A stretch of 64,000 nucleotides of DNA from an uncultured Corynebacterium sp. (GCF_946998835.1 NZ_CAMQAZ010000001.1:12396-76395); one strand, 5' to 3'. Positions 1 through 64,000 are shown, counted from the stretch's first letter. Notes: generated by a model from the sequence alone, not told the origin. A program made the numbers and translations.

Positions 1-779
1 TCCCAGGCTGCACGCCATGCGGCGTCGGCATCCTGGTAGTTGTTGTACGACATCTCCTTGCCGTTGAGCTGCTCGGCGTTTGCCAGGCCCTTGGTGCCGA
101 TACGGGTCAGAGTTGCCGACTGGTGAGAGTTCTCGCCGTAGCGCAGCGGAGTCGGAGCATTCTCCTCAGCGCCACCGAGCTGCTCAACAAACCAGCTGGA
201 CACAGCTGCATCGTAGTCAGCGGTGTGCAAGAAGGCGTCGCGAGCAAACTCGCGGCGCTGCTCCAGGGTGAAGCCCCCCTCCTTCACGGCGGCAGCGACA
301 TCGCCGTAGCGAGCCGGGTCGACCACGATGGCAACCGACGGGTGGTTCTTCGCCGCAGCGCGAACCATCGACGGGCCTCCGATGTCAATCTGCTCCACAC
401 ACTCGTCGTAGGAAGCGCCCGAGGCAACGGTCTCCCGGAACGGGTACAGGTTAACGACAACGAGCTGAAAGGCCTCCACGCCGAGCTCCTTCAGCTGAGC
501 CAGGTGGTCTTCCTTGCGAGTATCCGCCAGAATGCCAGCGTGAACGCGCGGGTGCAGCGTCTTCACACGACCCTCGAGGCATTCCGGGAAACCTGTGAGA
601 TCCTCGACCGGAGTGACAGGCACACCAGCTGCGGCAATCTTGCCGGCAGTGGAACCAGTGGAAACGATTTCCACGCCCGCCTCGTGCAGGTTACGAGCCA
701 GCTCCTCGAGGCCGGTCTTGTCGTAGACGCTAATCAGAGCGCGCTTGATGGGTTTACGCTGCGTGTTGTCGTTGGTCAT
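1..779 (-). CDS. purH: Bifunctional AICAR transformylase / IMP cyclohydrolase PurH, N-terminal part (gene continues past the window start)
   Basis: The reverse-strand translation from the ATG at 779-777 reads [45 protein letters not shown]..., a typical PurH N-terminus. Its ATG overlaps the purN stop (ATGA). The ORF track misses it because it is open-ended at the edge. The listed + strand ORF 123..788 is antisense to it. Confidence 0.85.
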
Positions 780-1429
780 TTCAGATAAGCCTTTCGTCCG
801 TCACGCTCAATTCCGTGATCGGCTATCGAGTGCAATACATCAACCAGGAGTCGGCGTTCGACAACCTTGATTCGTTCGTGCAGAGTCTCCACCGTGTCGT
901 CGTCCTCGACGGCCACTGGCTGTTGCGCCAGAATCGGCCCGGTGTCCACTCCATTATCAACGATATGCACGGTCGTGCCGGTGACCTTCACCCCATAGTC
1001 AAGTGCATCCGGTACCGCACGCGCCCCTGGAAAGGACGGCAGCAGCGCTGGGTGCGTATTAATAATGCGATTGCTGTAGGCCGCTACAAAGGATGGCCCC
1101 AGAATGCGCATGAAACCCGCCGAGACAACGATATCCGGCGAAAAACTGTTCACGGCCTCTAAAACACGAACATCCCAGCCTTCTCGGTCCTTCTTCGCCT
1201 CAGCGTCGAAAGGCACCTGGAAAGTTGGGATGTCAAAGTCTTGAGCCCTCTTCAGCGCCGGACAATCCTTGTCCGAACCAACCGCGACAATCTGAACCTT
1301 TTCAGCGTCCAGCATTTCTAGCATCGACTGCAAAAGCGAGCCCAGGCCAGAGGCCAGGACTACGATGCGGAGCTGTTTGTTAGAGGAAGTATCGTGCGAA
1401 TTTTCTGCGACGGGCTGTGCTTCAGTCAC
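776..1429 (-). CDS. purN: Phosphoribosylglycinamide formyltransferase PurN
   Basis: 217 aa with GAR-transformylase motifs (IVVLASG..., [12 protein letters not shown], tetrahydrofolate-binding region). Overlaps the purH start by 4 nt. Confidence 0.9.
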
Positions 1430-1498
1430 GGCGTTTAGCTTACCCAGCCCGGCATGGACCCCAAATTCCGCTCCCCCTAAGTTGGCTTAGCCGCTTTC

Positions 1499-3172
1499 TC
1501 AGCTCTTTTCGCTTGACGACGGTTCCCCGTCGCCACCCTCCTCGGGGTCGTCGGCATCTTCTTCCACGTCCGCGTCTTCTTCCGCGGCATCGTCAGAATC
1601 AGCAGCATCCTCAGAGATCGCTATAACCTCCCCATCGACGATTTCCTCAGACTCCTCGGCTTCCCCAGATTCGTCGACATCATCCGAGCCTTCAGCCTCG
1701 GCTGCTTCGTCTGCATCTCCATCAGACTCCGCGGGGAACTTCTCAGCGGCCACTTCAGGAACGTCATTGTCCCTGCCCATGGATGGCACACCCGTCATCG
1801 CGACAACCACGATTGCGCCTGGTACGACCAGCCAGATTGAACCCAACAGCCCGGTCAGCCACCACGAGGCACCAGCCCAACCAAAGATTCCGACCTCTCC
1901 ACCCAGCAACCAGGCCAGCATCATAAGGAATACCGCTGACCACACAGCGCTGATGACAACATTGAGGTACGGCTGCTTCGGCGTACTGCTCTTCAGGTAT
2001 GCCACAACTCGCCATGCTGCAATTGCTGCCGGTAGAACAATGAGCACTCCAAATGCCCAGTGGGTAAGCGACTGCGGCATAGCCGCCAGAATCGGAAGCG
2101 GCGGCAGTTGCGCGGGATGCACCGCAAAGAGTCCGGCCTCAGCCGGCCCAAAGGTCACCTTTCCGCCCACCAGCACACCGACAGCTCCAAAGGCGACATT
2201 CGGCAAATAGAGCAACGACAGTCCGCTAACCGCGAGGTTCTCTCCAGCGGTGTCCGTGATTGAGAAGGCCTCTGACACCAACTCTCGATGCCAGATCAGG
2301 GAAATCACCGTCAGCACCACACCGGCGAGCCACAGCCATGCCACATAGCTGCCAGCCAGACGCGCCGACCCAAGCAACCACTCCGGCAACTTCCGGCGCA
2401 GCAGCAGGGCACGCAGTAGCCTTTGCCCCATCCCCAGCACTAAGGCCACAAGGTTTACGAGCAGCGTGGCCGCAATCGCAATGCCAAAACTGGGGGTCTG
2501 AACGCGGGGAAACACCTTCGATGCGTCGTAAAGCATGAGCCACGCGATAATCGTGAGCACGATGGGCGCACCCAAATACGAACCAGCCAGTGCGCGCACA
2601 TCTTTGATGCTGATACGGTCGGCGACCTCGCGGCGCACACGCCAGGCAATGAATGTCACCATCACCATCGCAGGCAGCGCTGGCGCGAGCCCCAGCGTCG
2701 TACCGTTGAAGCGGAACGGCGCGAGGTTGAACATCATCCACAGCGACGCAATACTCGCCGGCAGCGGCGACAAACCAGCACCATGCATGATGACACCAAT
2801 GAGCGCTACCGAAACGATGAACAGCAACACGGCACCATAGGAACCGGCAACGGACAGAGCAAACCGGCGCGCACGGGGCGAGCTCAACACACGACGAATA
2901 CCCGGCAGCTGTCCGATGCGTGACGACGCCCCGGGGCCTCCCGCTGTCGTCTTCGTGGCAGTGCCACCGCCAGCGGCTGAACCTGCGCTGCGCGCGCCCC
3001 CTGTTTGACCGGCTTGCGTGTTTTGCCATGCACGGGTGGTGTGCTCGCTGCGGACAGCGCGGCCATTACCACCGCTGCCGCCGGTGCGGCTTCGCCGGTT
3101 TCGATCGCTACTGGAGGAACCTCTCCGCGAATCCGCGCCTTTCACAGTGACATCGCCCTTCCCGCGTCTCAT
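1499..3172 (-). CDS. Polytopic membrane protein (DUF6350 / PerM-like) with a very acidic C-terminal tail; start codon uncertain
   Basis: About 10 predicted TM helices, then a 90-aa Asp/Glu-rich tail (SDGDADEAAEAEGSDDVDESGEAEESEE...). The N-terminal 110 aa are Arg/Gly-rich low complexity, so the true start may be internal. Confidence 0.6.
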   Translation of the reverse strand: MRRGKGDVTVKGADSRRGSSSSDRNRRSRTGGSGGNGRAVRSEHTTRAWQNTQAGQTGGARSAGSAAGGGTATKTTAGGPGASSRIGQLPGIRRVLSSPRARRFALSVAGSYGAVLLFIVSVALIGVIMHGAGLSPLPASIASLWMMFNLAPFRFNGTTLGLAPALPAMVMVTFIAWRVRREVADRISIKDVRALAGSYLGAPIVLTIIAWLMLYDASKVFPRVQTPSFGIAIAATLLVNLVALVLGMGQRLLRALLLRRKLPEWLLGSARLAGSYVAWLWLAGVVLTVISLIWHRELVSEAFSITDTAGENLAVSGLSLLYLPNVAFGAVGVLVGGKVTFGPAEAGLFAVHPAQLPPLPILAAMPQSLTHWAFGVLIVLPAAIAAWRVVAYLKSSTPKQPYLNVVISAVWSAVFLMMLAWLLGGEVGIFGWAGASWWLTGLLGSIWLVVPGAIVVVAMTGVPSMGRDNDVPEVAAEKFPAESDGDADEAAEAEGSDDVDESGEAEESEEIVDGEVIAISEDAADSDDAAEEDADVEEDADDPEEGGDGEPSSSEKS

Positions 3173-3576
3173 GATTACCGGCTGACTTCCTCACCTATAC
3201 AGACAGACCTATATAGATAAAACGGCGCGCAGGGGCGCGTCACAGCCATGGCCATATAGTGCCATATATACAACGCCTCTTTGTTCAGGCATTGCGGAAC
3301 CCGGACCCGAACGTGAAGATTGTCTCCGCGAAAGCCGGCAGATGAATTTTCTACCACTTCAGTAACATCCATGCGCCCCCATGATTAAGGGCTCTCTACC
3401 GAAAACTTCGGAAAGCACATCGCTTTTCCCATGTCAGACGCACAAACCATGGGACAGTTTCTACAACAACTTCACATACCTACTGAATAGAAACTAACAA
3501 AACGGTAAACATTTTCTCGGGGCGCGGGTTGCTTGCCGTATATCGAACCGTTATTATCTCAGGAGTTAGATAACAG

Positions 3577-4320
3577 TTGGGTTACAAAGAGTTTGTCAGC
3601 AGGGAGATTGAAGTGACGTTTTTGAATGCTCGTCGCGGAGGCGGAAAGCACCGCAAGGTAGAGATTTCCGCAACTTCTCGCGCAGCACTGGTCGCGCTAT
3701 CCGCTTCGACAATCGCATCATCCAATGCGATTGCCCATGCAGCTGAAACCGATAACCAGGCTCCGGAGAACTCGGCTTCCACTCAGACCCGAGCTGCTCA
3801 GCCGAAGAACAATGCTCCGATGGTGCTGGCTTCTAGCTCCTTCAACCCGAGCACCAACCTCAGCGCTCACCTCGCTACTGCCCTGCAGTACAACCAGGAG
3901 CGCGTTGCCCGCGATCAGGCCGCTCGTGCACCGAAGCTGTCCATCCCGACTGTGGGTCTGCTGACCTCCCCGTTCGGTCCGCGCTGGGGCACCTTCCACT
4001 ACGGTGTCGACCTGGCTAACGTCACTAACACCCCAATCATGTCTGTTATGGACGGCACCATTATCGACGCCGGTCCGGCTCAGGGCTACGGTCAGTGGAT
4101 TCGCGTTCGCCACGACGACGGTTCTGTTTCTGTCTACGGCCACATCGAGTCCATCTACGTCACTGTTGGTGAATATGTCCGCGCTGGCCAGGTTATCGCC
4201 GGCATGGGTAACCGTGGCTTCTCCACCGGTACTCACCTGCACTTCGAAATCCACCCGGATGGCACCACTCCGGTTGACCCGGTGACCTGGTTCATCCAGC
4301 GTGGCCTGAGCCTGAACTAA
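3577..4320 (+). CDS. M23 family metallopeptidase (LytM/lysostaphin-like), secreted
   Basis: The C-terminal domain has the HxxxD...HxH M23 signature (FHYGVDLA..., GTHLHFEIH). The N-terminal hydrophobic segment is a signal/anchor. TTG start at 3577, or GTG at 3613. Confidence 0.8.
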   Translation: MGYKEFVSREIEVTFLNARRGGGKHRKVEISATSRAALVALSASTIASSNAIAHAAETDNQAPENSASTQTRAAQPKNNAPMVLASSSFNPSTNLSAHLATALQYNQERVARDQAARAPKLSIPTVGLLTSPFGPRWGTFHYGVDLANVTNTPIMSVMDGTIIDAGPAQGYGQWIRVRHDDGSVSVYGHIESIYVTVGEYVRAGQVIAGMGNRGFSTGTHLHFEIHPDGTTPVDPVTWFIQRGLSLN

Positions 4321-4332
4321 TCTTGCATTTTT

Positions 4333-4361
4333 AAAGCCCTGCACTCATCGAGTGCAGGGCT
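4333..4361 (+). terminator. Hairpin (gccctgcact...agtgcagggc) after the M23 peptidase gene
   Basis: 10-bp perfect inverted repeat 13 nt after the stop codon, with a weak U-tract. Confidence 0.5.
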
Positions 4362-4422
4362 CCTCTGATTAATTTTCCAGAAACCGCTATCCCCGCAGGT
4401 ACTGGGGATTTACTCTTGACAC

Positions 4423-4914
4423 ATGTCCGAAACTAAAACTTTCCGCATGTGGAAGAAGATGGCTGCGACCCCGGTCGTCGGCAAGCGTTTATTTTCCTTG
4501 ACTGCCGCGTTGACGGCACCATATTTCCGCACAATCTGCCCCAGGCTAGAGACTATGCAGCCGGGACTGGCGATAGCACATATGCCCGCCTGGTGGGGCG
4601 TGCGCAATCACATTAAGTCTGTACACGCGATTGCGGCGTGTAACCTCGCTGAGTTCGCGATGGGCATGCTGTGTGAGGCCAGCGTGCCGACGACGCACCG
4701 CTGGGTACCAAAGGGCATGACGACGAACTACAAGCGAATCTCCGTTGGCGGCCTGACGGCTGTCGCCAAGGCTGAGTTGCCGGACTTTTCCACCATTACC
4801 CCGGAGACCGGTGGTGTGGACCTCCCCGTCCACATCGTTTTGACCGATGCCAACGGCACTGAAGTGCAAGATGCCACTATCAACTGCTGGGTGACTGCGA
4901 AGAAGCCGAAGTAG
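4423..4914 (+). CDS. Hotdog-fold thioesterase-like protein (DUF4442 / YiiD C-terminal-like)
   Basis: 163 aa. Pattern recognition of the YiiD_C/DUF4442 family (AIAACNLAEFAMGML...KRISVGG); not verified by search. Confidence 0.55.
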   Translation: MSETKTFRMWKKMAATPVVGKRLFSLTAALTAPYFRTICPRLETMQPGLAIAHMPAWWGVRNHIKSVHAIAACNLAEFAMGMLCEASVPTTHRWVPKGMTTNYKRISVGGLTAVAKAELPDFSTITPETGGVDLPVHIVLTDANGTEVQDATINCWVTAKKPK

Positions 4915-4987
4915 CGGTGCGCGGATTAGTCGCTCCCCTTCCGGCCACCTCGGCCAGCCCGGCCAGCCCACGTGTGTCCATATTCTT

Positions 4988-7732
4988 TTACAGCTTCTCC
5001 ATGGGCACGCCGCCGATTAGCATCATGCGGACCTTACCTGCGGAGCCAAAGTCAATCATCGCAGTTGCGCGGGGTGCGACCCCCTGGACTTCCAGCACCG
5101 TACCCAAGCCGTACTTGTCGTGAACAACCTTGTCACCGGGCTCTAAGTGGAGGACCTGATTCTTCTTCCGGGATGACGTACCCGAGCTGGTCGACCCACC
5201 CGAACCTGTGCCAAAGCCCGAGCTAGAGCCGAAGCCAGACGAGGAACCTCGGCCACGGCCAAAGGCGCTTCCCGCGCCGTAGCCACCGGAGCCATAACCT
5301 CCAGAATCTGCGCCCCAGCTGCGAGCCGGAGCATCACGCAGCCAGTCGATTAGATCGCTTGGCACCTCGCCCAGGAAGCGGGAGGGCGGATTGTTCTGTG
5401 GCGAGCCCCACGAGGAACGGGTCACTGCGCGCGTGAGGTACAGCTGCTTGCGAGCACGAGTGATACCGACATAGGCCAGGCGCCGCTCTTCGGCTAGTTC
5501 CTTCGGGTCGCCCAGCGCACGCAGGTGCGGGAATAGCCCGTCTTCCCAGCCGATGAGGAATACGACCGGGAACTCCAGGCCCTTGGCTGTGTGCAGGGTC
5601 ATCAGCGTCACGACACCGGTGTCATCATCTGGGATTTGGTCCGCGTCCGCCACCAGCGAGACTCGCTCGAGGAATGCCTGCAGGCTTCCCGGCTCCGCCT
5701 CCCCATCGTTGTCGAAGTCAGCTGTGAAATCGCGTGCGAGCTCGGTGGCAATCCCAGATTCCACCTCGGACACGCCGCCAGCATCCGCTCCAGAAGCAGT
5801 CTCTTCATCTTCGTGCACATCAGCGCTGATATCCACCGACGACATCATCCGTGCCTCCGCAGAAAACTCCCGTGCAACGCTGACAAGCTCATTGAGGTTA
5901 TCCAGACGGGTGGCATCTTGCGGATCATTGGAGCGCTCGAGCTCCGACTTATACCCGCTGCGATCAATAATCGCGTTGACCAAGTCACCGATATCAGCCA
6001 AGTCGCCGGATGCCATATCCGCTGCCAGGCCATCAATCATCTCGACGAATGCCGCCATCGCCTTTCGACTCCGCGCTGCCACCGCTGGCACCTTGCCCTC
6101 AGCTACCGCACGCAAGGCGGCGCCAAAAGAGCAACGCTCATCTTCGGCGTAGAGCGACACATGGGCAACCGCGCGGTCACCAATTCCGCGCCGCGGCGTA
6201 TTGATAATGCGGCGAAGCGAAACATCATCGTCGAAGTTCTCAATCACCCGCAGGTACGCGACGATATCGCGTACTTCCTTGCGCTCATAGAACCTCGTAC
6301 CACCAACCACCGTGTACGGCACACCCATGCGAATGAAGACATCCTCTAACGCACGGGAGGAATTATTGGTGCGGTAGAAAATCGCCACATCCGAGTACGA
6401 GTACGGCCCATAGTCGACCAATTGCTCAATCTCATTGGCAATAAACCGAGCCTCATCGTGCTCGTTGTCCGCCACGTATCCCTTAATCTTGCCGCCCTCA
6501 CCGAGGTCGGTCCACAGCTTCTTCTCCCGGCGATTCTCATTGCGCGCAATCAACGCATTGGCCGCCGACAGAATCGTCTGCGTGGAACGGTAGTTCTGCT
6601 CCAGCAGAATCGACGTGGCCTCCGGATAGTCCGTCTCAAACTCCTCAATATTGCGAATAGTCGCACCACGGAAGGCATAAATGGACTGATCCGAATCACC
6701 CACCACACACAGCTCGCTCGGGGGCACATCTCCGCCAGGCTTGCCGACGAGCGCCGAGACCAGAACATACTGCGCGTGGTTGGTGTCCTGGTACTCGTCC
6801 ACCAACACATGCCGGAAGCGGCGGCGGTAGTACTCCGCAACCTGTGGATGCTTGGTGAAAATCCGGACAACCTCACCAATCAGGTCGTCGAAATCCACGG
6901 CATTGGCCGCCCGCAGTCTGGCTTGATACTCCAGGTAGACCCGTGCAACAACATCATCAAAAGGATTGCGCGTCGTCGACGCGTCCGCGATGGCCTTCTC
7001 CGGGTCGATCAATTCATTCTTGAGATTAGAAATACGCGAAGAGAGCACCCGGCCGGTGAACTTCTTAGTGTCCAAGTCCATGTCTTTGGCAATCATGGAC
7101 AGCAGCCGTCGGGAGTCATCCGAATCATAAATAGAGAAATTGGAATTAAGCCCCGGCACGAGCGCGTGCTGCATGCGCAGGATGCGCACACACATGGAGT
7201 GGAACGTGGAGACCCACATACGCCGCGCTTGGTCACCGACTAGGCCCGCCACGCGCTCGCGCATTTCAGCTGCAGCCTTATTAGTAAAGGTGATGGCCAA
7301 GATCTGACTCGGCAGCACTCCACGCGCACCAATCAGGTATGCGATTCTGCGCGTCAGCACAGCCGTCTTACCTGAACCGGCACCAGCCACAATCAACAGT
7401 GGCGACCCAATATGTTCCACTGCCTGGCGCTGCTGTGGATTCAACCCCTCCAGCAACGGCTCTGGATCAAAACTGGGCCCGAAACCGCCACCATAGCCTG
7501 CACCCGGCCCGCCAAAACCGGCGGCACCACCGGGCGAGCTATTGCTACCAGCTCCGGCGAAGTTGCCAAACCCACCATGGCCAGTGCCAGCACGATTGTC
7601 ACCGCCATGATTGTCGCCACCATGACCATCGTCAGCATTGAAGGACCCGAACAGCATTCCAGTTTCATTTCCCATGATGGCTACTACAGTAGCCGAGCCC
7701 CCGGATTGGACTGTTCGAATCCTTTGGCACAA
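4988..7732 (-). CDS. pcrA: ATP-dependent DNA helicase PcrA (UvrD family)
   Basis: 914 aa. Walker A GSPLLIVAGAGSGKT, UvrD motifs and a C-terminal Tudor-like tail (GDKVVHDKYGLGTVLEV). Gly-rich low-complexity extensions at both ends. Confidence 0.9.
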   Translation of the reverse strand: MCQRIRTVQSGGSATVVAIMGNETGMLFGSFNADDGHGGDNHGGDNRAGTGHGGFGNFAGAGSNSSPGGAAGFGGPGAGYGGGFGPSFDPEPLLEGLNPQQRQAVEHIGSPLLIVAGAGSGKTAVLTRRIAYLIGARGVLPSQILAITFTNKAAAEMRERVAGLVGDQARRMWVSTFHSMCVRILRMQHALVPGLNSNFSIYDSDDSRRLLSMIAKDMDLDTKKFTGRVLSSRISNLKNELIDPEKAIADASTTRNPFDDVVARVYLEYQARLRAANAVDFDDLIGEVVRIFTKHPQVAEYYRRRFRHVLVDEYQDTNHAQYVLVSALVGKPGGDVPPSELCVVGDSDQSIYAFRGATIRNIEEFETDYPEATSILLEQNYRSTQTILSAANALIARNENRREKKLWTDLGEGGKIKGYVADNEHDEARFIANEIEQLVDYGPYSYSDVAIFYRTNNSSRALEDVFIRMGVPYTVVGGTRFYERKEVRDIVAYLRVIENFDDDVSLRRIINTPRRGIGDRAVAHVSLYAEDERCSFGAALRAVAEGKVPAVAARSRKAMAAFVEMIDGLAADMASGDLADIGDLVNAIIDRSGYKSELERSNDPQDATRLDNLNELVSVAREFSAEARMMSSVDISADVHEDEETASGADAGGVSEVESGIATELARDFTADFDNDGEAEPGSLQAFLERVSLVADADQIPDDDTGVVTLMTLHTAKGLEFPVVFLIGWEDGLFPHLRALGDPKELAEERRLAYVGITRARKQLYLTRAVTRSSWGSPQNNPPSRFLGEVPSDLIDWLRDAPARSWGADSGGYGSGGYGAGSAFGRGRGSSSGFGSSSGFGTGSGGSTSSGTSSRKKNQVLHLEPGDKVVHDKYGLGTVLEVQGVAPRATAMIDFGSAGKVRMMLIGGVPMEKL

Positions 7733-7740
7733 TAAGAACT

Positions 7741-8115
7741 ATGAGCGAAAACCCGGCGGACACTCCCACCGCACACACCGACACCTCCGACGGCGCTGAG
7801 CGCAGCCAGCAAGCTGCGGCGGTGTCCCCTTTCGAGGTCCGCACCCCCACCGGCACAGATGACCCATTGAGCTCTGCGGAAATCGAACAGTACCGCAAGG
7901 AAATCAACCGCCTCGACGGGCTGATTATCGATGCTATTCAGCGCCGCACCGCAATCAGCAAGGCCGTCGGCAAAACCCGCCTGGGATCTGGTGGCACGCG
8001 GCTCGTGCACGGCCGAGAGGTGCAGATTATCAACGAGTTCCGCGACGCACTTGGCCCAGAGGGACCGGCAATCGCGTCGGCTCTATTGCGCATGGGGCGC
8101 GGCCGCCTGGGCTAG
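7741..8115 (+). CDS. Chorismate mutase (AroQ class, small monofunctional)
   Basis: 124 aa. Core EIEQYRKEINRLDGLIIDAIQRRTAISKAVGKTR...GREVQIINEF matches AroQ helices. Divergent from pcrA, as in other Corynebacteriales. Confidence 0.75.
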   Translation: MSENPADTPTAHTDTSDGAERSQQAAAVSPFEVRTPTGTDDPLSSAEIEQYRKEINRLDGLIIDAIQRRTAISKAVGKTRLGSGGTRLVHGREVQIINEFRDALGPEGPAIASALLRMGRGRLG

Positions 8116-8139
8116 CTCCCCCATCAGCTGCGTATCCAG

Positions 8140-9621
8140 CTAGCCTTCCAAGGAAATCAGCTTTTCCTCGAGAAACTCATTGATACCGGTAAAGCCGCCC
8201 TCACGGCCAAGACCGGACTGCTTGACACCGCCGAACGGCGCCGACGGGTCCGACAGCGAGCCCTTATTGACCGCAACCATGCCGGACTCCAATGCCTCCG
8301 CCGCACCGAGCGCCTTAGTCAGGTTCTCGCTGAACACATACGCAGCCAGACCAAAGATCGTGTCATTTGCCTGCTCAATCGCGTGCTCATCGTCCGTGAA
8401 GGTTGTCACTGCAACCACCGGACCGAAAATCTCTTCGCGGACAATATCCGCATCCTCGGGCACATCGGTCAGAACTGTGGGTTCGAAGAAGTAGCCGTCG
8501 GAAAGCACGCCTCCGAGATCCGGAATCTTGCCGCCACACTCAACCTTCGCACCGCGCTTGACCGCATCGTCGACTAGGTCACGGACCTTTTCCTGCTGAT
8601 CGCGCAGCGCGAGTGGGCCAAGATCCGTGGCACGATCGGTACCCTCGCCCAACTTCAGTTCCGCAAAACGCTTGACGACGCCCTCGACGAACGCATCCTT
8701 CTTGGATTCATGAACAATGAAGCGGTTCGGGGCGATACATACCTGGCCGCCATTGCGGAGCTTGCCGTCGCTAACTGCCTGCACGGCCTTATCGACGTCG
8801 CCGTCGGAGAGAATGACAAACGGCGCGTTGCCTCCGAGCTCAAGGGAGACCTTCATCGAGGTCTCCGCAGCCTTGGCTGCGAGCATCTGGCCGACTTCGG
8901 TGGAGCCGGTGAAAGTGAATTTGCGCAGGCGATCATCGGATAGCAGGGCCGAGACATTGGACGAGTGCCCCGTCGGCAGGACGGAGACGACACCTGCGGG
9001 GACGCCGGCTTCGACAAGCAGCTTGCCGAGGTAGAGCATGGTCAGCGGGGTCTTGGACGCGGGCTTAATGATGATTGGGCAACCTGCGGCGAGGGCTGGA
9101 GCGATCTTGCGTGTACCCATAGCCAGCGGGAAGTTCCACGGCGTAATAGCTAGCACCGGACCGACCGGCTGGTTAATAACCGCGACTCGCGAGGTTCCGT
9201 TCGGGGAGATTCGGTAATCACCGGAGATACGCACGGCTTCCTCGGCGAACCAGCGGAAGAACTCACCGCCGTAAGAAACTTCGCCCTTGGAATCCGGTAG
9301 TGCGCGTCCCATCTCCAGGGACTGCAGCTGGGTCAGCTTGTCTGCGTCGCGGCGAATGAGCTCAAAAGCGCGGTAAAGGATTTCGCTGCGTTTGCGGGGC
9401 GGGATTGCCTTCCACTCCGCCTGGGCTGCGACGGCGTCGTCAAGCGCCTGCTTCGCGTCCTCTTCAGTGGCAGAAGCGACCTTGACCAGTGGTTTGTCGG
9501 TGGCGGGGTTAATGACGTCGAAGGTCTCACCGTTCGACGCAGCGCGGAACTCGCCGCCGAGGAGAAGACCTGTGGGGACATCTTTGAGGATGTTGTCGTA
9601 ATCAGGAGTGAAATCAGTCAT
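8140..9621 (-). CDS. gabD: NAD(P)+-dependent aldehyde dehydrogenase, succinate-semialdehyde dehydrogenase type
   Basis: ALDH signatures (ITPWNFP, FTGSTEVG, ELGGNAP, catalytic Cys in QVCIAPNR, EEIFGPV). Start placed at MTDFTPDYD; the track ORF extends 25 codons upstream to 9696. Confidence 0.85.
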   Translation of the reverse strand: MTDFTPDYDNILKDVPTGLLLGGEFRAASNGETFDVINPATDKPLVKVASATEEDAKQALDDAVAAQAEWKAIPPRKRSEILYRAFELIRRDADKLTQLQSLEMGRALPDSKGEVSYGGEFFRWFAEEAVRISGDYRISPNGTSRVAVINQPVGPVLAITPWNFPLAMGTRKIAPALAAGCPIIIKPASKTPLTMLYLGKLLVEAGVPAGVVSVLPTGHSSNVSALLSDDRLRKFTFTGSTEVGQMLAAKAAETSMKVSLELGGNAPFVILSDGDVDKAVQAVSDGKLRNGGQVCIAPNRFIVHESKKDAFVEGVVKRFAELKLGEGTDRATDLGPLALRDQQEKVRDLVDDAVKRGAKVECGGKIPDLGGVLSDGYFFEPTVLTDVPEDADIVREEIFGPVVAVTTFTDDEHAIEQANDTIFGLAAYVFSENLTKALGAAEALESGMVAVNKGSLSDPSAPFGGVKQSGLGREGGFTGINEFLEEKLISLEG

Positions 9622-10162
9622 ATTTTCCAGGGTAGGCGTGGAGGCGAATCTCGTCAGAACTATTCCCATCGGCACTCCTTCATATCTAGGAAGCAATAGC
9701 CAAAAGGAGTAAGCGAACGAGATTAGCCGCCAAAAACTTGGACTTATAAAACAAAATTACCCCTCCTTTCCCACCCCTTTCACCGCTTTACAACACCTCC
9801 ATATTGGGGGATGTTAGTTCTTTTTCCATACTCAAAACCCCGAGAAAGCCCTCAACAAAGTTAACCCTAAAGTGGCAATTGAAGGTGTTACACCAGTGTT
9901 CACCTCAAGCGTTTTTCCTGGTCAGACAAACTTAGCCGAGCGCACAGTGTGCTTTATTGCGATATGGTAACAATCGCCATATGACAACTGGACCTATCCT
10001 GACGTCGGCATCAACCTAGTTCACCAATCGTTCACGAGTTCGCAATATATCCATAAGCATAACTACTTCTAGGGGTAACTAAATAGACACCCAGACCCCG
10101 ATGAAGAAGCTGGCTGCCTGCGGATGGCGACCCCATCGACGATTTCTCAGCAAGGAAATTGC

Positions 10163-12538
10163 ATGCGCATAAATAAGAAGATTGCGTCAGTGGCCTCGGC
10201 AGGCGTGCTACTGATTAGCGGTGCCGTCGTTCTGCCACAAGCCATGGCTGCAAACAAGACAGCAACCATGTCGGTGACCTGTACTGCGAGTGACATCCCC
10301 CTTATCGGTAGTACCGACTTCAGCGTGGGCGATGTCAACATCAATGTCGAGGCGCCAGAAAAAGTCACGGTCGGCGAAGAGTTCGAAACTACGTTTTCGA
10401 TTGATCCCGTCAAAGCTGATCTGTCAGGCCTTCCTATGGGAGCCACCATTACAGAGGCTTGGCGGCTAAAGCTCGATCTGCAGCTTCCTCCGAACCTGAC
10501 TAACGTCACCACCTCAATTGACGAATCCAATGCAAACTTGAAGGGCATCAAGGCTCTAAAGGTGAACGACAGCGGAAACGTCGATCCCAACGGTGAATTC
10601 ATCCGTCTGACAAGTGCAGATAACGCCACCATTGGAAATGGTCCAAACTCAAAGTCTGCCCCCGGCGGTGTCAGCTACCGTCCTTCCGGGAAAACTCTCG
10701 AGCTTTCATTCCCTACAATCACGCTCAAAGCAACGGCCACCGCTCCTGGCAACCTGGATTTCGGTGTCCGCACCAAGGGCCAAGCTGGCTCTCACAACAA
10801 TGACCAGAACTTCCTGACCCTCGGTGCATCGGTCAAGGTTTCGGTATTCAAGCCGAATGTAACTGCTCGTTGTTCTCCACGTACTGCGGCAGACGCACCA
10901 CTCGATGAGCGCGCATCCCGCTTGATTTCAATTGAGGCCGAAGACCAAAAGCCGGCACAGGACACCTCTGTTGCCCTGACTGCCCCGGAGGCCACAGCGG
11001 GCAAGCCCACCGAACTGACCGCCACCGTCTCCCCTGCTGAAGCAACCGGCACCGTCGTGTTTAAGTCCGGTTCCATGACCTCCGCCGCAATTGAGGTGGA
11101 AAACGGCAAGGCCACAACCCAGATGACCTTCCCGGAGGCCGGCACCCACCCGGTCACCGCAACCTTCACTCCAGCCGATGCCGCGAAGTTCAACGCTTCC
11201 TCGGGTCAGCAGGACATCACCGTCGAAGGCCAGGACGCAGGCCTGCAGCTGCAGGCTCCTGACACCGTCAACGCCGCCGATGGTACCGTCGATGTCACCG
11301 CAAAGGTCGATGCCAACGCTGAGGGCACCGTCGAGTTTTCGCTTGGCGACGGCTCCGTCGTCAGCCAAAAGGTCACCAACGGTGAAGCAACTGCGTCACT
11401 GCCCATTGGTGATGCAACTGGCGCCTCCGAATTGAAGGCAGTGTTCAAGCCTGCAACCGGTTCTCCGTTCAAGACTGCAACTGCGACGAAGAACGTCACT
11501 ATTGAGGCCGCGGCCCACACGACCATGGCTCTGACTGCAGAGGGTGAGGCCACCGTCGGTCAGCCAGCAACTGTGGTTGCCCATATCACTCCGTCGGAAG
11601 GCACTACTGAGGCCAAGGGCGAAGTGACCTTTACATACGACGGCGCAGAAAACAAGGTCGAGGTACAGGACAACAAGGCTGTTCTCGAACTGACTCCTGA
11701 AACTGCGGGCGAGTTGGTCATTACCGCCAACTACGCTCCTGTCGACCGCACCCAGAGTGCCGCTACCGCAGAGACCACCCTGACCGTTGCAGAGAAGGTA
11801 GACCCCCAGGCTAGTGTTTCCCTCAATGTCGCTCTTCCGGGGTCGATTGAAAAGGGTAAGCCGGTCGATGCAACTGTGACCGTTACCCCAGATAACGCCA
11901 CGGGCACGGTATCGACGATGGTGGAAGGTAAGAAGGTCGAGGCTGAGGTCGTCAACGGCACCGCTACGCTGCCACTGACCTTCACCGAGACCGGTGCTAA
12001 GAGGCTGACGTTCACCTTCACCCCAACCGATGCCAAGAAGTTCACCGATGCCTCCAACTCCGCAGACATCACTGTCACGGATCCGGGCGAAGTCATGCCG
12101 GAAGAGCCTGGTGAACCGGGCGAGTCGGGTGAGCCGGGCGACAACCAAGGCGACGACACTCCAGGTGACGAAGCTCCGACTATCCCCGAGGAGATCAACG
12201 ACGTAGTCATCACCCCGGGTGAGGCCCTTCAGGGTGACATCGTTCTCGGCAAGGTCGAGGGTAAGACGGCAAATGTCACCGTCGCAGATGCCGACGGCAA
12301 GGGTGTGTTCGGCACGCTGAAGGTGCTTGTCGACGGCAAGCCTGCCCAGCTCAACGGCGAGGACGCTGAAATCAGCGTCGTCGGCGGCAAGGCCAAGTGG
12401 ATTATGGACATCTTCGACGCGGGTAAGCATGTCGTGACTCTGCAGTTCTTCGACACTAACAGCGTACTGAAGGGTTCGAAGAACGTCGAGGTCAACGTCC
12501 GAAACGTTGAAGTTGATCCCAGCAATATCTCCAACTAA
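10163..12538 (+). CDS. Secreted surface protein with tandem Ig-like (Big-type) repeats; no cell-wall anchor
   Basis: Signal peptide MRINKKIASVASAGVLLISGAVVLPQAMA after an AAGGA RBS. About 6 repeats of a 90-aa Thr/Val/Ala-rich beta domain (TATFTPADAAKFNASSG...). An acidic Pro/Glu/Gly linker (PGEVMPEEPGEPGESGEPGDNQGDD) precedes a distinct C-terminal domain. No LPXTG or TM at the end. Confidence 0.7.
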   Translation: MRINKKIASVASAGVLLISGAVVLPQAMAANKTATMSVTCTASDIPLIGSTDFSVGDVNINVEAPEKVTVGEEFETTFSIDPVKADLSGLPMGATITEAWRLKLDLQLPPNLTNVTTSIDESNANLKGIKALKVNDSGNVDPNGEFIRLTSADNATIGNGPNSKSAPGGVSYRPSGKTLELSFPTITLKATATAPGNLDFGVRTKGQAGSHNNDQNFLTLGASVKVSVFKPNVTARCSPRTAADAPLDERASRLISIEAEDQKPAQDTSVALTAPEATAGKPTELTATVSPAEATGTVVFKSGSMTSAAIEVENGKATTQMTFPEAGTHPVTATFTPADAAKFNASSGQQDITVEGQDAGLQLQAPDTVNAADGTVDVTAKVDANAEGTVEFSLGDGSVVSQKVTNGEATASLPIGDATGASELKAVFKPATGSPFKTATATKNVTIEAAAHTTMALTAEGEATVGQPATVVAHITPSEGTTEAKGEVTFTYDGAENKVEVQDNKAVLELTPETAGELVITANYAPVDRTQSAATAETTLTVAEKVDPQASVSLNVALPGSIEKGKPVDATVTVTPDNATGTVSTMVEGKKVEAEVVNGTATLPLTFTETGAKRLTFTFTPTDAKKFTDASNSADITVTDPGEVMPEEPGEPGESGEPGDNQGDDTPGDEAPTIPEEINDVVITPGEALQGDIVLGKVEGKTANVTVADADGKGVFGTLKVLVDGKPAQLNGEDAEISVVGGKAKWIMDIFDAGKHVVTLQFFDTNSVLKGSKNVEVNVRNVEVDPSNISN

Positions 12539-12580
12539 GCGACACAGTAGTAGACGCTGATACAGAAAAGAGTTGACACA

Positions 12581-15500
12581 ATGCGATTTTCCAAGCGCAT
12601 TCCTGCAACTGTGCTCGCAGTTGCGACAGCCAGCGCTCTAGTCCTGGCTCCGGCTACAACCGGTTCTCCGTTCGCTCCGCAGGCACAGGCTCAGGAGCAG
12701 TCCTCCCCAGCTTCGCCTATCTCAAAAACTGTTAACACCGGTGCTCCCGCCACGACTGTCTGGGGCGGAAAACTCGATACGGATCTCAGTAACTTCGGAT
12801 CAGTATCGGTTTCCTACCCGGAAAACGTTGAGGCAGGCGAAACCTTCGAGGTCACCATCCAGCCGGGTGCTTTGAGCACAAAACGCGAGCAGATTGGTCG
12901 TATCAAGTACGACATTGCTCTTCCGGCGAATGCGGCCATCACCAGCATGACCGCTTCCGACGGCAGCGGATTTGGCACCATCGGTCGCAGCTCCACCACT
13001 GCCTACACGGTCATTCGGGTGGATAAGGATGGCAACCCAAGCGCAAGCGGCGCATACGCACGCATTACCTCGACGAACCACCAGACAGTCAATAATGGCC
13101 CCAGCTGGCACAACAATGACCCCAAGGCGGGACTGTCGGTACCTGCGAACACTCCGTTCCAGCTGCCAAAGGTGACCTTCACCCTTCAAGCTCCGGCTGA
13201 AACTGGCTCCATCGTCTTTGGCCTGCGCGGCGCAGGCCAGCCTGCAGGCCCCAAGAACGATACGAACATCGAAAACACCATGTCCTTCGCGGAAGATGGC
13301 ACCTGGAAGAACGATGCGGTTTACGTCAACGCCGGCGCAGCTGGCGCTGAGCTGCTCAAGGTCAATGTGGTGAAGTCCGACATTGTCTCCCAGGTCTCTT
13401 TGAATCAGGCCAATCTAACCTCGACCACACCAAATGAGAACAGCAAGCTCCCCGTCAGTCTGGAAGCACGCGCCACCCGTCAGAAGGACGATTCACCGCT
13501 TCCCAATGATGCGACCGTGCAGTTCCAGTCCCGCACCGCTGATGGACAGTGGACCAATATTGGCGATCCAGTGACCATCGACGGCAACTTGGCTCGGACC
13601 ACCGTTGAGATTGACGACGTGGACGGCGAAGTTTTCTTCCGCGCTGTCGTTGCCGAATACACGACTCCGAATGGTTTCAAGGTTCTATCGTCGGAAAGCG
13701 ACGAGAAGTCCGTCACCGTAACTGCGGAGAACAAGACCACCGTCACCCTTGGTGAGGTTCCCGAAAGCGTCGAGCCGGGCGTCGAGGTACCTCTGACGGC
13801 GACCTACACCGTCGATGGTCGCCCGCTGCCGGAGGGCACCACGCCGGTTGTCGTTTTCAAGGCCAACGGTGAGGAAATCGGTCAGGCAGAGGTCGACGAG
13901 GAGGGCAACGCCACTCTGAACTACACGTTCGACGCAGCTTCCGAAGCGCCAGTCGAAATCACTGCCGAAGTTGCTGAGATTGTCGATGCCAACGCCGGTA
14001 ATCGAACTTGGCCCGCGGCAGCTTCCGGCGCGAAGACCATTAACGTCAAGTACAACCAGCGCGAATCCACCACCACCATCACCTCCCCTGCTGAAGGCGA
14101 GAACATGGGCACAGGATTCAAGGACATCACCGCCCGCGTGGATGTCGCCGATGACAGGCCAATCGGTGACGACGCGAAGGTTGAGTTCTGGGTCTACAAC
14201 GAGGACTTCTCAGAGGGCCTCAACATGGGCGAAGGCAACAACAACGGCGACGGGACCTTCACCATCAGCCGCCCCTTCGCACCGGGCGCCAGCCGCATCG
14301 AGGCACGCTTCCTAGGCTCCGCGACTGCGCTGCCATCGACTAGTGCCCCGGTCAACGTCACTGCTGACGAGGTCCGCATCACTGTCTCCGACAAGTCCGA
14401 CACCACCTGGGACTCCGCCACCAAGACAGATGTCACCATCGGCGACGAGACCGACCTGAAGGTCACCGTCACCCATTCCGATTCGCAGAGCGTTAACCGA
14501 CAGCCAGTAAAGACCGGCCAAGTCGAGTTCTACATCGGCGAAGAAAAGATTGGCGAGCACACGCTTTCCGACGCCGACAACGGTGTGGCCGCAATTAAGT
14601 ACGACTTCGCAGACAAGTCGGGCGAGCAGGTCGTTGTCGCAAAGTACCTGGGTGTAAACAATGCCCAGAACCAGGTCGGCATCGAGCCTTCCGAGTCCTC
14701 GTTCACCTTCAACCTGGCAAAGAAGGCCCACGACACTAAGACCGCAGTCTCTGCCGAGTGGTCCGACGAAACACCAGTTGAGGGTGATAACCCGGCAGAC
14801 ATCTCGGCTACGGTCACCGATGCTGAGGGCAACCCCGCCCCTGCTGGAATCAAGGTCGAGTTCTTCAACGGCGAAAACACCCTGGGAACTGCTACCACCG
14901 ACGAAAACGGTGTGGCCACACTTAGCGATGTGACGCTGTCCAACGACGATCACACAATCAAGGCTGTCGTAGAAGAGCAGGAAGTCGACGAGAAGCTCCA
15001 CTCTGCTAGCGAAGGTACCGCGAAGCTGAGCAAGCGCGAGGTTCCAGCTGAGCAACCAGAAACACCGGAGGAGCCGGACACCCCTGAGAATCCGGCCGAC
15101 CCCGAGGCCCCGGACGCTCCTGAGGAACCAGGCACGCCGGACAACCCGGACCAACCAGGCACCCCTGAGGATCCGGCCGACCCTGAGGTACCTCAGCCAG
15201 ATCCGAATGAGCCACCGGTCGCCGAGCCGGAGAACCCGGGCACCCCTGAGGACCCGACTGACGCTGAGGAACCAGGTACATCGGAAGACCCGACCGTCAT
15301 CGATATCCCGGCCCCAACCTGGGTAGACCCATCCGCGGCTGATCCACAGCGATGTGGTGAACCCGCCTTCGTAGAGATTCCAGAAACCGACGGAGTCGAA
15401 TACGAAATTAACGGTAAGGCTGTCGATGCCGGCAAGCACGAGTATGGATTCAATGGACCGGAGGAGGTAAAGGTCACCGCTAAGCCTCGCGATGGTTATG

Positions 15501-16156
15501 CCTTCAGCGATGATGCGGTCACAGAGTGGACCTGGCGCACCGATGGCATCGAAGAGTGCCCTCCGGTTACCCCAGGCGACGATAAGCCGGGCACGGACAA
15601 GCCAGGTACCGACAAGCCGGGCACCGACACCCCAGGCACCGATAAGCCGGGCACGGACAAGCCAGGTACCGACAAGCCGGGCACCGACACCCCAGGCACC
15701 GATAAGCCAGGTACCGATAAGCCAGGTACCGACAAGCCAGGCACCGATAAGCCGGGCACCGACACCCCAGGCACCGATAAGCCAGGTACCGACAAGCCGG
15801 GTACCGACACCCCAGGCGGCGACAAGCCGGGCACCGATAAGCCAGGTACCGATAAGCCGGGCGACAATGACGGTAAGGGCCAGTCCTCGGCATCTCAGCC
15901 GTCTGTTGCAGGGTCATCGAACGGATCCAGCAGCAGCTCTAGCACAGGCAATGGCAGTGGGATGTCGTCCAGCAGCTCTTCGAAGTCGCAGTCCAACGCA
16001 GAATCTAACGCTAAGTCCGAATCTGCAAAGTCTTCGTACGGCAGCCTGGCCAAGACCGGTGTAACCGCCGTAGCGTCGATGCTTGGCATCGCAGCAGTGG
16101 CAGTCATCATCGGCATCGCTTTGATGGCTATCCGCCGCAAGAACGATGACAGCTAA
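12581..16156 (+). CDS. Sortase-anchored cell-surface protein (1191 aa) with Ig-like repeats, acidic Pro-rich linker, PGTDK tandem repeats and an LAKTG sorting signal
   Basis: Signal peptide MRFSKRIPATVLAVATASALVLAPA. The C-terminus has LAKTG (16046-16060), then a hydrophobic TM (VTAVASMLGIAAVAVIIGIALMAI) and an RRKNDDS tail. This is the classic sorting-signal architecture. The LAxTG variant is the type used by the corynebacterial housekeeping sortase (SrtF class). Confidence 0.8.
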   Translation: MRFSKRIPATVLAVATASALVLAPATTGSPFAPQAQAQEQSSPASPISKTVNTGAPATTVWGGKLDTDLSNFGSVSVSYPENVEAGETFEVTIQPGALSTKREQIGRIKYDIALPANAAITSMTASDGSGFGTIGRSSTTAYTVIRVDKDGNPSASGAYARITSTNHQTVNNGPSWHNNDPKAGLSVPANTPFQLPKVTFTLQAPAETGSIVFGLRGAGQPAGPKNDTNIENTMSFAEDGTWKNDAVYVNAGAAGAELLKVNVVKSDIVSQVSLNQANLTSTTPNENSKLPVSLEARATRQKDDSPLPNDATVQFQSRTADGQWTNIGDPVTIDGNLARTTVEIDDVDGEVFFRAVVAEYTTPNGFKVLSSESDEKSVTVTAENKTTVTLGEVPESVEPGVEVPLTATYTVDGRPLPEGTTPVVVFKANGEEIGQAEVDEEGNATLNYTFDAASEAPVEITAEVAEIVDANAGNRTWPAAASGAKTINVKYNQRESTTTITSPAEGENMGTGFKDITARVDVADDRPIGDDAKVEFWVYNEDFSEGLNMGEGNNNGDGTFTISRPFAPGASRIEARFLGSATALPSTSAPVNVTADEVRITVSDKSDTTWDSATKTDVTIGDETDLKVTVTHSDSQSVNRQPVKTGQVEFYIGEEKIGEHTLSDADNGVAAIKYDFADKSGEQVVVAKYLGVNNAQNQVGIEPSESSFTFNLAKKAHDTKTAVSAEWSDETPVEGDNPADISATVTDAEGNPAPAGIKVEFFNGENTLGTATTDENGVATLSDVTLSNDDHTIKAVVEEQEVDEKLHSASEGTAKLSKREVPAEQPETPEEPDTPENPADPEAPDAPEEPGTPDNPDQPGTPEDPADPEVPQPDPNEPPVAEPENPGTPEDPTDAEEPGTSEDPTVIDIPAPTWVDPSAADPQRCGEPAFVEIPETDGVEYEINGKAVDAGKHEYGFNGPEEVKVTAKPRDGYAFSDDAVTEWTWRTDGIEECPPVTPGDDKPGTDKPGTDKPGTDTPGTDKPGTDKPGTDKPGTDTPGTDKPGTDKPGTDKPGTDKPGTDTPGTDKPGTDKPGTDTPGGDKPGTDKPGTDKPGDNDGKGQSSASQPSVAGSSNGSSSSSSTGNGSGMSSSSSSKSQSNAESNAKSESAKSSYGSLAKTGVTAVASMLGIAAVAVIIGIALMAIRRKNDDS
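15571..15862 (+). repeat. In-frame 15-nt tandem repeat array (about 19 units encoding PGTDK/PGTDT), including a perfect 60-bp tandem duplication
   Basis: ccgggcaccgacaag-type units. Blocks 15581-15640 and 15641-15700 are identical. Lies inside the surface-protein gene just before the Ser-rich wall-spanning segment. Confidence 0.9.
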
Positions 16157-16186
16157 GCACAACTAGCTGGCCAGTTCCCCCTCCTC

Positions 16187-16225
16187 GCAGCGCACATCGC
16201 GTCTTGCAGGAGGGGGTTCTTCGTC
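16187..16225 (+). terminator. Intrinsic terminator hairpin after the surface-protein gene
   Basis: ccccctcctcgcagcgcacatcgcgtcttgcaggaggggg, followed by ttcttcgtct. Confidence 0.55.
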
Positions 16226-16298
16226 TCCGGCGCAAGTCACAAAAGGCAACTAAGCTGGTGCGTATAAGTGCTTCGAAAAGTCGAATAAGGGAGCAGGA

Positions 16299-17936
16299 AT
16301 GACCGTAGATATCACCGCAACCGAACAGTGGGCTCAGCTAGCTAAGCGCGTGGACAATGTCCGCGCTACCTCGCTGCGTGAGCTCTTCGCCAATGAAGAG
16401 GGCCGCGCTGAGAAGCTGACTTTCGATGCGGGCACTCTCCACGTTGATCTCTCCAAGAACTTAATGTGCCTCGACGGTTTCGCCGAGCTGGTTGACCTCG
16501 CTCGCACCGCTGGCATCGAGGAAGCACGCGAGAAGATGTTCCGCGGCGACAAAATTAACTCCACCGAGAACCGCTCCGTCCTGCACACCGCACTGCGCCT
16601 GCCAGCAGAGGAAAATCTGACCGTCGGCGATCAGGACGTCGCGGCTGACGTGCATGAAGTCCTCGGCCGCATGCGCGACTTCGCTCGCAGCCTGCGCAGT
16701 GGAGACTGGCTGGGCTACACGGGCCACACCATTAAGACTGTGGTCAACATCGGCATCGGTGGCTCCGACTTGGGCCCGGCAATGGTGACCAAGGCACTGC
16801 GCACCTACGCCACCGCCGGTATTGATGCCCGCTTTGTCTCCAACGTTGACCCGTCCGACCTGCAGGCAGTTCTGGATGAGGTCGATCCAGAGTCGACGCT
16901 GTTCATCGTCGCTTCCAAGACTTTCACCACGCAGGAGACGCTCTCCAACGCTCACGCAGCTCGCCGCTGGCTGATTCAGCAGCTGGGTAGCGAAGATGCC
17001 GTCGCCAAGCACTTCGTCGCCGTTTCCACCAATGCCGAGAAGGTCGCCGAGTTCGGCATCGACACCGAGAACATGTTTGGTTTCTGGGATTGGGTCGGTG
17101 GTCGCTACTCCGTCGACTCTGCCATCGGCCTGTCGATTATGGCCGTAGTCGGCCCAATGGACTTCATGCGCTTCCTGCAGGGCTTCCGCGCAATGGATGA
17201 GCACTTCCTCACCACCCCGTTGGAGCAGAACGTGCCGGTGCTGATGGGCATGCTGAACGTCTGGTACTCCAACTTCCTCGACGCTCAGTCGCATGCCGTG
17301 CTGCCCTACTCCGAGGACCTCTCCCGCTTCCCGGCATACCTGCAGCAGCTCACCATGGAATCGAACGGCAAGTCCGTGCGTACCGACGGCAAGAGGGTGG
17401 ACTACAACACTGGAGAAATCTTCTGGGGTGAGCCGGGAACGAACGGCCAGCACGCTTTCTTCCAGCTCCTCCACCAGGGCACCCGCCTGGTTCCGGCTGA
17501 CTTCATCGGCTTTGCTCGCCCCCGCCAGGACCTGCCGACGGCATCTGGCGAAGGTTCCATGCACGATCTGCTGATGAGTAACTTCTTCGCACAGACCAAG
17601 GTGCTGGCCTTCGGTAAAACCGCAGAGGAAATCCGCGCAGAGGGCGTTGCCGAGGAGCTCGTAGAGCACAAGGTCATGCCGGGTAACCGCCCGACCACGA
17701 CCATCATGGCCGAGGAACTGACTCCGGACGCTGTCGGTGCGCTGATTGCGCTGTACGAGCACATCACTTTCGTCGAGGGCATTGTCTGGGGCCTGAACTC
17801 CTTCGACCAGTGGGGCGTGGAGCTGGGTAAGCAGCAGGCCGGTGACCTGCTGCCTGCGGTCACCGGTGAAGTGGCACCGGATTCGGGCGACGCCTCCACC
17901 GATGCGCTGCTGACGTGGTACCGCGACAAGCGCTAA
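16299..17936 (+). CDS. pgi: Glucose-6-phosphate isomerase
   Basis: 545 aa, full-length PGI with its signature motifs ([29 protein letters not shown]). Good RBS AAGGGAG. Confidence 0.95.
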
Positions 17937-17967
17937 CGTCTTCTGCCCAATTGGCCTAGATAGCTAA

Positions 17968-18024
17968 AAGTCCGCCCTCGGCTTGAACGGATTGAAATGA
18001 TTCTCGCTGAGGGCGGACTTTTGT
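17968..18024. terminator. Bidirectional terminator hairpin between pgi (+) and yccF (-)
   Basis: agtccgccctc...gagggcggact, an 11-bp stem flanked by A-run and T-run. Confidence 0.65.
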
Positions 18025-18038
18025 TATTCGTATCAGGC

Positions 18039-18452
18039 CTAAACCTTCACCGCGTAGCCGTCAGCGCGGTAGCCCTTGACAATCTCCTTGCCGAATGGGA
18101 AGCACGTCACCGGAATCATCTTGACGTTGGCCACCGCCAGCGGAATGCCCACAATGGTGACGGCCTGCGCGGCTGCCGTCGCGATGTGGCCGATGGCCAG
18201 CCACAGGCCAGCGATAAGGAACCAGATTACATTCATCACACCGGCGCTGACGGCACCGACCGCGCCCCGATCGGAACGCTCCACCACAGAACGCCCAAAC
18301 GGCCACAGTGCATAAGAAGCCATGCGGAACGAGGCCACGCCAGCAGGAATGGTGACAATCAAGATACAAGCAAGAATGCCGAAGAAAATGTAGCCCAGAG
18401 CAAGCCACAGGCCACCGAACAACAGCCAAATGATATTCAGCAAAGTCTTCAT
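18039..18452 (-). CDS. yccF: YccF-like inner membrane protein (two DUF307 repeats)
   Basis: Two internal repeats IIWLLFGGLWLALGYIF...PFG and VIWFLIAGLWLAIGHIA...PFG. Start at MKTLLNI; the track ORF extends 9 codons further. Confidence 0.75.
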   Translation of the reverse strand: MKTLLNIIWLLFGGLWLALGYIFFGILACILIVTIPAGVASFRMASYALWPFGRSVVERSDRGAVGAVSAGVMNVIWFLIAGLWLAIGHIATAAAQAVTIVGIPLAVANVKMIPVTCFPFGKEIVKGYRADGYAVKV

Positions 18453-18623
18453 GCCACCGAGTGTAGTCAGCCCGCGCAATCAGCATGTGGTGTCAACACA
18501 GCTCAACTAATGTCCGCTCAAAGACGCGCACAAAGCACATGGGCCCACCCCGACTGCAGTGAGGATGGGGCGCGGCATCCCGTCGTAAAGCGAGGGCGAG
18601 AAAAAGCTAATAGTATTTAAGAC

Positions 18624-19379
18624 ATGTCTGCCTACATTGAAGATGATGTTCTTGCCTATCGACTTGCCGTGGGTGCCAGTGAAATTCTCAAAGGCGTCCG
18701 CAACGTAGGCCTGCTGCGTGGCCGCATTCTGGGAGATGCCGGCGACGCACTGGCGCAGGAGTGGATTGCCCGCGTGTTGGAGCAGCACCGCCCCAACGAC
18801 GGGCTGCTGTCGGAAGAAGCCGCCGATAACCGCGAACGCCTGGATTCCAAGCGCGTGTGGATCATCGACCCGCTCGATGGCACTCGCGAGTTCGCTTCGG
18901 GTCGTCAGGACTGGGCAGTTCACGTCGCACTGGTAGAGGACGGCCAGCCGACGCACGCGGCTGTTGGTCTGCCGGATCTCGGCCAGGTTTTCCACACCAG
19001 CGAGGCTAAGGCCGTGCAGGGACCGCGCGCGGGCAAGATTGTTGTTTCCCGCACGCGTCCACCGGCTGTGGCGAAGTATGTCGCTGAAAAGCTGGACATA
19101 GAGCTGGTAGAGATGGGCTCCGCCGGCGCAAAGGCAATGCACGTGCTGCTCGGTGACTATGACGCGTACATCCACGACGGCGGCCAGTACGAGTGGGACT
19201 CGGCAGCGCCGGTGGGTGTTGCGAAGGCAGCAGGCCTGCACATCAGTCGCCTGGATGGTTCTGAGCCGACGTACAACAACGTCGACACGTTCCTGCCGGA
19301 TATGCTGTTCTGCCGCCCCGATATGTCGGAGGAAATTCTGGCAGCAGTGAAGGAATTCAAGGATCAAGAACAGAAATAG
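18624..19379 (+). CDS. cysQ: Inositol monophosphatase family protein, CysQ-type 3'(2'),5'-bisphosphate nucleotidase
   Basis: IMPase motifs (WIIDPLDGTREF, DWAVHVAL, C-terminal WDSAAP). Confidence 0.8.
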   Translation: MSAYIEDDVLAYRLAVGASEILKGVRNVGLLRGRILGDAGDALAQEWIARVLEQHRPNDGLLSEEAADNRERLDSKRVWIIDPLDGTREFASGRQDWAVHVALVEDGQPTHAAVGLPDLGQVFHTSEAKAVQGPRAGKIVVSRTRPPAVAKYVAEKLDIELVEMGSAGAKAMHVLLGDYDAYIHDGGQYEWDSAAPVGVAKAAGLHISRLDGSEPTYNNVDTFLPDMLFCRPDMSEEILAAVKEFKDQEQK

Positions 19380-19395
19380 GTAAGCTAGAGCGGCT

Positions 19396-20232
19396 ATGAC
19401 CGACTCCACTGACACCACGACGCACGACAATCAGGGCATCAAAACTCCGTACGAGGATTTGTTGCGCGAAATCCTCGCTGACGGAGCCGCTAAATCCGAC
19501 CGTACTGGCACGGGCACTCGCTCGGTGTTCGGCCGCCAGTTGCGCTTTGATTTGAGCGAGGGCTTTCCGCTGATTACCACCAAGAAGGTCCATCTGAAGT
19601 CCATCGTGTACGAGCTGCTGTGGTTCCTGCGCGGCGATTCGAACGTCCGCTGGCTGCAGGATAACGGCGTGACTATTTGGGACGAGTGGGCAGACGACAA
19701 CGGTGACCTCGGTCCGGTCTATGGCGTGCAGTGGCGCTCCTGGCCCACTCCGGACGGGCACCACATCGACCAGATTGCGCAGGCCCTGGAGACCCTGAAG
19801 TCCAACCCGGATAGCCGCCGAAATATCGTCAGCGCGTGGAATGTCTCTGAGATTTCCAACATGGCGCTGCCTCCATGCCATCTGCTGTTCCAGTTCTACG
19901 TCGCCGATGGCAAGCTCAGCTGTCAGCTCTACCAGCGCAGTGCGGACATGTTCTTGGGCGTGCCGTTTAACATCGCCTCCTACGCGCTGCTGACGCACAT
20001 GATGGCGCAGCAAGCGGGCTTGGATGTCGGCGAGTTCATCTGGACTGGCGGCGATTGCCACATTTACGACAACCACATTGAGCAGTGCGAGCTCCAGGTT
20101 TCCCGTGAGCCGCGCCCCTACCCCACGCTGCAGCTGCGGAAGGCTGACAGCATTTTCGACTACGCTTACGACGACATCGAAGTCATCGGCTACGACCCTC
20201 ATCCTCTCATTCGCGGTCAGGTGGCCGTCTAA
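19396..20232 (+). CDS. thyA: Thymidylate synthase
   Basis: 278 aa. Active-site [33 protein letters not shown], and C-terminal ...IRGQVAV. Confidence 0.95.
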
Positions 20233-20243
20233 GTCAGCGAAAG

Positions 20244-20795
20244 GTGAGTGTCGACATGAGTGCGTCGAGTGCGTCCACTGCTTCCACCAGCTCAAGGCCA
20301 GCTTTTGTGGGGATGATTTGGGCACAGTCCCGAGCCGGCATTATCGGCGACGGCGCCACCATGCCCTGGCATTTGCCCGAAGATCTGCAGCACTTCAAAA
20401 CAACCACGATGGGTGCGCCGGTCATCATGGGGCGTCGCACGTGGGATTCGCTAAATCCCAAGTTCCGTCCGCTCCCCGGCCGTCGCAATATCGTCCTGTC
20501 GCGCTCCATGTCCGATTTCCCCGGAGCCGAATCCGCAACCAGTCTCGAAGCTGCACTCGCGGCCGTCGCTGATGAGCCCGCGGCGTGGGTTATCGGAGGC
20601 GGGCGCGTCTATCGGGACGCACTTTCGCTTGCCGACGAATGCGTGGTCACCGACATTGATACGGATGTCAGTGTTCCGGTACCTGTCATGGCCCCGGATC
20701 TCTACGACTGGGTTCGTGTTGAGGATGGCCCGTGGCAGACATCAACGACCGGCCTGCGCTACCGCTTCTGCACGTGGCGGCGTCGCGAGGACTAG
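20244..20795 (+). CDS. folA: Dihydrofolate reductase
   Basis: DHFR motifs MIWAQSRAGIIG, MPWHLPEDLQHFKTTTMG, VIGGGRVY. Immediately downstream of thyA. Start may be GTG 20244, or GTG 20307 / ATG 20313 (the Ser-rich 23-aa N-extension is uncertain). Confidence 0.9.
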   Translation: MSVDMSASSASTASTSSRPAFVGMIWAQSRAGIIGDGATMPWHLPEDLQHFKTTTMGAPVIMGRRTWDSLNPKFRPLPGRRNIVLSRSMSDFPGAESATSLEAALAAVADEPAAWVIGGGRVYRDALSLADECVVTDIDTDVSVPVPVMAPDLYDWVRVEDGPWQTSTTGLRYRFCTWRRRED

Positions 20796-20914
20796 CTGCC
20801 CTGTAAATAGTCCCTGCCGGATTTCTGGCGAGTATCCGAGGAGGAGCTGTTGATGGTGCGATATTACACAATGGAATACCGCAATGGAATATCGCCCCTG
20901 GGCTTCGCGTTGAA

Positions 20915-21199
20915 TTGGGTATGACTGATGTGAAGACTCCACAGACCACCGAACATGTAACCATTTACGCTGCGGCCTGGTGCCCTTTCTGCCAGAACCT
21001 GATTGCTGGCCTGAAGGAAAACGGCACTCCGTTTGAGGCCTGGGATGTCGAAAAGCACGAGGACCTGTCGAAGTGGGTTGAGTCCGTCAATGACGGTAAC
21101 CGCGTTGTTCCGACCGTGCTGTACTCCGACGGTGAGCATGCCACGAACCCGTCGGTTGAGGAAGTCACTGCAAAGTACGCTGAGCTGTCTGACAAGTAA
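20915..21199 (+). CDS. Glutaredoxin-like mycoredoxin-type protein (CPFC active site)
   Basis: 94 aa. Thioredoxin fold with WCPFC redox motif and a cis-Pro region (VPTVLYSDGE). Confidence 0.7.
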   Translation: MGMTDVKTPQTTEHVTIYAAAWCPFCQNLIAGLKENGTPFEAWDVEKHEDLSKWVESVNDGNRVVPTVLYSDGEHATNPSVEEVTAKYAELSDK

Positions 21200-21210
21200 G
21201 AAACCAAGTA

Positions 21211-21250
21211 AGTAGAAAAGCCGAGCCCCACTTTCGGGACTCGGCTCTTT
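21211..21250. terminator. Hairpin between the mycoredoxin gene (+) and lpdA (-)
   Basis: gccgagcccc actttc gggactcggc (one mismatch) followed by tctttatg. Confidence 0.55.
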
Positions 21251-21294
21251 ATGTTCACGTGCGACCAGTCATCCCACTAGTCGTACATCCAGCA

Positions 21295-22704
21295 CTACTC
21301 CAGATCGTCGTGTGCCATCAGCTGACGAGCGGCCTCAGTAATAGAGCCGGACAGCGACGGGTAGACGGAGAAGGAGCTGGCCAGATCATCGACCGTGAGC
21401 TGATTGGAGACACACACTGCAATCGGCAGAATCAGCTCAGAGGCGGTCGGAGCGACCACCACGCCGCCGATAATCATGCCGGAGTTCTTGCGGCAGAACA
21501 GCTTGACGAAGCCGTGGCGCAGCGAACGCATCTTCGCACGCGGGTTACCTGCCAGCGGGAATACCTCCACGCGTGCGGAAACCTCCCCGGACTCAATCTG
21601 TGCCTGGGAGACGCCGACGGTTGCAATCTCTGGGCGGGTGAACACTGCAGAGGAGACGGTGCGCAGCCGAATCGGCGATACGCCTTCACCAAGTGCGTGG
21701 TACATCGCAATACGGCCCTGCATAGCTGCGACAGAGGCCAGCGGAAACAGGTCGGTGCAGTCACCGGCCGCGTAGATGCCCGGTACGTTGGTGCGCGAGA
21801 CACGGTCAACGTGAATGTGACCCGACGGGGTAGTTTCCACGCCGCAGGCATCCAGGCCGAGGTCAGCGGTGTTCGGAATCGAGCCGACGGTCATCAACGC
21901 GTGGGAGCCGAAGACCTCACGGCCGTCGGAAGTGACAACGCGGACGCCGCCGTCCTCAGTGCGCTCGACAAGGTCACAACGAGCGTTCTTGACCACGTCC
22001 ACGCCGCGCTCCAGCAGGACCTCCTCCAGGGCATCTGCAGCGTCGGCATCCTCGTGCGGCAGAATGCGATCACGGGAAGCGACCATGGTGACCTTCACAC
22101 CCAGCTCGGTGAACGAAGACACGAACTCAGCACCGGTCACGCCAGAACCGACGACGATGAGGTGCTCGGGCAGCTCCTCCAGTTCGTAGACCTGACGCCA
22201 GGTCAAAATACGCTCACCATCCGGGATAGCGCCCGGTAGAATTCGCGGGGAGGCACCGGTGGATACCAACACCAGGTCAGCTTCCAGAGTGACCTCGCCG
22301 CCCTCTAGCAGATCAACAGTGACGTAGTGAGTCACACGGCCCGGGTCGTGGTCATCGAGACGACCGCGGCCCTGCAGCATCTTGATACCTTCGCGCTCCA
22401 TCTGGGCGCGAACATCGTCGGACTGCTGCTGCGCCAGACGCTTAACGCGCTCGTTGACCGCAGTGAAGTCGATCTTTCGCTGAGAGAAGTCCGGGCGCAG
22501 ACCCATCTCGTCCGCTCGGCGCATATCAGTACGAACACCGGTCGCCGCGATGAAGGCCTTAGAGGGAACGCAATCCCACAGGACGGAAGAACCGCCCATA
22601 CCGGCATCCTCAACCACAGTGACTTCAGCACCGTACTTGGCGCCAACCAAGGCTGCCTCGTAGCCGGCTGGGCCGCCGCCAATGATTACGATCCTCTGTG
22701 CCAC
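21295..22704 (-). CDS. lpdA: Flavoprotein disulfide reductase family, NAD(P)H quinone reductase LpdA type (lacks the redox disulfide)
   Basis: FAD/NAD(P) Rossmann motifs IVIIGGGPAGYEAA and VVGSGVTGAEF. The usual CxxxxC is replaced by GGSSVLWDCVPSK (single Cys), as in mycobacterial Rv3303c LpdA. Confidence 0.85.
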   Translation of the reverse strand: MAQRIVIIGGGPAGYEAALVGAKYGAEVTVVEDAGMGGSSVLWDCVPSKAFIAATGVRTDMRRADEMGLRPDFSQRKIDFTAVNERVKRLAQQQSDDVRAQMEREGIKMLQGRGRLDDHDPGRVTHYVTVDLLEGGEVTLEADLVLVSTGASPRILPGAIPDGERILTWRQVYELEELPEHLIVVGSGVTGAEFVSSFTELGVKVTMVASRDRILPHEDADAADALEEVLLERGVDVVKNARCDLVERTEDGGVRVVTSDGREVFGSHALMTVGSIPNTADLGLDACGVETTPSGHIHVDRVSRTNVPGIYAAGDCTDLFPLASVAAMQGRIAMYHALGEGVSPIRLRTVSSAVFTRPEIATVGVSQAQIESGEVSARVEVFPLAGNPRAKMRSLRHGFVKLFCRKNSGMIIGGVVVAPTASELILPIAVCVSNQLTVDDLASSFSVYPSLSGSITEAARQLMAHDDLE

Positions 22705-22778
22705 AAATCCTCCAAAGTTGCCGCAAATATCACAATGTAACTATCGCGGGAGGCATTTTCCCCGCTTTGCCCCATAGT

Positions 22779-24014
22779 CTAACGGACAGCCATGGTTGAC
22801 TGCGCGCCGTCTTCATAGCGGGCGACGATGCCGGCGAAGAGTTTCACACCAACGCCCAGGCAGCGCTCGTCCACAATCAGGTCATCTCGGTGTAGATCAT
22901 GCTTGTCTCCGCGTCCTGACCAGCAGCCCAAACGAGCCATTGCACCCGGGACGTGCTCGAGATACCAGCCGAAGTCTTCGCCGCCGGACGACTGCGGAGC
23001 CTGGATGACAGCATTCTCATCAACTCGTCGCACCGCTTCCGCAATTAGGGCGGTGCAGTATTCGTCGTTAAGCACGGGCGGCACGCCGCGTTCGTAATTG
23101 ATGGTGCATTCGGCACCTGTTGGGGCGAGGACCTGTTCAATGAGTTCGCGCACGAGCGGATCGATGGCACGCCAGGTTGTGATGTCTGCGGTGCGCAGGG
23201 TGCCGCTGACGCTGCCTTCCGACGGGATCGCGTTGTGCGCATAGCCGGAGTGAACGGAGCCAAAAGTGAGCACGGTGCCAGTGCGCGGGTCGACGCGTCG
23301 GGACAGCAGACCGGGCAGATCGACAATCAATTTGCCCAGCGCATAGACAACATCGGCTGTCATCTGTGGACGTGAAGTATGTCCACCGGGACCGTGCACC
23401 TGAATCTCCAGCGTGTCCGCCGCGGAGGTGATGGCACCTGTGCGCACGCCAACGTGACCGACGCGCAGTTTCGGCTCACAGTGGACTGCGAAGATACGCT
23501 CCACTCCGTCAAGCGCGCCGGCCGCGATAACTTCGGGCGCGCCGCCGACCATGACTTCCTCAGCTGGTTGGAAGATGAAACGCAGAGGAGTCGGCAGTGT
23601 GTGCTTTTCGTGGTACTCAGCCATCGCCAACGCCGTTGCAAGCGTAATCGTGGTGTGAAAATCGTGCCCACAGGCATGCATGACACCGTCGTTCGTGCTG
23701 GCAAACTCCAGCCCGGTGGTCTCCGTAATTGGCAGCGCGTCTATGTCACCGCGAAAGGCGAGGCGCCCCGGGCGTTCACCGCCCGCTTCGCTGTCTGCGA
23801 GTTCAACCTCACCAATATCGACCATCAGGCCAGTATTGGGAAATAGCACCGGTTTCAGCCCCGCGGCACGCAGCTTCTCCTCCACGAAGGCCGTGGTGGC
23901 ATGCTCCATGTGGGATAGCTCCGGGTGCGCATGAAGATGCCGCCGCCACTCGATAATCTCGTTCGCGTGCTCGGCCCACCAGTGCTTAATAAACTCCTCA
24001 ATCACAACTCTCAA
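22779..24014 (-). CDS. M20D family amidohydrolase (N-acyl-L-amino acid amidohydrolase / hippurate hydrolase-like)
   Basis: 411 aa with metal-binding motifs (HACGHD, FQPAEE) and a dimerisation domain. Corresponds positionally to mycobacterial amiA1 next to lpdA. Confidence 0.85.
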   Translation of the reverse strand: MRVVIEEFIKHWWAEHANEIIEWRRHLHAHPELSHMEHATTAFVEEKLRAAGLKPVLFPNTGLMVDIGEVELADSEAGGERPGRLAFRGDIDALPITETTGLEFASTNDGVMHACGHDFHTTITLATALAMAEYHEKHTLPTPLRFIFQPAEEVMVGGAPEVIAAGALDGVERIFAVHCEPKLRVGHVGVRTGAITSAADTLEIQVHGPGGHTSRPQMTADVVYALGKLIVDLPGLLSRRVDPRTGTVLTFGSVHSGYAHNAIPSEGSVSGTLRTADITTWRAIDPLVRELIEQVLAPTGAECTINYERGVPPVLNDEYCTALIAEAVRRVDENAVIQAPQSSGGEDFGWYLEHVPGAMARLGCWSGRGDKHDLHRDDLIVDERCLGVGVKLFAGIVARYEDGAQSTMAVR

Positions 24015-24191
24015 GTGTAAGCACTCTCCGAATAGGCCGTAACAAGAGGCCTAACGACGGCTGCGCCAGCGCCAGCAGCAGCCGACAACTGTGTGTGCCT
24101 CAGCACTGGTGGTGCGCGAACAAACCGAGGTCACATCTTCCCCATTGGCCACTGCAGCTATCAGGTGTTTCACATTCGGGCGAAGTTTGCG

Positions 24192-24821
24192 ATGATAAAA
24201 GTCATGTCCGGCAATGGCACACCCAAGTCTCTGCGCATTTCCATCATCATTGTGGCCACAGCGCTCGTGGTCGTCATCGGCATCGCCATCGGCCTGTCGC
24301 TGAACATCAACAATGCCCCCAAGCAGCCGGAGGTACCCTCCGCCTCGCAGGGAACTACATCCAAGTCAACGCAGTCCCCTTCCCCGTCAACGACTACGTC
24401 GAAATCCTCCGAGACGTCGTCAAGCACGTCGAGCACCACTTCTACGCCATCCACTACGACGAGTTCCGAGCCGACGTCGACTTCAGCGGGACAGGATTTC
24501 GGTACCGGACGCTCCGACTTGGACGGACTGGGTTTTGTGCGCAGCTCTGCACGCTGCGACAGTGGCGACCGCGCATTTGCCGTGATTGCCACTGAACAGA
24601 GCATCAAGGCCGCTGCCTGTGAGACACGCTCGGGCGAGAAGTACTACCGCTCAGACACGCCACAGGGTTCCGGATCGATGGAAATCATCGTCGACGAGGG
24701 CGACCGCATCGTGGCGCGCAACGGCTCGTACAAGTACCAGATGTCCCCTGACGGACTTCTTGTGACCAAGGACAACGTGATCATCAAGAAGTACGCGGCA
24801 GAGGCCTGGGGTACTGCTTAA
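24192..24821 (+). CDS. Hypothetical membrane-anchored protein with Ser/Thr-rich linker and small Cys-containing C-terminal domain
   Basis: N-terminal TM (ISIIIVATALVVVIGIAIGL), a 60-aa S/T-rich low-complexity stretch, then a 100-aa globular C-terminal region. Start at MIKVMSGNG; the track ORF starts 33 codons earlier. Confidence 0.5.
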   Translation: MIKVMSGNGTPKSLRISIIIVATALVVVIGIAIGLSLNINNAPKQPEVPSASQGTTSKSTQSPSPSTTTSKSSETSSSTSSTTSTPSTTTSSEPTSTSAGQDFGTGRSDLDGLGFVRSSARCDSGDRAFAVIATEQSIKAAACETRSGEKYYRSDTPQGSGSMEIIVDEGDRIVARNGSYKYQMSPDGLLVTKDNVIIKKYAAEAWGTA

Positions 24822-24830
24822 GAGGTCAAC

Positions 24831-25466
24831 TTAAAGATCAATGTTGCGGGGGCCGTAGAGGCGGTCACCCGCATCTCCCAGACCTGGAACGATGTAGGCA
24901 TCTTCATTGAGGTCCGGGTCCACCACGGTGGTAACAAGGCGCACTGGCAAACCCGACTCCTTCAAGGCATCGACGCCTTGCTGCGCAGAGATGATGCAGA
25001 CTGCAGTGATGTTGTCCGCGCCGCGATCCACGAGCAACTTCAACGCGTGCAGCAGTGAACCACCGGTTGCCAGCATCGGGTCGACCAGGAAGACAGTACG
25101 CCCGGACAGGTCCTCCGGCAGTGCCTCGAGGTACGGCACTGGCTGATGGGTTTCCTCATCGCGCGCCAAGCCAATGAATCCCACCTGCGCATCCGGAATC
25201 ATCGACAGCGATGGGTCAATCATGCCGAGTCCCGCGCGGATGACGGGAACGATAATCGGTGGGTCCTGCAGACGGTAACCCGGCGCAGTAGTAATCGGGG
25301 TCTGAACATCGAAGTTATCGACAGGCAGCTGACGACTTGCCTCATAAATCAGCATTGCGCCCAGGTCGGCCAACGCCGCACGGAAGCCCGCGTTATCGGT
25401 GCGCTCGTCGCGCAGAATGGTCAAACGTGACTGTGCCAAGGGATGGTTGACAACGGTAATCTCCAT
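24831..25466 (-). CDS. upp: Uracil phosphoribosyltransferase
   Basis: PRPP-binding motif [13 protein letters not shown] and a typical UPRTase N-terminus [15 protein letters not shown]. Confidence 0.9.
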
Positions 25467-25840
25467 GCCTTCCAAAATACATTGGTTTGCTTTTGCCGCT
25501 GCGGTGTCAACCTGTCAATGCGCTCAAATGAGTTTCATAAAAATGGACCCGAATCAAAATGGAACCGAATCGGCCTTTTTCGCGCCTAACAATACGAGGG
25601 CTTTTTATTGCGTCCGGTTCATGTAGATCGAGTCATCGCTAAGTCCATTTGCTATCTCAGCCGTCGTCCGCGCCCCAGTTAGTCGTTCTGTCTGCAGTGC
25701 TGCGTTCGGCATCCTCCGCGAATTTCTCAGAGAGGCCGTCAATCTTGCTACGTCCATCACCACACAGCATCCACAACCCGTCGTTTCTTTCCCCTGCCAC
25801 CAGCAGCGATGCCTCAACGTTCACGCTGGTACCAGAGCTC

Positions 25841-26149
25841 ATGTCCGCAAACGCCACGCAGCTTGACGCATTGTCGCAACAGGCCAACGGCACCGACTTG
25901 GATATCGGCGCGCTAACCCCGCTTGTCGACGTCCCGTTTGTCGGCCCCTTCTGTCAGGCTGCGGCCACCGCTCTACAACGCCAGCGCGAGCACGTGACCG
26001 AGCTAAACGCATATGGTGCCAGCGCCGCTCGAGCATTGACCGATCTGGTCTACGCGGTGTCCTCTGCTGAAGATGCCAGCACACATGCACTACAGGCCAT
26101 TTCACCGGAGACAGGCACTGCTGTAGATCGCGGAACTGGTGGTGTGTGA
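25841..26149 (+). CDS. Small (102 aa) predicted alpha-helical protein, translationally coupled to the downstream NlpC/P60 gene
   Basis: ORF MSANATQLDALSQQANG...; its stop overlaps the next start (ATGA). No signal peptide, weak RBS. The S-rich upstream part of the track ORF (25649-25840) does not look coding. Confidence 0.4.
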   Translation: MSANATQLDALSQQANGTDLDIGALTPLVDVPFVGPFCQAAATALQRQREHVTELNAYGASAARALTDLVYAVSSAEDASTHALQAISPETGTAVDRGTGGV

Positions 26150-27159
26150 TGCTTCCCACCGCCCTATTGACTGAGGTGCCCAGCACAATCGCGCAACAGC
26201 TGAGCCCTGCCATCGCTCCTGCACTGGCAGGACTTGCTACCGCAGCCATCCCGGCGGCTAGTACTGCCTGGCATTCGGTCGCGAATTCTGTTGAGCGCAA
26301 CTGGGTCGATGGCATGGGAGCTGGTTCCGGCGCTGCAGGCGCGAGCCTCAAACGGGCCGCGCAAGCGGCCGCAGATTTGGAAACACGCGCCGGAACGATT
26401 GACAGGGATATTGCTAGCGGGCTGGACGCAGTGATGTCCGCGGCTGCTGACCTGGCCCGGATTGCCGCAGACTTCGTCACGTCGGCTATGCGCTCGTTGA
26501 CCGCTACTGCCGCAGGCCCTGCGGGCTTTGCGGCCGCGGGTGCCAGCTTGGTTGCAGCTGCCAGTTCCGCCATCTCGCAGGCCATTGAGCGGCTAAAGAG
26601 ATTGGAAAAAGAGCTGAGCCCTCTGGCGCAGTCGCTCATGCGACAAGCCTGCACCACAGTGGGAACTCCCGCCCCACCGCGGCCGGCGCAGTTGGAGGCT
26701 CCAGCAACAGCTCACGCAGCACTCGCTTCTACCGGTACCGCGGGTGATTCAGCAGCATCAACCGATTCAAGCAGTGTCCCGGTAGCAGCGGATGCAGGTT
26801 CTGGTGCACCGACACCAGAGGCCCAGGCCGCGGTGAAGGCTGCCCTCAGCGCCGTCGGCACGCCCTATGGTTGGGGCGGCAGCACTCCGGGGCAAGCACT
26901 CGACTGCTCGGGCTTGACTCATTGGGCTTATGGGCAAGCTGGTGTCGATATTCCCCGTACCGCCGAAGCGCAGGCCATCGGCAGGCAGGTGGGCCAGGAT
27001 GAACTTTTGCCCGGCGACCTTGCAGTGTGGGATGGCCATGTTGCCATGGTTGTCGGCGACGGCAAGATGGTCGAAGCTGGCGATCCAGTGCAGGTCAATC
27101 CGGTGCGAACCACCAACATTGGTATGCCGTTTAAGGGTTTCTACCGCCCGACGGGATAG
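26146..27159 (+). CDS. NlpC/P60 family peptidoglycan endopeptidase with long N-terminal alpha-helical (coiled-coil) region; no obvious signal peptide
   Basis: C-terminal NlpC/P60 catalytic domain (GTPYGWGGSTPGQALDCSGLTHWAYGQAGVDIPRTAEAQ...GDLAVWDGHVAMVVGDG) with Cys-His dyad. The N-terminal 230 aa are Ala-rich helical, a RipA-like architecture. Confidence 0.8.
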   Translation: MMLPTALLTEVPSTIAQQLSPAIAPALAGLATAAIPAASTAWHSVANSVERNWVDGMGAGSGAAGASLKRAAQAAADLETRAGTIDRDIASGLDAVMSAAADLARIAADFVTSAMRSLTATAAGPAGFAAAGASLVAAASSAISQAIERLKRLEKELSPLAQSLMRQACTTVGTPAPPRPAQLEAPATAHAALASTGTAGDSAASTDSSSVPVAADAGSGAPTPEAQAAVKAALSAVGTPYGWGGSTPGQALDCSGLTHWAYGQAGVDIPRTAEAQAIGRQVGQDELLPGDLAVWDGHVAMVVGDGKMVEAGDPVQVNPVRTTNIGMPFKGFYRPTG

Positions 27160-27291
27160 TGCTGTGGGTATCTGAGTCGTAAAACTTCTAAGATAGGAAT
27201 ACGCAAACTTGCCGCCCACGGGGTAGCTGCGAGTATGACAACTTTTTAGTTTTAATAATCACCGACAAGCAGAAGGGCTGCGACGAAAACT

Positions 27292-28533
27292 ATGGCCAGG
27301 AAAGGCATCGTTCCTATCGAACTCGAGCTGACTTCAGGCACCTTTTACACGTTGTGGGCTCCGAGCTGGCGTGAAGGTGGCTCCGAATGGCAGGCCCTGC
27401 TCGGCCGCGGAGATGAGATCTACCTGTTCCCATCTGCGGCAAAACTGCTAGCTTTCCTACAGTCAGATGCCCCTCACGACTTCGAGCAGCATCCCAGCTG
27501 GCGCAACTTTAACCAGCAGCTGCCGGCTGCAGCTATCACGGCACCACGCCACCGTTATGACTTGATTGGGCTGCCGGAAATTCTGGCCGGTCAAGCTGAC
27601 TACGACCACGTGTCCCGCGCAGATCGCATTCTTGCTATCACCCGTTCGATTGGTGCGATTGCTGACCTCAGCCCAATCAATCAGATGTTTGCCTCTCACT
27701 CAGTCCTGGCTGCCACGCAGAACGGTGCTGACCACTTCCGGGGCAGCGGCGCGGCTCAGTGGTCAGCTATCGGCAATGTCATTCTTACCAATTGGGATAG
27801 TTGCATCGACGCTCTCGATGGCCTCGGCGAAAATACTCCAAGCATCGATGAAAAGGCCGAAACCACTGCTGCTGCCGCATTGAAGGACGCGGAGGCCGCG
27901 GAACGCGAGCGCCGTGAAGCGGCGGAGCAGAAGCGCGAAGAGGAAAAGAAGGCTGCAGAAGAAAACGCCGGCGATCCGTACGATCAGACGGTGTGGGCCA
28001 ATGCGGGCATCGACCCGATTAAGATTTCGATTGCTGGTCGCACGCTCTACACGCTGCGCTGTTACATGGGTCGTCGTCCGCTGTTCCTGGGAAGCGCCGG
28101 CGAGATTCACACGTTCTCACAGCCGCGCACGATGGTGCGTTGGCTGCTGGAGCACAAGCATCATGACATGTCTACTCTGACGACGTGGGATGAAATCATC
28201 ACTGCCGCCAACGCCGGAGAACTGGAGGCTGTGGTGCACGAGGACAACGAGTACTCGTTCACCGGTCTGGCCGAGGACATCGAAAAGGGTCCCAACGCCG
28301 TAGATACTGCCCAGCTCGCACGGGCCTACGAGCTGCTCGCCGACGCTGCTGACTGGGCTGGCGACGATGCTGTAAACGAAGTACTGGCGGGCAACCAGCA
28401 GCTGCAGTGGCTGTTGAACTTCCTGCTGGATACCGGTGAGATGTCCGAACCAGTTCCACCTTACGACGAAGAAGCCGAGGGCTGGAGGCAGCTGGAGAAG
28501 GATTTGGCCGCTCGGTTCACGACCAAGATTTAA
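27292..28533 (+). CDS. Conserved actinobacterial hypothetical protein (Rv3311-like position between upp and add); internally duplicated domain with charged coiled-coil linker
   Basis: The N-half (GIVPIELELTSGTFYTLWAP...GDEIYLFPSAAKLLAFLQSD) and C-half (GIDPIKISIAGRTLYTLRCY...AGEIHTFSQPRTMVRWLLEH) are clearly homologous. They are separated by an AEAAERERREAAEQKREEEKKAAEE linker. Confidence 0.6.
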   Translation: MARKGIVPIELELTSGTFYTLWAPSWREGGSEWQALLGRGDEIYLFPSAAKLLAFLQSDAPHDFEQHPSWRNFNQQLPAAAITAPRHRYDLIGLPEILAGQADYDHVSRADRILAITRSIGAIADLSPINQMFASHSVLAATQNGADHFRGSGAAQWSAIGNVILTNWDSCIDALDGLGENTPSIDEKAETTAAAALKDAEAAERERREAAEQKREEEKKAAEENAGDPYDQTVWANAGIDPIKISIAGRTLYTLRCYMGRRPLFLGSAGEIHTFSQPRTMVRWLLEHKHHDMSTLTTWDEIITAANAGELEAVVHEDNEYSFTGLAEDIEKGPNAVDTAQLARAYELLADAADWAGDDAVNEVLAGNQQLQWLLNFLLDTGEMSEPVPPYDEEAEGWRQLEKDLAARFTTKI

Positions 28534-28566
28534 CTCCCCTCCCCCAGTACGCTGAGCGGCGCTGGC

Positions 28567-29796
28567 TTAGTCCAGCGTCAGGCTCAGCTCATCGTCGGCA
28601 CCGAAGTCTTCCCCGCTGACATCGGTGTCAATGTCCTCGTCATCGTTGTCAATGAGCTGCAGATAAGCGGGGTAAATGATGGTGTCCATGATGTGCTCGC
28701 GGGTCGGCAAATCCACGAATGCGTTGTTGAGCGCGTTGGAGGTCAGTTCGAACAACTCGCTGTAGCCGTAGCCGAAGTTCTCCACCAGCTCCATGCACTC
28801 CCTGGTCATGGAGGTTGCGCCAATCAGGCGGTTATCCGTGTTGACCGTACAGGCGAAACTCATATCGTCGAGAAGCGAGAACGGGTGATCCGCAACGCTG
28901 TCACAGACACCAGTCTGAACGTTGGAGGTCGGGCAGATTTCCAGCGGAATCTGGCGGTCACGAATAGCGGAGGCTACCTCCTGGCACTCGATGCCCTCAA
29001 GGGATGCGCCAAAGTCTTCGTAGATGCGCACACCGTGGCCGAGACGGCGAGCACCCTGCACGACAGCGTCCTGCAACGAATCGACACCAGCGTCTTCACC
29101 TGCGTGAATGGTCACTGGAATGAGGCTTTCCCGCAGCATGGTAAAAGCCTCAGCATGGTTGGCCGGCGGGAAGCCGTTTTCCGGACCCGCGATGTCGAAA
29201 CCGACAACGTAGCCGTCGGAGTTCTTCCCGTAGTTGTCGATAACCAGCTGTGCGACTTCCTTCGAGTTGTCATTCTGGCGCATTGCGCAGATGAGCAGGC
29301 GCGCGGTGATGTGCTTGCCCTCGGCGGCAGCGTGGGCCTCACCCTGCGCCAGGCCCTCGACCAGAGCGTCAACAACACCCTGCATATCCAGGCCCTTTTC
29401 CAGATGATTTTCCGGGGCCAGACGCAGCTCAGCGTAGACGACATTGTCGGCAGCCAGATCCTCGACAGCCTCTCGGGCTACGCGCGTCAGCGACTCAGCG
29501 GTCTGCATGACAGCACAGGTGTGTGCGAAAGCGGTGAGGTAGCTCGGCAACGAGCCGGAGTTGCCGGTGTCAATGAACCACTGTTCTAGTTCATCCACAT
29601 CGGTGGTCGGCAGCTGATCGGTGTAACCGCAGTCCGCGGCCAGGTCGATAACGGTCTGCGGGCGCAGACCACCATCGAGGTGATCGTGAAGCAGTACCTT
29701 GGGCAGGCTGGCGACAACCTTGCGCATCTCAGCGAGATTCGATGCCGAAGACTGTGCGTCCAGAGACTGAGCATCACTGTGCGAAGAATTAGTCAT
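28567..29796 (-). CDS. add: Adenosine deaminase
   Basis: Signature LPKVLLHDHLDGGLRP, TIHAGE, and SLNTDD-like CTVNTDNRL. Has an unusual 35-aa acidic C-terminal tail. Start may be M1 or the internal MRKVVASLPK (29727). Confidence 0.9.
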   Translation of the reverse strand: MTNSSHSDAQSLDAQSSASNLAEMRKVVASLPKVLLHDHLDGGLRPQTVIDLAADCGYTDQLPTTDVDELEQWFIDTGNSGSLPSYLTAFAHTCAVMQTAESLTRVAREAVEDLAADNVVYAELRLAPENHLEKGLDMQGVVDALVEGLAQGEAHAAAEGKHITARLLICAMRQNDNSKEVAQLVIDNYGKNSDGYVVGFDIAGPENGFPPANHAEAFTMLRESLIPVTIHAGEDAGVDSLQDAVVQGARRLGHGVRIYEDFGASLEGIECQEVASAIRDRQIPLEICPTSNVQTGVCDSVADHPFSLLDDMSFACTVNTDNRLIGATSMTRECMELVENFGYGYSELFELTSNALNNAFVDLPTREHIMDTIIYPAYLQLIDNDDEDIDTDVSGEDFGADDELSLTLD

Positions 29797-29952
29797 AATG
29801 GCCAGACTATCGGTACTGTGCCCTCCGCTTCTACTTCACTGCCGCCGAATCGTGAATCTGCCGCGCATAACCGTTCGTGCTCCCCCGATTTCCCCCATCC
29901 GGGCACGCGAAATACATCATTGTGGGTGGCGTTTTACTACCCTTAGTTCATC

Positions 29953-31203
29953 ATGTTTACCTCTCGCCGCTTCTCCTCCGCCACCGCACTACTTGCCGCC
30001 GGAGCTCTGCTTCTGCCAGTCTCCGCCCCGGCAGCTATGGCACAGAGCACTTCGCTTACCGACGACACCCCAGTTGTCGGTCCGGCACCTGGCATCCGTG
30101 ACACGGAGGACTGCCCGTACAAGACTCTGCCACCAGCTCCAGTGGATTCCTCGGAAGTTCCGGCCCCTGGCAAGACCTCTCCTACTCCACTGCCAGTTCC
30201 CAAAAAGCCGGCTGGAGGTACAAAGATGTCCGCCTGCGGCATCGTTAGCGGTAAGGACTTTGAGGTCCCGAAGGATATCTCCGCCTCCGCGTGGACTGTG
30301 TTCGATTTGAAATCCGGCGATGTCATTGCTGCGAAGGACCCGCACGGCCGCTACCGCCCGGCATCGATTATCAAGGTGCTACTGGCAATGGAAGCGCTGG
30401 AGGATTTAAAACTAGACGACCGCGTGAAAGCGACCTTCGAGGACGCGAATATGGAGGGCTCCCGCGTCGGCATCGTCGAAGGTGTGAACTACTCGGTTGA
30501 GACACTGTTGACCGGGTTGTTACTCAACTCCGGCAATGACACTGGTCACGCGCTGGCCCGCGAACTGGGCGGCATGGCTAAGACCGCTGAGAAGGTCAAT
30601 GCCCTGGCGAAAGAACTGGGTGCCACAGATACCCGAGTAGTAAACCCCACTGGTCTCGATGCTCCGGGACAGATGACTTCGGCCTACGACATGTCACTGT
30701 TCTTCCAGCATGCATTCAACAACCCGACTTATCGCAAAATCTCGGCGACTCACTTAGCCACTATCCCCGGCGACAAGAACCTCAAGGTTGATGACTTTGA
30801 GATCGCTAATGACAATCAGTTGATTGCCCAGGACTACCCCGGCGCACTGGGAGGCAAAACGGGTTTTACTGACGATGCCCGTCACACCTTCGCCGGGGTG
30901 GCCGAGCGCGACGGCCGTCGTCTTGGCGTGGTTGTCCTCGACGTCACTGTTGAGGATTCACCGCGTGCCTGGGAGCAGGCGGCATCGCTTCTCGACGCCG
31001 GTTTTGCGGCACCAAAGGACAGTTCCGTCGGTGTCCTCGAAGCGAGCGCCGACGAAGATAATTTGGCAGAAAAATTGCCCGACCTCCTGGATGGTGAATC
31101 AGCAGGAGACGGGCTGAAAATTACTGTCAGTGCCAGCGTGGCAGTCGTCATCGCTTTGATTGCGATGGTGACCTACCGCGCTGGTAAGCGCAAACGCGAC
31201 TAG
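29953..31203 (+). CDS. dac: D-alanyl-D-alanine carboxypeptidase (PBP5/6-type serine peptidase S11), C-terminal membrane anchor
   Basis: Signal peptide, SxxK (RPASIIKV), SxN (LNSGND), KTG (GKTGFT). C-terminal TM ITVSASVAVVIALIAMV followed by RAGKRKRD. Confidence 0.85.
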   Translation: MFTSRRFSSATALLAAGALLLPVSAPAAMAQSTSLTDDTPVVGPAPGIRDTEDCPYKTLPPAPVDSSEVPAPGKTSPTPLPVPKKPAGGTKMSACGIVSGKDFEVPKDISASAWTVFDLKSGDVIAAKDPHGRYRPASIIKVLLAMEALEDLKLDDRVKATFEDANMEGSRVGIVEGVNYSVETLLTGLLLNSGNDTGHALARELGGMAKTAEKVNALAKELGATDTRVVNPTGLDAPGQMTSAYDMSLFFQHAFNNPTYRKISATHLATIPGDKNLKVDDFEIANDNQLIAQDYPGALGGKTGFTDDARHTFAGVAERDGRRLGVVVLDVTVEDSPRAWEQAASLLDAGFAAPKDSSVGVLEASADEDNLAEKLPDLLDGESAGDGLKITVSASVAVVIALIAMVTYRAGKRKRD

Positions 31204-32229
31204 TTACTGAGAACCGAGCAGGCGGTTCAACCCAGTCGGGTTGGCCGCTTCCGAACGGACGTTAATAACAGCAGGAGCAGGTGCGTCCAACTCTTCGTCG
31301 GCAAGCGCCTCTTCGGTCGTTGCAGTCCAAGCGGTGGCGTACATAGTGATGCGCCAGATGAGGTAGAACACGACCATCAGACCGATGACGGGACCGAAGA
31401 CTGCACCGGCCGGGTTCGACAGTGCGTTGGAGAAGAAGACGCTACCGAGCTGCTTGACAACCTCAAAACCAATAGCGCCAATAATCGCGCCCTTCGCCGC
31501 CGAGCGGAATGGTGCGCCGCCGCGTGGCAGAAAAGCGAGCATCCAGAAGAACAACAGCCAGTTGGCAACAAGGCCGATGGCGATGGCAATCAAGCCGGCG
31601 ATAATGGTAATTCCCGGAATGTGCCCCAGGCCTACCTTGTCCAGCAGAGACTGCGTCAGCCCGGACGAGCCGGCCGCGGTGACAGCGAAGGTCAGCAAAA
31701 TCATCACCAGCATGCCCAGCAGACGCAGCAGGTCACGAACCTTGCCTACCACGAAGTTGCTAGCGCCCAGCGGGCGCTTCCACAGCTGTGTCACTGCGTT
31801 GGAGAGATTGCTCATCCACCCCAGACCCGACCACAGGGTGGCAATGAAACCAACCGTGAAGACGCCACCAGCCTGATCAATTGCGCCCTCGATGATTGCG
31901 TTGATGGTGTCGCCCATCGACCCATCGATGGAGTCGGTAATAGCGGACTGAATTTGCTCGAGCAGCTGCTCATTACCTCGCAAAACAAGGGCGAGGATGG
32001 CAAATGCCGTCATGATTAGCGGGAAAATCGACAGCACGGAGAAGTACGTAACAGCGGCGGCAAAGAAATTGCCACCCTGTTCGGCGTAGCGCTCCTGCAT
32101 CCGCATAATGTGATCGAACCACTCCCACTTTTCGCGGAGGCGGTCGATGGCGCTCGGTTCATCGGCGTGTACACGCTCGATGCCATAGCGGTCCGTTCTC
32201 TTCGGATCTTTTTGAGTAGAGGTTGCCAT
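31204..32229 (-). CDS. YihY/BrkB family inner membrane protein
   Basis: 341 aa, 6 TM. The N-terminal pattern FFAAAVTYFSVLSIFPLIM is typical of the YihY (RNase BN-like) family. Confidence 0.8.
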   Translation of the reverse strand: MATSTQKDPKRTDRYGIERVHADEPSAIDRLREKWEWFDHIMRMQERYAEQGGNFFAAAVTYFSVLSIFPLIMTAFAILALVLRGNEQLLEQIQSAITDSIDGSMGDTINAIIEGAIDQAGGVFTVGFIATLWSGLGWMSNLSNAVTQLWKRPLGASNFVVGKVRDLLRLLGMLVMILLTFAVTAAGSSGLTQSLLDKVGLGHIPGITIIAGLIAIAIGLVANWLLFFWMLAFLPRGGAPFRSAAKGAIIGAIGFEVVKQLGSVFFSNALSNPAGAVFGPVIGLMVVFYLIWRITMYATAWTATTEEALADEELDAPAPAVINVRSEAANPTGLNRLLGSQ

Positions 32230-32300
32230 GTCCCCTACCTTAACGTGCCAGCTTTCAGTACGAAGACTGATGCGCGGAGTCTATGGCATCTATGGCGGAA

Positions 32301-33416
<1,116 letters not shown>

Positions 33417-33491
33417 CTACGACGTTTTTGCAACTGCTGCGCCTATGACAACAACGTCGGTGCCTATGACGACAACGTCGGCTTTCACGTA

Positions 33492-33923
33492 CTAACGCTG
33501 ACGCTTCTCAGAACCCTGTTCGGCGAGCATTCGATCGGAGAGCAGTTTGACGGTTCTCGCGGCAGCGGCCGGTGATTCCTCGGGGTACAGCGCACGAACC
33601 AGGGTGACCGCCGGGCGGATACCGTGTTCGGCGAGCACGCTGCGAACACGCTCGCGCTCCCCCTGGGTCAACTCCAGTGGTGCCACAGGTGGCCTGCGCG
33701 TGTATGACACGACCATCACAACGCCCAGCAGCACAATGAGTCCGAGGGAAATCCACAGCGGCCATGAGTAGACAAACGACAGCACGATAAACGCGACGAT
33801 GACACCGGAGATTACGACCACCGGAACATTGACGGCAGTGCCCGGATCGTTTTGCAGACTCCGCGCGATGGCTTCCAAATCGGCCATTTGGTGCCGCTTG
33901 TTATCGCTCTCGCCGTTTTTCAC
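33492..33923 (-). CDS. Hypothetical small membrane protein (2 TM)
   Basis: 143 aa, two adjacent TM helices, basic/helical C-terminal region. No recognisable motif. Confidence 0.45.
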   Translation of the reverse strand: MKNGESDNKRHQMADLEAIARSLQNDPGTAVNVPVVVISGVIVAFIVLSFVYSWPLWISLGLIVLLGVVMVVSYTRRPPVAPLELTQGERERVRSVLAEHGIRPAVTLVRALYPEESPAAAARTVKLLSDRMLAEQGSEKRQR

Positions 33924-34029
33924 TGGGGATGCCCTCTCCTTTCCAGGCCCGCTCCAAGTTCTTCTTTAAATCTTAGGCGTTTACGTCAGAAGTACCGAAC
34001 AGACCCACGGGTATTATTGGGCTGATTCA

Positions 34030-36741
34030 ATGCTGTTACCCGTCAGGAGTTCCATGCTCGCAGCCATTGCGGTTACCGTCTTTATTCTTTTGGTTCCGGG
34101 CACACTTCTCGGTTGGGCCAGTGGGCTGCGCTCAACCCTCGCACTTGCGTCTGCTGGGCCATTGACGCTGGGAGTAGTAGGTTTTTCGGCGTGGCTTTCC
34201 CACGCGCTCGGTCTCGATTACTCCTGGCTTTTCGTGATGGGCATATGGGCGTGGTTCTGCGCAGTCGGTTACCTGGTGCGCAGATTCCTTCCCCGCGCGA
34301 CACCCGAAGATGGCTTCGACTCCGGGGTCGTCACCGCGATGATTGTCGCAGGGGTTACGGTGGTCGGTTCGGTTCGCGCCATGCTCATGCTTAACGACGT
34401 CCCCGGCGGCCCCGGCGCTATCCGCGAAGCCTGGGACATGCTCTGGCACACCAACTTCCTCCGGTTCATTGATGAGGTCGCGATAGCGTCCCCCACCGCG
34501 GCCGGTGACCTGATGAATCAGGAGACCGGAGCCGAAATGTTCTACCCGACCGGCTGGCATGCCGTGGCGGGGCTGCTGCCCGGCTCGGTCTTCCTCGATT
34601 CCAATGTATTTGCATTCTTGGCGCCGGCGCTGCTTCTGCCTGCGGCAACTGCGGTGCTAGCCCGCACCGCAGTTGGCCCTAAGTGGGCTGCCTATGCTGG
34701 TCCTGCAGCTGCCGTCGCTACGCTCATGCTTCCGGAGGTTTGGGTGGCCCTCTGGCGCACATCCTCCATGCCATACCTGCTGGCGGTGGCCGCCTTGCCG
34801 ATTGCAGTGGCGCTGACTATGCGGGGCTACATTATTCCTGCCACGCTCGCCTTGGTCGGTACGTTTATTACCCATCCGGCAGCGGCTTTTGCTGCCATAG
34901 TGTTCGTCGTATTGCGGTTGATTACCCAGCCGAGTGTGAGTGGTTTAGCTCGTACGCTAGTTATTGGTGTGCTCACGTTTGCGATGACCTTCCCCGTGGT
35001 GGTGGCTGCAAAAGGGCAGGGCGAATCCGTTGCCGGCTTTACCGGACAGATTGAGATCTCTCGCTCCGAATCTCTGTGGTGGTCCCTTATCGGTTCTTCC
35101 AGTTACGCCGATGAGGCCAATTTTTCCCTCGTTGTGCTGGTTCTCATGTTGATTGGCCTGGTGGTGGCGCTTGTGTCTCGTCTGCCGGGAAGTCCATGGG
35201 CACCGTGGCCGGCGCTGGCTTTCGGGCTGTTCTTCATGGTTTCCGATAGTGCGCAGTCCCGTTGGTCGGAGCCGGCCGGCGGAATTTTCAAGTTGGTCGG
35301 TACTTTCTTCTACGACATGCCGTATCGCATCCAGGCGGTGATGGGAATCTTGCGTGCGGTGCTGGTCGGCTACGCAGTAGCGGCTGCTGTTGTGGCGATT
35401 GTGGCTGTGGCGCAGTGGATCGTCGCAAAGCGAAATGAACCTGCCCGCGCGTGGAATCCCGCGCTGGCGGTGGGAATTGTTGCGGCGCTGGCAATTGTGC
35501 CGACGACGTGGGTGAGTGGACCTGCCCAGCGTGAGGCGATTCGGGCCAGTTTCGGCAATATGTTTGTGACGGCCGCGGACCGTGAGGCGATTGGTTGGTT
35601 GTCCAAGCAGCCACATGCGTTTGAGGGGCATATTCTCAACGACCGCCGTGACGGTTCTGCGTGGATGTACGCCATCGCTGGGCTGCCAACACTATTCCGC
35701 CATTTCTCCTTCCCCGACAAAACTGCCGAGGTGAGTAAGAAGCTGCCGCCGAATGTAGATCTGCTCGGCGCAGATTCGAAATACGATGCCATGGCGCGGA
35801 AGCTGGGCGTGCACTACATCATTAGTTCCCCGCCGGGTGTGAACACGGATGGCACGGAGGCGCTGTCGATGCGCTCGTGGGCGTGGCATTCACCGGGACT
35901 GACACCTGTATATCACGACGGCTCGGTAATGATTTTTGCTGTCAACGCGATGTTTTCACCAGCGGAGCTGAAGTCGATTGTCAAAGGTTCCCCGCATCGC
36001 CCGGCGCGCCCTAACCCGCTGTGGATGCCTCCGCGCCAGCCGATTCTGCCCTCCCCCGACGAGGCCGTCGACCCGCTTGTCGGCGCGCGCATCACAGTCG
36101 ATTCCAGTCGCGCGGCTATCGATGCCATCAACTCCAATCTGCCAGGTGAACTGCAGTTGAGTGAAAAGAGCTCGCCTCACATCGATAGCATCGTGAAACG
36201 CGCGCGCACCAAGCTCCGTCAGCGCGGCGCAATCATCGGCGCACGTTCGCTTGCCGACGGCACGGCGAGCGCAGCCACCGTAATCGTTGGTCGCTCATCC
36301 GAGGGCAAAACTCTTTCGGGAGATAACATCGGCGATCGTGGTTTTTCGGTCTCCGCTGTAGTCAACTCCCCTGTCCCCAAGGACGACGCTCCTGCTGATT
36401 GGCAGTTGGCGGCGGGTGTACGTGACGGAATGGTTTTCCGTGGCTTCAATCCACACAGCAGTTACAGCGCCAGCGGGGTGCCGACAGAGTTTCGTACCGG
36501 GCTAGCTCCGGCAGTGGCGGCGAATCCGAGTTCGCGGCCGCATGCGCCGACGGTTGCGCTGTCGCTGGGCGCGGTGGGTGCCGCGACGCTCACCAACGAT
36601 TTGGCCGACCCCGCCATGCAGGACAAATGGGCTGATGCCATCGTCGATGGCGTCGCGTCTATGCTGCGGCAAAACCGGCAGCTCGTAACCGTTCCCAAGC
36701 CGCAGCTAATCTCGGAGCGCGCTGGCGTTAGAGCGCGCTAA
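34030..36741 (+). CDS. Large polytopic membrane protein (about 12-14 TM N-terminal domain plus 400-aa extracytoplasmic C-terminal domain); possible GT-C-type glycosyltransferase (DUF6541-like)
   Basis: 903 aa. The N-terminal 500 aa are hydrophobic with acidic loop motifs (AWDMLWHTNFLRFIDE). The C-terminal soluble domain carries Pro/Ala-rich segments. The architecture resembles the cell-envelope arabinosyl/mannosyl-transferase-like GT-C proteins of Corynebacteriales. No specific family was confirmed. Confidence 0.55.
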   Translation: MLLPVRSSMLAAIAVTVFILLVPGTLLGWASGLRSTLALASAGPLTLGVVGFSAWLSHALGLDYSWLFVMGIWAWFCAVGYLVRRFLPRATPEDGFDSGVVTAMIVAGVTVVGSVRAMLMLNDVPGGPGAIREAWDMLWHTNFLRFIDEVAIASPTAAGDLMNQETGAEMFYPTGWHAVAGLLPGSVFLDSNVFAFLAPALLLPAATAVLARTAVGPKWAAYAGPAAAVATLMLPEVWVALWRTSSMPYLLAVAALPIAVALTMRGYIIPATLALVGTFITHPAAAFAAIVFVVLRLITQPSVSGLARTLVIGVLTFAMTFPVVVAAKGQGESVAGFTGQIEISRSESLWWSLIGSSSYADEANFSLVVLVLMLIGLVVALVSRLPGSPWAPWPALAFGLFFMVSDSAQSRWSEPAGGIFKLVGTFFYDMPYRIQAVMGILRAVLVGYAVAAAVVAIVAVAQWIVAKRNEPARAWNPALAVGIVAALAIVPTTWVSGPAQREAIRASFGNMFVTAADREAIGWLSKQPHAFEGHILNDRRDGSAWMYAIAGLPTLFRHFSFPDKTAEVSKKLPPNVDLLGADSKYDAMARKLGVHYIISSPPGVNTDGTEALSMRSWAWHSPGLTPVYHDGSVMIFAVNAMFSPAELKSIVKGSPHRPARPNPLWMPPRQPILPSPDEAVDPLVGARITVDSSRAAIDAINSNLPGELQLSEKSSPHIDSIVKRARTKLRQRGAIIGARSLADGTASAATVIVGRSSEGKTLSGDNIGDRGFSVSAVVNSPVPKDDAPADWQLAAGVRDGMVFRGFNPHSSYSASGVPTEFRTGLAPAVAANPSSRPHAPTVALSLGAVGAATLTNDLADPAMQDKWADAIVDGVASMLRQNRQLVTVPKPQLISERAGVRAR

Positions 36742-36785
36742 TCTGCGGGGTTGGGCTGGCAATTCCACCCGAGACACCCAGAGTT

Positions 36786-37742
36786 TTAGCGGTACTCCAC
36801 AATCACCGGCGCGTGGTCAGTCCAGCGCAGGTCGTACGCTGCAGGTTTATCCACCACCGAGCTGACCGCACGCTTGAGCATCGGTTCGGTAGCCGCCTGG
36901 TAGTCAATGCGCCAACCGGCATCGGTATCGAAAGCCTTACCGCGGTAGGTCCACCAGGACCAGGGGCCGTCGGCCTCTGGGTGCAGACGACGAGTGACAT
37001 CAAACCACACCGGATCGTCGTTGAGCGCCGGGGCCTTCCACACAGAACCGTCGGAGAAGGTACCGGATTCCATCTCCTTCTCGCTGGCCTGAACCTGCGA
37101 ATCCTGCGGGGCCTCGTCCGGCCAGCAGCCGAAGACCGAGTCCATCCAGGCACGCTCCTGCGGCAGGAAACCGCTCTTGCGACGGTTGGTCTTCCAATTC
37201 TTCAAATCCTGCTCGCGGTGGCAGATATTCCAGTCACCGCCGATAACTGCGTGGTGCCCATCTCGCCCCTTCGCACCCAGTTCCGCCAGGTAGTCGGAGA
37301 AAGCATCGAGGAAACGGTACTTCTCATCCTGCTTCTCGCTGAGCGCAGCGCCAGAGGGCAGATAGAGGCTGGCAACCTGGACATCCGCATCCAGGCCGGT
37401 GTCCGCTGCCGGGGCAACGCCGCTGATAAACCGACCGGACTCTTCGAACTCCTCCGAGCCGATGCCCACCTGGACGTCGTTAAGCGGAAAGCGAGAGAGA
37501 ATGCCCACGCCGGCGCGCCCCTTGGCACCCAGATTTTCTGCACCAACCCAGTGCCATCCGGCGTCGAGAGCAGGCGCGAGGGCCGTGCGCGCCTGGTCGT
37601 CGGTGGCGCGGACTTCCTGCAGCAAAACGATGTCGGATGTGGTGTGCTTCAGCCACTCCAGCAGTCCCGGGTTGGTCTCACTGCGCTGTTTGACGGCGGC
37701 GCGAATGCCGTTGACATTGATCGTCGCGATTGTAAGGCTCAT
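36786..37742 (-). CDS. xthA: Exodeoxyribonuclease III (EEP family AP endonuclease)
   Basis: N-terminal MSLTIATINVNGIRAA, LLQEV, and catalytic GDWNICHRE...WTDHAPV. Confidence 0.85.
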   Translation of the reverse strand: MSLTIATINVNGIRAAVKQRSETNPGLLEWLKHTTSDIVLLQEVRATDDQARTALAPALDAGWHWVGAENLGAKGRAGVGILSRFPLNDVQVGIGSEEFEESGRFISGVAPAADTGLDADVQVASLYLPSGAALSEKQDEKYRFLDAFSDYLAELGAKGRDGHHAVIGGDWNICHREQDLKNWKTNRRKSGFLPQERAWMDSVFGCWPDEAPQDSQVQASEKEMESGTFSDGSVWKAPALNDDPVWFDVTRRLHPEADGPWSWWTYRGKAFDTDAGWRIDYQAATEPMLKRAVSSVVDKPAAYDLRWTDHAPVIVEYR

Positions 37743-37785
37743 GCCCTCATACGTTACCTATGCGCGCACTACGCCTTGCAGCTTC

Positions 37786-39093
37786 CTAGCGCAGTTCGAC
37801 GCGCTCGGTCTTCTTCGCCTGTGCGCGGCGGTAGAGCACGATTGTCGGCAGGGCGATGAAGATTGCCAGTACCGCAAGCAGCGCGCCGCCCAGAGCCGGT
37901 GCACGATATCCATAACCGGAAGCGATGACCCAACCGCCGAGCGCCGCACCGAACGCGTTAGCCATGTTCAATGCGGCCTGGTTGAGCGCTGCCGCCAGCG
38001 TCTGTGCGCGACCGGCGACATCCATCAGGCGGGTCTGCAGGTTCGGCACCAGCACTGATCCCAACAGACCGATAATGAGGAAATTGATTGTTCCCAGTAG
38101 CGCATTCTGCGAGGTGAAGTAGAACGCACTGAGCATGATTACCATCAGCACCAGCGCCACCATAATGCCCCACTCGCCGATGCGATCGGAGAGCCAACCG
38201 CCGATGTAAGTACCGACCACCATGCCGATGCCGTAGGCCATCAGCACAACCCAGATGTGGTTTTCGCTCATGCCCGCTTCGCGAGTCATGGTCCAGGTGA
38301 TGTAGGTGTAGACCGCGAACATGCCACCGAAACCGACCGTGCCGATTGCGACAGTCAGCAGCACCTGCGGTGTCACCAGCGCCGACAGCTCATCCATCGG
38401 GCGGGTCTTCGGCATACGGTTCATGTGCGGCACGGCGAACCACAGCGAAACAAATGCAATCAGGCCGATGACCGCGACAAATGCGAAGGCGCTGCGCCAA
38501 CCGTACATCTGCCCCAGCACCTGCGCAGCCGGCACACCAATCACCGTCGCCACCGACAGTCCCACACCTGACAGCGCCACCATCTTGCCGCGCTGCCCAG
38601 GCTTAGCCAGGGAGGCCGCTACCAGACCCGCCACCGAGAAGTACGCACCGTGGGGCAAACCAGCAATGAAGCGAGACACCATCACAGCTTCGAAGGAGCC
38701 CAGGGTGCCCGCCCACACCGTGGCACCATTGCCCACGGTAAATGCCGCCATCAGCAGCAGGAGCATGCGCCTGCGCGGAATAGAGCCGGTCAGCACTGTA
38801 ATCAGTGGCGCGCCCACGACAACACCGAGGGCGTACATCGAAATCATGCGCCCCGCAGCATCCTCATCGCGGCCGAACGCGTCAGCGATGTATGGCAGCA
38901 GCCCCATGGCCACAAACTCGGTGACGCCAATGCCGAATGCGCCCACCGACAGCGCCACAATCACCAGGATTCGGCGTGCGTCAGAGATGTCGTCCTGCAC
39001 CGGGACCGGACGACGACGCGAGTTGAGCGATCTCGCACGGCGGGCGTGCGGATTGTCGTCGTGGTGGGTTACTCCTTCGCTTGACGACGTCAT
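37786..39093 (-). CDS. MFS transporter (12 TM)
   Basis: MFS motif region GLLPYIADAFGRDEDAAGRMISMYALGVVVGAPL. Start at MTSSSEG; the track ORF extends 38 codons upstream. Confidence 0.8.
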   Translation of the reverse strand: MTSSSEGVTHHDDNPHARRARSLNSRRRPVPVQDDISDARRILVIVALSVGAFGIGVTEFVAMGLLPYIADAFGRDEDAAGRMISMYALGVVVGAPLITVLTGSIPRRRMLLLLMAAFTVGNGATVWAGTLGSFEAVMVSRFIAGLPHGAYFSVAGLVAASLAKPGQRGKMVALSGVGLSVATVIGVPAAQVLGQMYGWRSAFAFVAVIGLIAFVSLWFAVPHMNRMPKTRPMDELSALVTPQVLLTVAIGTVGFGGMFAVYTYITWTMTREAGMSENHIWVVLMAYGIGMVVGTYIGGWLSDRIGEWGIMVALVLMVIMLSAFYFTSQNALLGTINFLIIGLLGSVLVPNLQTRLMDVAGRAQTLAAALNQAALNMANAFGAALGGWVIASGYGYRAPALGGALLAVLAIFIALPTIVLYRRAQAKKTERVELR

Positions 39094-39508
39094 TGCGACC
39101 GTCTCCTTTTCTTCACCTAGGCCAGCTGGCTGATTCTTCGTGCCCTCGACTTTTCCTCCCTGCGGCAATGTGCCGAAAATCGCGATGGAACGCGAGGGAA
39201 GCCGCAAGGGAAAAAATGAGACTCTACTCCCCCACGCAAAAACTTCACCATTTTAAACCGCCACTTCCGAGGTATTTGTGTGCGGAATTACATCAACGCC
39301 CGTAGATGGTGCGCAATCACACTGCTACCTCATAATCTTCCTAAGTGATTTTTGCGAGCTCGTCGTTCACCAAAGGTTGCCCCACCCTCCCCGACCATCA
39401 CGTTGCATTAGGGAGTATTAGGGCCTCCAGTGCCAACCCACTACCCACCCGGTAAATTGTTTTAAAGAATATTTTTGAACTGCAATACGGATAGGATCCT
39501 GATTCGCT

Positions 39509-40507
39509 ATGGGCGACCGCTATAACCTCTATGAGTCTCTGAAGCTGGATAGTGCAGCCAGCACTGAGGACCTCCACTCCAAGCTTTCCGATCGAATCTC
39601 CGAGCTGCGTGACGCTGGTGCCGCCGAATACTCCGGCGAGTTTCAGGAGACCTTCACTGCGCTGCAGGTACTCGGCGATGACGGACGGCGCCGCGAATAC
39701 GATGCATTGCTGGCCGATGAGAACGCCACCATCACCATTGCGACTCTGCGGGAGTTGGCAAGCCGTCCCGCCTCCGCTGCGCAGCCACAGCCTCAGCAGT
39801 CTCAGGCTCAGCAGCCACAGTGGTCGAACCCCACTCCGGCCGGAACGATGACGGTGACGACCACGGTAACCACGGATGTACCTCCGCTGCCGGAAGACGC
39901 AAGCCTTCAGGATGCGTGGAAGCGCCTGCCCCGATTCCCCAAAATCACGGCCGGCCTGCTAGCAGCTGCCTCTGTGCTGGGATACATACTGGCGGCAGCT
40001 GCGATTATTCTCGGGATCAATAATCTGAACTCCGCCCTAGCGGTGAAGGAACGTGACACTTCCTTGGCTACCTTTGGGGAAGACATCCGAGATGTCTTTG
40101 TCGGGTTAATCAATGTTAGTTCCGGTACCGCATTTTTCACCCTCGGCATCGTCATCGCTGTGATTTCGATGTACTGGCTCAATAAGGTCTTGCTGGGCCG
40201 CAACATCCGCGCTCCTTATTTCCTGGTAGCCACCACCGGTCCACTCGGCGTGGGACTCGTTGCCATGTGCTACTTCATCCAGGACGAGTCCATCATTATT
40301 TTCACTGGACTATCCGGCCTTGTTCTTATCGCTGTGACGGTTCTGGTTCTCCTCAAGGACATGCGCGCATGGTTCCGCGGCCAGGCCTTGGTCAAGACTA
40401 CTCAGCCAGCCCCTGCACAGGGTTTCGCTCCGCAGTACCCCCAGCCCCAGAACAACCAGGGCCACCAGTTCGGTCAGAATAATCCTCCGAGCAATCCGCA
40501 GAGCTAA
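39509..40507 (+). CDS. Hypothetical membrane protein: N-terminal J-domain-like helical module (no HPD), Gln/Pro-rich linker, 4-TM domain, Gln/Pro-rich C-terminus
   Basis: N-terminus DRYNLYESLKLDSAAS...KLSDRISELRD...EYDALL resembles a DnaJ J-domain but lacks the HPD tripeptide. Four predicted TM helices between residues 150 and 290. Confidence 0.5.
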   Translation: MGDRYNLYESLKLDSAASTEDLHSKLSDRISELRDAGAAEYSGEFQETFTALQVLGDDGRRREYDALLADENATITIATLRELASRPASAAQPQPQQSQAQQPQWSNPTPAGTMTVTTTVTTDVPPLPEDASLQDAWKRLPRFPKITAGLLAAASVLGYILAAAAIILGINNLNSALAVKERDTSLATFGEDIRDVFVGLINVSSGTAFFTLGIVIAVISMYWLNKVLLGRNIRAPYFLVATTGPLGVGLVAMCYFIQDESIIIFTGLSGLVLIAVTVLVLLKDMRAWFRGQALVKTTQPAPAQGFAPQYPQPQNNQGHQFGQNNPPSNPQS

Positions 40508-40652
40508 CTAGTCCGCTTTTTAAACAACCGCGCCCGGTGTGCACGACACCCCAGCGCGGTTTTTGTATTGAGGGGGGCATTGACGCGGGGACCGTCGTAA
40601 AGCGAAGAATGAAATGAAAGACGGCGAATAAGTGACGATTAACTGAACATTT

Positions 40653-40668
40653 CGTGATTTGCCTCACA
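40653..40668 (+). promoter_or_regulatory. Candidate GlxR/CRP-type binding site (cGTGA-N6-TCACA) about 108 bp upstream of icd
   Basis: cgtgatttgcctcaca matches the corynebacterial GlxR consensus TGTGA-N6-TCACA at 9 of 10 core positions. Confidence 0.4.
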
Positions 40669-40775
40669 TAATTGCGTTATTCATATCACTATCACTGCTT
40701 TTGCGCTATGCCCCTGCCCAACCCAAGATTCAAAACTGGGTTATCGTGGAACAAAACAGATAGGAGACATAGATT

Positions 40776-42998
40776 ATGGCGACAATTATTTGGACCCGTA
40801 CTGACGAAGCCCCTCTGCTCGCGAGCTACTCGCTGAAGCCGATCGTGGAGGCATTTGCAAGCCAGGCCGGTGTCAATGTCGAAACCCGCGATATCTCCCT
40901 CGCAGGCCGTATTCTGGCTCAGTTCCCGGAGCACCTCTCGGATGACCAGAAGGTAGAGGACGCGCTGGCAGCTCTGGGCGAGCTGGTCAAGGAACCACAC
41001 GCCAACATCATCAAGCTGCCGAATATCTCCGCATCCATTCCGCAGATTAAGCGCGCTGTCGCCGAGCTGCAGGAAAAGGGCTACGACATCCCGAAGTACA
41101 AGTCGCAGCCGGAAGGTGACGAGGAAACTGCTGACCGCGCAAAGTTCGACAAGGTCAAGGGCTCTGCCGTTAACCCGGTACTGCGTGAGGGCAACTCCGA
41201 CCGCCGCGCTCCGGAGCCGGTGAAGAACTTCGCTCGCAAGCACCCGCACCGCATGGGCGCATGGTCTGCAGATTCTAAGACCAATGTCGTAACCATGGCT
41301 TCTAACGACTTCCGCCACAACGAGAAGTCCGTGGTCATGCCGGCAGATGACAAGCTGACTTATCAGCTCGAGTCCAACGATGGTCAGCTTATTACTCTGA
41401 AGAAGGACATGCCTGTCCTCAAGGGCGAGATTATTGACGGCACTGGAATGAACGTCCACATTCTGGACAACTTCCTCCGTGCCCAGATCCGTCGCGCAAA
41501 GCGCGAGAACATCCTGTTCTCCGTGCACCTGAAGGCCACCATGATGAAGGTCTCCGACCCGCTGATCTTCGGCCAGGTCGTCAAGGCCTTCCTGCCATCT
41601 GTTTTCCCGAAGTTCGAGTCCAAGCTGGCCGCTGCCAACCTGACTCCGGACTACGGCATCGCCGCTATCCTCGACGGCCTGCACAAGCTTGACGACGCGA
41701 CTGCAGCGGCCGTTAAGTCCGCTATTGAGAAGGACATGAAGGAGGGCCCGGCCCTCTACATGGTCAACTCCGACAAGGGCATCACCAACCTTCACGTTCC
41801 GTCCGACGTCATCGTCGATGCCTCTATGCCAGCCCTGATCCGCAACGGAGGCAAGGGCTGGGGCCCGGACGGCGAGGAGAGCGACACTCTCGCAGTTATC
41901 CCGGACTCCTCCTACGCAGGTGTCTACCAGGCTGTTATCGAGGACTGCCGCGCCAACGGCGCCTTCGACCCGGCCACCATGGGCTCGGTCCCGAATGTCG
42001 GCCTGATGGCACAGAAGGCTGAGGAGTACGGCTCCCACGACAAGACTTTCCAGATTCCGGTTGACGGTGTCCTGCAGGTCACCAACTCCGCCGGCGAGGT
42101 TCTTATTGAGCACCACGTCGCCGAGGGTGACATCTGGCGCTCCTGCCAGACCAAGGACGCCCCGATCCGCGACTGGGTAAAGCTGGCTGTCAACCGCGCT
42201 CGCATCACTGGCGACCCGGCAGTGTTCTGGCTCGACCCGCACCGCGCGCACGACAACAACCTGATCGACAAGGTCAACGAGTACCTGGCCGATCACGACA
42301 CCGAGGGCCTGGACATCCGAATCATGGATCCGGTGTCCGCTACCAAGTTCTCCCTCGAGCGCATCCGTCGCGGCGAGAACACTATCTCTGTAACCGGTAA
42401 CGTCCTGCGTGACTACCTCACCGACCTGTTCCCGATTATGGAGCTGGGCACCTCCGCGAAGATGCTGTCGGTCGTGCCATTGATGGCTGGCGGCGGCCTG
42501 TTCGAGACCGGTGCTGGTGGCTCCGCCCCGAAGCACGTCCAGCAGGTTCAGGAAGAGAACCACCTGCGCTGGGATTCCCTGGGCGAGTTCCTCGCGCTGG
42601 CGGAGTCCCTGCGTTACGCCGCTGAGGATGACGACGACCCGCGTCCGCGCGTCCTGGCCGAGGCCCTGGACAAGGCAACCGCTACCCTGCTCGACGAGGG
42701 CAAGTCCCCGTCCCGCAAGGCTGGCGAAATTGACAACCGTGGTTCCCACTTCTACCTGGCTCTCTACTGGGCACAGGAGCTGGCTAAGCAGGATGAAAAC
42801 TCCGAGCTGAAGGAAGCGTTCGCTCCGGTCGCTAAGGCTCTGACGGAGAAGGAAGAGTCCATCACCAAGACTCTGATTGACGCTCAGGGCTCCCCGGCCG
42901 ACCTGGGTGGCTACTTCCTGCCGGACGATGAGAAGACCTCCGCGGTTATGCGTCCGTCCGCTGAGTTCAACGAAATCATCGACGGCCTGAAGAAGTAG
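40776..42998 (+). CDS. icd: Isocitrate dehydrogenase (NADP+), monomeric type
   Basis: 740 aa. The N-terminus [27 protein letters not shown] is characteristic of monomeric IDH (as in C. glutamicum and Azotobacter). RBS ATAGGAGAC. Confidence 0.95.
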
Positions 42999-43070
42999 AA
43001 CTAACTGCTTGCCGCTGGCTGGTCCTGGCCGGCCCTGGCCGAACTAGCTGGCCGGTGATTTCAGGCGATA

Positions 43071-43120
43071 GCCCCTCGCTCATGTTGCATTTGATGCACA
43101 TGGTGCGTGGGGCTTTTTTC
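43071..43120 (+). terminator. Intrinsic terminator after icd
   Basis: Long imperfect hairpin gcccctcgc...catgttgcatttgatgcacatg...gcgtggggc, followed by TTTTTTCTTT. Confidence 0.6.
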
Positions 43121-43268
43121 TTTGCTCTGCCCCCATCCACAGCAAGTCCATCCGCACATCTAGCCACACCCCACAACCAACCAACCCAAACCATACTAAG
43201 CGGGCTATAGCACTCTCGACACAGTGGCTACACACCCTCCTACCTTGGGTTTTTCCAAAACTTTGCAA

Positions 43269-43284
43269 TAGACAGCTTGGTTCA
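43269..43284 (+). promoter_or_regulatory. Candidate McbR-type operator half-match (TAGAC-N6-GTTCA) upstream of metY
   Basis: tagacagcttggttca has a perfect 5' half and a 3/5 3' half. It shares the AGACAGCTTGGT core with the stronger metQ site. Confidence 0.35.
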
Positions 43285-43341
43285 CTATTGTTTGTAAGCA
43301 ACGTTTTGAACAACCTCAAAAACCGCAAGGAAGTATCTGAA

Positions 43342-44664
43342 ATGACCACCAAGTACGACAACAGCAACGCCGCCAACTGGGGCCTGTCCACCCGCGCTAT
43401 TCACGCCGGTTTCGCACCGGATGCACAGACCTCCGCGCGCAACCTGCCGATTTACAACACCTCCTCCTACGTGTTCGATTCCGCTGAGCACGCCGCCAAC
43501 CGCTTCAACCTCTCGGATGCGGGCCCGATTTACTCCCGCCTGACCAACCCGACTGTGGATGCCGTCGAGCAGCGCATCGCCAGCCTCGAGGGTGGTGTCG
43601 CAGCTGTGCTGTTCTCCTCCGGCCAGGCAGCCGAGACCGCTGCTGTTCTCACCCTGGCTCGCGCAGGCGACCACTTCGTCGTTTCGCCGCGCCTCTACGG
43701 CGGCACTGAGACCCTGTTCAAGGTCACTCTGCCCCGCCTGGGCATCGACTGCACCTTCGTCGAGAACCCGGATGACCCGGAGTCCTGGCAGGCAGCAGTC
43801 CAGGACAACACCGTTGGTTTCTACGGTGAGTCCATCGCCAACCCGCAGATCGACATCCTGGACATCCCGGCAATCTCCGAGGTCGCACACCGCAACAACG
43901 TTCCGCTGATTGTCGACAACACTGTCCCGACCGCCGCTCTGCTGCGCCCGCTCGAGCACGGCGCCGATGTCGTGGTTTCGTCCACCACCAAGTTCCTGAC
44001 CGGTAACGGCTCCTCCCTCGGCGGCGTCATCGTCGACGGTGGCAAGTTCGACTGGACCCAGACCCGCAACGGCCGCTCCATCTTCCCGAACTTCACCGAG
44101 GCCGACGAGGCTTACCACGGCCTGAAGTTCGCTGACCTCGGCGCTCCGGCATTCGCACTGCGTGCTCGCGCTGGCATTCTCCGCGACACCGGTGCCGCTC
44201 CGGCTCCGTTCAACGCGTGGGTGCTGGGTCAGGGCCTCGACACTCTGGCGCTGCGCATCGAGCGCCACAATGAAAACGCCAAGGCTGTCGCCGAGTTCCT
44301 CGAGGCTCACCCGCTGGTCGCGAAGGTCAACTACGCTGGCCTGCCGAGCTCCCCGTGGCACGAGACCCTGAACAAGCTGGGCCTTTCCGGCGCCAGCGGC
44401 GTGCTCTCCTTCGATCTGAAGGATGCCGACACGGCCAAGGCTTGGAAGTTCATTGACGCTCTGAAGCTGCACTCCAACGTCGCCAACATCGGTGATGTCC
44501 GCTCGCTGGTTGTCCACCCTGCTACCACCACTCACTCCCAGTCCGATGAGGAGGGCCTGACCCGCGCCGGCATTTCCCAGGCCACCGTTCGCCTCTCCGT
44601 CGGTATCGAAAACATCGATGACATCATCGCTGACCTCGAGGCTGGCTTCGCGGCACTCGCCTAG
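43342..44664 (+). CDS. metY: O-acetylhomoserine sulfhydrylase (PLP-dependent, Cys/Met metabolism family)
   Basis: PLP-lysine region SSTTKFLTGNGSSLGG. The N-terminus MTTKYDNSNAANWGLSTRAIHAG is typical of MetY. Strong RBS AAGGAAG. The track ORF starts 18 codons earlier. Confidence 0.9.
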   Translation: MTTKYDNSNAANWGLSTRAIHAGFAPDAQTSARNLPIYNTSSYVFDSAEHAANRFNLSDAGPIYSRLTNPTVDAVEQRIASLEGGVAAVLFSSGQAAETAAVLTLARAGDHFVVSPRLYGGTETLFKVTLPRLGIDCTFVENPDDPESWQAAVQDNTVGFYGESIANPQIDILDIPAISEVAHRNNVPLIVDNTVPTAALLRPLEHGADVVVSSTTKFLTGNGSSLGGVIVDGGKFDWTQTRNGRSIFPNFTEADEAYHGLKFADLGAPAFALRARAGILRDTGAAPAPFNAWVLGQGLDTLALRIERHNENAKAVAEFLEAHPLVAKVNYAGLPSSPWHETLNKLGLSGASGVLSFDLKDADTAKAWKFIDALKLHSNVANIGDVRSLVVHPATTTHSQSDEEGLTRAGISQATVRLSVGIENIDDIIADLEAGFAALA

Positions 44665-44687
44665 ACCGTTTGTACACAGACACATTG

Positions 44688-44703
44688 CGGACTAAGTAGT
44701 CTA
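44688..44703 (+). promoter_or_regulatory. Weak candidate McbR-like site (CGGAC-N6-GTCTA) overlapping the metX start region
   Basis: cggactaagtagtcta: the 3' half is perfect and the 5' half is 3/5. Confidence 0.25.
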
Positions 44704-44709
44704 TAAGAC

Positions 44710-45846
44710 ATGAGCTTTTCCCCATCTACCCCGGCCACCCTCCCATCCGAGGGCGAGCCGGGGCGTGTCTTTATCGGCGACATCACAACCGAAGCCGGTG
44801 CCGTCATCCCCAATGTCACCGTCGAATTCGAACGCTGGGGTCGGCTTAACGACGACTGCTCGAATGTCATTCTCCTCGAGCACGCTTTGACCGGCGATGC
44901 CCACGCGTCCGGCCCCTCGGATGAGTACCACCCGACCGCGGGTTGGTGGAATGGAATGATTGGTTCCGCCCGTGCACTGGACACCGATGAGTACTGCATC
45001 ATCTGCACGAATGTCATCGGTGGCTGCCGCGGCACAACCGGTCCATCCAGCCCGCATCCTGACGATGGCAAGCCCTGGGGCTCTCGCTTCCCCGCTATCT
45101 CCGTGCGCGACACGGTGACGGTAGAGCATATGGCCCTACAAGCGCTGGGAATTTCCCGTCTCCAAGCTGTCATTGGTGGCTCCCTGGGTGGGGCCCGCGC
45201 ACTTGAATGGTCGCTGATGCACTCTGATTTCGTCGGCAAGGCATTGGTGATGTGTGTCGGCGCCCGTGCGTCGGCCTGGCAGATTGGTATTCAGTCTGCG
45301 CAGATTCAGTTCATTGAGTCCGACCCCAATTGGCATGGCGGTGACTACTATGACCGCGGTGTGACCCCGGCCCGAGGTCTGGGTTTCGCCCGTAGGGTCG
45401 CCCATCTGACGTACCGTGGTGAGCTCGAGATGGATGACCGCTTCGGTGCAGCAGCGCAACCTGGCGAGGACCCGCTGGGGCCGATGCGCACAGAAGATCG
45501 CTTCCAGGTGGAGAGCTACTTGGATCACCAGGCGGAGAAGCTGGCTCAGCGTTTCGATGCCGGCTCGTATGTTGTGCTCACTGACACCTTGAATCGGCAC
45601 AATATCGGCCGTGGCCGCGGCGGGATGAACGAGGCGCTGCACTCCTCTACCGTGCCGACCATGATTGCCGGGGTGGATACGGATATTCTCTACCCCTTCC
45701 ATCAGCAGGAGCACCTCGCCCGCAATTTGGGCAATTGCATGGGGCTGGAAAAGATTGAATCCGCCGTGGGCCACGACGGATTCTTAACGGAGTTTGAGCG
45801 GGTCGACTCGATCGTGCGTGAATTCCTCGCCCGCGATGTCAGCTAG
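44710..45846 (+). CDS. metX: Homoserine O-acetyltransferase
   Basis: Alpha/beta-hydrolase MetX signatures (GGSLGGARALEW nucleophile elbow, catalytic His near the C-terminus in VGHDGFL). Directly downstream of metY. Confidence 0.9.
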   Translation: MSFSPSTPATLPSEGEPGRVFIGDITTEAGAVIPNVTVEFERWGRLNDDCSNVILLEHALTGDAHASGPSDEYHPTAGWWNGMIGSARALDTDEYCIICTNVIGGCRGTTGPSSPHPDDGKPWGSRFPAISVRDTVTVEHMALQALGISRLQAVIGGSLGGARALEWSLMHSDFVGKALVMCVGARASAWQIGIQSAQIQFIESDPNWHGGDYYDRGVTPARGLGFARRVAHLTYRGELEMDDRFGAAAQPGEDPLGPMRTEDRFQVESYLDHQAEKLAQRFDAGSYVVLTDTLNRHNIGRGRGGMNEALHSSTVPTMIAGVDTDILYPFHQQEHLARNLGNCMGLEKIESAVGHDGFLTEFERVDSIVREFLARDVS

Positions 45847-46211
45847 CTGCCCAGCGCGTCCACGCTGACTGCGAGGAAGACGATTCCCAACCCGACTATG
45901 GAGCAAAACCAGAGGTCAAAGGCTCGGGATCGGACAGAGAACACACCTAGAATACTGTCCGGCAGGTACTGCCTGGCCACGCCAAGCAGAATCATTGTGC
46001 TTCCCAACATGAAGGTGGCGCGCCGCCACCGCTCCAGTCCCAGAAATACAACGAAAGCGGACATGCCGAAAAAGAGCGCGCCATAGATTGTGTACTGCAC
46101 CCACATTGGCCACGAAGCTCCCGAGGGCGGGGTCTTTGGGCTATGGGGATTCAGCATCGGATCCGGCAAATCCTCACGCCGGGCACGCTGCGCTATCTCC
46201 CTTTTCGACAC
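45843..46211 (-). CDS. DUF3017-like small membrane protein
   Basis: 122 aa, 3 TM helices, Pro-rich cytoplasmic N-terminus. Overlaps the metX stop by 4 nt on the opposite strand. Confidence 0.5.
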   Translation of the reverse strand: MSKREIAQRARREDLPDPMLNPHSPKTPPSGASWPMWVQYTIYGALFFGMSAFVVFLGLERWRRATFMLGSTMILLGVARQYLPDSILGVFSVRSRAFDLWFCSIVGLGIVFLAVSVDALGS

Positions 46212-46231
46212 GTCTGATTCCTCCTGGCTAA

Positions 46232-47089
46232 CTAAGCCAGGCCAGCGAGCTTCTCAGCGCGCTCGACAACATTGCGCACGAGGAATGCGCGAGTCAGTGG
46301 GCCGACTCCGCCAGGGTTTGGGGATACGTAACCAGCAACGTCCCAGACATCCTCGGCAACGTCACCAGCCAACTTGCCGTCGACACGCGAAACTCCGACG
46401 TCGAGCACTGCAGCGCCCGGCTTGACCATGTCGGCGGTGAGCATGTGTGCGACACCGGCGGCTGCGATGATGACGTCAGCCTGACGAGTTTCGGCGGCCA
46501 GATCCTTAGTTCCGGTATGGCACAGCGTCACCGTGGAGTTCTCGCTGCGGCGAGTGAGCATCAAGCCAATCGGACGGCCAACGGTGACACCGCGGCCAAT
46601 GACGACGACCTTTGCACCATTGAGCTCAACGCCGAAGCGACGCAGCAGGTGGATGCAGCCGTTCGGGGTGCACGGCAGCGGTGCTGGCTCGTTGAGGACA
46701 AGCTTGCCCAGGTTGACCGGGTGGAGGCCATCGGCATCCTTCTCCGAATCAATGAGCCCCAGAATGCGGTTTTCATCCAGGTGCTTCGGCAGTGGCAATT
46801 GAACAATGTAGCCTGTGCACTCCGGGCTTTCGTTCAGCTCGGTGATTACTGCCTCGAGCTCTTCCTGTGTGGTGTCAGCCGGGAGGTCACGGCGGATAGA
46901 GGCGATACCAATCTGCTCACAGTCACGATGCTTCATCTTCACGTAAGAGTGGCTGCCTGGGTCATCGCCGACCAGCACGGTAGCCAAGCCTGGAGTGTGG
47001 CCGGCTTCCTTCAAGCGCTCGACGCGCTTTTGAAGGTCTGCAAAGATTTCGTCTCGGTAAAGTTTGCCATCAAGCTTTGTCGCTGCCAT
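46232..47089 (-). CDS. folD: Bifunctional methylenetetrahydrofolate dehydrogenase / methenyl-THF cyclohydrolase
   Basis: The N-terminus [15 protein letters not shown] and motifs [30 protein letters not shown], and a GGVGPLT-like [10 protein letters not shown]. The track ORF extends 16 codons upstream. Confidence 0.9.
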
Positions 47090-47170
47090 GGCATTTATCT
47101 TAGGCACAGGAGCGGTCAATGCCCAGAATTGCCCCATTGACTGCCTGGAAGTTGTCCTTGACGCTTGGCC

Positions 47171-47710
47171 CTATTTGCCGCCAATAAAACCCTGTTGCCG
47201 CCAAACTTCATAGGCAGCAACCGCGGCAGCGTTGGAAAGATTCATGCTGCGCCGAGCAGGAAGCATGGGAATTCGGACAAGCTGTGTTATTCGCGGATCA
47301 TCGAGCACCGCCTGTTCCAGTCCAGTTGGCTCCGGGCCAAAGAGCAGCACATCGGTGTTGGTGTATTCGATGTCCGTATGCCAGGTGTCCGTGTGCGCGG
47401 TGAAGGCGAAGATGCGACACCCTTGGCTGGTAAATGTCTCCAGCGCCTGATCGATGGACTCGTGAATACGCACATCAGCCAAGTCGTGGTAGTCCAGCCC
47501 GGCGCGACGCAGATTCTTGTCATCGAAGTTGAATCCCAGCGGCTTGGCCAAGTGCAGCATGGCACCGGAGCCCGCACACATGCGGATGGCATTGCCGGTG
47601 TTCGGTGGAATGACCGGCCGGTCAAACAGCACGTGGCAGGTGTGGTTTTTAATCCAGTCTGTGGAATTGGTGTGACCGGAGTTGGTGAGCTCGGAGGTGG
47701 TGCTCTTCAT
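47171..47710 (-). CDS. trmL: tRNA (cytidine/uridine-2'-O)-methyltransferase TrmL (SPOUT family)
   Basis: HVLFDRPVIPPNTGNAIRMCAG and LLFGPEPTGL motifs. Start at MKSTTSE (best purine-rich RBS); an in-frame GTG at 47632 would give a canonical 153-aa TrmL. Confidence 0.8.
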   Translation of the reverse strand: MKSTTSELTNSGHTNSTDWIKNHTCHVLFDRPVIPPNTGNAIRMCAGSGAMLHLAKPLGFNFDDKNLRRAGLDYHDLADVRIHESIDQALETFTSQGCRIFAFTAHTDTWHTDIEYTNTDVLLFGPEPTGLEQAVLDDPRITQLVRIPMLPARRSMNLSNAAAVAAYEVWRQQGFIGGK

Positions 47711-47721
47711 TTCTTCTATCA

Positions 47722-49686
47722 CTATTGCTCGTTGTCTACTTCTGCTGCTACTGCCATCCCGGGGACAGCATCGCACACGCCATGCTCGGCGAAGAACGCG
47801 ATGATGGTGTCAGCGATGAGCGCGCGACTCTTCGGCTTCGAGAACTTGTGTCCCTCTCCCGCAACCACCAGAAAGTCAGTGGGCACACCATAGGCATCCA
47901 TGGCGTTGCGCATCTGACCGGATTCGCGCGGAGGCACGTTGGTATCCCACTCGCCGTGGATAAACAGGGTCGGGGTTTTCATTTCCTCTGCGCGGTGCAG
48001 TGGCGAGATGTCGCGCAACAGCTCGGCATCCTGATATGGGTAGCCGTAGCGCGGAAAGGCAGCCTGCGCCAGCCAGGGCTCGGTGGATTGATAGTAGGTT
48101 TCAAAACTTGTCATTCCGCAGGCATCGACGATGGCTGCGAACTGATCCGGATACCACGCCGAGGCCAACAGCGACATAAAGCCGCCGTAAGAGCGCCCGC
48201 CCAGTGCAATACGGTCTGGATCTGCCAACCCGGCATCGACGAGGAAGGCACGCGCGGCTGCAATATCCGCAATGGCGGCAAAGCGTCCATAGCGATCGCC
48301 CGCGTGCTCAAATGATCTGCCGGACCCCGAGGAGCCCCGCACGTTGGGAGTGAAGACCACAAAGCCCGCCTCCACAATGCTGGCTAGAACATCGTGATGA
48401 ATGGGTTTTGCCTGCAGTTCTGGGCCACCGTGGATGTGGATGAAAGCTGGTGGAAGCGCATTCGTAGAGGTATCGCTCGAGTTATTGCGCACGGATTCCG
48501 GAAGGTAGAGCCAGCCAGAGAGCTCCAGCCCATCGCGGGAGACAAAGTAGACCAGCTCTGGGGCCGGCATGGTCTCCAAGTTCTTCTCTTCCAGAGCCAA
48601 AATCCGCTCAGTGCGTTCCATATCCAATGGCTCAATGACGCCACCGATATTGCGCAGAATCTCCACCGTCGGTGCGAGCCCTGGCCCTTCTACGGTCAGG
48701 GAAATCAGCTCACCGTCACCGGAAATTGACAGCTCACGCGCGACCATGCCCGGCAACTCGACGTTGCGGCGCACCATCACCCGTATGTCGTCAGTCTGCG
48801 GGTGTAGTCCAAGGGTCAGCACCTCCAGCGTGCTGACTCCACCACTGTTCCACAGCACGGCCGCGGTGGAGGAATCTTCACTGATGACGAACTCTTCGAC
48901 ATCCTGGTCCGGATTGCCAATGAATTCCTCGACATCGACTTCGATGCCGACCTTCATATCCAAGATTTCTCCCGCTGCCGTCCCCTCAACGCGAGGTCCA
49001 GTGGTGCTGATACCGCTGTCGGGAGTAATCCCCAGCCGTAGGATGCGACGCTGCTCCGCGCCGTGATCTGAGAGTACAAACGCGGTCAGCTTCTCCTGTC
49101 CAGGGTGTGCCAGCAGGACACCGGCATCCGTGGTGGAGCCAGGGTCGGACGGCAATAGCGGCTGCCACTGCTGCCCCGGACCGACCAGCAGTAACTCGCG
49201 GTGGCCACGCGGCCCAACTCGCACCAGACCAAACCCGCTTTCAGCCGCTACCAGCTGACTGTCTGTGCGTTTATCAATGACCTCGTACTTCGAGTTTGTC
49301 GGGTTAACCAAGCGCGCATAGTTAATGCCACGCGCATCGACCGCGTTCATCGCGAGCAGATCGTTATCCCATTCCACCAGCGTGGCGCGCATATCCGCAT
49401 CCATGCGCAGGGGCCGCGCACCGTCGACTTCCGGGTCGGTGGATACCAGCCAGGTCTGCAATCGCTCCGTACCGTACGGCGAGACTTCGCAGGCAATCCA
49501 CTTTCCATCCGGGGAGTGCAGCACCCTGGTGACCGGACCTTCCACCGGCAACTTCACAGGACGTTCCTCCCCCAGCCCCTCAGGTGTAATCTCCTGCTGT
49601 ACCGCGTGCGGATAGCCGCTATCGCGGACGATAAAGGCAATCGCACTCCCATCCGGTGCTAACGAGGATTCATAGGTCTGGCGCAT
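47722..49686 (-). CDS. S9 family serine peptidase (beta-propeller plus alpha/beta hydrolase; prolyl oligopeptidase / acylaminoacyl-peptidase type)
   Basis: C-terminal catalytic domain with GGRSYGG nucleophile elbow, plus Asp and His (VVAGEGHKF). N-terminal TolB-like beta-propeller repeats. Starts 18 nt downstream of dnaE2. Confidence 0.8.
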   Translation of the reverse strand: MRQTYESSLAPDGSAIAFIVRDSGYPHAVQQEITPEGLGEERPVKLPVEGPVTRVLHSPDGKWIACEVSPYGTERLQTWLVSTDPEVDGARPLRMDADMRATLVEWDNDLLAMNAVDARGINYARLVNPTNSKYEVIDKRTDSQLVAAESGFGLVRVGPRGHRELLLVGPGQQWQPLLPSDPGSTTDAGVLLAHPGQEKLTAFVLSDHGAEQRRILRLGITPDSGISTTGPRVEGTAAGEILDMKVGIEVDVEEFIGNPDQDVEEFVISEDSSTAAVLWNSGGVSTLEVLTLGLHPQTDDIRVMVRRNVELPGMVARELSISGDGELISLTVEGPGLAPTVEILRNIGGVIEPLDMERTERILALEEKNLETMPAPELVYFVSRDGLELSGWLYLPESVRNNSSDTSTNALPPAFIHIHGGPELQAKPIHHDVLASIVEAGFVVFTPNVRGSSGSGRSFEHAGDRYGRFAAIADIAAARAFLVDAGLADPDRIALGGRSYGGFMSLLASAWYPDQFAAIVDACGMTSFETYYQSTEPWLAQAAFPRYGYPYQDAELLRDISPLHRAEEMKTPTLFIHGEWDTNVPPRESGQMRNAMDAYGVPTDFLVVAGEGHKFSKPKSRALIADTIIAFFAEHGVCDAVPGMAVAAEVDNEQ

Positions 49687-49704
49687 GACAGTCCATTCTA
49701 ATAG

Positions 49705-52700
49705 TCAGCGGAAATCTCTACTTCGACCTGCTACCACAGGCCGCCCCAGCGCCTCGGACATATCCACCAGCCGATCGGCCACGATTGTCACCGCGCCAGA
49801 GGCCGTCTGCGCGATACCACGCACCACCATCGCCCGCGAATTCATCGCTACCGGTCGAAACCTGCTCCACAGCCCCGGCGTACACAACACATTTACTAGC
49901 CCGGTCTCGTCCTCCATTCCCAAAAATGTCACTCCTCCGGCAGTCCCCGGGCGCTGCCTATGCGTCACAACTCCCGCTACCTCCACCCGCGTCCCATCAG
50001 GCACTGCTTTCAGCTCCTCTGCCGGCACCACTCCACGTTCCTGTAAGTCTGCCCGCAACGCCGCCACTGGGTACTGCCCCGGGGTCACTCCCGTTGCCAT
50101 CAAATCTGCGGCTGCCAGCTCAAACTCCGTCATGCCGGGCAACGCAGGTGCGTCGGCAAGCGTGAGCCCCGGCAGCATGCCCTCGCTTTCCGTCGCCGCC
50201 ACGCCCGCCGCCCACAGTGCTTGCCGACGGTCAATTCCCAGCGACCCGAGCGCTCCTGCGCGCGCCAGTGCCTCCATGTGCCCAACACCCAGCCGAGCTC
50301 TGCGCGCGACATCAGCTGCGTTGACAAATGGCCGGGACGCGACGATACGCTCCGCCACATCATTGCCCACACCGGCGATGGCACCGAGCCCTAAGCGGAT
50401 GCGCCCGTCGATGACACTGGCTTCCACTGCCGAAACTGCGATGTCCGGACCATCGCAGCCGATACCGTGCCTGCGGGCATCGGCAATCAGTGACTGTGGC
50501 GAATAAAACCCCATGGGTTGAGCGCGGAGGAGCGCTACGCAGAACTCCGCCGGGTAGTGATACTTAAACCAGGCCGAGAAATACACCAACGAAGCAAATG
50601 ACTGCGCATGAGATTCAGGAAAACCATAGGCGGCAAAGGCCACAATCTTGTTCCACAGCTGTTGCCCAATCTCTGCGCCGATGCCACTGGTGTGCTGCAG
50701 CCCAGCCAGAAAACGGGCATGGAGCGCCTCCATCTTCGCCACCGAGCGTTTCGACCCCATGGCGCGGCGCAGCGAATCCGCCTCCACCCCGCTGAAGCCT
50801 GCCGCATCGACGGCCATTTGCATCAGCTGCTCTTGAAATAGCGGAATTCCCAGTGTCTTCCCCAGTGACTTCTCCAGCACTGGATGCTCATAGGTCACCG
50901 GCTCGAGCCCGTTGCGGCGGCGAATGTAGGGGTGCACGCTACCGCCCTGGATCGGACCTGGGCGAATGAGTGCCACCTCCACTACCAGGTCAAAGAACTC
51001 CCTCGGTTTCAGTCTGGGCAAGGTGGCCAGCTGCGCGCGCGATTCCACCTGGAACACACCCACCGCATCCGCGCGCGCCAGCATCTCGTAGACCTCTGAT
51101 TCCGCGACATCAATTTCCCACAGGTTCACCCTCCGCCCATGCTGTTCATAGACCAAGTCGATGCAGTGATGGATAGCCTCCAGCATTCCGAGACCAAGCA
51201 GGTCGAACTTCACCAGCCCCGCCGCCGCACAGTCATCCTTGTCCCACTGCACTACCGAGCGGCCTTCCATGCGGGCCCACTCCACCGGCACAACATCCGC
51301 AATTGGCCGGTCACAGATCACCATCCCGCCAGAGTGAATGCCTAAATGACGGGGTTGTCCGCGAAGCTGCTCTGCCAACTGCCGCACTGGCCCCGGCGGG
51401 CACACTTCCCGGTCACTGACCCACGCATCGATTACGCCCGGTGAGTACCCCAGCGCCCGTGCCGCATCGCGCAATGCACCACGCCGCCGATAAGTAATGA
51501 CATTGGCGACCTGTGCGGCGTTGTCACGACCGTATTTTTCATAGACGTACTGGATGACCTCTTCCCTACGGCCGGACTCAATATCTACATCGATATCCGG
51601 CGGTCCGTCCCGCTCTGGCGACAGAAACCTCTCGAATAACAACCCAGCGCCGATAGGATCAACATTGGTAATCCCCAGTGCAAAACACACCACTGAGTTA
51701 GCGGCCGAACCACGCCCCTGCGCCAGAATTCCTGCACGCCGGCAAAACTCGCAGATGTCGTGCACGATGAGGAAGTAACCGGGAAAGCCCAGTTCCCGAA
51801 TCACAGTCAGCTCATGCTCCAACTGCGCCCACGCTCGCGCTTGCACGGACCCCTCCCCGGCACCATCGGCTGGCCCATAGCGCCGCCGAGCCCCCGCACA
51901 GGCAATATCTCGCAGCCACGAGTCCTCATCGTGCCCCTCCGGCACCTCCCAGCGAGGCAGCTCAGGGGCAATGAGATTAAGCGTAAAAGCGCACTCACCT
52001 GCAATGTCCTGTGTTGCCCGCAGCACCTGTGGCCCCAGGTGGCGCGCTGCCGCCGATAGCTCTTCCCACGAACGCAGCCAGGCCCCACCGGCCGGCTCCA
52101 GCTGCGACTCAAAACCATCTAAGTCCTCGCGTACAGCAAGCGCCTGTTTCGCCCCTGCCAAGCGACTTGCCGCAGGTGAGGACGCCGTCGCTGCCGAGGA
52201 CATAACCTCCCGCAGGCCATACTTTGCGGCTGCAGCTGAAATAGCCTCCGAATCATCGACCGCCTGCGCGGTGGGGCTCACGCGATGCTCGAGCGCTACG
52301 TTCTCCGCACCGAAGGCCGCAATGAGTTCTTCCAGGTCGCCGACCCAGCTAACGTCGGCCAGCACCTGCCAAAAACCGCCTGCAGCCTCCCCCAACTCTG
52401 GCAGCGAGGGATAGCGGACGACGGACTTCTCCCCTGCTGACATATGCGCGTCACACAGCGCGTGGCTAAGGCTCCGGTACCCTTCCGGCCCTCGCCCCAG
52501 TACCGTGAGGGGCCGCTGTGGAAGCCCCAGTTCTGCGCCAATAATAGTGGCGATGCCAGCCTCCGCTGCAGCTTCAGCAAAACGGGCGATTCCATAGAAA
52601 CCATCACGGTCTGCCAACCCCAGCACGTTTAACCCCAAACGCGCAGCTTCGGACACCAGTTCTTCCGGGTCTGACGCACCATGCAGAAAAGAATAACTCG

Positions 52701-52968
52701 AACGACAGTGCAATTCTACTGCGATTTCCGCAGGTAACGCCGGCGCGTCACCACTGCCGCCTTCACCACTTTCCGACGAATCAAATGCCCCAACAATAGA
52801 ATCCGAAAGCTTCCCGCGCCAACCATTGAAACTACCATTAGGCTGCAGTTTTCCTGAGTAATTCCCAGATAGAATACGCTCAATCCGCGACCAGCTCAGT
52901 GGCCGACCAGACCGCCCCGACTGCCCGTCCGAGATGTTTTCCATGCCCCGAATATTAAACCACCCCAC
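49705..52968 (-). CDS. dnaE2: Error-prone DNA polymerase DnaE2 (Pol III alpha-type C-family polymerase)
   Basis: 1087 aa. N-terminal PHP domain (VELHCRSSYSFLHGASDPEELV), Pol III alpha palm/fingers and OB fold. GTG start (VGWFNIRG). Matches the short DnaE2 paralogue, not replicative DnaE1. Confidence 0.9.
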   Translation of the reverse strand: MGWFNIRGMENISDGQSGRSGRPLSWSRIERILSGNYSGKLQPNGSFNGWRGKLSDSIVGAFDSSESGEGGSGDAPALPAEIAVELHCRSSYSFLHGASDPEELVSEAARLGLNVLGLADRDGFYGIARFAEAAAEAGIATIIGAELGLPQRPLTVLGRGPEGYRSLSHALCDAHMSAGEKSVVRYPSLPELGEAAGGFWQVLADVSWVGDLEELIAAFGAENVALEHRVSPTAQAVDDSEAISAAAAKYGLREVMSSAATASSPAASRLAGAKQALAVREDLDGFESQLEPAGGAWLRSWEELSAAARHLGPQVLRATQDIAGECAFTLNLIAPELPRWEVPEGHDEDSWLRDIACAGARRRYGPADGAGEGSVQARAWAQLEHELTVIRELGFPGYFLIVHDICEFCRRAGILAQGRGSAANSVVCFALGITNVDPIGAGLLFERFLSPERDGPPDIDVDIESGRREEVIQYVYEKYGRDNAAQVANVITYRRRGALRDAARALGYSPGVIDAWVSDREVCPPGPVRQLAEQLRGQPRHLGIHSGGMVICDRPIADVVPVEWARMEGRSVVQWDKDDCAAAGLVKFDLLGLGMLEAIHHCIDLVYEQHGRRVNLWEIDVAESEVYEMLARADAVGVFQVESRAQLATLPRLKPREFFDLVVEVALIRPGPIQGGSVHPYIRRRNGLEPVTYEHPVLEKSLGKTLGIPLFQEQLMQMAVDAAGFSGVEADSLRRAMGSKRSVAKMEALHARFLAGLQHTSGIGAEIGQQLWNKIVAFAAYGFPESHAQSFASLVYFSAWFKYHYPAEFCVALLRAQPMGFYSPQSLIADARRHGIGCDGPDIAVSAVEASVIDGRIRLGLGAIAGVGNDVAERIVASRPFVNAADVARRARLGVGHMEALARAGALGSLGIDRRQALWAAGVAATESEGMLPGLTLADAPALPGMTEFELAAADLMATGVTPGQYPVAALRADLQERGVVPAEELKAVPDGTRVEVAGVVTHRQRPGTAGGVTFLGMEDETGLVNVLCTPGLWSRFRPVAMNSRAMVVRGIAQTASGAVTIVADRLVDMSEALGRPVVAGRSRDFR

Positions 52969-52974
52969 GGATAG

Positions 52975-52993
52975 TGTTCAAACGTACTTTCGA
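52975..52993 (-). promoter_or_regulatory. Candidate LexA (SOS) box immediately upstream of dnaE2
   Basis: The reverse complement reads TCGAAAGTACGTTTGAACA. This is 10/12 to the actinobacterial TCGAAC-N4-GTTCGA consensus and about 12/16 to the C. glutamicum TcGAAmAnnTGTtCGA consensus. It sits 7-25 nt upstream of the GTG. Confidence 0.4.
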
Positions 52994-53122
52994 TTAAAGC
53001 CTGCATTGATTATCACCCCCGCCCCACATCCGTAAGTCACATCCCAACCGCACCCCACTATTGGAGCTGGAACCAAATTTTCAGCACTACCTGGGCAGGT
53101 GCTAGCCTTATCCCCAGAATTA

Positions 53123-53138
53123 AAGACAGCTTGGTCTA
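53123..53138 (+). promoter_or_regulatory. Candidate McbR operator (AAGAC-N6-GTCTA) upstream of metQNI
   Basis: aagacagcttggtcta is 9/10 to the TAGAC-N6-GTCTA consensus of the corynebacterial sulfur-metabolism repressor McbR. It lies 52 bp upstream of the metQ start. Confidence 0.5.
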
Positions 53139-53189
53139 GTTCTGCATTAAAAGTTCCAAGTAACAAATCTCATCACAAGGAGACTTCCA

Positions 53190-54056
53190 ATGAATCTCAA
53201 GCGTTTTTCTGCTGGCGTTCTCACTGTTGCATTCGCCGCAACCGGCCTTGTCGCCTGTGGCAACTCCGATGAAGCCATTCGCATCGGCACCACGGACGCC
53301 AGCAAGAAGGCCTGGACCGTTTTCGAGCAGAAGGCTTCTGAACAGGGCATTGACCTGGACGTTCAAAACTTCTCTGATTACCAAACTCCGAACCGCGCCC
53401 TTGATGAGGGCCAGCTCGATGTCAACCTCTTCCAGCACATTAAGTTCCTGGCTGAGTACAACGTCGGCGCAAATTCGGATCTGACCCCGATTGGCTCGAG
53501 CGAAATTGTCCCGCTGGCTCTGTTCTGGAAGGACCACAAGTCGGTTGATGAGCTGAAGAAGGGCACCGAGGTCGCTATCCCGAACGACCCGTCCAACCAG
53601 GGCCGCGCCATCAACGTGCTGGTTCAGGCTGGCCTTCTGAAGCTGAAGCAGGACGACCTGCTGACTCCGTCTCCGGCCGACATCGACAAGGAGGCTTCGA
53701 CGGTCAAGGTGCTGCCGGTGGATGCGGCTCAGACTCCGGCCGCTTACGGCGAGGGCAAGCCGGCCATTATCAACAACTCCTTCCTGGACCGCGCTGGCAT
53801 CGACCCGAACACCGCCATCTTCCAGGATGACCCGAACTCCACGGAGGCAGAGCCGTACATCAACGTCTTTGTCACCAAGGCGGAAAACGCTGACAACCCG
53901 AAGTACGCGGAGCTCTCCAAGATCTGGCACTCCAAGGAGGTCCAGGACGCAGTCGCTGAGGACTCCAAGGGCACTTCGGTTCCGGTTGACCGTTCTGCAA
54001 AGGAGCTGCAGGAGATTCTGGATCGCGTCGAAAAGCAGCAGCGCGAGCAGAACTAA
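53190..54056 (+). CDS. metQ: Methionine ABC transporter substrate-binding lipoprotein (NlpA/MetQ family)
   Basis: Lipobox LVACG after the signal peptide, with MetQ family core (LDVQNFSDYQTPNRALDEGQLDVNLFQH). Confidence 0.9.
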   Translation: MNLKRFSAGVLTVAFAATGLVACGNSDEAIRIGTTDASKKAWTVFEQKASEQGIDLDVQNFSDYQTPNRALDEGQLDVNLFQHIKFLAEYNVGANSDLTPIGSSEIVPLALFWKDHKSVDELKKGTEVAIPNDPSNQGRAINVLVQAGLLKLKQDDLLTPSPADIDKEASTVKVLPVDAAQTPAAYGEGKPAIINNSFLDRAGIDPNTAIFQDDPNSTEAEPYINVFVTKAENADNPKYAELSKIWHSKEVQDAVAEDSKGTSVPVDRSAKELQEILDRVEKQQREQN

Positions 54057-54117
54057 CGCCGCCACCTAAGCACCGCCCAACACCCGGGCACACAGACCAA
54101 GGGGCACTGATTCACTC

Positions 54118-55149
54118 GTGACCAACAAGGGAACGAAGCTCGAATTCCGCGAGCTGAACAAGCAATTCGGCGACGTCACCGCGCTTGCCGACATCAACCT
54201 AACCGTTGAACCCGGCGAAATCCTCGGTGTCATCGGTTATTCCGGCGCCGGCAAATCAACGCTCATCCGTATGATTAACGGCCTGGAAAAGCCAACCTCG
54301 GGGCAGGTTTTGCTCGACGACACCGATATTGTCGGCATCTCCGAGCGCCAGCTACGGGGTTTGCGCCGCAATATCGGCATGATTTTCCAGCACTTCAACC
54401 TCTTCCATTCGCGCAATGCGATCCGCAATGTTGAGTACCCGCTGGAACTGGCCGGTATGCCGAAGGCCAAGCGCCGCGCTCGTGCCCAGGAGCTGCTGGA
54501 GTTCGTCGGCCTCGGCGACAAAGCGGAGTCCTTCCCTGAGCAGCTCTCAGGCGGACAGAAGCAGCGCGTCGGCATCGCCCGCGCACTCGCTACCGAACCG
54601 ACGCTTTTGCTTGCCGACGAGGCCACCTCGGCACTCGACCCGGAAACTACTTCCGGCGTCCTGGATCTGTTGCGCCGCATCAATCGTGAAATGGGTGTCA
54701 CCATCGTGCTGATTACCCACGACATGTCGGTGGTGCGCGGTATCGCTGACCGCATGGCCATCATGGAAAATGGTCGCATCGTCGAAACCGGTACGGTCCA
54801 CGAGGTCTTTGCCAACCCAAAGACTGAGGTCGGCCGCCGCTTTGCCACCACCGCTCTACGCGATATTCCAGTTGGTCGTGAGCGCGATTCTGTGAATCAG
54901 TCCGCCGAGAGCGCATCGGCTCGCCTGGTCACCATCACCATCAATGATGGTGTTGACCTCGGCGCCCTTGCACAAGCCACCAGCGCCCACGGCGTGGCCG
55001 CCTCGGTGACTCACGGCGCGGTGGCCAATGTGCAGGCGAAGTCGTATGGTCGTCTCACTTTGCGGTTGACTCCGCTGGAATCCCCTGATTTCGATGCCGC
55101 CATTGCTGCCATTTCCGAACTGACACAGGTAGAGGAGCTCGCATCATGA
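54118..55149 (+). CDS. metN: Methionine ABC transporter ATP-binding protein
   Basis: Walker A GYSGAGKST, signature LSGGQKQRV, Walker B LLLADEATSALD, and a C-terminal NIL/ACT-like domain. GTG start. Confidence 0.9.
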   Translation: MTNKGTKLEFRELNKQFGDVTALADINLTVEPGEILGVIGYSGAGKSTLIRMINGLEKPTSGQVLLDDTDIVGISERQLRGLRRNIGMIFQHFNLFHSRNAIRNVEYPLELAGMPKAKRRARAQELLEFVGLGDKAESFPEQLSGGQKQRVGIARALATEPTLLLADEATSALDPETTSGVLDLLRRINREMGVTIVLITHDMSVVRGIADRMAIMENGRIVETGTVHEVFANPKTEVGRRFATTALRDIPVGRERDSVNQSAESASARLVTITINDGVDLGALAQATSAHGVAASVTHGAVANVQAKSYGRLTLRLTPLESPDFDAAIAAISELTQVEELAS

Positions 55150-55847
55150 TTGGTTTCTTAAACTCCCTGCCATCTGTGAGTGGCAAGGACACCAACTGGG
55201 ATAGCCTCGGCCCGATGCTGGGCGAAGCGTTCGGCCAGACGCTCTACATGGTCTGTGTCGCCATGCTGATTGGCGGTGTCGCAGGTCTAGCAATTGGCGT
55301 GCTGCTCTACACCACCCGTGATGGTGGCGTGCTGCGTAACAAGTTTGTCTATCAGGTCCTCAATATCCTGATTAACTTTGTCCGCCCCATCCCGTTCATC
55401 ATCTTGGTCACGGCCATTGGCCCGCTGACAAAGAGCGTGGTCGGTACCACTATCGGTACCGAAGCTGCGGTGTTCGTCATGTCGATTGCCGCCACATTCG
55501 CCATCGCGCGTCTGGTGGAGCAGAATCTGATGTCCATCGACCCCGGTGTAATCGAGGCTGCCCGCGCGATGGGTGCAAGCCCGTGGCGCATCATCCGCAC
55601 AGTCGTCGTGCCGGAAGCCCTGGGCCCGCTGGTTCTTGGCTACACCTTCGCTTTCATCGCCGTAGTCGACATGTCGGCAATGGCTGGCTACATCGGCGGT
55701 GGCGGACTGGGCAACTTCGCAATCACCTACGGCTACCAGGCCTTCGACTGGAACGTCACCCTGGTGACGACCCTGGTCATCATCTTCATCGTCCAGCTGG
55801 CGCAGATCTTCGGCAACTGGCTATCGAAGAAGATCATGCGCAGGTAG
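55146..55847 (+). CDS. metI: Methionine ABC transporter permease
   Basis: 5-TM MetI with EAA-like motif (IEAARAMGASPWRII). Start overlaps the metN stop (ATGA). Confidence 0.9.
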   Translation: MIGFLNSLPSVSGKDTNWDSLGPMLGEAFGQTLYMVCVAMLIGGVAGLAIGVLLYTTRDGGVLRNKFVYQVLNILINFVRPIPFIILVTAIGPLTKSVVGTTIGTEAAVFVMSIAATFAIARLVEQNLMSIDPGVIEAARAMGASPWRIIRTVVVPEALGPLVLGYTFAFIAVVDMSAMAGYIGGGGLGNFAITYGYQAFDWNVTLVTTLVIIFIVQLAQIFGNWLSKKIMRR

Positions 55848-56763
55848 TCGCGCGCCAGCCCTTCTTTGGCCCTGGAGCATCACCGCAGGAAGACACAACG
55901 TCCTCCGTGATGATTTGCTCCAGGGCCACTTTATATTCCACGACCTGATCACGGTCGCTGAAGCCGTCGTAAAGCGCGACGACTGCAGTCGTGCCGTCGA
56001 CATCAACACGTGCGACATCGTCTACACCCCACGCATCTGCTTGACGACGCACAGCCAACTCGGCAGCCTGCCCCTGCGGGCTGTAGATGCCTCGGCCGCG
56101 GCAGCCCTCCGCATGCACGATTCCCCGCTGAGCGTCTTCGATGACCCCCTTGGCATCCACCGCGCTTATCCGCCCATAGCTGTAATTCCATGGCAACAGC
56201 ACACTCGCCGGCGCAAAGCGATGCCCCTTAGAATGCGAGGTCTCCCATACGACCTCTGGGAAGAGGTTGTGCATTGCCGCAGCGAGAGGGCGTCCTTTAA
56301 CCGCGCAGCAGCGGTCGCGCTTGCCATGTGTACAGATAAGGAACAGTGGATGGTCTAGGCGAGTAGCTCCCTCAGTGGGCTGGCCGAGGCGAATATCCAG
56401 GGTCATCAGCTCATCGACATCGGCAACCATGCGGTGTTCGAGAAAAACTTCAGAACCATTCACTGACTCACAGTGCGCGATATAAACGTTGACACCGTCA
56501 CACGGCTGCTGTCCGATACGACCGGGCTTGCGAATCAACTGCAACGCGCCACCGCGCTCAGCCAACCAGGCCTCAATCTGCCCGGTGAGGTCTGTGCCCC
56601 ACACACCGCCGTCAAAAATATCGTGGGACCAACCGAGTTGGTGCTCCAACGCAATAAAAAGCTTCCCAATCTTCGCGGTACCGGGAAGCGGCTCAGTTAC
56701 CTGAGCGGAACAGGTGGTATCAAAATTGGCCTGATTCATACGCCTAAGCGTAATTGAGGGCAC
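55834..56763 (-). CDS. Sucrase/ferredoxin-like family protein (thioredoxin-like [2Fe-2S] fold)
   Basis: Cys cluster LICTHGKRDRCCAVKG is typical of the Sucrase_ferredoxin family. Alternative start at MNQANFDT (56739). Confidence 0.65.
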   Translation of the reverse strand: MPSITLRRMNQANFDTTCSAQVTEPLPGTAKIGKLFIALEHQLGWSHDIFDGGVWGTDLTGQIEAWLAERGGALQLIRKPGRIGQQPCDGVNVYIAHCESVNGSEVFLEHRMVADVDELMTLDIRLGQPTEGATRLDHPLFLICTHGKRDRCCAVKGRPLAAAMHNLFPEVVWETSHSKGHRFAPASVLLPWNYSYGRISAVDAKGVIEDAQRGIVHAEGCRGRGIYSPQGQAAELAVRRQADAWGVDDVARVDVDGTTAVVALYDGFSDRDQVVEYKVALEQIITEDVVSSCGDAPGPKKGWRATTCA

Positions 56764-56902
56764 CTGCGATTGTGGCTCAGACTGCAGCGGTCACCCCTGT
56801 TTTATTACTATTGTGCAACACTTTGACAACAAAGACTTTTGACCTCGGCTTTTACAGTTCAGCTTGTTGAAATTCCGTAATTGCGCACATACCGTCAGAC
56901 GT

Positions 56903-57589
56903 ATGAATACGAAATCGCTGGATGTCTCGCGCACTCGTACCCGTACCCGTCTCGTGGCATCCCTGTGTCTCGCGTTGGGTCTGGCTCTCGGTGCCTGCTC
57001 CTCTGACTCATCCTCAGATTCGGCTGCTGCAGTATCTATGAAAACTGACTCGACCGCTGGCACCTCCGATTTGTCGAGCAGCTCCGACAGCTCCACCAGC
57101 TCGTCTGCCGCAGCACAAACCGCCATGGATGACGATGCTGCTCCGGAAGGCGATTTCAACAAATCTTCCGCAGAAGCTGCTCCCTCCGATGGTGCTTACT
57201 TAGGCATTGAAGATGTCCGTGTGGGGTCCCATGATGGTTATGACCGCATTGTCTTTGAGCTCACGGGCGAGGGCACTCCGGGCTACTTCGTCCGCTACGA
57301 AGATGTTCCAACCCAACAGGGCTCCGGCAACCCGGTTTCTGTTAACGGTGCCGCCAAGCTGGTAATTAACCTGCGCGGCATGGGCTACCCGTTTGATTTC
57401 CAGTTGGAGGACTTCCCCTCCGCCCCGGTCAAACCAACATCAACTTCCGTTATCAAGGAAGTCGTCGGGGCAGGAACCTTTGAGGGACAAACTCAGTACG
57501 TTGTCGGCCTCAAGGGCGATAAGACTCCCTTCAAAGTTTTCTCGCTGAGCAACCCAAACCGCCTGGTTATCGACTTCCAGTCGAAGTAG
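56903..57589 (+). CDS. Lipoprotein with Ser-rich linker and C-terminal beta-rich (AMIN-like) domain
   Basis: Signal peptide with lipobox LGAC (MNTKSLDVSRTRTRTRLVASLCLALGLALGACSS). The C-terminal domain has RIVFEL...RLVIDF, reminiscent of AMIN domains. Confidence 0.55.
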   Translation: MNTKSLDVSRTRTRTRLVASLCLALGLALGACSSDSSSDSAAAVSMKTDSTAGTSDLSSSSDSSTSSSAAAQTAMDDDAAPEGDFNKSSAEAAPSDGAYLGIEDVRVGSHDGYDRIVFELTGEGTPGYFVRYEDVPTQQGSGNPVSVNGAAKLVINLRGMGYPFDFQLEDFPSAPVKPTSTSVIKEVVGAGTFEGQTQYVVGLKGDKTPFKVFSLSNPNRLVIDFQSK

Positions 57590-57610
57590 TCGATTCACGC
57601 AGTAGTCGAT

Positions 57611-59233
57611 TCATGCATAGGCGCCCTCGATTTTCCACGCTCCGGCATGTCCGATGAGCAACCAAGCGGCAACGGCGCCGTCATTCGCTACTGCACGCAC
57701 CTGCATTCTCGCCGCCCGGCGGGCCTCGTCGGGCACCCACCAGCGCTCATCAATTGGCCATGGTCCAGCCCACGATGACACTCGGTACGTCTTTGTTCCG
57801 TATCGCACCAGCGCAGGTTCTGCGGTCATGGTTGCCCTCCCCGTAACCCCTACGGACTGTCCACTGGCGTCGAGTACTTCCACCTCGGTGTTTGCAGCTT
57901 CCAGAGTGATTGCCGGGTTAGGCGTAAGAACGGCTCCTGACCATGGCTGATTAACAGCACCAGTTTTTGTGTTTTTGGGCTTTTCCCCAAAAGCGACAAA
58001 TCCCACTCTCTCGGCCGGGCCACGTCCACCTTGCATAATCGGCTGCTGCACTGCCTCTGACCCCAGCAAACCTTGAACACGCTCGGCAGCCCGGCGAGCT
58101 TTGGCCAGTGCTTCATCGCTTCCATGCCATAAATCCTGTTTTACGGTGCCTGCGGCAACCACATCCAGTGGCTCTAACTGCAGCTCTACGATGCCGCAGC
58201 CATCATCGTCATCGTCCGCCTGTGTCCGCTGCCGATTCCTGTTATTCAGCCAGCCATCGAGCTGCCACCGAACCCTGTCAGCCGTAGTTTGCTCTGCCAG
58301 CGGCTCAGTGCAGCGCCACACCCTGCGCACCTCTGAGCCATCACTAAATTGCGCCACCACGGCTAAGCGATAGCACGAATACCCATGGTCAAAAAGCTGT
58401 TCATGCAGCTGTCCAGCCAGAGAACGCGCCACAAATGAGGCCTCATCCACTCTTCGCAGCGGATTCTCCCACGACTGATAGCTCGCAGCCAGTCCCGTCG
58501 GCAGGGACCGCGGCGCCACCAACCGCGCTTCCCCATGACAGGCCAGATTATGCCACCTAGCCCCCTGCGTTCCGAATCTGTTGGCGATATCCCGCTTCGG
58601 CAGAGCAGCAACATCCCCCAATGTGCGCAATCCCAGTTCCTGCCACGACTTCGCAAGCTCCGCAGGCATCTCCAGCGCGCTTTCCGCCCTCAGCTCCACC
58701 AGAGAGATTCCCGCCCGGAACCGTTTCCCCTCGTCCGCACCTGGAGCTACCAGCACTCCCCGACGTGCTGCCAAAATAGCCGTCACAATATCGTCCGCGA
58801 GACCCAAGCTACAGTCCACTCCCGGAACTGCCGCGGCGTCTAGAAGTTTTTCTAAAGCCGCATCCTGCCCGCCGTAATAACGAATCACCCCTCGGGCCGC
58901 CACGACCGCCAAACCTGGCCGCAGTGCTTCGACACCTGCCGCCACCGCTTCCAGCCGTTGCAGCACGGGCTCGAATTCTGACGCATCACGCACCGCGCTT
59001 TCTTCCACAACTTCCAGCTCCGGACACAGCGCTTCCGCATGGCGACGGCTCTGCCCGCGCCGCACCCCGGCACAGCGCGCACTTGGAGAACAAGCAGCCA
59101 CTCCGCTATCTCCCACAACTGCAACTGGACTGAGCGGATTAGCCCGCGATGTCGCAGACGCTAGATGCGCTGCCTGCACGGGCCAATCCGGAAGCCACAA
59201 CGCCACCACACGGTTCAATTCCGCCTCTGCCAT
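57611..59233 (-). CDS. imuB: ImuB, Y-family-polymerase-like mutasome component (catalytically inactive DinB/UmuC homologue)
   Basis: 540 aa. The N-terminal Y-family fold (VVALWLPDWPVQAA...) lacks the canonical catalytic acidic triad. Directly downstream of imuA' with a 1-nt overlap. Synteny to mycobacterial Rv3394c. Confidence 0.8.
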   Translation of the reverse strand: MAEAELNRVVALWLPDWPVQAAHLASATSRANPLSPVAVVGDSGVAACSPSARCAGVRRGQSRRHAEALCPELEVVEESAVRDASEFEPVLQRLEAVAAGVEALRPGLAVVAARGVIRYYGGQDAALEKLLDAAAVPGVDCSLGLADDIVTAILAARRGVLVAPGADEGKRFRAGISLVELRAESALEMPAELAKSWQELGLRTLGDVAALPKRDIANRFGTQGARWHNLACHGEARLVAPRSLPTGLAASYQSWENPLRRVDEASFVARSLAGQLHEQLFDHGYSCYRLAVVAQFSDGSEVRRVWRCTEPLAEQTTADRVRWQLDGWLNNRNRQRTQADDDDDGCGIVELQLEPLDVVAAGTVKQDLWHGSDEALAKARRAAERVQGLLGSEAVQQPIMQGGRGPAERVGFVAFGEKPKNTKTGAVNQPWSGAVLTPNPAITLEAANTEVEVLDASGQSVGVTGRATMTAEPALVRYGTKTYRVSSWAGPWPIDERWWVPDEARRAARMQVRAVANDGAVAAWLLIGHAGAWKIEGAYA

Positions 59234-59928
59234 TAGCCTCTCCTCCGTACGGGAAAAGCCACCACATTGTTCTGTGCTGCCTGCTCACCTACCCGCCAGC
59301 GGCACTGCCGCCGCGGAAACCGCGTCCCCGACACACTGACTTGGTAATCCACTGCCCGAATCCGACCATGACCAGCACCAAGACCGGAAACATCAGTAAC
59401 AGAGCTGGAAATCGTTGCCACAGCTCCCGGCCACTGCCGCCCCACAAAGACCAGAGCACAACCATTCGTGCGCAGTCGCGCCTGCAATGGACGCGCCTGC
59501 GACGGTGCCGGAGTACAAGACAGTGAGGCCACCACCAGGTCAACGCCGTCCGCCAGCAGCCCAATTACCTCAAGCGGCTGCATCCCAGGATCTGGCACGC
59601 AGATGATGTTCGACAACTTTCCACCCAGCTCCGTAACAGCGAGTAGTCCCTGCTCGGCAACTCCCACCAACGCAACATGCCCTGTCTTCGTAGCTTCCGC
59701 AATTAGGCCTGCCAACACTGCACCGGGCTGTTCAATGACACTGACCGCCCCTTTCCGGACCGTTCCCGCCAATGTATTTTCCAACGCCACCGGCACCGGC
59801 AGCGCCTCGCCGAGCCCAAAGGTTTCGCCAGTTGCAGCCCCGCCAGGCTGTGCAGCCATTGCTTGCCTGAGCGCCGCAATAGTCTGTTCCTTAGACTGCC
59901 CAGCAGCAATGTTGACCGCCGTTGTCAT
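59233..59928 (-). CDS. imuA: ImuA' (RecA/SulA-fold mutasome accessory protein)
   Basis: 231 aa, Ala/Gly-rich. Positioned 5' of imuB as in the mycobacterial imuA'-imuB operon. Weak RecA-like P-loop remnant. Called mainly on position and composition. Confidence 0.6.
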   Translation of the reverse strand: MTTAVNIAAGQSKEQTIAALRQAMAAQPGGAATGETFGLGEALPVPVALENTLAGTVRKGAVSVIEQPGAVLAGLIAEATKTGHVALVGVAEQGLLAVTELGGKLSNIICVPDPGMQPLEVIGLLADGVDLVVASLSCTPAPSQARPLQARLRTNGCALVFVGRQWPGAVATISSSVTDVSGLGAGHGRIRAVDYQVSVSGTRFPRRQCRWRVGEQAAQNNVVAFPVRRRG

Positions 59929-59962
59929 CTCTTATTCCACCTCATCTCACCGCCATGTCCAC

Positions 59963-59982
59963 CACGAACACTGCTCGAATAT
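59963..59982 (-). promoter_or_regulatory. Candidate (imperfect) LexA box upstream of imuA'-imuB
   Basis: The reverse complement TTCGAGCAGTGTTCGTG contains TCGAGC-N3/4-GTTCG. A second half-site, TGTTCGAA, lies at 60027-60034. Confidence 0.3.
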
Positions 59983-60113
59983 TCTTTCTCAGCAAGCGGA
60001 TTAAACATTACCCTAAGTAGCACACCTGTTCGAATACAATGTGTGGAGAAAAGCGCCGCGCACATCACCGCGCGACGCTTTACAACTCAGCCGAGCACTA
60101 CATTGCGTACTAT

Positions 60114-60425
60114 TTACGCCTTCACATCCAGCACCACATCGAACTCGAGCAGCTCAGCCGACGACGACACCGGCTTACGCTTCTCCCCCTCGTGCGAGGC
60201 CTTGAAAGCACGGCCCTCACGCCAGCCCTGGTAGGCCTCCTCGCTCTCCCACTCGGTAAAGACGAAGTAGCGGCTCTCCCCTGCGGTTGGACGCAGCAGC
60301 TGAAAACCGATGAAACCCGGAACATCGGTCATCTTCGAAGAGTTAGCAGAAAAACGGCGTTCAAGTTCTTCTCCCGCACCTTCAGGAACGGAAATAGCGT
60401 TAATTTTTACAATGCTCATGGGCAC
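60114..60425 (-). CDS. Antibiotic-biosynthesis-monooxygenase (ABM) domain protein
   Basis: 103 aa ferredoxin-like ABM fold (MSIVKINAISVPEGAGEELERRF...YFVFTEWESEEAYQGW). Confidence 0.7.
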   Translation of the reverse strand: MPMSIVKINAISVPEGAGEELERRFSANSSKMTDVPGFIGFQLLRPTAGESRYFVFTEWESEEAYQGWREGRAFKASHEGEKRKPVSSSAELLEFDVVLDVKA

Positions 60426-60484
60426 AACACTAGCTACCAGACACCCAACAATCTATAGTTCTCCCTCTACTACAGTGAAGAAGT

Positions 60485-61207
60485 ATGACTGAATGCAGCC
60501 AACGCACGACAAAGTTCATCAATAGTCCTGTGCGACTGGGAATACCAATTGGCGCCGTCACCGCAGTCATCGCACTGCTCGCACTGCTTAACGCCCATAT
60601 CATCGGCGCCATTGGCTGGTGGATCCTGATTGCGCTTCTACTCGCACTCATTGGCATCACCGTTTTCACGCACCACGCAAAAACACCCACCAAAGAAACT
60701 CGGCCTTCCTATTTCGCCGAGCCAATGCGAGAGTCCCCAAACGACATCTCTTGGAACTCCAGCGTAAGCGTGCTGCTGATCTTCCCCGGCTCATGGATCA
60801 TTGCTGCTGTCGCCGAGCGCATCCCATCAAACCTCGCCGCGACTGTCGTAGTCATCGCACTTTCAGCCATCACCGCTACCTGCGCAATCCTGCCACGGCA
60901 ATTCGGATTCCTCCCGCTGGCCGCACCGCTTCCCGATGACTTCGCACAGCGCTGCCCCTATCCCACCGATTCCCCCGAGGCACGTATCCTCGCGGTCCTC
61001 TTCATCGCGCGTCTACGCGATGGCTACGTCTTTTTCGTCGACCAGCTCCCCTATTTCGCAATGCTTGACGACGATGCCGTGAGCGCAGCCCTCCACACGC
61101 TCGTGGCTGATAAGCGCATCACCATCACCAAGAATACGTCGGCTCTGACGGAAAAGGGCCGCGCCCGCGAGTTTGCACAACTCACAGACACGGCCCTTGC
61201 CAACTAG
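60485..61207 (+). CDS. Hypothetical membrane protein (4 TM) with C-terminal soluble domain
   Basis: 240 aa. Occupies the membrane-protein slot between imuA' and guaA as in mycobacteria. No recognisable motif. Confidence 0.5.
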   Translation: MTECSQRTTKFINSPVRLGIPIGAVTAVIALLALLNAHIIGAIGWWILIALLLALIGITVFTHHAKTPTKETRPSYFAEPMRESPNDISWNSSVSVLLIFPGSWIIAAVAERIPSNLAATVVVIALSAITATCAILPRQFGFLPLAAPLPDDFAQRCPYPTDSPEARILAVLFIARLRDGYVFFVDQLPYFAMLDDDAVSAALHTLVADKRITITKNTSALTEKGRAREFAQLTDTALAN

Positions 61208-61211
61208 TGGC

Positions 61212-62786
61212 TTACTCCCACTCAATGGTTCCCGGCGGCTTGGAAGTCACATCCAGGACCACTCGGTTGACCTCCGGCACCTCGTTGGTGATACGGGTGG
61301 AGATCTTCTCCAGGGTGTCGTACGGAACGCGAGTCCAGTCAGCGGTCATCGCATCCTCAGAGGAAACCGGACGCAGCACAATTGGGTGGCCATAAGTACG
61401 ACCATCGCCCTGGACACCGACCGAGCGGACGTCGGCAAGCAGGACGACCGGGCACTGCCAGACAACCTCGTCCATACCTGCGGCCGTCATCTCCTCGCGC
61501 GCGATAGCATCGGCGCGACGGAGGGTATCCAGACGCTCCTCATCGACAGCACCGATGATGCGGATGCCGAGACCCGGACCCGGGAATGGCTGCCGAGCGA
61601 CGATTTCCTCCGGCAGACCCAGCTCGCGGCCAACCGCACGGACCTCATCCTTGAACAGCAGACGCAGCGGCTCCACAAGAGTGAACTCGACATCATCCGG
61701 CAGACCACCGACGTTGTGGTGGCTCTTAATGTTGGCAGTGCCGGAACCGCCGCCGGACTCGACCACATCTGGGTACAGCGTGCCCTGGACCAGGAAGTCC
61801 ACGGTCTCGCCCTCCGGAGCACCCTCCAGCGCCTGTGCGACAGCGCGCTCGAAGGAGCGGATGAACTCGCGGCCGATGGTCTTGCGCTTGGTCTCCGGAT
61901 CAGTGATGCCAGCCAGGGCATCCAGGAAAATCTTGGAGTCATCGACGGTGATCAGCTTCGCGCCGGTTGCGGCAACGAAGTCCTTCTCGACCTGCTCGCG
62001 TTCACCCTGACGCAGCAGACCATGGTCAACGAAGACACAGGTCAGGCGGTCACCGATAGCGCGCTGCACGATTGCGGCAGCAACTGCGGAGTCAACACCA
62101 CCGGACAGACCACAGATTGCGCGACCGGTCTCACCGACCTGGTTACGAACCTGCTCAATGAGCTCGTCCGCGATATTAGCGGCAGTCCAGTCCGGCTCGA
62201 GGCCAGCAACCTCGTAGAGGAACTTCTCCAGTACCTCCTGGCCGTACGGCGAGTGGTTGACCTCCGGGTGGTACTGCACACCGGCCATGCGCTTGTCCAA
62301 GCACTCAAAAGCTGCCACCGGGGCGCCCTTGGTGGAAGCCGTAACAGTGAAGCCCTCCGGCGCCTCAGACACCGCGTCGCCGTGGCTCATCCACACCTCA
62401 TGAGACTCCGGCACACCAGCGTGGGCAACACCGCCGCCGTCGAGGACGTTCAACTGTGTGCGGCCGTACTCGCGGTCACCGGTGGCAGCAATCGTGCCGC
62501 CGAGAGCCTCAGTCATAGCCTGGAAACCGTAGCAAATACCAAACACCGGAATGCCCAGCTCAAGCCACTCTGGGTTGAGCTTCGGAGCGCCTTCGGCGTA
62601 GGCACTGGACGGACCGCCGGACAGCACCAGCGCGGCCGGGTTCTTGGCCTTAATTTCTTCAGTCGTCGCATCATGCGAGACCACTTCGGAATAAATTTTT
62701 GCCTCGCGCACACGTCGCGCGATGAGCTGCGCATACTGCGCACCGAAGTCCACGACGAGGACGGGCTTAGTCACCTGTTCAGACAC
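61212..62786 (-). CDS. guaA: GMP synthase (glutamine-hydrolysing)
   Basis: 524 aa. GATase1 (GICYGFQ with catalytic Cys, HPEV), ATP-PPase P-loop SGGVDSAV and a C-terminal dimerisation domain. Confidence 0.95.
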
Positions 62787-62799
62787 GCCCTAAAGCTTA

Positions 62800-64000
62800 T
62801 CAAGACTTCCGGACCACAGGCATACCCAGGTTCAGTGCAGCCGGAGCATCTTCCGGCACAGCTGGACGGTTCGGAGCAATCGGCTCCAGACGCACGTAGG
62901 CCTCCCCCTGCGCCGGCCGCTGATCTTCGTCACCCTTATTCGGCCACAGCGATGTCGCACGTTCCGCATTCGCGGAAATCGACAGCGATGGGTTCACACC
63001 CGGGTTGGCAGCCATTGCCGAACCGTCGTGAATCGACAGCGTCGGATAGCCCCACACGCGCAAGTACGGATCGACCACCCCATTTTCCGGCGAATCCGAA
63101 ATCGTCGCACCACCGATAAAGTGAGCGGTCAGAGGAATATTCGCCAGCTCGCCAATGGTTCCACCAGCCAGCACACGGCCATTCTTACCGCGCGCATCGA
63201 GTTTCTCCGCCGCGCGCCGCGTAGCCTCATTGCCGGCCGGAATCCACGTCGGATTCGGCTCGCCCTCGCCCTGCTTACTCATCAGGAAACGCAGTGGCCC
63301 AATCTTCTGCAGGTAAGTCGTAATCGAGTTGTCGCGATTCTGCATCACCAAAGAAATCACCGTACGCTGCGACCACTTTCGCAAGTTCACCAGCTGCAGC
63401 AGATAGTTGGGGTGCTTTACGACGGCCCCCACCGCCTGTAGCCAACGCGGAGTCGCACGATCTCCTTCGGTCATAATCATCTGCAGCATTGCGATGGCAT
63501 TAGAGCCCTTACCGTAGCGCACTGGCTCGATATGGGTGTCCTCATCTGGGAAGAACGACGAAGTAATGGCGACACCAGTGGAGAAATCATTGTCCGGGTC
63601 AACCTTCGTTCCCATCGCACCCAAAATGGCCTCGGAGTTGGTTCGGGTCAGCTTGCCCAAAGTCTTCGGCAGCAGTGGCAGGTGCCCATCGGCTTGCTGG
63701 CGGTGCAGTAGGTTCTGGGTTCCCCAGGCACCGGCGGCGAGAATGACTCGCTGAGCGCTAAACTGCTGCTTGCCCTTAGCTACCCACCGGCCAGTGCGCT
63801 CAGTATCGATAACCCAGGAGCCATCCGCCTGCGGGTGCAACCCGGTAACAGTAGTGCGGTCAAAGACCTGCGCACCGAACTTCTCTGCCAGGTAGAGGTA
63901 GTTCTTGACCAGGGTGTTTTTGGCATTATGGCGGCAACCGGTCATGCACTCACCGCATTCCGTACATGCAGTGCGGTCCGGGCCAACTCCGCCGAAGTAG
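62800..64000 (-). CDS. GMC family oxidoreductase (cholesterol-oxidase-like), C-terminal part; gene continues past the window end
   Basis: C-terminal substrate-binding/GMC_oxred_C region. The reading frame is open beyond 64000 on the minus strand. guaA-adjacent choD-like gene as in mycobacteria. Confidence 0.75.
   Translation of the reverse strand, partial: YFGGVGPDRTACTECGECMTGCRHNAKNTLVKNYLYLAEKFGAQVFDRTTVTGLHPQADGSWVIDTERTGRWVAKGKQQFSAQRVILAAGAWGTQNLLHRQQADGHLPLLPKTLGKLTRTNSEAILGAMGTKVDPDNDFSTGVAITSSFFPDEDTHIEPVRYGKGSNAIAMLQMIMTEGDRATPRWLQAVGAVVKHPNYLLQLVNLRKWSQRTVISLVMQNRDNSITTYLQKIGPLRFLMSKQGEGEPNPTWIPAGNEATRRAAEKLDARGKNGRVLAGGTIGELANIPLTAHFIGGATISDSPENGVVDPYLRVWGYPTLSIHDGSAMAANPGVNPSLSISANAERATSLWPNKGDEDQRPAQGEAYVRLEPIAPNRPAVPEDAPAALNLGMPVVRKS

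Follow-up and report, generated by a model that had tools for sequence, protein, structure and literature searches.

A DUF6541 membrane protein of Corynebacterium combining a GT-C fold with a degenerate amidase domain: a probable extracytoplasmic glycosyltransferase acting on cell-wall glycopolymers

The gene considered here lies on a 64,000-nucleotide stretch of Corynebacterium DNA (hereafter the window), and its reading frame is free of interruption in the ORF listing, in agreement with an earlier note made from the sequence, which had also correctly placed it between xthA and a small membrane protein (Table 1). The true start is likely to be Met9 (nt 34054), giving a protein of 895 amino acids, since all homologs align from Met9, the identical protein at NCBI has 895 amino acids, and an AGGAG sequence stands 4 nt upstream. 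Orthologs are found in the order dac-yihY-trpS-smallTM-X-xthA-MFS-icd, X being this gene, in at least eight Corynebacterium genomes. Compared with the ortholog of C. amycolatum DSM 6922, dN/dS is 0.135 for the whole gene and 0.11–0.16 in all domains (0.12 for both the transmembrane (TM) domain and the linker), and together the synteny and the whole-gene value exclude a chance ORF. The small two-TM protein is kept beside the GT-C gene in all eight syntenic genomes compared (54–93% identity) and has no significant match among the Pfam and NCBIfam families; its link to the GT-C gene is one of conserved position. The promoter and terminator consensus scan around the gene gave nothing beyond shuffle expectation. 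A scan for partner genes covered 26 proteins in the window; the neighbours are all housekeeping genes, and no glycosyltransferase, sugar-nucleotide or polyprenyl-P-sugar synthase gene was found, nor any GT2, GtrA or DUF2304. Therefore, the donor and the acceptor cannot be read from the local context.

Table 1. Coordinates of the gene, its neighbours and the features of the encoded protein (positions counted from the first letter of the window).
Feature	Position	Strand	Residues	Remarks
Small two-TM protein, 143 aa	33492..33923	-		divergently transcribed from the GT-C gene
Whole ORF	34030..36741	+		903 aa counted from the first ATG; stop 36739-36741
Three N-terminal TM helices	34054..34287	+	9-86	before the GT-C core; invariant P23-G24
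First long extracytoplasmic loop	34396..34587	+	123-186	64 residues; putative active site
Long flexible extracytoplasmic loop	35011..35127	+	328-366	net negative charge, placing it outside
Arg433 codon	35326..35328	+	433	outer end of TM13, motif Y-[ND]-x-x-x-R
Periplasmic alpha/beta domain of the GT-C module	35551..35988	+	508-653	
Pro-rich linker	35989..36084	+	654-685	
Degenerate Amidase_3 (Ami1/Rv3717-like) domain	36085..36684	+	686-885	extracytoplasmic; predicted non-catalytic
Variable C-terminal tail	36685..36738	+	886-903	
Exodeoxyribonuclease III, xthA	36786..37742	-		TIGR00633, E = 1e-51

The sole Pfam match of the protein is DUF6541 (PF20176; E = 5e-65, 220.4 bits against a cut-off of 29), with residues 17–639 covering positions 1–645 of the 646 in the model, and no other Pfam family appears at E ≤ 1. 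DUF6541 is described in Pfam as actinobacterial integral membrane proteins without an assigned function, it comprises 3,303 representatives at 50% clustering, and no mention of it was found in the literature searched. Public records carry the label "DUF6541 family protein" for this protein, so that the earlier description of it as unannotated is right for the function and wrong for the family. Conservation was assessed over 66 homologs with 19–56% identity, and the residues invariant across the family (G24, D136, H140, Y172, P173, H177, and R433) are all present in our protein. DUF6541 members are typically 640–720 amino acids long and end after the periplasmic domain, whereas this protein continues with a conserved linker and a degenerate amidase fold of 200 residues. 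Contrary to a distribution across the mycolata, for which the earlier note had suggested looking, the form of about 900 amino acids was found only in Corynebacterium, within the amycolatum/xerosis/lactis group, and it evolves faster than its neighbour genes. Pfam scans of the C-terminal parts of ten other long DUF6541 proteins gave no recognisable domains.

The AF2 model (pLDDT 85.6, pTM 0.85) and K/R counts over the 66 homologs indicate 14 TM helices with both termini outside, at the upper end of the 12–14 helices proposed earlier. Loop charges alternate without exception over these homologs, and this places D136, H140, Y172, H177, R433, and both C-terminal domains on the outer side of the membrane. 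In the structure comparison, the membrane domain has the helix arrangement of GT-C enzymes. Its core is preceded by three helices (residues 2–30, 42–59, and 66–86 in the AF2 model, with the K/R pattern alternating over the 66 homologs), which by analogy may correspond to the extra TMs of AftA. The first long loop carries the motif E/Q-x-W-D136-x-x-W-H140-x-N-x-x-R145-F-I-D-E149-x-G, followed by F-Y172-P173-x-x-W-H177, in which D136 and H140 are each conserved at 98%, Y172 and P173 at 100%, and H177 at 97% in the 66 homologs. The net charge of this loop over the same homologs is −3.6 and therefore also puts it outside. D136 thus supplies both the acidic loop motif noticed earlier and the conserved Asp expected on the first long extracytoplasmic loop of a GT-C enzyme, where it is predicted to be catalytic. 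Further along, residues 333–340 have a pLDDT below 50 amid an otherwise confident model; the loop that holds them is placed where GT-C enzymes have their mobile donor-gating loop (EL4/EL5) and may be its equivalent. R433 is conserved at 100% in the 66 homologs and, by analogy with R375 of PglB and the equivalent Arg of STT3, is a candidate ligand for the phosphate of a lipid-linked donor. The proximity of the active-site residues to one another and the docking of the domains are read from pLDDT/pTM and the alignments.

The soluble C-terminal domain of about 400 residues that had been noticed earlier is real (residues 508–903), but it is not one unit: it consists of two domains with a conserved Pro-rich linker, and half of it is a degenerate Ami1/Rv3717-like amidase fold which had been missed. 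The periplasmic domain of the GT-C module holds the conserved residues D541-G542-S-x-W545-M-Y547-A and H558. The linker follows the pattern S-P-H-x-P...P-x-R669-Q-P-I672...E678..P682..G685, with S654, P655, R669, Q670, P671, I672, P682, and G685 invariant in 13–16 long-form proteins, and its pLDDT of 77–93 argues against a floppy tether. Residues 686–885 have both the fold of Amidase_3 and sequence homology to it, and they are conserved and modelled as a docked unit, judging from pLDDT and pTM. In Ami1 from Mycobacterium abscessus, the zinc triad and the catalytic Glu are H25, E60, H115, and E190 (numbering of PMC7694207). In the HMM alignment, H115 is replaced by the invariant G754 (nt 36289–36291) and E190 by S845 (nt 36562–36564). 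Since H25 and E60 fall outside the HMMER-aligned region, their loss is judged from the lack of any His or Glu conserved at ≥60% among 14 sequences of residues 686–885 that could replace them. The domain thus lacks the zinc triad and catalytic Glu of Amidase_3 enzymes, and because the mapped catalytic residues are gone and have no conserved His or Glu substitutes, we reject a reading as an active amidase, that is, as a peptidoglycan hydrolase. The residues with which Ami1 contacts muropeptides are also replaced (R173 by E820, D175 by F821, and D117 by S756), and peptidoglycan binding by this domain is therefore putative. The domain might be a wall-recognition module that positions the acceptor, or else a regulatory module. 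The tail behind it cannot be aligned among orthologs, has a dN/dS of 0.37, and falls below a pLDDT of 50 at residues 890–903. The combination of a GT-C enzyme with a catalytically dead peptidoglycan-amidase fold was not found in the literature searched.

On the basis of its architecture, the protein had been suggested to be a cell-envelope GT-C of the Emb/Aft/Mpt type. The extracytoplasmic GT-C layout stands, and distant homologs do occur in cell-wall glycan clusters, but the protein is not a member of Emb/Aft/Mpt, as DUF6541 is the only family that matches. Profiles of Emb, AftA, AftB, AftC, AftD, and MptA/B (GT53, GT85, GT89, and GT87) gave no match, and a Pfam scan of the 66 diverse relatives returned no named GT-C family, only scattered chance matches of single members. 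The closest structural neighbours also lie outside Emb/Aft/Mpt, namely STT3B, AglB, and PglB, while AftD and AftA are on a par with ArnT and Pmt4; the structural comparison scores for AftB, PimE, and EmbA are 10.7, 7.9, and 7.1, respectively. A PDB sequence search with the whole protein gave nothing significant. With a profile of the 66-sequence family, the sole sequence-level match in the PDB is STT3A (E = 0.0016, profile positions 429–604). This match spans the last TMs and the luminal domain, aligns R433 to the Arg of "VMVRLM" in STT3A, and sets the DUF6541 motif DGSxWMYA (541–548) opposite WWDYG. However, the WWDYG motif of GT66 is absent, since DGSxWMYA lacks the WW pair and, at the key position, the Asp. 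Loop 123–186 aligns to the stretch FDPYFNYRTTRFLAEEG of STT3A, which presumably holds the catalytic Asp, although this alignment is below threshold (0.1 bits, domain i-E ~1.8e3).

The gene neighbourhoods of DUF6541 relatives give indirect evidence about a possible donor. Polyprenyl-P-sugar synthase modules (GT2+GT2_TM_C and GT2+DUF2304) stand beside distant members: in Pseudonocardia, 3 nt separate the DUF6541 gene from the end of a preceding GT2 gene whose product has a C-terminal TM domain, and a GT2+DUF2304 pair adjoins DUF6541 in Rhodococcus and on one ENA contig. The GT2+DUF2304 pair is the polyprenyl-monophosphate-sugar synthase module of GacI/GacJ or PpgS/Rv3632 (bioRxiv 10.1101/180810; PMC3485146). 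Loci in Georgenia, Quadrisphaera, and four Microbacteriaceae-like cases (from two Microbacterium genomes, a metagenome bin, and an unassigned contig) combine tandem copies of DUF6541 with GT4/GT2 genes, exporters of the Wzm/Wzt or Wzx type, and an LCP ligase. An assignment of contig L085 as the mycobacterial galactan locus (Rv3779–Rv3783) was rejected; its Wzt is 78–81% identical to those of the Microbacterium loci, and it is therefore from Microbacteriaceae. Within Corynebacterium, a short DUF6541 paralog follows rpsD-rpoA-rplQ-truA and precedes ESX genes in C. lactis, C. falsenii, and C. aquatimens, at what we take to be the position of rptA (NCgl0543) in C. glutamicum. The gene in the window, located between trpS and xthA, is 25–30% identical to this truA-locus paralog.

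Taken together, we hypothesize that the protein is probably an extracytoplasmic, lipid-phosphate-sugar-dependent GT-C of the DUF6541 family, which transfers a sugar onto a cell-wall glycopolymer. It is the gene contexts of distant paralogs that suggest a donor of the monophosphate type and a glycan as acceptor. In this model, a polyprenyl-phosphate-linked sugar would be made on the cytoplasmic side of the membrane and then flipped to its outer face, where it would be bound at an outer-leaflet active site comprising the first long loop, with R433 holding the donor phosphate. D136 would act as the catalytic base, with H140 as its i+4 partner and Y172 and H177 close by, and the sugar would be passed onto a wall glycopolymer already outside the membrane. 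In this organism, the acceptor would most likely be arabinogalactan or a lipoglycan. An extra glucose has been reported in the arabinogalactan of C. amycolatum and C. xerosis (PMC3658426), and this may be the sugar transferred. As no dedicated synthase gene lies nearby, a housekeeping donor, for instance decaprenyl-P-arabinose or polyprenyl-P-mannose, is equally possible.

Alternatively, the protein might work like an OST, transferring a glycan en bloc from a polyprenyl-pyrophosphate to a peptide or protein, either cell-surface proteins or the stem peptides of peptidoglycan, with the amidase fold presenting the peptide acceptor. The match of the family profile to STT3A, including the aligned Arg and the motif in the WWDYG region, speaks for this reading, as does the derivation of the fused domain from an enzyme that binds muramyl peptides. 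Yet WWDYG itself is missing, the peptide-contact residues of Ami1 are lost, and the relatives adjoin monophosphate-sugar synthase modules and clusters for ABC-exported polysaccharides rather than protein-glycosylation loci, so we consider an OST function unlikely. It is also improbable that the protein is a genuine Emb/Aft/Mpt member, building an arabinan or mannan backbone with decaprenyl-P-arabinose or polyprenyl-P-mannose as its donor, even though the layout resembles that of AftA, including a catalytic Asp with an i+4 partner, and a lone GT-C gene in a housekeeping region is like many mycobacterial GT-C genes. Besides the failure of the query and its 66 relatives to match any Emb, Aft, Mpt, GT87, or PMT family in Pfam, the restriction of the long form to one Corynebacterium clade and its faster evolution would be expected of a decorating enzyme more than of one that builds the core backbone, and DPA or PPM could serve as donor without family membership.

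The clear degeneracy of the amidase-fold domain raises the further question of whether both modules are inert and the protein, rather than being an enzyme, serves in the membrane as a scaffold or regulator whose targets might be, for instance, peptidoglycan hydrolases or the synthesis of the wall. An amidase homologue from the same order, CwlM, offers a precedent, as it is reported to regulate MurA (PMC4946905). However, this reading is very unlikely given the 97–100% conservation of D136, H140, Y172, H177, and R433 and the low dN/dS of the TM domain, and short members that have no amidase fold at all sit in glycan clusters. A transporter or permease, an assignment that the earlier note had named as fatal to its proposal, is hardly credible and was rejected: despite the many TM helices, the MFS, SLC, and EfpA transporters that Foldseek lists far down the ranking match at E > 0.02, with probability ≤0.2 and TM-score ≤0.18, and there is no transporter match in Pfam or NCBIfam.

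If our hypothesis of a decorating glycosyltransferase is right, it provides a concrete function for a very large uncharacterised family, in which DUF6541 proteins would be extracytoplasmic GT-C enzymes that decorate wall glycopolymers, with the catalytic residues named. C. amycolatum is a mycolate-free and often multidrug-resistant skin opportunist with a little-studied envelope biosynthesis, and the gene would be a candidate for a clade-specific modification of its arabinogalactan or lipoglycan. Further, the fusion of a GT-C to a dead amidase suggests a way in which an enzyme that modifies the wall might be directed to the peptidoglycan layer or controlled there. A bolder and doubtful extension is that the dead domain, rigidly docked on an OST-like GT-C active site, has kept the ability to recognise peptidoglycan or the muramic-acid/linker region to which arabinogalactan is joined, resulting in a "wall-templated" glycosylation. 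In that case, the substrate might be peptidoglycan itself, or else the wall polymer but solely at its junction with peptidoglycan, and the paralog might be the enzyme, so far missing, that adds the clade-specific glucose to the arabinogalactan of C. amycolatum and C. xerosis. We know of no GT-C that selects its acceptor in this manner.

Among known systems, the OSTs are the nearest solved folds, but the sequence identity to GT66 proteins (STT3, AglB, and PglB) is only 9–11%. GT66 proteins have 13 TMs with the N-terminus inside, unlike the 14 predicted TMs and outside N-terminus found here. OSTs use pyrophosphate-linked oligosaccharides and peptide acceptors, whereas the gene contexts of the relatives suggest that monosaccharides are added to polysaccharides, not that proteins are glycosylated en bloc. 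In AftA (Rv3792, GT85; structure 8IF8), the priming arabinofuranosyltransferase, two additional TMs precede the GT-C core, and its ECL5 has been described as a donor gate (PMC10265970). Both AftA and our protein have an 11-TM GT-C core that follows additional N-terminal TMs and is accompanied by an alpha/beta domain in the periplasm, and on the first long loop both would carry a catalytic Asp whose partner stands at i+4, D128/R132 in AftA (PMC10265970) and D136/H140 here. The two differ in that the partner is His instead of Arg and that there are apparently three extra TMs instead of two; in addition, they share 12–16% identity, our protein has no match to AftA_N or AftA_C in Pfam, and AftA has no amidase-fold extension. 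The amidase domain in turn differs from Ami1 in being covalently fused to a membrane glycosyltransferase, while Ami1 is a free secreted enzyme.

The proposed pathway also follows the three-component logic of GacL/Gtr systems, in which a polyprenyl-P-sugar is made inside, flipped, and used outside by a GT-C, and a wall polysaccharide exported by an ABC transporter and anchored by LCP is decorated (bioRxiv 10.1101/180810; PMC11127046). The partners of this system, a GT2 synthase with or without DUF2304 and a flippase, also flank DUF6541 genes in several actinobacteria, although the GT-C family is a different one and the partners are not encoded nearby in the organism studied here. Another likeness is to RptA, for which RXXDE is the named motif: the putative catalytic loop contains a literal R-x-x-D-E (R145-F-I-D-E149). 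RptA of C. glutamicum (NCgl0543/cg0658) is a GT-C rhamnopyranosyltransferase that decorates arabinogalactan (PMC3123699), and Rv3779 of M. tuberculosis, described as "structurally very similar" to it, uses polyprenyl-P-GalNAc to add GalN(Ac) to arabinan (PMC3123699; PMC3485146). The likeness to RptA and Rv3779 is one of paralog position and this motif rather than of sequence comparison. Both are polytopic GT-Cs that use a polyprenyl-monophosphate donor to decorate arabinogalactan with a sugar, as we propose here, whereas the gene in the window, unlike the truA-locus paralog, is a clade-restricted second paralog with an additional amidase fold.

The reading frame and both flanks described in the earlier note, xthA and a small membrane protein, were confirmed (see the table). 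The true start of the window gene is probably the ATG at nt 34054 rather than the first ATG at 34030, because the identical public protein has 895 amino acids, homologs all start at the second Met of the window ORF, and an AGGAG precedes the ATG at 34054 by 4 nt. The 8 extra codons from 34030 (34030-34056 region) contain the sole Arg of the N-terminus; residues are numbered here from the first ATG. The surroundings of the gene (X), dac-yihY-trpS-smallTM-X-xthA-MFS-...-icd, are conserved, and its protein is 85% identical in C. amycolatum, 50% in C. lactis and ~38-40% in C. xerosis and allies. Against C. amycolatum DSM 6922, dN/dS is 0.135 for the whole gene (TM domain, 0.119; periplasmic domain, 0.114; linker, 0.121; amidase-like domain, 0.159; last 18 residues, 0.369), compared with 0.04-0.12 for the adjoining genes. 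The gene is therefore genuine and under constraint, and its rate of evolution is somewhat above that of the genes around it.

Coordinates of the window gene, other window features and DUF6541 genes on contigs of relatives
Feature	Location	Strand	Remarks
Window gene	34030..36741	+	903 aa in the ORF listing of the window
Two-TM protein	33492..33923	-	143 aa; divergent flank; kept in all syntenic genomes (54-93% identity), no family assignment; conceivably a flippase or accessory protein to the GT-C
Exodeoxyribonuclease III (xthA)	36786..37742	-	Convergent flank; TIGR00633, E=1e-51
Ig-like repeat protein	10124-12538	+	804 aa; repeated Big_3_5 domains
Ig-like repeat protein, adjacent	12581-16156	+	1191 aa; repeated Big_3_5, also Big_1 and extensin-like Pro-rich stretch
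Fast-diverging protein	39509-40507	+	332 aa; weak N-terminal DnaJ-like domain (E=0.004), predicted membrane segments, Q/P-rich tail
DnaE2-type error-prone polymerase	49705-52968	-	DNA_pol3_alpha, PHP
ImuB-like Y-family protein	57611-59233	-	IMS domain
ORF abutting ImuB-like gene	59233-59928	-	231 aa
Pfam-less ORF	27292-28533	+	413 aa
Pfam-less ORF	43285-44685	-	466 aa
Pfam-less ORF	53136-54065	-	309 aa
Pfam-less ORF	61173-63119	+	648 aa
Shorter paralog, C. lactis	L018:5938-7992
Shorter paralog, C. falsenii	L017:5485-8103
Shorter paralog, C. aquatimens	L088:6001-8163
Tandem DUF6541, Georgenia	L081:8001-12896		Copies separated by one GT2 gene
Tandem DUF6541, Quadrisphaera	L082:8001-13646		One gene between copies (unknown, 377 aa)

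The Pfam model DUF6541 aligns along its full length with residues 17-639 (E=5e-65), and the Pfam search returned no second family at E<=1; with DUF6541 as the sole match, the proposed membership in the Emb/Aft/Mpt family was not upheld. In an exhaustive profile search, clustering at 50% left 3,303 DUF6541 representatives, of which 1,885 scored E<=1e-30. Almost all of the 3,303 are 640-720 amino acids long, and only ~8 representative clusters matched the full-length profile including the C-terminal extension. The named carriers of this long form are all Corynebacterium, each labelled only 'DUF6541 family protein', rather than being distributed across mycolata as had been expected. A literature search found no paper mentioning the name DUF6541.

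What had been taken for a single 400-amino-acid C-terminal domain comprises a periplasmic domain, a linker (654-685) and an amidase-like domain (686-885), for which NCBIfam gave only a far-sub-threshold match to the Rv3717 amidase family. Ami1 has the zinc triad H25/E60/H115 and catalytic E190 (PMC7694207). In the alignment, against which its numbering was checked (chain index = paper number minus 9), H115 aligns with G754, invariant in 13 Corynebacterium long-form proteins, E190 with S845, and the ligand contacts D117, R173 and D175 with S756, E820 and F821, respectively; the HMMER alignment does not extend to H25 and E60. Of the His and Glu residues in the domain, none reaches >=60% conservation, a threshold passed only by D799, D860 and D873. 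The replacement of H115 and E190, together with the lack of a conserved His or Glu, suggests an amidase fold that is under constraint (dN/dS 0.16) but catalytically inactive, predicted to lie outside the membrane. A precedent in the same order for an amidase homologue acting as a regulator is CwlM (PMC4946905).

An AlphaFold2 model built from a 23-sequence alignment was confident (pLDDT 85.6, pTM 0.85), and Foldseek matched it to STT3B, DPY19, ArnT and AftA at E ~2-3e-5. At the sequence level, a 66-sequence family profile matched human STT3A (E=0.0016), aligning the invariant R433 with the Arg of its 'VMVRLM' and placing a conserved D-G-S-x-W-M-Y-A opposite its 'WWDYG' region; in a sub-threshold stretch, 'WDxxWHxNxxRxIxDxG' lay against 'FDPYFNYRTTRFLAEEG', which contains the catalytic Asp. 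Thus, the window protein is a GT-C, as the earlier note proposed, and its nearest solved relatives are oligosaccharyltransferase catalytic subunits, not Emb proteins. A transporter, the assignment named there as telling against a GT-C, was rejected, with Foldseek transporter matches only at E>0.02 and probability <=0.2.

Within the 64-kb window, no partner genes for this GT-C were found, and the content is housekeeping (pcrA/uvrD, aldehyde dehydrogenase, two Big_3_5 surface proteins, pgi, lpd, M20 peptidase, adenosine deaminase, dac, trpS, xthA, icd, folD, S9 peptidase, dnaE2, imuB). The Big_3_5 pair are likely surface adhesins, and the DnaE2-type, ImuB-like and abutting genes resemble an imuA'-imuB-dnaE2 mutagenesis cassette with unrelated genes in between. 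The 332-aa protein diverges far faster than its neighbours (matches in relatives short or 37-59% identical; icd, 84-97%). Four ORFs had no Pfam match at E<=1e-5; they are putative, and some overlap opposite-strand ORFs.

Gene contexts of relatives bear out a cell-envelope role. In Pseudonocardia, a short DUF6541 gene begins 3 nt past a GT2 gene with a C-terminal TM domain; on a metagenomic contig, a DUF6541 gene overlaps a DUF2304 gene adjoining a 235-aa GT2, with sugar-nucleotide genes around; and Rhodococcus aerolatus has DUF6541 together with GT2+DUF2304, a second GT2, Wzm/Wzt and GT87. Tandem DUF6541 genes in Georgenia and Quadrisphaera lie among GT4/GT2, Wzm/Wzt or Wzx, UDP-sugar dehydrogenase and pyruvyl transferase genes; they sit within wall-polysaccharide clusters. 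Wzm/Wzt-DUF6541 recurs in four Microbacteriaceae-like loci (two Microbacterium genomes, one metagenome bin and the unassigned contig L085), three of them with GT2 and some with an LCP ligase, GT4 or LGFP protein. The GT2+DUF2304 module, GacI/GacJ in S. pyogenes and PpgS/Rv3632 in M. tuberculosis, synthesizes a polyprenyl-monophosphate sugar, from which a GT-C (GacL, Rv3779) moves the sugar onto wall polysaccharide outside the cell (bioRxiv 10.1101/180810; PMC3485146), and a general paradigm for GT2 synthase plus GT-C decoration has been described (PMC11127046).

A shorter DUF6541 paralog shares 25-30% identity with the window protein; C. lactis, C. falsenii and C. aquatimens carry it directly behind rpsD-rpoA-rplQ-truA and ahead of ESX genes (eccB/mycP/eccD/eccC), save that in C. 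aquatimens an HNH/DUF222 endonuclease gene intervenes after truA. In C. glutamicum, truA is followed by cg0658/NCgl0543, which encodes RptA, a GT-C that attaches terminal rhamnose to arabinogalactan (AG) and is reported to have 13 TMs and an 'RXXDE' motif; R145-F-I-D-E149 is present in the putative catalytic loop of the window protein. RptA is likely to belong to DUF6541, and for Rv3779 membership is plausible, with somewhat less confidence. AG is decorated with rhamnose by RptA, and 'a structurally very similar protein' adds galactosamine in M. tuberculosis (PMC3123699).

Taken together, the window gene is best read as coding for a second DUF6541 GT-C, restricted to its clade, which would use a lipid-phosphate sugar to decorate a wall glycopolymer, and for which decaprenyl-P-arabinose and polyprenyl-P-mannose are equally eligible donors. 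The fused dead Ami1-like domain might serve wall recognition, acceptor positioning or regulation, and this is the weakest step, because the muropeptide-contact residues are replaced. According to a review, glucose is an extra component of AG in C. amycolatum and C. xerosis but not in C. glutamicum or C. diphtheriae (PMC3658426). Since both extra-glucose species fall within the clade where the long paralog is found, the latter is a candidate for adding this glucose, although this is a correlation only.

Topology was assessed from the charge of each loop (K+R minus D+E), using AF2 helix boundaries and 66 homologs (identity, 19-56%). Its sign changes from each loop to the next with no exception, which supports a predicted topology of 14 TMs with the N-terminus out, in keeping with the polytopic architecture and large outside region noted earlier. 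The parts predicted outside are loop 123-186 (net charge -3.6), loop 328-366 (net -2.2; some disorder in the model), the surroundings of R433 and all residues beyond 507. In C. xerosis-group orthologs, the cytoplasmic TM3-TM4 loop 89-99 (34294-34326; columns 94-152 of homolog alignment A1) is expanded by up to ~50 residues of Gly/Pro/Ala-rich low complexity, and the rest of the TM domain is gap-free. Residues conserved family-wide include D136 (98%), H140 (98%), H177 (97%), Y172, P173 and R433 (each 100%), as well as N142, R145, D/E149, H282, D541, W545, Y547 and H558, and the conserved polar residues are all located in predicted outside segments. In AftA, extra TMs precede an 11-TM GT-C core, R132 at i+4 holds the catalytic D128 of the first long loop, and the active site is capped by a periplasmic alpha/beta domain (PMC10265970). 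The window protein resembles AftA in that D136/H140 would be the counterpart of D128/R132, with apparently three extra TMs before the core.
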